Positions 1 through 35,231 of a DNA stretch of 35,231 nt are shown piece after piece. The stretch comes from Macrostomum lignano (Eukaryota), in the NCBI GenBank assembly GCA_002269645.1, contig NIVC01003868.1:1-35231 (forward strand). The letters run 5' to 3'. Position 1 is the first letter of the stretch. Each line of letters opens with the position of its first letter. Under the pieces are notes generated by a model that saw only the letters and a list, made by a program, of their open reading frames with translations, was not told the DNA's origin and ran no database searches. The position numbers and the translations under genes were made by a program.

Positions 1-395
1 CGCAACCCCAAACCAAGCGGCAGGCCCCAAAAAGCAAAATACCACCCTGCGGGGGGACCCAAGAGCCCAGGAACCGTTAGCGACCAGACAAATACCTGGC
101 CAAGCGTCCATCAGCACGGAGTTACGCTGCGAACACTAGAGGGTGCGTTTATATGGTCACACCAGGACCCGGCGCCAACGAATCAGCTCGGCAAGGCCGA
201 GAAGGCCTGCCTTAACACCCACGGGACGAATACCCTTCGAAGTGTGCCTTGCAAGGTGAAAATCAGGAGACAGAGTCTCTTGAGCTATCAGCCGCCAGGA
301 GAGGCAGGTGTGAGCGTCGCTGGCTGGAAAGAGGCCACAGATTGTTCACCACGCAATTTTGTGCAGGACCCGGGTCCTGGGGCAACAGGCCGGCA
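1..395 (-). mobile_element. 5' UTR fragment of a second copy of the LOA-like non-LTR retrotransposon; the rest lies left of the window
   Basis: Near-identical, apart from many 1-4 bp indels, to ~8590-9010, which is the 5' UTR of the element at 4878-9010. Confidence 0.8.
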
Positions 396-689
396 TACTA
401 AATATGATTATATCATTAATTTTTTCAAATTAGAGTCGAGTAAGGTACATCGTTTGAGGAAAGCCAGGAAAACGAAAGCAAAAACAAACATTCGCATTTT
501 TCTTTAATAATACGAAATTAAAATTTATTAATCTTCGCGCGACATGTTTCGCCGAACAATCGGCATCGTCAGGCAAAAATATAGATGCAAAGGGATAGTA
601 TTTTTTTAAGTCTAGTAAGCCAAAATGATGCAAAGAATGGTATCAGAGTTAGATGGCCCTAAATAAGAGGCAAGCGCATGGGGTCAGAA

Positions 690-975
690 CCCAACAAAGG
701 GTCAAAAAAGACAGGGTGCCCACCTAGAGACAGGGCACCAACCAAGAGACATTGGCGCCCACAAAGAGACAGTGGCGCCCACCAAGAGATAGGGACGCAC
801 ACTTAGAGACAGGGGCGCCCAGTAAGAAACAGGGTCGCCCACAAAGAGACGGGGTGCATGCCACGAGACAGAAGCACCATTAAGAGATAGGGGCGCCAAC
901 CAAGAAACAAAAATACTCAACAAGAGACAGGGGCAAAAACCAAGAGATAAAGGCGCGCACTAAGGAGGGGGCTCA
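690..975 (+). repeat. Degenerate ~20-bp minisatellite (consensus ~GAGACAGGGGCGCCCACCAA, ~13 units), copy 1
   Basis: GAGAC/GAGAT/GAAAC heads recur every 19-21 bp with GGCGCCC cores. Confidence 0.75.
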
Positions 976-1874
976 AAAAGACCCAAATGTTATCACATCG
1001 CCCAAAAAATAGTCTTTGAAACCAACGTAAATTTAGGTCCAATAAAAGAGTCCTAAGAGTATCTTTAAGAGGTTCATACGTCCACCATCACCCATGAATT
1101 GGAGAGGATCTCCGATGGCCTGGACTCTGTGTCACAATGATGAAGTGCCAATGAAGTGTTCAGTGTTACGCAGCCTCACGGTCAGACGACCGACATCGCC
1201 TGTCGCACCTCATCAGAGCTCATCCGCCCGCGGGCGACTCCGAAGCACCTCACGCAGAGTGGCTGAGATCCAGTATAATCAAAATCACCGGACCTGCTTG
1301 TTGATCCCCTGCTCATATCTCCTGAAGGCTCTGACCGTTCTTCATCAGCGCTATCTGTCAACAATTTACCTCAGTTCAGGTGCTAAAGTGATTGATTTAT
1401 TCACTATTCACTCTGAGGCTCAATAAAGCTTGATTCGATCAAAGGCTTTAGGAGAGGCCAAAACCTTCATACTCTTTTGGTAGACGTGATGCACTGTAGA
1501 TGTATGAATAAATGAAATGAATAAATAAGTTTAATAGTAAGTAGCAAAGCTTAAGCAACAAAGGAAAAAAACATAATCATGATGTGGCTGGAGATAGTGC
1601 ATGCAACAATAAAAAACACTAGGAAAGTGGCTTAATTATATTTTAAAACTCGTAAAGGTAAAAAACAGCAAAAAAGCACAGTAATATGAGTATAACAGGT
1701 AAACTGCGTGAATATCATAATCCACAAAAACGAAACTAAAACTAAAACTAATGCAACATATGACATAGCATTGATGAAACACTAAAATTTGCCTTTAAGG
1801 AATAAAGATTTAATAATTATTTAGTCATTAATTACACCGCAGCTATTGAGCGGCGCATCTGACAAATGCGTACG

Positions 1875-2057
1875 GCTGTTCAGTCCAAGGACTAGGGGCC
1901 GGGGGGTTGCCACCTCCTCTCTCAATTACCGGCCCCAGCTAATGCTGGCACCCATTTTACAGCTGGGTGACCTGATGCAATGCATAGTTGTTAAGTGACA
2001 CAAATTGTTCCAGTGCAGGATCCTGAATCGAACCCCCGACCTTCAAGTCGTGAGTCC
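1875..2057 (-). mobile_element. tRNA-derived SINE remnant with a conserved-core-like (Nin/Deu/CORE-type) segment, copy 1
   Basis: Minus strand reads GGGGGTTCGATTC (B-box GTTCGANNC), followed by CACCCAGCTGTAAAATGGGTGCC, resembling central domains of invertebrate SINEs; no A-box seen. Confidence 0.55.
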
Positions 2058-2096
2058 ATCACAGAAATTTACGTTCATATAAAAGTGGAATTCATA

Positions 2097-2773
2097 CTAT
2101 AACAAACTGCCACCCAGCCTGAAGTTTTTCACAATTTTTGCCATCTCTGTCAGGTTGGCAAAATACTCCGGTGTGTGAGTGATACCCCAGCTCGTCCCGC
2201 TCTTTCGCATGTCGTGAATGGCGTACACAGGCGGTGACGAGTCCGTAACCGCGTTGAATTTAGTCATGTCTGAGCACAGCTGCGTCAGGTTCTTCACCTT
2301 CCGAAGAAAGTACATTCTGGGGTCAATCCACCGAGCCAATTTGCTGCAACTTTTGCCTAGCTTCAAAATTCGATAGTCCTTAAAATGTTTCGACACACCG
2401 TCCAGAGAGTTGTTCTCGTACGGGTAGAAGCTGAACGAAGGCGGAACGTACACCCCTGCGAGTGGGTTGTTTGTCAGCGGGTAACGGATCTGGTACTGCT
2501 CCAAAGTGATCGTCAGACCTTCAGGTCCGGCAAAGGCGAGTATGTCTTCGCTAATCTTTCTCTTTGACAGCTGCTTGAGCACAAATCTGAAGAAAATGTG
2601 TCCAGGCGCAGACATGAGGAAGGCCGGACTGGCCGCAGGTCTTATCGCCAGTGAGGCCCGAACAGTTGCAGCGAGTGCGTCTCTGGCTCGCGAGTGACCA
2701 CCGCGTAGAAGCGACGAAACTCGTCCAGACTTCGCACCAGCTTGTAGTCCAGGTCCGCGTACACGCCGCCGAG
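2097..2773 (-). pseudogene. Glycosyltransferase copy 1, exon 2 (1-bp frameshift at ~2647; true pseudogene or assembly error)
   Basis: Acceptor ACAG|CTC GGC GGC GTG TAC GCG GAC CTG GAC (LGGVYADLD); 677 bp versus 678 bp in copy 2; CG at 2646-2647 versus CGG at 11271-11273. Confidence 0.8.
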
Positions 2774-3161
2774 CTGTCACGATTTGAATTAGGGTTTTTT
2801 CAGGGCCATTGCACGAATGCAAATATCACAGCAAGGTAGTTCGACATATGTAATTTGTTATGTTAGGTGTAGCAACGCACGAAAACCAGGCGCATGTAGG
2901 TCTGTCCCACATACATTTACAGTGTATCAGTAGGGATACATGTGTAAATATTTATTGCCGTTCATCAGCCATGACGAGGAAGCAAAAAGGCATTATGACT
3001 GACTTAATTCCTGTGTGTAAGGTGTGAACATGACGTGATTAGTTTTAGACGATCCACCTCTGATTGAAGTTTAGCAGAATTCATTAAACTATATGTACTC
3101 GAGGATATTCAAAGGAGAAAACCGATTTTTAAAATTATTTTTGCAGCGATTTTCGACATAC

Positions 3162-3634
3162 CTTGAGCAGTAGCATGTAGCGAATCATATCGATCCGCAT
3201 GATTTTCAGCTCCAGCGACCTGAACTTGTCCAGTAGTTCAGGGAAGTTCGCGGCCACGAATGGCTCCAGGTCCTGGTCGCGCCACAGCACGTAGGTCCAG
3301 TCGGGATGAATTCTCTGCCAAGATTTTACTTGCTGAGCGAAGTAGTCGGATATGAACTCATTGCGCCAGAGAATGTGCCGAATTTTCGGTATCGGGAGAG
3401 TGCCGCTTGCGCTCATGTGATTTCATAATGTCGCCTGCAGCTCTCGTTTGCACAGACAGTCGGTAAGAAAGTGTGCAGCGCGGACGGAACAGTGTTGGTA
3501 GTTTGTTTTTCGAGAATCACACCGTCGATACTTAAATCTTCAAACAGTGACGCCATTAGAGAAAGGCTTGCGTAGCCAAGCATCAGGAGGCAAGTCACGA
3601 AAATTATTTTTCTTAGCTTGCCTCGGAATAGCAT
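3162..3634 (-). pseudogene. Glycosyltransferase copy 1, exon 1 (1-bp frameshift at ~3421)
   Basis: ORFs 3413-3634 (MLFRGKLRKIIFVTCLLMLG, signal anchor) and 3135-3416 (IPKIRHILW...IMRIDMIRYMLLLK) join if TTT at 3421-3423 is TTTT as at 12053-12056; donor AAG|GTATGT. Confidence 0.8.
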
Positions 3635-4060
3635 TTCAAATGATGGTAAAGCGGACTATCCTTAGTCCGCGATGCTTTTGCTCGTACGTTTGTGATTCAA
3701 CGCGAAGTGAAGTGGTCGAACCAAGTATTTCAAATGACTTTCGTCTACGGCCACAAAGGAAAGGAGGCATCTTTGCTCTCGAAAAATAATTTTAGCTGAA
3801 GTCTGTGGCGGCTAGAGACAACCGCATCTTTTGTCTATGGCCACTTCTAATTTGTACGCCTCTCGTTACAGTCGAGAAGCCGCCAACTGGCTGTGAGAAA
3901 TAAGCAAGCGCACTTTTCTTTTTCTAACTGGCACCGCGATCGAGAGCCACTTCAAACCACAGAATATTCTGTGCTTCAAACCAACCAACGCCTACCTCAC
4001 TATTGTGTATAGATAGAATTATTGAAAATCATGAGATGCCGCCCTGTGGACATTTATATA

Positions 4061-4648
4061 CTGTCCGTCAAAAGTTCCGGAACCCTTGCTACGATGTCTT
4101 CTAGCGGACATAATTTCAGTCCGTTTCAATTGTAACTTGATTCAAATGAAAGCTGCGGATCTCAGCTCCATGATGTGGTCAAGAAAAAGTTTATTCGAAG
4201 GAGCGCGTGTGAACAGGCCAGTGTTATGTACATAAAGGTTAGAGAAAAAAAGTGAGGAAAAGACAAACAAGCAATTGACTCTCCCATGAAAGCTGACTGC
4301 ACAAGAATCCATAAGAGCCTGTTGATTTCAACACAAGTTTTGGCCATAGACTAATGTTAGCCAGGCTGAACACTGCGCGCAAACCGATTCCTTCCCATGT
4401 GTGTTTGCTCCATAGACTCAGCAACCATAGACAATTGCTTGTTTGTCTTTTCCTCACTTTTTTTCTCTAACCTTTATGTACATAACACTGGCCTGTTCAC
4501 ACGCGCTCCTTCGAATAAACTTTTTCTTGACCACATCATGGAGCTGAGATCCGCAGCTTTCATTTGAATCAAGTTACAATTGAAACGGACTGAAATTATG
4601 TCCGCTAGAAGACATCGTAGCAAGGGTTCCGGAACTTTTGACGGACAG
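4061..4648. mobile_element. MITE / non-autonomous DNA transposon with 217-bp perfect terminal inverted repeats
   Basis: 4061-4277 is the reverse complement of 4432-4648 with no mismatch seen; 154-bp non-coding spacer; TA on the left flank, TT on the right (imperfect Tc1/mariner-type TSD). Confidence 0.85.
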
Positions 4649-4877
4649 TTAGTTGCATATGTGGCTACATAGTACGCGTATAGGTACATTTAATTACGAC
4701 TTTTTTGCACAACCTGCCCTGAGTCCAGATAAATCAAAGTCATCCCCACAAAGAAATAAAGGTTATCTTTGTAGCGACATGCGACTTGTGATTTTTGATA
4801 GAGGCGTTGGGAAGCAGTGAGAGCAGAAATATGTGCGAAAACTGCTAAAATCATTGCGACCAATGGCTTCCCGTGCT

Positions 4878-7757
4878 AGTTCCGACCGCTAAGCTGCCTT
4901 CGGCGCAGCTCTGCCGCGCAGGAGCTGATGGCGAGCACCTCGCTCTGAAAAACACTGGAATTGAGCCCAGTGTGCTGGGAGTAGCTCCACACCACTTCTC
5001 CCTTGAAAAAGACGCAAGCTCTGAAAACCTGAAAGACCATGCCTCATAGAGCCGTCAGTGTAACAGTGGACTTCAGAATCGCTCCAGCTGTCACTCGCCT
5101 CGTGTCGAGGCTGAATAGTGACCTTATACTTTGGCTCAGGAGAAGGATGGCTGGGATCGAGTCCGTGAGGATGTCGAGCCCGCCACACTCCTCGAGAGTC
5201 TTGAGGCAGAGGTCAGAGTGCGGGATAAGTGACCGCTTCTTAAAGGCCCGCACTTTCTTGAAGGCCACCCCAGCATCCAGAAGACGCCGGGTGCTCTTCG
5301 CCGCCTCTCCTTTGATATAAATATCCAGAGGAGGGGCAGAGGAAGGCATTCATGCCTTCAAAAGGAGAGAGGGTGGAGCGCCCATAGTCATGCGGCAGGC
5401 CTGCCCTGGATTTTGTAGAGAGCGTCGAGGTTGCTCTTGACGCTCAGACCGCTGCCCACACGATGCCACTGATCGAGGGGCGGATAATGGCAGTGTAAAT
5501 CCACCACAGCTTCCTGGGGTGAGTCCCCAGGTGATGCCCACGGCGCCCCTGATCTGAGCCAGGACAGCCAGGGCTTTTTTAGTTTTTGTTTGAATGTGCG
5601 GAGTCCAGTTAAGCCTGTGGTCTAGAGTGAGGCCCAGGCAGCGGACCTGCTTCTCCATGGAAATATCCTTTCCATAGAGGGTGAGGGGCTTAATGGTCCA
5701 GAGCAGTATGTTGGTAAACATGGCCGCTGTGGTTTTCGACTCTGAGAGTCTAAGGCCACATTGGTTTGCCCAACGTCCGTTAGTCCCAGAAAGACCTGCA
5801 GAAGATCTCTGACATGGTATCAACCGAGGGGCCCGCGCATATCACGTTCACATCATCGGCATAGCCCACCTTGAGAATGGGGTCATGGAGATCACTGCAA
5901 AGCAACTCATCCATGACCATGTTCCAGAGAACGGGGGTGAGAACCCCGCCCTGGGGGCCCCCTTTCTGGACAGGCGCCGTAAGAGAGCTGCCGTTCAGGT
6001 GGGCCACAACAGTGCGGTTCCGGATCATGAACATGATCCACCGGACAAGGTGAGGGTGCGTGGCCCTGGATTCCAGGGCTCTGCAAAAGGCCTCGAAGGT
6101 GACGTTGTCGAAGGCCCCTCAATGTCGAGGAAAAGCGAGAGAGCAAAGCCGCTGCCAAGAACGGCCCTCTCCAGGAAGTCAACAATGACATGAAGGACTC
6201 TCGGTAGACCTGCCCGCGCGGAAGGCGTGCTGGTTCTGCGAGAGTAGGAAGCACTTCAGCTCGACCGAAAGTAGGCGCCAAAGCACCAGTCTTTCGAGAA
6301 GCTTAAGGCAGAAAGAGGTGAGGCTGATAGGCCTGAAGGCCTTCACCGATTGGTAGTCGCTCTTTCCAGGCTTGGGGATGAAGACCACCCGGGCCTCTCT
6401 CCACGCAACTGGTACATAGCCCAGCTCCACCCAAGCTCGGAGGAGACGACAGAGGAGGTCCAGAAAGCGGTGGTTTTCACCGCCTCGTGCAAGAACGCTG
6501 GGTAGATGCCGTCGGGCCCAGGCGCCTTGAACGGGTTAAAGGACCTTGCTGCTCTAATAATGCGGTCTTTGGTGATCATTGACTTCGCTAGGCCTTGCCC
6601 TCCCACGGAGTGGTCAGGCGGGCCCTTCTAAGTAGGAGATTTAGGGAGAAACTATTGAGCATGAGCTCTAGAGTTGCTTCAGAGCTCTCTGTGACCAGGT
6701 CTCTTCACCACAGAGAGTTTAGAAAAACGGTCGTTCGTGAGTGCCTTTACCTCGCGGGCTACGGGGCGAGAGCCCTCAAGCACTTCGCAATATTGGCGCC
6801 ACTTGGTCGTCTTGGCCCTACTGACTTGGCCCTTAAACTCGTGGATCGCACGGGTATAGACCTCTCTATCAGATGGGTCTTTGGTTTTGAGCGCTCACAT
6901 TTGGAGGGTCCTGGCTCGGCGCCGAAGGGCCCCGAGCTCTGGGTTCCACCAGGGAGCAGATTTCTTGCCTTTGTAGGCTTTTAGAGGGCAGGCTGCTTCA
7001 AAAGCAGTGGTGATCGCCCCGCCCAGTGAGGAGGCGAGATCATCCACCACCTGGCAGTCAGAGAGGTCACTGGGGGTGTCAAGATCCCGAAGACCGCGGC
7101 TCAGCTTCGAGCTTAAGGCGGCCCAATCGGTATTTCTGACGTTCCGACTCCAAGTGACCTTAGGCTTTTGCTTGGTCGGCCCAATGCAAAAGCGGATAAA
7201 GCGGTGGTCCGAGAGCGAGTCCTCGTCCCACACTCGCCAGCCTGTTACTGTGGACAGAAGTCCGGGTGAGGCGATGGTGGTGTCGATGACTTGGCCCACC
7301 GCCCATTATTGAACGTTGGTGCATTGCCCATGTTACAGAAGTTGAGGTTAGTGCTGCTGACATAGGCCAGCAGCTCCTCGCCTCTGTGTTGTTATTCTTG
7401 CTGCCCCAATGCTTGTGGTGCGCGTTCACATCCCCTGCAATGAGCAGTTCGAAGTGACGGGACGCGGCGTAGTCAATAAGGTGACTAGCGCGTCGCAGAC
7501 TACTGGGTATCGCCTAGGAAACAGGCAGATGCTGCCAGTACAGGTTTATTGGGAAGGAGGTTATTGATTTGAATAACACAGATGTCCTCGGTCGAGAGAT
7601 CAGGTCTCATCCATGCCTCAAAAGCTTTAGCAGCAAAGACCAGAGATCTTGGGCGAGGCTGAGAGTCCGCCATGCAAAAGCAGTGGTAGCCAAATGGTAC
7701 GTTATTTGGCTTACCTTTAGTCATCCAGGGCTCCTGCACGAAGACCAGATCCGGTTG
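4878..7757 (-). pseudogene. LINE ORF2 (APE endonuclease, reverse transcriptase, RNase H), fragmented by frameshifts
   Basis: Pieces in ORFs 7500-7739, 7160-7429, 6895-7299, 6343-6606, 6179-6430, 5780-6034, 5350-5823, 5044-5349 and 4889-5188 carry consecutive canonical motifs. Confidence 0.9.
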
Positions 7758-8539
7758 ACTGCTAGCATTCCTTTCCGGAGCTCATCAGTAGAGGTAACGA
7801 CGCTCCTAGCCGGAACCCAGATTCGATGCCTCTTGGTCCGGGGGCGCTCGTCCTCTCTGCAGAAGGCTAGGTTGAGGTCCCAGCTCGGCTCGGGCAGCAG
7901 CTCAAGGAGCCGCCGTCCCGATTCAGCATCACTGGGACAAATAAGAAGGCAAGAGTCCCTCGTCGCATTCGAGTGAATGTTTAGAGGCATTCCCTTCAGA
8001 GTAAGCTTCCACAGGAGGGCGATCAACAGCACCTCTCACCTGCTTCAGCTGGTCGGGGAACAGGCGCGTGTCCTTCTTCAGGATGACAACCGCCGGTTGC
8101 CTCTTTGCCGCATCAGCGTAGGAGGTCCGGGGGTCGTGGAGCCATCTTCAGGTGGGCTGTCGACCCTCCCGGCTGCATCAGCCTCCCTATCCTGGGCAGT
8201 GACTTCAGTGGGCTCAAGGCCCTGTTCCGCCGCCGCCCCAGATTGGGAAGCTTCCGCTGCCCCGGGCCGTTGGCCCCTGGCGCCGGTTAGTCTTCCGCCC
8301 TCCTTGGCCCGCCTCGCCTTGTTAAGTCGACGGAGGGCAGCTCCAGAGGTGGTGCTCAGCTGCTTGGCAGCTGGAGTAGCAGGTGTCTTCTCGGAGGCAC
8401 CGCTCAGAGTTTGCTCCACGGATCTCGCCGGGGCGTCCCCGATGGTAGCAGGTGGTATGGCCGCGGAGTCCACGGCCCCAGCCGAGGCCGGAGGCACTGT
8501 GTCATCCACAGCCGGTTGGGTACTTCGGTTAGAAGCCAT
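7758..8539 (-). pseudogene. LINE ORF1 (low-complexity N-terminus, SGAALRRLNKARR basic motif, DUF4780-like segment), frameshifted
   Basis: ORFs 8078-8539 and 7721-8032; the basic SGA..RR motif and RIWVP...L...N pattern resemble ORF1 of LOA/R1-type elements. Confidence 0.6.
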
Positions 8540-9294
8540 TGGCTGGAAGTAAAAAAGAGGGACTTACTGCAGAGAGCAGGCAAAGAGCCGCAAGGCCGCC
8601 CCCAAAACAAGCGGCAGGTCCCCAAAAAGCAAAATACCACCCTGCAGGCCGTGCAGGGGGACCCAAGAGCCCAGGGGAACCGTTAGCGACCAGACAAATA
8701 CCTGGCCAAGCGTCCATCAGCACGGAGTTACGCTGGAACACTAGAGGGTGCGTTTATATGGTCACACCAGGACCCGGCGCCAACGAATCAGCTCGGCAAG
8801 GCCCGAGAAGGCCTGCCTTAACACCCACGGGACGAATACCCTTCGAAGTGTGCCTTGCAAGGTGAAAATCAGGAGACAGAGTCTCTTGAGCTATCAGCCC
8901 GCCAGGAGAGGCAGGTGTGAGCGTCGCTGGCTGGGAAAGAGGCCACAGATTGTTCACCACGCAATTTTGTGCAGGACCCGGGGTCCTGGGGGCAACAGGC
9001 CCGGCATACTAAATATGATTATATCATTAATTTTTTCAAATTAGAGTCGAGGTAAGGTACATCGTTTGAGGAAAGCCAGGAAAACGAAAGCAAAAACAAA
9101 CATTCGCATTTTTCTTTAATAATACGAAATTAAATTTATTAATCTTCGCGCGACATGTTTCGCCGAACAATCGGCATCGTCAGGCAAAAATATAGATGCA
9201 AAGGATAGTATTTTTTTAAGTCTAGTAAGCCAAAATGATGCAAGAATGGGTATCAGAGTTAGATGGCCCTAAATAAGAGGCAAGCGCATGGGGT

Positions 9295-9595
9295 CAGAAC
9301 CCAACAAAGGGTCAAAAAAAGACAGGGGTGCCCACCTAGAGACAGGGGCACCAACCAAGAGACATTGGCGCCCACAAAGAGACAGTGGCGCCCACCAAGA
9401 GATAGGGACGCACACTTAGAGACAGGGGCGCCCAGTAAGAAACAGGGTCGCCCACAAAGAGACGGGGTGCATGCCACGAGACAGAAGCACCCATTAAGAG
9501 ATAGGGGCGCCAACCAAGAAACAAAAATACTCAACAAGAGACAGGGGCAAAAACCAAGAGATAAAGGCGCTCACTAAGAGGGGGGGCTCAAAAGA
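9295..9595 (+). repeat. Degenerate ~20-bp minisatellite, copy 2
   Basis: Same array as 690-975. Confidence 0.75.
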
Positions 9596-10502
9596 CCCAA
9601 ATGTTATCACATCGCCCAAAAAATAGTCTTTGAAACCAACGTAAATTTAGGTCCAATAAAAGAGTCCTAAGAGTATCTTTAAGAGGTTCATACGTCCACC
9701 ATCACCCATGAATTGGAGAGGATCTCCGATGGCCTGGACTCTGTGTCACAATGATGAAGTGCCAATGAAGTGTTAAGTGTCACGCAGCCTCACGGTCAGA
9801 CGACCGACATCGCCTGTCACACCTCATCAGCCTCCTCATCACTCTGAGGCTCAATAAAGCTTGATTCGATCAAAGGCTTTAGGAGAGGCCGAAACCTTCA
9901 TACTCTTTTGATACATGTGATGCACTGTAGATGTATTGTGTTTATTTGCATGCAATGAAATCTCTCACCCCACTTTCCCACCTACTAAGTTCATCTTGAC
10001 TGTGCATGGCTGCTCAGTCTACTATGTACCTCTGTATTATATACTCGATATTATAGAGAGACAAATGCTTTTTCAGCATATAGCGTACATGTTATAATAA
10101 AAAATGGGCTTAAGATTATGAGTTTCACGACCAAGCTATGAATAAATACATGTTTACTAGTAAGTAGCAAAGCTTAAGTAACAAAGGAAAAAACACATAA
10201 TCATGATGTGGCTAGAGATAGTGCATGCAACAATAAAAAACTGTAGAAAACTGGCTTAATTATATTTTAAAACTCTTAAAGGTAAAAAAAACAGCAAACA
10301 TAAGCACAGTAATACTAGTATAACAGGTAAACTGCGTGAATATCATAATCCATCAAAAACGAAACTAAAACTAAAACTAATACAAGATATGACATAGCAT
10401 TGATGAAACACTAAAATCTGCCTTTAAGAATAAATTTTTATTAATTATTTAGTCATTAATTACACCGCAGCTATTGAGCGGCGCATCTGACGGCTGCGTA
10501 CG

Positions 10503-10682
10503 GCTGTTCAGTCCATCGCCTGGGGGGGGGGTTGCCACCTCCACCCTCAATTACCGGCCCCAGCTAATGCTGGCACCCATTTTACAGCTGGGTGACCTGA
10601 TGCAATGCATAGTTGTTAAGTGACACAAATTGTTCCAGTGCAGGATCCTGAATCGAACCCCTAACCTTCAAGTCGTGAGTCC
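10503..10682 (-). mobile_element. tRNA-derived SINE remnant, copy 2
   Basis: Duplicate of 1875-2057 with B-box GGTTCGATTC on the minus strand. Confidence 0.55.
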
Positions 10683-10721
10683 ATCACAGAAATTTACGTT
10701 CATATAAAAGTGGAATTCTTA

Positions 10722-11399
10722 CTATAACAAACTGCCACCCAGCCTGAAGTTTGTCACAATTTTTGCCATCTCTGTCAGGTTGGCAAAATACTCCGGTGTG
10801 TGAGTGATACCCCAGCTCGTCCCGCTCTTTCGCATGTCGTGAATGGCGTACACAGGCGGTGAGGAGTCCGTAACCGCGTTGAATTTAGTCATGTCTGAGC
10901 ACAGCTGCGTCAGGTTCTTCACCTTCCGAAGAAAGTACATTCTGGGGTCAATCCACCGAGCCAATTTGCTGCAACTTTTGCCTAGCTTCAAAATTCGATA
11001 GTCCTTAAAATGTTTCGACACACCGTCCAGAGAGTTGTTCTCGTACGGGTAGAAGCTGAACGAAGGCGGAACGTACACCCCTGCGAGTGGGTTGTTTGTC
11101 AGCGGGTAACGGATCTGGTACTGCTCCAAAGTGATCGTCAGACCTTCAGGTCCGGCAAAGGCGAGTATGTCTTCGCTAATCTTTCTTTTTGACAGCTGCT
11201 TGAGCACAAATCTGAAGAAAATGTGTCCAGGCGCAGACATGAGGAAGGCCGGACTGGCCGCAGGTCTTATCGGCCAGTGAGGCCCGAACAGTTGCAGCGA
11301 GTGCGTCTCTGGCTCGCGAGTGACCACCGCGTAGAAGCGACGAAACTCGTCCAGACTTCGCACCAGCTTGTAGTCCAGGTCCGCGTACACGCCGCCGAA
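10722..11399 (-). CDS. Glycosyltransferase with DXD sugar-binding motif (GT32 / Gly_transf_sug; OCH1/SUR1-like), copy 2, exon 2
   Basis: Acceptor ACAG|TTC; FGGVYADLD motif; open to the stop at 10722. Joined CDS 11794-12264 + 10722-11399 = 1149 nt, 382 aa. Confidence 0.9.
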   Translation of the reverse strand, partial: FGGVYADLDYKLVRSLDEFRRFYAVVTREPETHSLQLFGPHWPIRPAASPAFLMSAPGHIFFRFVLKQLSKRKISEDILAFAGPEGLTITLEQYQIRYPLTNNPLAGVYVPPSFSFYPYENNSLDGVSKHFKDYRILKLGKSCSKLARWIDPRMYFLRKVKNLTQLCSDMTKFNAVTDSSPPVYAIHDMRKSGTSWGITHTPEYFANLTEMAKIVTNFRLGGSLL

Positions 11400-11793
11400 C
11401 TGTCACGATTTGAATTAGGATTTTTTCAGGGCCATTGCACGAATGCAAATATCACAGCAAGGTAGTTCGACATATGTAATTTGTTATGTTAGGTGTAGCA
11501 ACGCACGAAAACCAGGCGCATGTAGGTCTGTCCCACATACATTTACAGTGTATAAGTAGTGATACATGGGTAAATATTTATTGCCGTTCATCAGCCATGA
11601 CGAGGAAGCAAAAAGGCATTATGACTGACTTAATTCCTGTGTGTAAGGTGTGAACATGACGTGAATAGTTTTAGACGATCTACCTCTGATTGAAGTTTAG
11701 CAAATTTAATTAAACTGTATGTACTCGAGGATCTGCATCTTCGAAGGAGAAAACAGATTTTTAAAATTATTTTTGCAGCGATTTTCGACATAC

Positions 11794-12264
11794 CTTGAGC
11801 AGTAGCATGTAGCGAATCATATCGATCCGCATGATTTTCAGCTCCAGCGACCTGAACTTGTCCAGTAGTTCAGGGAAGTTCGCGGCCACGAATGGCTCCA
11901 GGTCCTGGTCGCGCCACAGCACGTAGGTCCAGTCGGGATGAATTCTCTGCCAAGATTTTACTTGCTGAGCGAAGTAGTCGGATATGAACTCATTGCGCCA
12001 GAGAATGTGCCGAATTTTCGGTATCGGGAGAGTGCCGCTTGCGCTCATGTGATTTTCATAATGTCGCCTGCAGCTCTCGTTTGCACAGACAGTCGGTAAG
12101 AAAGTGTGCAGCGCGGACGGAAACATGTCAGTAGTTTGTTCGAGAATCACACCGTCGATGCTTAAATCTTCAAACAGTGACGCCATTAGAGAAAGGCCTG
12201 CGTAGCCAAGCATCAGGAGGACAGTCCCGGATACTATTGTTCTCCGCTTGCTGCGGACTAGCAT
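11794..12264 (-). CDS. Glycosyltransferase copy 2, exon 1 (type II membrane anchor, stem, start of catalytic domain)
   Basis: ATG at 12264: MLVRSKRR then hydrophobic TIVSGTVLLMLGYAGLSLMASLF; IPKIRHILW, WQRIHPDWTYVLW, RIDMIRYMLL; phase-0 donor AAG|GTATGT. Confidence 0.9.
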
Positions 12265-13149
12265 TTCGGATGTGTTCGCGCTTGCGTAATGATGATGACA
12301 GACTTTAAACAAATTTCGTCCACAAATTAGGTAAATGTGTCCATGCTCTTGACTAATAATTCTAGCTGAGCCAAACCAACAGCTACAGCAGCCTAGTGTG
12401 TGCACACGGAAGTGTTGAGACTCATGAAATGCTTCCCTGAGTACATTTATACACACAAGTGTCTACATTCTGACTTCAGGTGCACAGCCTTCCCCTGTGT
12501 CAAAGAGAATTTAAAACTTCCCACCCCAAACTCATACCCCATCTTAGTTTCTCTCCCCTGACTGTACAATCCTGCCATTCTGCCTATGATTTTCATCCTG
12601 GCCTGTCTTCACCTGGTATCACCTGCGATGGAAATAGGGGAACAAAAACGTGTAGCCAGTTCCCACCGATAACTCAAATTCTTTTGGGTGCATGGCTTGA
12701 ATGAACGTATAACCTAATCCCAATATCTTCCCATTGGCTGTGCAACGAAAAGCAGACAGTCTTCTCAAGTCATTTAGAAGGTAGTTTCTGAAAGCCGAAG
12801 AATTCAATGAACTGTAGAGATTGCAGTTTTATTGGAATCTCTAATAAAGCGTGTTTTTATTTACGTTGCGCAGCTCAACGCGAGAGGGCGCCGCTGCCGT
12901 TCAAAATTTTACATTTTCGCAACAATATACTTACAATATACAATATAAAATGCGGGTCTTCATCGCTTAGGGGCCTGCAAGGCTGTGCTCGATCGCCCAC
13001 TCGCTCCTCTCCGCCTCTTCGCTCCGGACATTATTGAACATAAATCTTCATAATCAATATTCTACAGTTGCTGTCTGTAGTTTTCACAAAGTTAATGAAC
13101 CGTACTAGTCTACCGCATATAATATCACTGAGATCGAATCCATCTCTTA

Positions 13150-13853
<704 letters not shown>

Positions 13854-14432
13854 GGAGAGGTGGAGGCAAAGGGATAGGGAGAGGTGGAGGCAAAGGGAGA
13901 GGGAGAGGTGGAGACAAAGGGAGAGGGAGGTGGAGACAAAGGGAGAGGGAGTGGTGGAGGCAAAGGGAGAGGGAGAGGTGGAGAGGTGGAGGCAAAGAAG
14001 AGGGAGAGGTGGAGAGGTTGAGGCAAAGGAGAGGGAGAGGTGGAGAGGTGAAGGCAAAGGAGAGGGAGAGGTGGAGGGAAAGGGAGAGGGAGAGGTGGAG
14101 GCAAAGGAGAGGGAGAGGTGGAGGGAAAGGGAGAGGGAGAGGTGGAGGCAAAGGAGAGGGAGAGGTGGAGGGAAAGGGAGAGGGAGAGGTGGAGACAAAG
14201 GGAGAGGGAGGTGGAGACAAAGGGAGAGGGAGAGGTGGAGGCAAAGGGAGAGGGAGAGGTGGAGACAAAAGGAGAGGGAGTGGTGGAGGCAAAGGGAGAG
14301 GGAGAGGTGGAGAGGTGGAGGCAAAGGGAGAGGGAGAGGTGGAGAGGTGGAGGCAAAGGGAGAGGGAGAGTTGGAGAGGTGGAGGGAAAGGAGAGGGAGA
14401 GGAGGGGTGTAAGGGGGAAGAGGGAAAGAGAA
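13854..14432 (+). repeat. Purine-rich degenerate ~25-bp repeat (GGAGAGGTGGAGGCAAAGGGAGAG)
   Basis: Direct reading; abuts the ATAG array. Confidence 0.95.
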
Positions 14433-14987
14433 ATGGATGATTTACTAATCCGTGTGCTGAATCAGAACAAAAGTGCTTCCAAAAACTCAAACTATTTCTT
14501 TTTGGAAATTATTCTAAGCTAGAAAAAAGTTAGCCGTATGTCTAAACCGGTTTTGCACATTAATAAATCTCCAATACACCTAAATTTACACCCAAGCTTA
14601 AGATTTATAAGTTACATGTACTTTCTTCGCCACGCAAATAAAAGTAAAATTTGAGACTTCAACACAAATTAAAAACTATGATTAGACATTAAACTTGTCC
14701 CCTGTTTAACCGAATGGCTGTGTTGATGGACCGTTCGCTGACAGGTCATTGAAACTTTAAGGTAAAAATTGCAGGGCAGAGCGCCTTGACCTTACACCGT
14801 CTCTCTCCAAAATATTTTTGACTGACCTGAGTCACGTCTACCTCTCCCTACCTTTCACTACCCAGCTCTGTCCCTCCCCTCTTACCTCGGCGGAATTTTT
14901 CAAATGCACAAAAGCGCTATTGTAACACGCATGGCATTGTGCGCTAAAGCAAATATTTTTGGTATTTTTCCACCTTCGCAGATTCTG

Positions 14988-14997
14988 TATATAAAAA
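14988..14997 (+). promoter_or_regulatory. Candidate TATA box of the short ankyrin gene
   Basis: TATATAAAAA ~77 bp upstream of the ATG at 15074; AT-rich context makes this weak. Confidence 0.25.
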
Positions 14998-15073
14998 TGG
15001 AAAACTCAATAAGTAAGGTGGAAAATCTGTCTAGGTAAAGCGTAGTGTTTGAAATCACACGAGGACCTCACCG

Positions 15074-15823
15074 ATGGAGCCGAGGCTTCGAGTGGCGCTG
15101 GAAGCTGCAGAGGATGCTCTGCTGCAGTCGCTCTGCCAGCAGCTCGACTCTAATTTTGAGCTGACGGTCGGCGGCTACAAGGATTGGGACAAAGGAGAGC
15201 GAGTCCAGTCTGTGACGCATCACGTGGCCTGCAAGTCGCACAATCTGCGGTGTCTGAAGCTGCTGATTGACAGATTCGGATCGGACTGTTTGAAGTTCCG
15301 AAACAACTGGGATGAAACTGCGGTGCACCTGGCGGCGGAGCATCAGGATGACTCGTGGATGGAGCTGATTCGGGACACTCTAGGCATGAGCTGCTTTCAG
15401 GATACAGCCAGGTCTGGAAGAACAGTAGCCCATTATGCCGCTATGAACGAGATGAGCAATCTATCGTTGAAGTGGCTCGTCAAAAAGTTGGGATCTGGGT
15501 GTCTCGCAGTGCCCGACGAATACGGCGACACAGCAGTTCATCTAGCTGCCCAGTATCAGAGCACAGATTCCATGGAACTGATGAAGCGAGAGCTTGGGTC
15601 CGCCTGCTTCAATCAAAAAGGTTGGTTGAGCAGGACCGCAGTCCATTGCGCAGTTCTCAATCCTGACAGTGGCGCATCGCTCGAATGGCTGGTACAGGAA
15701 TGCGGCACCGCCAGTCTCACGGTTCCTGACGAAACTGGCAACGATGCGTTTCGACTGGCCGCCGATTGCCGATCGGCTGAGGCGCTTCAGTTTCTGACTA
15801 CTCAACTTGGTTTATCTCTTTGA
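15074..15823 (+). CDS. Short single-exon ankyrin-repeat protein (249 aa, ~6 repeats)
   Basis: ATG-to-TGA ORF with repeated TAVHLAA/TVAHYAA/TAVHCAV motifs; paralogous to both ankyrin blocks downstream. Confidence 0.85.
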   Translation: MEPRLRVALEAAEDALLQSLCQQLDSNFELTVGGYKDWDKGERVQSVTHHVACKSHNLRCLKLLIDRFGSDCLKFRNNWDETAVHLAAEHQDDSWMELIRDTLGMSCFQDTARSGRTVAHYAAMNEMSNLSLKWLVKKLGSGCLAVPDEYGDTAVHLAAQYQSTDSMELMKRELGSACFNQKGWLSRTAVHCAVLNPDSGASLEWLVQECGTASLTVPDETGNDAFRLAADCRSAEALQFLTTQLGLSL

Positions 15824-17198
15824 AGGCAGACTAAAACTCTTGAAGACTACATGTACCATCGATTCCCATTCTTTCTTGGATTTCTGTTCAGTTTTAAATT
15901 GCTTATTTAGACTTTTCTTGTCAAATCTGTTTATAACTCGTAATGAAGCTGTTTTCACCAAGTTTTGTATTAAATTACTCTCGTACTAACGTGTATAAAT
16001 TTAATGTTGTAAGATTTTTATTCAGTTATAGCACTTGTCAATGACTTTGACTTTTTTCTAATTGATGTGAAAAATAAACTGATTTACCTTCTATAAACTT
16101 TCGATAACTACAATATTAAAGTAAAAGGCCAAACAAATACGCTTTTCTTTAGTCTATGGCCTGGTCCAGATCAGGAATCCATAACTTTTACTCATTTTAC
16201 CTGCCACTTGCTTGCGTGACAAAAAGTGTATGGCAGTGTGAGACGGTCCCGCGTGTCAGTTATCGATATATTTATTGGCGTCGATGTACATAAAGATTGA
16301 GATGTACATTCCTTCATTAGTAGCGACAATTATTTAGCAACATTTGATTGCCTCTAAGGCACGGATTAAAACATTACACCTGTATCAAAAAGAGTATTTT
16401 ATTGTAAACACTGGATTTAGAACACGCATACTTTATATGGCTAAGCTAGACAATTTGGCTTTTACACCGCTTACCTTTGCTTACTTGCAACTCATTGTTA
16501 GTAAAATTCCATGAAAGCAGCAGCAATGATTCATCGGAATAAATTATACCCCAACTACCTAACTAGCTCGTTTATAGCTCTGAGTTAGAAGCTGACAGCA
16601 GGTAACATTTCAACCGCCTAAGCTGCCTTATTCTTCTAACCTCTGTATTATAAAAGTAAGCTAAAAATAATCAACTCTTAGAAAAGGATGGCTTGGATAG
16701 AACAGCCTTAAAAACTCAGTGATTCACTTTTCATAAAAATAACTGGCTGTCTACGTTCTTGTCTGCATAAGAGAAAACAAAATATAATGTAAAAAAACTC
16801 AAAGCTATATTTTGACAGCTGATGCAGTCTGTCATCCATTGCGGTGCAGAGACAGCGCGGCTATCTTTCAAATACAATGGAGGAGCTAGTGTCGAAAATG
16901 AGCCCGCTAAAGAACACTTTAAGAATCTAGAAAGCTACGAGCATTCCGGCTCAGGCAAGGACGACTAAAAAGAAATGAGCATCTGACCGTTTTAGATTAG
17001 CTTAAGTGTCTAAGCTTATATTTCTTAACACTGGAGATACTCTGTCATTCTTTTTGTCTTGACAACTAACGAACGCCCTAACGTGCGACCAAGCGGCCAG
17101 TGCTCGTGTCGTTTCTGCCTATTTAAGCCAGCAGACAAAAGACACTGCAATAAGTAAAAAAGTGCGTTTTCGAAGACATAAAGCAGCAAAGCAGCCTA

Positions 17199-18775
17199 AT
17201 GGAGTCAACTCTGAGAAAGGCTCTTGAAGCAAGAGACGATGGACAGTTGCAACAACTCATTCCTCTGCTTCGAACCAACTGCCAGATGACAGTTGGCGGC
17301 TACAGCTACTTCGTCAATCGGGAATGAACTCAGCCGATTGCGCATCACGTGGTCTGCAAGGTGCGCAATCTGCAGTGCCTGAAGCTCCTGATTGAGAAAT
17401 TCGGACCCGACTGTCTGACTTGCAGAAACGACTGGGCCGAAACCGTTGTGCACCTGGCTGCTAAGCACCAGGACGCCTCTTGGATTCAGCTGGTTCGAGA
17501 CGCTCTTAGCGAGGACTGCTTCAAGGAGAAGACTAAGTCGGGTAAAACAGTGACTCACTATGCAGCCATGAATGAGGTGAACAACTCGTCGCTTTTGTGG
17601 CTCGTAAAACAGCTGGGACGCCATTGTCTCACAATTCCTGACAATGATGGAGACACAGCCGTCCACACGGTCGCAGAGTATCAAGGCGTCGGTTCGATGG
17701 AACTGATAAAGAGAGAGCTCGGAACCGACTGCTTTAAGGACCTGGCAGGTTATCGGAATAGAACAGTTTTTCACAGTGCTGCTACAAACATTGGAACCAA
17801 TGCGGTGCTAAAATGGCTAGTCAAAAAGTTCGGATCCGAATGTCTTAAAATTCCTGACGAAGACGGAAACACGGCTGTTCTTCTCGCCTCTGCGTCTCAA
17901 GGTGTCGAATCGATGAGAATGATAAAAAGTGAGTTAGGATCTGAATGCTTCCTTCAAAAAGGAGGTAATCGAAACAGGACGGCCGTTCACTGCGCTGCTA
18001 CTAACAATGTGAACAGCGAAACACTGAAATGGCTTGTCAAGGAGTGTGGACCCGAAAGCCTAACGGTTCAAGACAGATTTGGAGACACACCGGTTCATCT
18101 GGTTGCACAATACCAAGACACTGATTTGATGGAGCTGATTAAGAAAGAGCTCGGTTCAAGATGTTTTCATTTGAAAAACCGTGACAAGCAGAGTGCAATT
18201 CACTTTGCAGCTATGAATCCAACAAGTAGCTTATCGCTAGCTTGGATTGTAAAAGAATGCGGAAGTGACTGTCTCACAGTTGCCGATGAAAGAGGACACA
18301 CGGCTATCCATCTAGCTGCAGAGCATCAAGGTGTGGATTCCATGAATCTGATACAGAGAGTGCTCGGTTCTGGCTGCTTTCCTGATATTAAAGGCTTTCG
18401 GAGCAGAACAGCATTCCACTACGCTGCCTTAAATTCAAGTTGCGCAACACTCGAGTGGCTCGTCGATGAGTTAGGACAAGACTGTTTGATAGTGCCCGAC
18501 AGTGACGGAAACACAGCCGTCCATCTTGCTGCCCAGTATCAGTCCGATAAGTCGCTCCAGTTTCTATCTGACCAACTTGGGCCACTGATTTTCTCCTTGA
18601 AAAACAATAAAGGAGAGACATTGGCTGACTTTGTGGAGAAGGCTGCCGATGCAGACCGCAGAGCCAGGAACCGGGCTTGGATTGCCAGCCAGCTGTCAAT
18701 GAAGCCTGATTCAGCTCCTAGTCAGGTGTGCCATAAACCAATTACAGCAACTGCAACTAATGACTATTCGAGTCG
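17199..18775 (+). CDS. Ankyrin-pseudokinase-kinase gene, exon 1 (ankyrin block A, ~12 repeats; in-frame TGA at 17325-17327)
   Basis: ATG 17199 (MESTLRKALE, homologous to MEPRLRVALE at 15074) is in frame with ORF 17349-18779; phase-2 donor CG|GTGAGT at 18776. Confidence 0.8.
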
Positions 18776-18943
18776 GTGAGTTAATCAATATCCCATATTT
18801 TGTTGGCAGAGAAAATTTTTATACCTGGAACGCGTGTTGTTAGCTGTGAAGACTTCAATTATGAAGCCGATAAAATTCATTTTTTAGCTTTAAACATTGG
18901 ACCAGCGAATCTTAAATCTACCGACATTACATTTCGATTGCAG

Positions 18944-20525
18944 AAGCCTTTATGAGTCCCGGCTGCGAGCAGCGCTGGAAAAAGGAGATGAGGAACTGCT
19001 GCAGCGGCTTTTCCAGCAGCTCGACTCCAACTTTGATCTGAGCGTCGGTGGCTACAAAGACTTTTCCAAAGAAGAAAAAACTCAATCCGTGGCCCATCAC
19101 GTAGTCTGCAAGTCGCGCAGTCCGCTGTGTTTGAAGGCCTTGATTAACAGGCTCGGAGCAGAATGTCTGACTTGCACGAACGATTGTGGGGAGACACCTG
19201 TGCACCTGGCTGCAAAGTACCGCACCGACTCGTGGATGGTGCTACTTCAAGACTCACTGAAAAATGATCTCCTCTTCAACAAGAAGACCCGATCTGGCAA
19301 AACGGTAACTCATTATGCTTCCATGAACAAGGTGAGCAATGCCGCATTGAAATGGATTGTGAAAAAATTTGGACGCGACTGGCTCACGATTCCTGACGAG
19401 GATGGCAATACCGCAGTCCACCTTGCTATTCAGTGTCAAGGTGTCGATTCAATGGAACTGATAAAAAAAGAACTTGGTACTGACTGCTTCAAACAAAGAG
19501 TTGGTCACCATAAAAGAGCGCCTTTTCATCTTGCTGCGATGAATTCCGATAGCACAGCACCACTTGAGTGGCTCATCAGAGAGTTAGGCTGCGACTGTCT
19601 CACAGTTCCCGACGAAGACGGAAACACGGCCGTACATCTTGCCGCTCAATATCAGGGCGTCGATTCGTTGCAACTGATAAAGATAGTGCTCGGGCGTGAA
19701 TGCTTGTATCGAATGAAAGGCTTTCGAGACAGAACGGCCGTTCATTGCGCTGCTACAAATCTCGTAAATGACATAAATCTTGAATGGCTTGTTCAAGAGT
19801 GCGGATCCCAGTGTCTTACAGTTCGCGACAAACACGGAGACACAGCCGTCCATCTGGCTGCCCAGCACCAGTCAGCCGAGTTGCTGCAGTATCTGGCCGA
19901 CCAACTTGGACATCAGATGTTTGCTCTGAAGAACAGTAAAGGAGAGAACATTTCTGACTACGTAAGAATGGACAAGCATAGTGATAGGAAATTCAGAAAG
20001 CTGTCTTGGTTGGCCGGTGAGAAGTCACCAAAACAGCCTAATCAGCCAGGGCCGCGTCCGAATGTTCGAAAGTTCGAAGATGGTCGAACGTCGGTGGCAC
20101 AAATAAAATATTCCCAAAAATCTTGCAGTGTTCGCGCTGCTAACAGTATGAACAAAAGTAACAATTGCAGTACCGCATCAACAGTTCAAAAGCCCAGAAC
20201 AGTACCTCAGCCATTGAAAAAGCCGATCATTCGCTCTGGCGAATTCGGCAAGGTGTACACGACTCTTGCTGACCAAATCCAGACTGCAGCCACCAAGATT
20301 CTCGCCAAAAAGTCGTTAGAACTGAAAATATTAGAAATAGAAATACGAGCAGTCAAAGATATTATTTATCCCACCAGCATCCGGCAGTTTCTCAAGTGTG
20401 AGTTCCTGAAGACTGGCGGTTTCTACAGCCTCGATGTGCTTGTCTCCGGACACAGCCTATTTGAGTTGATAGAGAGACAGCTAAACCTGATTCCACAGGT
20501 GGATGTAGCAGAGTTTGCGCGTCAG
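18944..20525 (+). CDS. Ankyrin-pseudokinase-kinase gene, exon 2 (ankyrin block B, ~8 repeats, linker, pseudokinase N-lobe)
   Basis: Acceptor TTGCAG|A completes codon CG|A in phase; SGEFGKVY and AATK kinase N-lobe motifs; phase-0 donor CAG|GTTAGT. Confidence 0.85.
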
Positions 20526-20759
20526 GTTAGTTTAATTACAAAAGCTCCGTGTCTTGGAGCTAATTTGACTCTATTCTGTTTGACTTTGACGATATTAACG
20601 TATTGCTCTTTTTAAGTGACAGATATTAAATTGCAATGATGTGAGCTAAAAACTGGTTCAAATATTTAATAAATGAATCTGCTTTTAAAAGTTCTTAAAC
20701 AGTGATTCTATTTGCGATTAGACAGGCACAATGAACCCTAGCTCAACACCAAATTCTAG

Positions 20760-21172
20760 GTCTGCTCGGGCCTCAGATGTCTAGATCGCCAACGACATTT
20801 CACTGCGCACAGCAGTGCATTGTGCTCAAACATCGTGATCACTACTGACGGTCTTATCAAGGTTATCGACTTTCCTCAGGCCGTGGCCAGCTGCGGACTC
20901 AGCACGAACCCGAGCGGGACCAACCACTCCACGGCACCCGAGCTACTCGGATGTGCGGTGTTTGAGTTAAAAGAAACGCAGCAACCAAGCGGGGATGCTG
21001 CGATGTTCCAGATCCCGATGCTCACCCTGACCGACTCTGCGATGCCGAAGCCTTCTATGCGACTGGTAACTGCTCTGTCGAAATTTTATCGACGCTGCAA
21101 GGAATTTGACGCAAAGAGGGTGAAAAATTCCTCGGAGATGCTGCAGCACAGCTCAGGAAGCACACCCTCAAG
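20760..21172 (+). CDS. Ankyrin-pseudokinase-kinase gene, exon 3 (pseudokinase C-lobe)
   Basis: Acceptor TTCTAG|GTC; VCSGLRCLD...HSSALCSNIVITTDGLIKVIDFP...APELLG; phase-2 donor AG|GTGAGT. Confidence 0.8.
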
Positions 21173-21853
21173 GTGAGTGAGGGTTCATTTTTTGTATAAT
21201 GCAGATAGTCGAACTTTTGTGAAAGTCCGAGTGTGGTATTGAGCTTGAAATCGCTCTCAGATATCAGGATTCAAGCTCGTTGAACATTTCACGTCCATGA
21301 GCATCACCAACAAAAAAGACACATAGCCTGTACCAAGGACCACTAGAAGTTATCTTCGTATCGTCGTTATATGAGCGTACCGCTGATGCAACGGTAACTT
21401 CTAGTGGTCTTTGGTCTGTACATTCCTGGTGATAAAGAGATCTGTGTCGTCGTTGTAAAATCAAGTGTGAGTACTCGTATCTGAGTGCCATGGGTCAATG
21501 CAATATACTGTACCTACGAGTATGACTACCACCTAAGTACGAGTTTACTGCTATTTTGTCTGCTAAAACGGACGTCAGTACGGGTAGAAAGAGGCATTCA
21601 AGTGCTTTTTAGATTCAGGAATCGGTCAGTTTTTTTCATGAGAAAAAATTCTAACTAAAGCATGGATAAAAGGCTATTCAGCGATAGCATACTGAGAGAT
21701 TTCAGCCACTTGAGTCAGAATTAGTTTAACATAAGAATGCAACAGCGTATTTTGATTTTCCCACGCGGAAAGTCAAAGCTAGGTAAAAATAAGGTAAAAA
21801 AGGAGCACAATGCTGAAAAAAACTTTCATCTATAATAATTTGTACCTATGCAG

Positions 21854-22217
21854 CACGGAGGAGCCACTTTACCAGGAAAGCTGGACCTCGGTTAGACTCA
21901 TCGGCAGGGGAGGTTTTGGCGAAATCCACGAAGTCATCACCGACAAGGGCATCCGATGCGCTACAAAGACTCTCAAGCTGCCCATCCAGCTTGGCGATGA
22001 GCTTGAAACTCTTGAAAGAGAGGTCAACGGAGCTGTCGAGAGTGAGAAGAACCTGCGCCGTCTGCAGCACGACAACATTGTCAAGTTCTTGGACGTTGCT
22101 CAGCCCGAGCCAGCGACACTCGTCGTGTTTATGGAGTTGCTGGACGGTCGCACCTTAGAGAATTACATTAACAACAAACCACTCGATGAAAAAACGGTTC
22201 GTCATTTCAGTAAACAG
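21854..22217 (+). CDS. Ankyrin-pseudokinase-kinase gene, exon 4 (intact kinase N-lobe)
   Basis: Acceptor ATGCAG|C completes AG|C in phase; IGRGGFGEIH, CATK, alphaC Glu, HDNIVKF; phase-0 donor CAG|GTAAAA. Confidence 0.88.
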
Positions 22218-22375
22218 GTAAAAAGTTTTCCCATGTAACTGCTCTGGTCAGATCTGTTTTGTATTGTGCAATACGAGTGTACGCTTTGATTGCCTTTTCA
22301 AATCTCTTCCTTACGACATTTGACTCTACTAGACTAGATCCAATGCCAAATGCTGCTCAATAAAAACGATTATAG

Positions 22376-22867
22376 ATCTGCAGTGCCCTGCTCTACATGC
22401 ACAGCCAAGAGCCACCTGTGATTCACAGAGACATCAACTGCACCAACATCATAGTTCTTGTCGGCAACTCACGAATCAAGCTGATCGATTTCGGCCTGTC
22501 AATCAAGCTGGAGCAGTCAGTCAGTCACATCTCAGCCTCTTCTCAAACACCCAAGGGCACTCTAAACTTTATGGCACCTGAGTTACTGGGATCGGGTGAA
22601 TCAGACAAAACGTTATACAGCAAAAGTGCCGACATCTGGGCGTTCGGCTGCTCGGTCTTCCAGATGGCCACCGGAGCAAGACCTCACGCCGACACCAGAA
22701 GCTTGCTGAAAATGGCCATGAAGCTGTCGAACGACGGAGCCCCCGCTCTGTCAGCTGATTGCTCCCCAGATCTGCAGGATTTCTACAGCTGTTGCACCGC
22801 CAAAAACCGAACTCTGAGAAAGTCCGCGGCACACTTGATGAGGCACAGGTTCCTGACTACAGACTGA
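22376..22867 (+). CDS. Ankyrin-pseudokinase-kinase gene, exon 5 (Ser/Thr kinase C-lobe, STE/MAP3K-like)
   Basis: Acceptor TTATAG|ATC; HRDINCTN, DFG, GTLNFMAPE, DIWAFGC; stop at 22865-22867. Confidence 0.9.
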   Translation: MCSALLYMHSQEPPVIHRDINCTNIIVLVGNSRIKLIDFGLSIKLEQSVSHISASSQTPKGTLNFMAPELLGSGESDKTLYSKSADIWAFGCSVFQMATGARPHADTRSLLKMAMKLSNDGAPALSADCSPDLQDFYSCCTAKNRTLRKSAAHLMRHRFLTTD

Positions 22868-22951
22868 GACTTACCTTGTTCTATTCTAGAAATGCACTTA
22901 CAGCCTAACTGTTAGCTAGCTAATATACTCGTAGAGTCGTATTTCTATGTG

Positions 22952-24045
22952 ATATCGCTTTGGACGATCTAAATGGGATCGGTCAGCATTTTGGACAATT
23001 AAAATTTTGGCATTTTGGACAATCAAAACGGGACGCCATAGACATTCAAGCCGGGCCAAAAATCACAGCCTAGTCATGGACTTTAAGCAGTTTAGCAAAG
23101 TCTACTAAGGGAGGTTTGGCCATAGACTATAACTTTGGACATTCAATATGGGAAAAAGCCATTCAAAACGGGAATGGGACTAAGTATTTAGATATTCTAT
23201 GGGTTTGAGGTCGGTATGTGATTAAATCCCGAGAGCCATACTTGTATGTCTATGGTTGAAGTTGGGGATGGGAGTGTGGGGGCGAAGCTCCTGCTGGGGG
23301 TGTGGGGCGAAGCCTCCACATTCTTACCATAGACAAAATTTCATTAAGAAATTTCTTGAGTCACGTAGGAAGAGAAGAGAGAAGCTCGCTTATTTAGATA
23401 CATACAATAATCCTTGAAATATGTCCGGGAAAGTGATCGATTAAATCCCGCAAAATAAAATCTATGTCAATAACCTCCCTGAAAGTGAGCTTTAAAGTGG
23501 TTTAAGATTTTATAGATCTCTGTCCCTGCCTCCCCTGTTTGCTCGTTTTTGGCCTGGAAGCGATCCCATTCAATGGCGCCACCAATAGAGATTGAACAAG
23601 GGTCATCCATTGCAGGAGCTGTAAGAATCTTGCAAATTAAGAAAACAACCGCATTCCGAATCGCTGCCAACTTTTGACTCGATGGCAGAGTGGAATCCCT
23701 TCCTCGCGGTGGTCAGAAAGAAGAATTGTGCAAGGCCGATCGGGAGATAAGAGAATTCTTGGTTGAGAAACTCGATGAAAATCCTTATTGACGCTCAAGG
23801 AAATGTCTGAAATGCTGACCGAGCGCTTTCCCGAGAATCCGCATGTTCACTTCGTTCACTTTTAAATATTCCAATGGCCCTATGATAAGAAATACATTAA
23901 AGTTGGCACATTCCCGTTTTGAATGGCTTTTCCAATTTGGATTGTCCATTCCACATTCTATGTTTGTGTGTTACCAAGCAGCCCGGTCTGTGGCCTGGCT
24001 TGGATGTCTAATATGACGTCCTAATTAGATTGTCAAAAGCGATAT
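22952..24045. mobile_element. Degenerate inverted-repeat DNA transposon remnant
   Basis: Left ATATCGCTTTGGACGATCTA versus right TAGATTGTCAAAAGCGATAT; further inverted matches between ~23025-23065 and ~23990-24035, and ~23150-23178 and ~23908-23947. Confidence 0.55.
23588..23850 (+). pseudogene. IS630-Tc1-mariner-type transposase N-terminal HTH fragment (stop codon and frameshift)
   Basis: Manual translation: EIEQGSSIAGAVRILQIKKTTAFRIAANF*LDGRVESLPRGGQKEELCKADREIREFLVEKLDENP, then after a frameshift LTLKEMSEMLTERFPE; HTH plus PRGG AT-hook-like pattern. Confidence 0.6.
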
Positions 24046-24219
24046 TAAGACTTTATATTGTTATTAAAGCAACATAATCCATCGCCAGCTAATTTACACC
24101 GATAGTTTTTTCTTAGAATTGATTTATGAAGGATAATATTGCATAAAAAACTTTATTCATAAAGCCTCAATGCTTATTTGAACTGTTTCGAACTAGAAAG
24201 AGAAACTGCAAAAAATGTC

Positions 24220-24490
24220 AAATACAGCTGGAAGCCAACATCAAACTGAATGTCGATGGTTAGAGAAGCGAACTCAGTCTGTGACACATCATGTACTCGT
24301 AGTCTCTGTTTTGCTTTGAAGATTGAAGATTTCGATTAACATCATCATGAGCTGATTTGAGACACTTTGGACAGGGACTGCTTTCAAGAGACGTGACTCT
24401 CCTGCGGAACAGTGACTCATTATGTCATAAAGCTCACAGTTCCTGACAATTCTCAAACGTCACTGCTGTTCATATCGCCGCAGAATGTCA
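24220..24490 (+). pseudogene. Decayed, internally deleted ankyrin-gene remnant
   Basis: KRTQSVTHHV at ~24266-24295 and ELI*DTLDRDCFQET*LSCGTVTHYV at ~24349-24426 match ERVQSVTHHV and ELIRDTLGMSCFQDTARSGRTVAHYA of 15074-15823. Confidence 0.75.
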
Positions 24491-25520
24491 GTTAAAAGGC
24501 AACAAAGGAAGACTGTGTTGTACAGGACAAAAAAATTGCATGGCTAGCCAATCCAGGATGAACAACTTTGCTACAAGCTATTCAAGTCTTGTTTCTTTTA
24601 GTTTGAATTATGAATCGCTAAAATAAATCACTTATTGACTTTAGATAACAGGCAAAGAATTTCACTTCTAGTAACGGCATAAAAGCTGTCAAAATTGTCT
24701 GTCTGTCGAGGAACTTCGAGAGGGCCATTAAACGGTTTATCTAACGGTTTATGGCGATTCTAATTTTTTTCTTACCAAGTTGGACTTTTATTTATGATTT
24801 TTCATACATGCAATTGACGGTGGAATAGAATTATTAGGATAGTATGTGATTTAAATTTAGAGAACCCAAGAAAGAATGCCTAATAATTATAGCTTATAAT
24901 TTGATGTGATGTCTAAAAGACTTCTTTAAGTCTAAAAAAACATTTATTCAACGATTCTAAACTTACCGTACGAGTGATTTAAAAAAAACTGTTGTACGTT
25001 TTTTACTCTTACATGAATGAGCGGAGTTAGAATTTTGAATGGAAAATTTTAATACTTCATTCGCTACCGTTTTTTTACTTGCAAAGATTGTTAACGAATT
25101 TTCAAAAAACATCCTCATCGTCAAAAAAAGATAAAATGGCACAAATCTTCAGATTCTGAAGCATAACTGCTAATCGAATTCGCAGTTATTTTGAGTCTTT
25201 GTTTTACTTTTATTCTTCATCGCAATCTCAATATTTGTTCTTTAAAGTCAGTGAGGCTATGTTCTGAGTAGGCGGCGAATGCAAACTTATAAAAAAGCTG
25301 GGCTGGAGACAACCAGAAACTTGATATGTCTTGGGAATTTACGGTTATGCACTGATGCGTTGAATCTCTAGTCAAATGGCAGGCTTTAAATTCGCTAAAT
25401 AAATGGGACCCTAACGTAGAGTCAAACATGCATGCGACAGCTTATAATTACAACTTCGTAATAAAGCCGGAAAAAATGGTTCAAAATTTCAACTATGAAT
25501 AGTCAAGCCCAGTCTGCCAG

Positions 25521-26155
25521 TCACGTGGTCAAGCCGCCAGTGGGAACGCCGCTGTACACGAAGCTCATTAGCCCGACGGTGAGGCAGAGGTAGAGCCAGA
25601 AGAACAGCCGGTCCACACACCTGGCCAGAGCCACCCAGCCTTCAGGACCAGCGCACAAACAGGATGGAGCTTCCGGTACGTCAGCAGAGGCGCCTCCACG
25701 ACGCTGTGGTTGCGCCGGACCGGCAATGGTGGAGGCTCGTCTGGCGTTCGCCACGTAGGCGACGGAGCGTCGTCGGGAGAGCGGCGATGACATGGACGAC
25801 CGGCGTCGCTGGCATTCTTCAACCTGAGTTCTCAGCGCGGCCTCCTCGCTGCCGGGCTCGCCTCCCCGCGCCGAGCTTCCGTTGCGGCCGTCCTGCTGCA
25901 GCAGCACCGACCGGATGAAACGCGCGTTGCCGCCGCTGGAGCTGCCGAAGTCGCCGCTGTCGGGAGCGGCCAATCGTCGCAGAGTCTTCCTTCGCTCCCG
26001 GCAGGTGGGGCAGTAAAATCGGGAGATCCACGGCCTCACGCAGTCTGGCACTCGGCTGTTGGCCCGAGTGAACTTCCTGATGTGAACGTTGGTGACGATG
26101 ACGCCCATCAGCAGGGCCATGGACACCATCAGCATGGTCAGGCCGAATAGCAGCC
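25521..26155 (-). CDS. Nicotinic acetylcholine receptor alpha subunit, last exon (M3, intracellular loop, M4)
   Basis: Acceptor CCAAG|GG completes G|GG; GLLFGLTMLMVSMALLMGVIVTNVH...WVALARCVDRLFFWLYL; stop at 25521. Confidence 0.92.
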
Positions 26156-26267
26156 CTTGGACGTATTAGGGGGGGGGGGGATGGGTGAAGTGCAACTTAA
26201 TGTGGATGCGTGAGTTTCTTAGTTTTTCCGTACTTTGCGTACTTTTAATTTGTACTTTAAACCGCCT

Positions 26268-27128
26268 CTCTGCACCATGAGAATCGCCAACTCTGCACCA
26301 TGAGAATCGCCAACTCTGCACCATGAGAATCGCCAACTCTGCACCGTGAGAATCGCCAACTCTGCACCATGAGAATCGCCAGCTCTGCACCATGAGAATC
26401 GCCAACTCTGCACCATGAGAATCGCCAACTCTGCACCATGAGAATCGCCAACTCTGCACCGTGAGAATCGCCAACTCTGCACCATGAGAATCGCCAACTC
26501 TGCACCATGAGAATCGCCAACTCTGCACCATGAGAATCGCCAACTCTGCACCATGAGAATCGCCAACTCTGCACCGTGAGAATCGCCAACTCTGCACCAT
26601 GAGAATCGCCAACTCTGCACCATGAGAATCGCCAACTCTGCACCATGAGAATCGCCAACTCTGCACCATGAGAATCGCCAACTCTGCACCATGAGAATCG
26701 CCAACTCTGCACCATGAGAATCGCCAACTCTGCACCGTGAGAATCGCCAACTCTGCACCATGAGAATCGCCAACTCTGCACCATGAGAATCGCCAACTCT
26801 GCACCATGAGAATCGCCAACTCTGCACCATGAGAATCGCCAACTCTGCACCATGAGAATCGCCAACTCTGCACCATGAGAATCGCCAACTCTGCACCGTG
26901 AGAATCGCCAACTCTGCACCGTGAGAATCGCCTCTCTGCACCATGAGAATCGCCAACTCTGCACCATGAGAATCGCCGACTCTGCACCATGAGAATCGCC
27001 AACTCTGCACCATGAGAATCGCCAACTCTGCACCATGAGAATCGCCAACTCTGTACCATGAGAATCGCCAACTCTGCACCATGAGAATCGCCAACTCTGC
27101 ACCGTGAGAATCGCCAACTCTACACCAT
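26268..27128 (+). repeat. 23-bp tandem minisatellite (CTCTGCACCATGAGAATCGCCAA), ~37 copies, intronic
   Basis: Direct reading; the 23-aa periodicity of the spurious ORFs confirms the unit length. Confidence 0.98.
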
Positions 27129-28000
27129 TAACGACTACTATCAGTAGTCTTTACTAGGCGAGTCATTTTATCCCAGAATAGAATAAGCTCTACCAGAGAA
27201 GTGGAGCATTGTTCTGTAGACCTAAATCAGCCAATTAGCTAACTTTACGAGTAAGCAAGGCTCCAATTGAGCTTCAACATTGTAAAACAGACTCAGAAGT
27301 TTTTATTTAAGCTGTATAGCTCAGCTTGAAACACACGGTCACTTCCGCAATTAGTTTTGGTGAAGTTCTTTTCGGGCAGCAAGGGGAGGGGTTGTTGGTC
27401 CGCCGTTGTTCTATCGGATTAGGTGCAGGACACGACAAAGCCGCCTTGTTATTGGCAGTTGGTCTACTAGAATGCATTGTCACGCGCTGTCGTTACTCGC
27501 GTTCTGAGATCTGTTCATGCAATGTCTGCTATACAGTTTTGGTAGCAGCCTCAATCTACATGAAATAACCTGTGCACCAAGGCTTGAGTAGTTCAAAATA
27601 CGAGCGTATTTTCATTCAAAAAGGGCAACTTTGAGAATGGAAAAATTGCTGAAAATTTGCTTCAATAATAAATGACTGACATGTTTCCATACTGTTTGCA
27701 GCTTGTGTACGAATTGAAGTGGGGGGTCGCGAGAGGAGGCTGGATGGAGCCAGAGGGTGGAGTGTGGCTGCCCCATCATCCTCATCAATTTTTGTCCGGT
27801 AAATTTCCCGAGGGTAAGAAGAGCCTTGATGAGAAGCCTGTGACATACGCTGAGCACACATGCCTGCATAGTCAGCCGATGCTGATGAAGAACGATGGAT
27901 AAGAGAATAATTGAAGCAATATGGGGGATGATTTTGAAAGTTATGGAGGCCGGTAAGAGAACAGGATTTCCCACGAACATGATGAGCCATCGACCCATCG

Positions 28001-28560
<560 letters not shown>

Positions 28561-28576
28561 TCACCCCAACACTCAC

Positions 28577-29118
28577 CAACCAGCGGAATGGCATCAGGGG
28601 TGGGCGGCAGGGTGTCCCCCACAATGAGCAGGAACACCACCAGCGCCAGCAGAATGGTCAGCTCCAGGTTAACTTTCTCGCCGGACTCGATCGGCAGGAA
28701 GAACCCCAGGAAGCTGGCCAGGTACATGAGCAGGCAGGGGAAGATCAGATTGAAGATGTAGAACAGAGATCGCCGAGTCATGTCAATCGTAATGGTGACG
28801 TCAGGCCAGGGCTCCTCGCAGCAGGCGTACACTCCTATGGACCTGGAAAATGCGATCTTAGTGACATTCCACTCCTGATTGGCCTCGACGTAATAGTTCT
28901 TGTTGCTGTCCACTGTGTCATTGTGCCACAGGTCCACCTGGAACAGGTGGTAAGTCCAACTGATAAAAGTCACATTGCATCTCTGCTTGTCGAACGGGAA
29001 GAATCTGACATTGAGGGTGCAGGTGACTTTGATCAGCACGGGGAACATCCACAGTACGGAGCCGTCGCTCCACAGGATGGTGTTGGTTGTCATGAACTTC
29101 CGGCTGCTGTCCTCTGCG
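28577..29118 (-). CDS. nAChR alpha subunit, 542-bp exon (Cys-loop, loops B and C, M1, M2)
   Basis: CTLNVRFFPFDKQRC Cys-loop, SWTY, YACCEEPWPD vicinal cysteines, GEKVNLELTILLALVVF; acceptor CTGCAG|C, phase-1 donor G|GTGAGT. Confidence 0.95.
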
Positions 29119-29164
29119 CTGCAGTGGTTCGAGATTGATAGTGCATCGTTTAAAAACTGGAAGT

Positions 29165-29680
29165 CGATCGTATAGATCTAGAAATAGATCGTCTAGATCT
29201 GGAACTATAGATCGTCTAGATCTGGAACTAGATCGTCTAGATTTGAAACTACATTGGCTAGATATAACTAGATATAAAATAAATCGTACAGATCTAGAAT
29301 TAGATCTTATAGATATGGAACTAGATCATATAGATCTGGAACTAGATCGTCTATATTTGAAACTAGATCGTATAGATCTGGAACTTGATCGTATAAATCT
29401 GGAACTACATTGGCTAAATATAACTAGATATAAAATAAATCGTACAGATCTAGAATTAGATCATATAGATCTGGAACTAGATCTGGAACTAGATTGTATA
29501 GATCTGGAACTAGATCGTATATATCTGGAACTAGATCGTATAAATCTGGACTTGATCGTATAGATCTGGAACTTGATCGTATAGATCTGGAACTTGATCG
29601 TATAGATCTGGAACTTGATCGTATAGATCTGGAACTTGATCGTATAGATCTGGAACTTGATCGTATAGATCTGGAACAGA
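29165..29680 (+). repeat. 21-bp tandem repeat (GATCGTATAGATCTGGAACTT/A) with a ~155-bp higher-order duplication, intronic
   Basis: Direct reading; block ~29246-29306 recurs at ~29402-29462. Confidence 0.9.
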
Positions 29681-30171
29681 TACTGCAGCGAGATCCGATA
29701 CCCCTAAATCAATGCCCCAACACACTTTTAAACGTTATCTAACAAACTTAAGCAAAAACTTAAGTAGGTTATAAAGATTACCAACTCATAATTTACAGAT
29801 AGTAACAGCAGGAGTTTAATCAAGCTTCACCCATGCGTGGCTACATGCAATGTACCAGTCAATATTAGTGAAGTCCAGCACCGCTCTCTACTGAAGTCCT
29901 CGACGGCTTTAAGCGTTTTAAAAAAAGGCCGAGATCGAGGCTTCTCTGAATCAATCGATCAATATTGCTTTAACGAATGGCTTCGCCAACTCGGGTTATG
30001 ATTTTGGTGCGGTACAAGCCACTATGCTTGTGGACTTAAGGGGCTTAGGCATGTGATGAATAGCTTTTTTCATAAATATTTCTAAAACACTAAAGAAATT
30101 ATTTTGGTTTTTGATTAGAGACCGCTCCTAGTTGGTATAATATAATTGATATTGCATTTGCTAGTTTCTGG

Positions 30172-30271
30172 TTGATTTCTATTGATTGATTGATTGATTG
30201 ATTAAGTAATTGATTGATTGATTATTTGGTTGATTAACTGAGTAATTGATTGATTGATTGATTGATTGATG

Positions 30272-30305
<34 letters not shown>

Positions 30306-30352
30306 GTAATTGATTGATTGATTGATTCAGTAATTGATTGATTGATTGAGTA
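30172..30352 (+). repeat. Imperfect (ATTG)n microsatellite, intronic
   Basis: Direct reading. Confidence 0.92.
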
Positions 30353-30865
30353 AGTGTGTGATTAATCTATATGTTCATTACTTTGTTGACTGTTTTCATT
30401 CCTCTATCCCTATTCATATTAGAATCAGATTGAATTCTGTGCAGCTCTAACAGTGAAACACGATTTTGAAATAATGTTCTGCAAGGAGACTGCGCCGACT
30501 GCCTCTTCAAGCGAGAGAAGCAGTCAAGCAAGCAAAATGTGATCGACCTTGGATTTCAGTTTTTTGCTACAAAAGAGATATTTTCTGTAGACTCGATCAA
30601 CTATGCGCTTGGCTCGAGCCAATTTGTCATGCTAATTATTTCTAGTGGACACAGAGATTTCTTGCTTGAATAATTGAGAACTAAGGCAGTGTTGCCAGAC
30701 TCTTAGGTATCGCATTTGATCTGCGGCTGGCAGGGATGAGGGCTACTCCGGGAAGAATTGAATTCCCGTAGTGGCTTATCGAAATAATTTGCAGAATTGG
30801 AATTACTAAATTTAATCATCTGACAGTCGGCGAGACAGACTCTAAGATAGAGTACCTCTGGAAAG

Positions 30866-31209
<344 letters not shown>

Positions 31210-31805
31210 CAGAAACAGCCACAATAACACATATTTAAGCAGACTCTGGAAATGGAAAGATACCAAGTCAGACAGACACCGTACATGTATGTCAGTTTAG
31301 CAGACAAGCAGCAAGCAGACAGCAGACACAATGCCAAGGCTTAATTGGCCCCTGGACCTGGGGTCTGAATCTACAGTTCGAGCAGAGAATATAGGATTAA
31401 ATTTTGCTAGAGGAAGTTGATCTCTAATCAGTATTCAGAGTATCTCTACACTAACAAAATGAGTTAGCAGGCCGTGGAACCAAATTACTACAAGCCTGCA
31501 CTTTTATCTGTGTTGTTGCGAAGGCCTCACGGGTACAGTTCAAGCTAGATTAGCAAGGGAAAAAAGGAAAACGACTGTCTCAGTAAAGTCGGGTCTTTTT
31601 TTGCTCGGTACTTTCGAATTCAAATGCTACTGAAGTGGACTCCGGCTCGCCCTCCTTCTGTTCTTATCTGACCCCTGTCTTGTCCAATTCTTCACTACCC
31701 AGTGGATCCTGAAGTTCGGGGCAGTGTTTGCTCCAAGTCAACACAGTCCAGTCCAAGTCCCAGTTCAATGCTCCCACTTATTTAACTGAGAGTTGCTGGT
31801 AAAAC

Positions 31806-31915
31806 CTGTTGGAGATGATGATATCCGGGGTCCAGATTGCACTGGACGGAATGTGCAAGGACGTTGTGCCGTTGTAGTCCTCGGGCTGCCAAGCCAGGTA
31901 TTGATCCAGCCATCT
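31806..31915 (-). CDS. nAChR alpha subunit, 110-bp exon (loop A)
   Basis: [36 protein letters not shown]; acceptor TTTCAG|AGA, phase-2 donor AG|GTTTTA; 110 bp is a conserved nAChR exon size. Confidence 0.92.
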
Positions 31916-32014
31916 CTGAAATCGACCAATAGTTGACTTGAGTCTGGAAACTGTCATAAAGCAGTTGAACGGCAATATTGATTGGGAAAAGTTAAAGACA
32001 TTCTTCGACCTTAC

Positions 32015-32059
32015 CAGACGAACGGACATCAAGGCTGAGAAGGTCTGGTGCTTCTCGTC
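32015..32059 (-). CDS. nAChR alpha subunit, 45-bp exon; upstream exons not found in the window
   Basis: [15 protein letters not shown] (cf. DEKNQVLTTNIWLQM); acceptor CTTCAG|GAC, donor CTG|GTAAGG. The four exons total 1332 nt in frame. Confidence 0.9.
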
Positions 32060-32130
32060 CTGAAGTTGAGAAAGTTCTTGCTTTGAACATTGATGGATGC
32101 AGTGCTGGACTGTGAGTTCTGATGCGGCAA

Positions 32131-33875
32131 AGAGGGAGACAGGGAGGGGAGAGACGGAGAGGGAGACAGAGAGGGAGGGAGACAGAGAGGGAGACAGAAA
32201 GGGAGACAGAAAGGGAGACAGAGAGGGAAACAGAGAGGGAGACTGAGAGGGAGACAGAGAGGGAGACAGAGAGGGAGACAGAAAGGGAGACAGAAAGGGA
32301 GACAGAAAGGGAGACAGAGAGGGAGACTGAGAGGGAGACAGAGAGGGAGACTGAGAGGGAGACAGAGAGGGAGACTGAGAGGGAGACTGAGAGGGAGACA
32401 GAGAGGGAGACTGAGAGGGAGACAGAGAGGGAGACAGAGAAGGAGACAGAGAGGGAGACAGAGAGGGAGACAGAGAGGGAGACAGAGAGGGAGACAGAGG
32501 GAGATAGAGAGGGAAACAGAGAGGGAGACAGAGAGGGAGACAGAGGGAGATAGAGAGGGAGACAGAGGGAGATAGAGAGGGAGACAGAGAGACAGAGAGG
32601 GAGACAGAGAGGGAGACAGAGAGGGAGACAGAGAAGGAGACAGAGAGGGAGACAGAGAGGGAGACAGAGAGGGAGACAGAGAGGGAGACAGAGAGGGGAG
32701 AGACAGAGAGGGAGACAGAAAGGGAGACAGAGAGGGAGACTGAGAGGGAGACTGAGAGGGAGACTGAGAGGGAGACAGAGAGGGAGACAGAGAGGGAGAC
32801 AGAGAGGGAGACTGAGAGGGAGACTGAGAGGGAGACAGAGAGGGAGACAGAGAGGGAGACTGAGAGGGAGACTGAGAGGGAGACAGAGAGGGAGACTGAG
32901 AGGGAGACAGAGAGGGAGACTGAGAGGGAGACAGAGAGGGAGACAGAGAGGGAGACAGAGAGGGAGACAGAGAGGGGAGAGACAGAGAGGGAGACAGAAA
33001 GGGAGACAGAGAGGGAGACTGAGAGGGAGACAGAGAGGGAGACTGAGAGGGAGACAGAGAGGGAGACAGAGAGGGAGACAGAGAGGGAGACTGAGAGGGA
33101 GACTGAGAGGGAGACAGAGAGGGAGACAGAGAGGGAGACTGAGAGGGAGACTGAGAGGAGACAGAGAGGGAGACTGAGAGGGAGACAGAGAGGGAGACTG
33201 AGAGGGAGACAGAGAGGGAGACAGAGAGGGAGACAGAGAGGGAGACAGAGAGGGGAGAGACAGAGAGGGAGACAGAAAGGGAGACAGAGAGGGAGACTGA
33301 GAGGGAGACTGAGAGGGAGACTGAGAGGGAGACTGAGAGGGAGACAGAGAGGGAGACTGAGAGGGAGACAGAGAGGGAGACAGAGAGGGAGACAGAGAGG
33401 GAGACTGAGAGGGAGACAGAGAGGGAGACTGAGATGGAGACTGAGAGGGAGACAGAGAGGGAGACAGAGAGGGAGACGGAGAGGGAGACTGAGAGGGAGA
33501 CAGAGAGGGAGACTGAGAGGGAGACTGAGAGGGAGACTGAGAGGGAGACTGAGAGGGAGACAGAGAGGGAGACAGAAAGGGAGACTGAGAGGGAGACGGA
33601 GAGGGAGACAGAGAGGGAGACAGAGAGGGAGACAGAGAGGGAGACTGAGAGGGAGACAGAGAGGGAGACTGAGAGGGAGACAGAGAGGGAGACTGAGAGG
33701 GAGACTGAGAGGGAGACTGAGAGGGAGACAGAGAGGGAGACAGAGAGGGAGACTGAGAGGGAGACTGAGAGGGAGACTGAGAGGGAGACAGAGAGGGAGA
33801 CTGAGAGGGAGACTGAGAGGGAGACTGAGAGGGAGACTGAGAGGGAGACTGAGAGGGAGACTGAGAGGAAGACAG
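32131..33875 (+). repeat. 12-bp purine-rich tandem repeat (GAGAGGGAGAC[A/T]), ~145 copies, intronic
   Basis: Direct reading; gives the ETER/SLSV/LPLC periodic ORFs. Confidence 0.98.
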
Positions 33876-34314
33876 AAACACAAAAGAAAAAAGTAGAAAG
33901 ATCAAGTTCAAAAAGATCAGTCATTGTAGCACAAACATGTTTACTTGGACAATGTAAAAATAATTTCAATTGTTTTAATGCCGTTCAATGCACAAGCCCG
34001 CGATTTAATTTTAGCAATAAAATCTCTGTTTGCCTTTTGTTCGGAATCCCAATCAAACAGGTCTTTTTGTCTTCTAAAAAGGTTTTGTTTGTATGGCAAG
34101 AGAAGGATTTTTTCCCGTGCCCTCAGGCTGAGGGAAACTCAATGCAATTCTAATTTCCTGAATGTCCCGGGGACGAGAGGATTAAAGATTTCCTGATCAA
34201 GCTTCGAAAATTAACTGTCACGAACTGGGGATAGCCCGCCCGGCTACCGGGAAAAGATTTTTAATCAGTTTGAGTTGTTTGCCACATTGATGGTCTCGCG
34301 AGCAATGATCTTCG

Positions 34315-35231
34315 CTTTCACCCTTTCCTGTCTGCATCTCACCCTCTACTGACTGCATCTCACCCTCTACTGACTGAATCTCACCCTTTACTGACTGCAT
34401 CTCACCCTCTACTGACTGCATCTCACCCTTTCCTGTCTGCATCTCACCCTCTACTGACTACATCTCCCTTTCCTGTCTGCATCTCACCCTCTACTGACTG
34501 CATCTCACCCTTTCCTGTCTGCATCTCACCCTCTACTGACTGCATCTCGACCTCTACTGACTGTATCTTACTTGTATCCCACCTCTACTGACTGCATCTC
34601 ACCCTCTACTGACTGCATCTCACCCTCTACTGACTGCATCTCACCCTCTACTGACTGCACTCACCCTCTATTGACTGCATCTCACCCTCTAACCCTGACT
34701 GCATCTCACCCTCTACTGACTGCATCTCACCCTCTATTGATGATGTATCTCACCCTCTACTGACTGTATCTCACCCTCTACTGACTGCATCTCACCCTCT
34801 ACTGACTGCATCTCACCCTCTACTGACTGCATCTCACCCTCTACTGACTGCATCTCACCCTCTACTGACTGCATCTCACCCTCTATTGATTGTATCTCAC
34901 CTCTACTGACTGCATCTCTCACCCTCCTTACAGACTAAATCTCACCCCTCTACTGACTGCATCTCACCCTCTACTGTCCTGCATCTCACCCTCTACTGAC
35001 TGCATCTCACCCTCTACTGTCTGCATCTCACCCTCTACTGACTGCATCTCACCCTCTACTGTCTGCTTCTCACCCTCTACTGACTGCATCTCAACCCTCT
35101 ACCTGTCTGCATCTTCACCCTCTAGCTGACTGCATCTCACCCTCTACTGTCTGCGTCTCACCCTCTACTGACTGCATCTCACCCCTCTACTGTCTGCATC
35201 TCACCCTCTACTGACTGCATCTCACCCTCTA
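34315..35231 (+). repeat. 21-bp tandem repeat (TCTCACCCTCTACTGACTGCA), runs off the window
   Basis: Direct reading; 7-aa periodic ORFs. Confidence 0.96.

Follow-up and report, generated by a model that had tools for sequence, protein, structure and literature searches.

Mlig002601 of Macrostomum lignano, a probable fusion of ankyrin-kinase paralogs with a degenerate kinase beside one that keeps the canonical catalytic residues

The window analysed here is the entire contig NIVC01003868.1 (35,231 nt) of the Macrostomum lignano Mlig_3_7 assembly, and the five-exon locus that it carries is copy g3 of the M. lignano gene Mlig002601, labelled in GenBank as a hypothetical protein (BOX15_Mlig002601g3, PAA49472.1, here P0121, mapped to 17568-22867). 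Judged by its sequence, Mlig002601 is a shuffled member of a large ankyrin-kinase family known so far only from M. lignano. The explanation that we consider probable as a whole is that of a five-exon gene for two ankyrin blocks, a dead kinase of one subtype (K2) and a kinase of another (K1), which would have arisen by the exonisation of a paralogous cassette, in which the dead kinase would have a regulatory role, and of which the g3 copy is probably null. The intact form would be a protein of ~1475 aa, composed of an N-cap with 12 ankyrin repeats, a second N-cap with 8 repeats, a disordered linker, the dead K2 and a Ser/Thr K1.

The five open reading frames, all on the forward strand, are joined by four introns as the first-pass annotation had proposed: all are of the GT..AG type, their phases (2, 0, 2 and 0) match and the coding length is 4428 nt. 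Exon 1 (17199-18775) contains the ATG, the N-terminal cap, ankyrin block B (12 repeats and cap) and a linker; the ATG at 17199 is the first in frame, given the in-frame TAA upstream at 17151-17153. A TATA-like TATTTAAG at 17120-17127, read from the sequence as a candidate core promoter of putative function, lies ~40 nt 5′ of the transcript start implied by the g1 model, whose protein (P0001) begins at FEDIKQQSSL, that is at ~17169. The GTGAGT donor that closes exon 1 is in phase 2, the same phase as the ankyrin-exon donor of the canonical family genes, which lies at a similar position. If intron 1 (18776-18943, 168 nt, phase 2, GTGAGT...TTGCAG) is retained the ORF ends at the TGA 18777-18779, and the exon 1-2 junction SSR-SLYES was found in P0001, P0121 and P0122. 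Exon 2 (18944-20525) holds ankyrin block C (8 repeats and cap, to ~19970), a low-complexity linker (~19971-20210) and the pseudokinase N-lobe (20211-20525), ending in phase 0 at FARQ-VCSG; intron 2 (20526-20759, 234 nt, phase 0) occupies the kinase intron site conserved family-wide (xxQ-IC/VC), and exon 3 (20760-21172) encodes the pseudokinase C-lobe and ends in phase 2. The GTGAGT donor of intron 3 (21173-21853, 681 nt, phase 2) overlaps a TGA (21174-21176) at about the position of the ancestral K2 stop, and no paralog remnants were found inside this intron. The N-lobe of K1 is encoded by exon 4 (21854-22217, 364 nt), followed by intron 4 (22218-22375, 158 nt, phase 0, at FSKQ-ICSA) and by exon 5 (22376-22867), with the C-lobe and the stop TGA at 22865-22867. 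The anticipated ~20 ankyrin repeats in two blocks are borne out (12 in block B and 8 in block C, counted as HxAA-type motifs at ~36 aa spacing, with three repeats missed by the pattern added by eye). Pfam detects ankyrin repeats in both blocks, and the proposed order Ank-Ank-pseudokinase-kinase is found both by Pfam and in the independent RNA-seq-derived annotation.

The same exon junctions recur in the RNA-seq-based GenBank models PAA70845.1 (the g1 protein, P0001) and PAA49472.1. Since the introns and exons coincide exactly with those of BOX15_Mlig002601g3, the gene is real, yet it is not hidden as had been claimed; a literature search found no paper on Mlig002601. The GenBank annotation of M. 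lignano was built from StringTie/TACO/TBONE RNA-seq assemblies (PMC5730564), and the support here is that of assembled gene models, RNA-seq reads multi-mapping across the three near-identical copies (98.8-99.5% similar). The g1 protein is reproduced exactly from the g3 exons once 27 differing sites are swapped, and the g1 copy, on a separate contig, is uninterrupted over 1485 aa (partial). The single frame of ~1475 codons initially described is broken in g3 by a TGA at codon 43 (17325-17327), which is CGA (Arg) in g1 and g2. The T at 17325, a C>T change at a CpG that occurs only in the g3 contig, could itself be a PacBio consensus error. Because of this in-frame TGA, the GenBank CDS starts at the ATG of Met124 (17568-17570) and codes for 1352 aa. 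Given the CGA>TGA change, the g3 copy is probably null or hypomorphic: its product would at best be the N-truncated 1352 aa from Met124, and its transcript is a likely target of nonsense-mediated decay. The g2 copy shows frameshifts (1-nt deletions, possibly PacBio consensus errors) and a 9-nt insertion, and disruptions are present in two of the three copies. Upstream, at 15074-15823 on the same strand, an ATG-started ankyrin-only ORF of 249 aa ("copy A", N-cap and ~5-6 repeats) is probably a separate truncated paralog outside the RNA-based gene model; an AATAAA lies ~250 nt downstream of it, and it is joined to the five-exon gene solely in the older non-GenBank model P0123.

The database search retrieved dozens of relatives, every one from M. 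lignano. All the matches of at least 36% identity that were looked up belong to this species and no relatives above ~35% identity were found outside it, in agreement with the earlier view that this is not a described conserved family. Two kinase subtypes occur among the retrieved proteins, K1 with an HRDIN loop (HRDIN..DFG, n=44) and K2 with an HRDIK loop (HRDIK..DFG, n=19). The canonical family plan consists of an ankyrin exon, a phase-2 intron, a kinase N-lobe exon, a phase-0 intron and a kinase C-lobe exon, as seen in P0005 (361-nt N-lobe exon), in the corresponding part of P0170 (Ank, phase 2, N-lobe, phase 0) and, with a second ankyrin exon behind a further phase-2 intron, in P0004 (367-nt N-lobe exon). 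Exons 1, 4 and 5 of Mlig002601g3 fit this Ank-K1 plan, exon 4 matching the canonical N-lobe exon in size, phases and acceptor register (the acceptor lies 10 codons before a conserved Trp, identically in P0005). The family includes Ank-K1 (BOX15_Mlig029208g1), Ank-K2 (Mlig011736g1) and Ank-Ank-K1 (Mlig014711g3/g4) genes, and shuffled forms such as Ank-K2-K2 (Mlig002250) and Ank-kinase-caspase. Mlig002601 has in common with it the N-cap motif MExxLRxALE...VGGY, the ~36-aa ankyrin repeats, both kinase subtypes and introns of the same position and phase; however, it alone among the loci examined has a degenerate K2 placed after the second ankyrin block and before K1, and its cassette C, unlike the family genes, has no intron between ankyrin repeats and N-lobe.

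The last domain gives a full Pfam Pkinase match (E 2.2e-48) and is 66-68% identical to the K1 of M. lignano paralogs. Its N-lobe shows the G-loop GRGGFG, the beta3 Lys in CATKTL and the alphaC Glu, and its C-lobe HRDINCTN (22424-22447), DFG (from 22487), APE and DIWAFG. The description as an intact STE/MAP3K-like kinase stands in so far as three canonical catalytic residues are retained (beta3 Lys, HRD Asp and DFG Asp), but the catalytic-loop Lys is replaced by Asn, and WNK1/3, MAP3K2 and MST3, the nearest solved kinases, score nearly equally. The middle kinase domain (weak, partial Pfam Pkinase match, E 6.8e-10) was rightly called degenerate, with HRD changed to HSS (20805-20831 region), DFG to DFP (20868-20879) and two deletions of 6 aa and ~20 aa; AlphaFold2 returned no confident fold for it (mean pLDDT 38). 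In the K2/K1 alignment it is 40.6% identical to the K2 of P0007 and 26% to the adjacent K1, and its C-terminus aligns with the natural K2 C-terminus; on this comparison it is a decayed member of the K2 subtype and not a copy of the adjoining K1. The closer relationship to K2 points to a fusion of paralogous genes rather than to a JAK-like duplicated pair. The pseudokinase ORF is kept open beyond neutral expectation: when a K2 domain was evolved neutrally to 41-60% amino acid identity, 5-8 stops appeared, and at most 0.25% of the runs had none.

The exon phases suggest that an Ank-K2 paralog was exonised within the phase-2 intron of an Ank-K1 gene. A complete Ank-K2 paralog would have landed inside that intron and become a symmetric 2-2 cassette (exons 2 and 3, 665 codons), the new GT donor overlying its stop codon and its start codon falling out of frame; its kinase would then have lost the catalytic residues and remained an open translated domain. 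A putative relic of the old start of cassette C is the out-of-frame ATG at 18952-18954, where a comparison by eye would make ctttATGAGTCC homologous to ctaATGGAGTCA in block B. By analogy, the two ankyrin solenoids may bind partners or ligands, K1, assumed to be active, would be the catalytic output, and the dead K2 could be a non-catalytic regulatory or scaffold module beside it.

A more specific role, which we find rather unlikely, is that of an intracellular sensor, specific to the lineage, in immunity, cell death or stress. The intact protein would then resemble plant tandem-kinase proteins or JAK/RNase L in its working: ligands or effectors would bind to the ankyrin arrays or to the pseudokinase (as a decoy), and this surface would control the active kinase next to it. 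A preserved pseudokinase ORF directly N-terminal to a kinase with the canonical catalytic triad would suit such a sensor, as would a large, species-restricted family whose members vary in repeat number and in the arrangement of their domains, the same kinase type being fused to caspase domains in P0183 and P0175; Horkan et al. 2024 (PMC11463336) independently pointed out a kinase-caspase fusion in M. lignano. However, quick turnover and expansion are also typical of reproduction-related and other fast-evolving families, the likeness to plant tandem-kinase proteins, JAK and RNase L is confined to architecture (their defining accessory domains and kinase groups are absent), two of the three copies are disrupted, and our search found no expression, induction or phenotype data. 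Between g1 and g3, ankyrin block C has 8 non-synonymous and 2 synonymous differences, an excess that could mean diversifying selection, although the contrast of 8:2 with 6:9 is non-significant (Fisher p = 0.10). With this ratio, and with exons (0.61%) diverging no less than introns (0.48%) between the two copies, current constraint is not demonstrable, the exon/intron comparison being uninformative among copies so alike. The exon and intron figures could also be read as the mark of a locus that is, as a whole, a decaying cluster of tandem paralog fragments, transcribed and spliced but nonfunctional, that is being lost after the recent M. lignano genome duplication, in line with the g3 stop, the g2 lesions, the degenerate kinase, the truncated copy A and the high redundancy of Mlig_3_7, which is due to extra chromosomes (PMC5730564). 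We hold such decay to be very improbable, since g1 is open across 1485 codons, since K1 retains every motif conserved in the family, with a single residue differing between copies, and since the pseudokinase ORF has stayed open through divergence far beyond what a neutral sequence would tolerate.

It also seems improbable to us that the five exons are fused only in a minor isoform or by an artefact, with cassette C an intronic paralog included only sometimes and the physiological product an Ank(B)-K1 protein of 810 aa, from an in-frame splice of exon 1 directly to exon 4, and/or an Ank-Ank-pseudokinase protein ending at the intron 3 TGA. As introns 1 and 3 are both in phase 2, skipping of exons 2 and 3 keeps the frame, and it recreates the canonical family architecture; TGA codons follow immediately after both phase-2 donors, fusion of adjacent paralogs is a possible artefact of transcript assemblers, and family models are unstable, Mlig014711 being two genes in GenBank and one fused gene in an older model. 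However, the exon 1-2 junction is present in all retrieved RNA-based models of g1, g2 and g3, and the exon 3-4 junction in those of g1 and g3, and the exon 1-4 product was not found among database proteins. The reading frame of cassette C lacks a start of its own ahead of residue 624 of the full model, and that all 665 codons are nevertheless open argues for translation within the fusion.

As a probable paralog fusion with a dead K2 beside K1, Mlig002601 can be set against several known systems. WNK kinases are the top-scoring solved relatives of K1 (WNK1, E 4e-27) and have the PP(V/I)IHRD..C.N and GT..FMAPE motifs in common with it; however, K1 has its Lys in beta3 and none in the glycine loop, and therefore does not show the defining "with-no-lysine" feature, and its catalytic loop has Asn for Lys. 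Ankyrin repeats and a protein-kinase fold are also combined in ILK, TNNI3K, RNase L, RIPK4/ANKK1 and DAPK1, the repeats being N-terminal in the first three as in Mlig002601, but none of these is among the best 60 solved structures listed for K1, and Mlig002601 differs in having two complete capped ankyrin modules and two kinase folds, and neither KEN RNase nor death domain. With the flatworm ANK-caspases and the M. lignano kinase-prodomain caspase (Horkan et al. 2024, PMC11463336) the link is through P0183 and P0175, family relatives that join this kinase type, ankyrin repeats and a caspase, whereas Pfam finds no caspase domain in Mlig002601g3. In JAK (FERM-SH2-JH2 pseudokinase-JH1 kinase) and GCN2, as here, a pseudokinase lies N-terminal to or beside an active-type kinase, which makes a regulatory role of the dead domain plausible, although Mlig002601 is no tyrosine kinase, lacks FERM/SH2 as well as HisRS/RWD domains, and draws its domains from two subfamilies instead of a duplicated pair with co-evolved contacts. 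The plant tandem kinase proteins (such as WTK1/Yr15, RPG1, WTK4 and Pm36) differ in that the Mlig002601 kinases are animal ones, with WNK/STE as nearest solved relatives and not RLK/Pelle, that they follow long N-terminal ankyrin arrays in the order pseudokinase to kinase, and that an immune role is here putative; in both, however, a kinase and a pseudokinase stand in tandem on one polypeptide, with an apparent origin by fusion or duplication of family paralogs within lineage-specific, fast-evolving families.

The gene spanning 17199-22867 on the forward strand, presented in the first-pass annotation as hidden, is already in GenBank as Mlig002601, where it is named only as a hypothetical protein. 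In a homologue search, the close matches to the spliced product were M. lignano proteins only; the top match, P0001 (PAA70845.1, BOX15_Mlig002601g1, 1485 aa, partial), matches it along the full length at 99% identity and shares a 90% cluster with P0121 (PAA49472.1, BOX15_Mlig002601g3, 1352 aa), whose GenBank CDS corresponds to 17568-22867 on NIVC01003868.1 (GCA_002269645.1, Mlig_3_7), a 35,231-bp contig that the window covers completely. The predicted splicing held up: the four introns between exons 17199-18775, 18944-20525, 20760-21172, 21854-22217 and 22376-22867 (4428 nt in total) are all GT..AG with phases 2, 0, 2 and 0, their acceptors are pyrimidine-rich and end in CAG or TAG, and the donors are of the GTGAGT or GTAAAA type in three of the four cases and GTTAGT in the other. 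The exons of the window differ from those of the g1 copy (locus L001) at 27 sites, and with the g1 bases swapped into this model exactly P0001 was obtained, so that its exon-intron structure is identical to the GenBank model; the splice junctions are backed at the transcript-assembly level, the annotation being that of the 2017 M. lignano genome paper (PMC5730564). The predicted single open frame did not survive, as a TGA at codon 43 (17325-17327) had been overlooked inside the translation, and it is because of this stop that both TransDecoder and the GenBank CDS start at Met124 (17568) in the window copy. Read from the sequence, the first in-frame ATG is at 17199, with an in-frame TAA at 17151-17153 and a TATA-like TATTTAAG at 17120-17127 upstream, all on the forward strand, and the g1 transcript model starts about 30 nt 5' of the ATG. 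No DNA-level tandem repeats of recent origin were found within the gene. Our literature search found no paper naming Mlig002601, the supplements of PMC5816591 and PMC7336406 hold no expression or phenotype entry for it, and gene models are unstable across the family to which it belongs.

The g1 copy is 98.76% identical to the window across 10.2 kb, with collinear flanks, and g2 (locus L005, which begins at a contig end) is 99.5% identical; redundancy of the Mlig_3_7 assembly is known and is caused by the extra large chromosomes of the DV1 line (PMC5730564). Position 17325 is a C in both g1 and g2 (CGA, Arg) and a T, a CpG transition, in NIVC01003868.1 alone. Copy g2 carries three 1-nt deletions in its exons and one 9-nt insertion, which could be genuine lesions or PacBio consensus errors, and its annotated product is just 513 aa. 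Divergence between g1 and the window is 0.61% in exons and 0.48% in introns, with one non-synonymous change per kinase domain and a dN/dS of 0.42 overall, 0.19 in the exon 1 ankyrins (block B) and 1.14 in the exon 2 ankyrins (block C), counts that are too small to infer selection; the contrast between the two blocks is not significant (Fisher p = 0.10), and the copies are too young for constraint to be measured. Under a scanning model, the window copy would translate a 42-aa peptide from the ATG at 17199, and its mRNA would be a candidate for nonsense-mediated decay because the stop precedes four exon junctions, which would make this copy (g3) probably null or hypomorphic, with g1 as backup.

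With Pfam, each of the two N-terminal blocks is recognised as ankyrin repeats; the middle domain matches Pkinase weakly and in part (E 6.8e-10, covering profile positions 7-171 of 263), and the C-terminal domain matches it over the full profile (E 2.2e-48). The earlier estimate of about 20 ankyrin repeats in two blocks agrees with our count of helix-1 motifs (period about 36 aa; block B, 12; block C, 8), including three repeats that the motif pattern missed and that were counted in by eye; each block has its own N-terminal cap (MExxLRxALE...VGGY) and its own C-terminal cap. The C-terminal kinase, of the subtype we call K1 (exons 4 and 5), retains the glycine loop, beta3 Lys, alphaC Glu, HRD Asp, catalytic-loop Asn, DFG, APE and alphaF Asp, and its catalytic loop, HRDINCTN (22424-22447), has Asn in place of the catalytic-loop Lys. 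The same replacement, HRD(I/V/L)N, is found in 48 of 48 K1-type loops that retain the HRD Asp, the remaining catalytic residues being conserved, and as far as these loops tell it is an unusual, conserved deviation of the entire K1 subtype. The solved structures nearest K1 are WNK1/3, MAP3K2 and MST3/STK24, nearly tied at E-values of about 1e-27. The description of this domain as an intact STE/MAP3K-like kinase is thus only partly retained: the catalytic residues are largely there, but the catalytic-loop Lys is Asn and WNK1/3 are about equally near.

The middle domain, encoded by exons 2 and 3, had been called a degenerate kinase, and we agree. A pseudokinase is defined by sequence as lacking at least one of the beta3 Lys, the HRD Asp and the DFG Asp. 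Here the HRD Asp and the DFG motif are altered (HRD to HSS, DFG to DFP), the first Gly of the glycine loop is replaced by Arg, and, relative to K2, the second kinase subtype of the family, 6 aa are deleted after DFG and about 20 aa are deleted at the alphaEF/alphaF start (DxWAFG), while the beta3 Lys, APE and the C-lobe down to the natural K2 C-terminus (EMLQHSSGSTPS vs ELLRHSFLSASS) are retained. That the domain is a recent duplicate of the adjoining K1 was considered and rejected: in the MAFFT alignment it is 40.6% identical to the K2 of P0007, a K2-type protein, and 26% to the adjoining K1. The K1 subtype is marked by HRDIN..DFGLSIKLEQSVSH and K2 by QFLKCE, LVSGHSLFEL, FSRQICSGL and HRDIK(S/C)SN, and the pseudokinase contains the K2 strings QFLKCE, LVSGHSLFEL, RQ(I/V)CSGL and CGLST. 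By sequence definition, then, the middle domain is a pseudokinase, with its origin in K2 and not in the adjoining K1. When a K2 CDS was evolved neutrally in simulation to 41-60% amino acid identity, it accumulated 5-8 stops and was free of stops in at most 0.25% of runs, so the pseudokinase reading frame was held open by selection through most of its divergence. An AlphaFold2 model of the domain, built on an alignment of 26 sequences, is of low confidence (mean pLDDT 38) and predicts N-lobe-like secondary structure, with residues 141-200 unstructured. A word-index search with the pseudokinase alone gave zero matches and is uninformative, since it also missed known self-matches.

How this domain came to lie next to K1 can be read from the exon structure of its relatives. 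In P0005 (an Ank-K1 protein, locus L002), the ankyrin exon ends in phase 2, the intron after it is 1166 nt long, the N-lobe exon (361 nt) ends in phase 0 at FSEQ/IC, and a C-lobe exon follows; P0004 (Mlig014711g3) has two ankyrin exons, each ending in phase 2, a 367-nt N-lobe exon ending in phase 0 and a C-lobe exon, and in P0170 (Mlig002250, Ank-K2-K2) a phase-2 ankyrin exon leads to an N-lobe exon ending in phase 0. The family plan is an ankyrin exon, a phase-2 intron, an N-lobe exon of ~360-390 nt, a phase-0 intron at xxQ/IC and a C-lobe exon. Exons 1, 4 (364 nt) and 5 of the window match the canonical plan of these three proteins, the exon-4 acceptor lying 10 codons ahead of a conserved Trp as it does in P0005. 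Exons 2 and 3 together (1995 nt, 665 codons) amount to an entire Ank-K2 gene body, a symmetric cassette with phase 2 at either end; its old ATG persists at 18952-18954, out of frame by one base, and its C-terminus, the natural K2 end, adjoins a GTGAGT donor whose TGA (21174-21176) sits at the expected K2 stop site. From the exon phases, the relic ATG and the overlaid stop we infer that an Ank-K2 paralog was situated within the phase-2 intron of an Ank-K1 gene and was there exonised as the cassette of exons 2 and 3.

A search of intron 3 (21173-21853) by tblastn found no leftover paralog exons. Since P0005 and P0007 have near-identical ankyrin heads, we also considered that Ank-K2-K1 loci with mutually exclusive kinase cassettes might be general in the family; this is ruled out by loci L002, L003 and L004, each of which has one kinase type, and the pseudokinase insertion is not family-wide. 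Pairwise identities between blocks B and C and the two ankyrin blocks of Mlig014711 are all 52-62%, with weak bootstrap support for orthology. Skipping of exons 2 and 3 would preserve the frame and yield a canonical Ank-K1 product of 810 aa, a possible isoform. GenBank splits the Ank-Ank-K1 gene Mlig014711 (L004, NIVC01004735.1, 1908-5437) into g4 (ankyrin only) and g3, and the UniProt model P0002 (1359 aa) joins the two into one. The Mlig002250 gene lies at 3001-6952 of L007 (NIVC01001141.1), its ankyrins are conventional 33-aa repeats, and one 924-nt exon carries the C-lobe of its first kinase and the N-lobe of the second.

Judged by its sequence, Mlig002601 is a member of an unnamed M. lignano Ank-K1/K2 family, all three of the defining features tested having been found. 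First, it has an N-terminal cap and ~36-aa ankyrin repeats homologous to those of other members, with 51-62% identity to paralogs over the N-terminal 180 aa. Second, K1 is 66-68% identical to the K1 of P0005 and P0002, and the HRD(I/V)N-type loop (HRDINCTN) and DFGLSIKLEQSVSH are both there. Third, exons 1, 4 and 5 follow the family gene plan. With P0005 as the query, tblastn gave 48-52% identity to blocks B and C and to block A, the upstream ankyrin paralog at 15074-15823. Across the retrieved M. lignano proteins there are 44 occurrences of HRDIN..DFG and 19 of HRDIK..DFG. When K1 was compared exhaustively by HMMER with 1.84 billion representatives, all looked-up matches of at least 36% identity were from M. 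lignano, and the next tier, at about 25-33%, consists of multi-kinase proteins of an oomycete, a bird and a fungus together with unnamed metagenome sequences. Mlig002250 (1180 aa) combines ankyrins with two apparently intact K2 kinases, an architecture conserved in at least three genomic copies, and is a second, independent path to a tandem kinase within the family; Mlig009993 is K1-K1, with a degenerate second domain. Caspase (Peptidase_C14) fusions, namely P0183 (Mlig018903, Ank-K1-like-caspase) and P0175 (Mlig030125, kinase-Ank-caspase), connect the family, at the level of predicted domains, to the cell-death machinery. Horkan et al. 2024 (PMC11463336) briefly mention a caspase of M. lignano whose pro-domain is a kinase and which is sister to the ANK-caspases of flatworms. 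A further family kinase, P0167, also carries a caspase domain (Peptidase_C14) and ankyrin repeats.

Elsewhere in the window, the ankyrin paralog at 15074-15823 (forward strand) is an ATG-initiated, ankyrin-only ORF of 249 aa, not annotated in GenBank, whose first ~180 aa share 58-59% identity with the heads of blocks B and C; it ends in a stop followed by AATAAA near 16073, and P0123, an older non-GenBank model of 2404 aa, splices it to Mlig002601. On the reverse strand, a Cys-loop ligand-gated ion channel of the nicotinic type has exons at 25521-29093 (Pfam Neur_chan_LBD, E 9e-24; Neur_chan_memb, E 4e-14), with an N-terminal ligand-binding-domain fragment within an ORF at 31778-33883; the apparent introns are dense in micro- and minisatellites, and the gene is absent from those called on NIVC01003868.1. 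A glycosyltransferase-like gene, also on the reverse strand, lies at 10722-12456 and 2097-2822 (Gly_transf_sug DXD region, E 6e-6); two copies of the C-terminal exon, with 181 of 182 aa identical, lie about 8.6 kb apart. Between the two exon copies is a GC-rich block (55-62%, about 5.0-9.0 kb) whose ORFs have no Pfam match and whose translation partly recurs in P0123; this block may be a retroelement, and the duplicated exon on either side of it may go back to that insertion or to an artefact of assembly. Long tandem arrays at 13150-14312, 26268-27128, 28001-28557, 29283-29681, 30866-31209, 32131-33876 and 34318-35231 have units that include (ATAG)n in about 175 copies, (CTAT)n in about 139, (GACA)n in 86, a 12-mer x145 and a 23-mer x37, and a 21/42-mer array extends past the contig end. 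These arrays generate long spurious ORFs on both strands and are the cause of the strong GC and AT skews.

Mlig002601 is a real, already annotated and uncharacterised gene, with the window copy probably disabled. If JAK JH2-JH1, GCN2 and plant tandem kinases are a guide, the ankyrin solenoids would serve in protein binding and K1 in enzymatic output, and the dead K2 domain beside it would have been kept as a non-catalytic module with a regulatory, scaffold or decoy role. The speculative idea of an immune or stress sensor would fit the expansion, shuffling and caspase fusions of the family. We consider it rather unlikely that the product of the intact allele works as an Ank-Ank-pseudokinase-kinase sensor in a flatworm-specific intracellular surveillance or cell-death system of K1/K2 kinases, including the caspase-fused and tandem-kinase relatives, as an independently evolved animal counterpart of plant tandem-kinase immune receptors in which the dead K2 or the ankyrins would be bait gating K1. 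If a full-length protein is made and is active, it would be an animal tandem pseudokinase-kinase recently built by exonising a whole intronic paralog. The intermediate stages are still legible in the relic start codon, the donor-overlaid stop and the sister loci with and without the cassette, which would then make the gene a clean case study for the birth of multi-domain signalling proteins and pseudokinases. The dozens of ankyrin kinases with the unusual HRDIN loop, some of them caspase-fused, hint that M. lignano, a genetically tractable, regenerating, free-living flatworm, may have a signalling or cell-death module that is still uncharted. The main interest lies in the legible origin of the pseudokinase-kinase tandem and in this flatworm-specific ankyrin-kinase(-caspase) family.

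Like Mlig002601, plant tandem kinase proteins have two tandem kinase or pseudokinase domains; however, theirs are RLK/Pelle-derived and act in race-specific immunity, whereas Mlig002601 is a flatworm gene, and the best solved K1 relatives listed are kinases of the WNK, MAP3K and STE20 types and include neither a plant RLK nor IRAK/Pelle. JAKs carry FERM and SH2 domains ahead of JH2-JH1 and have a tyrosine-kinase loop, in contrast to the Ank and Pkinase domains only (Pfam) and the HRDINCTN loop of Mlig002601. In RNase L and IRE1-like proteins a KEN ribonuclease follows the (pseudo)kinase, whereas Mlig002601 is without KEN (Pfam) and ends 7 residues past the kinase. In WNK kinases the beta3 Lys is replaced by Cys and the catalytic Lys lies in the glycine loop; K1 keeps the beta3 Lys (CATKTL) and has no Lys in its glycine loop (GRGGFGEIH), which rules it out as a WNK. 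The list of 60 solved structures that match K1 at E <= 1e-20 includes neither ILK nor TNNI3K, both TKL-group Ank-kinases. In these domain and motif comparisons the likeness of Mlig002601 to plant tandem kinase proteins, JAKs, RNase L, ILK and TNNI3K is one of architecture only; the defining feature tested for each, a kinase lineage or accessory domains, differs in Mlig002601.
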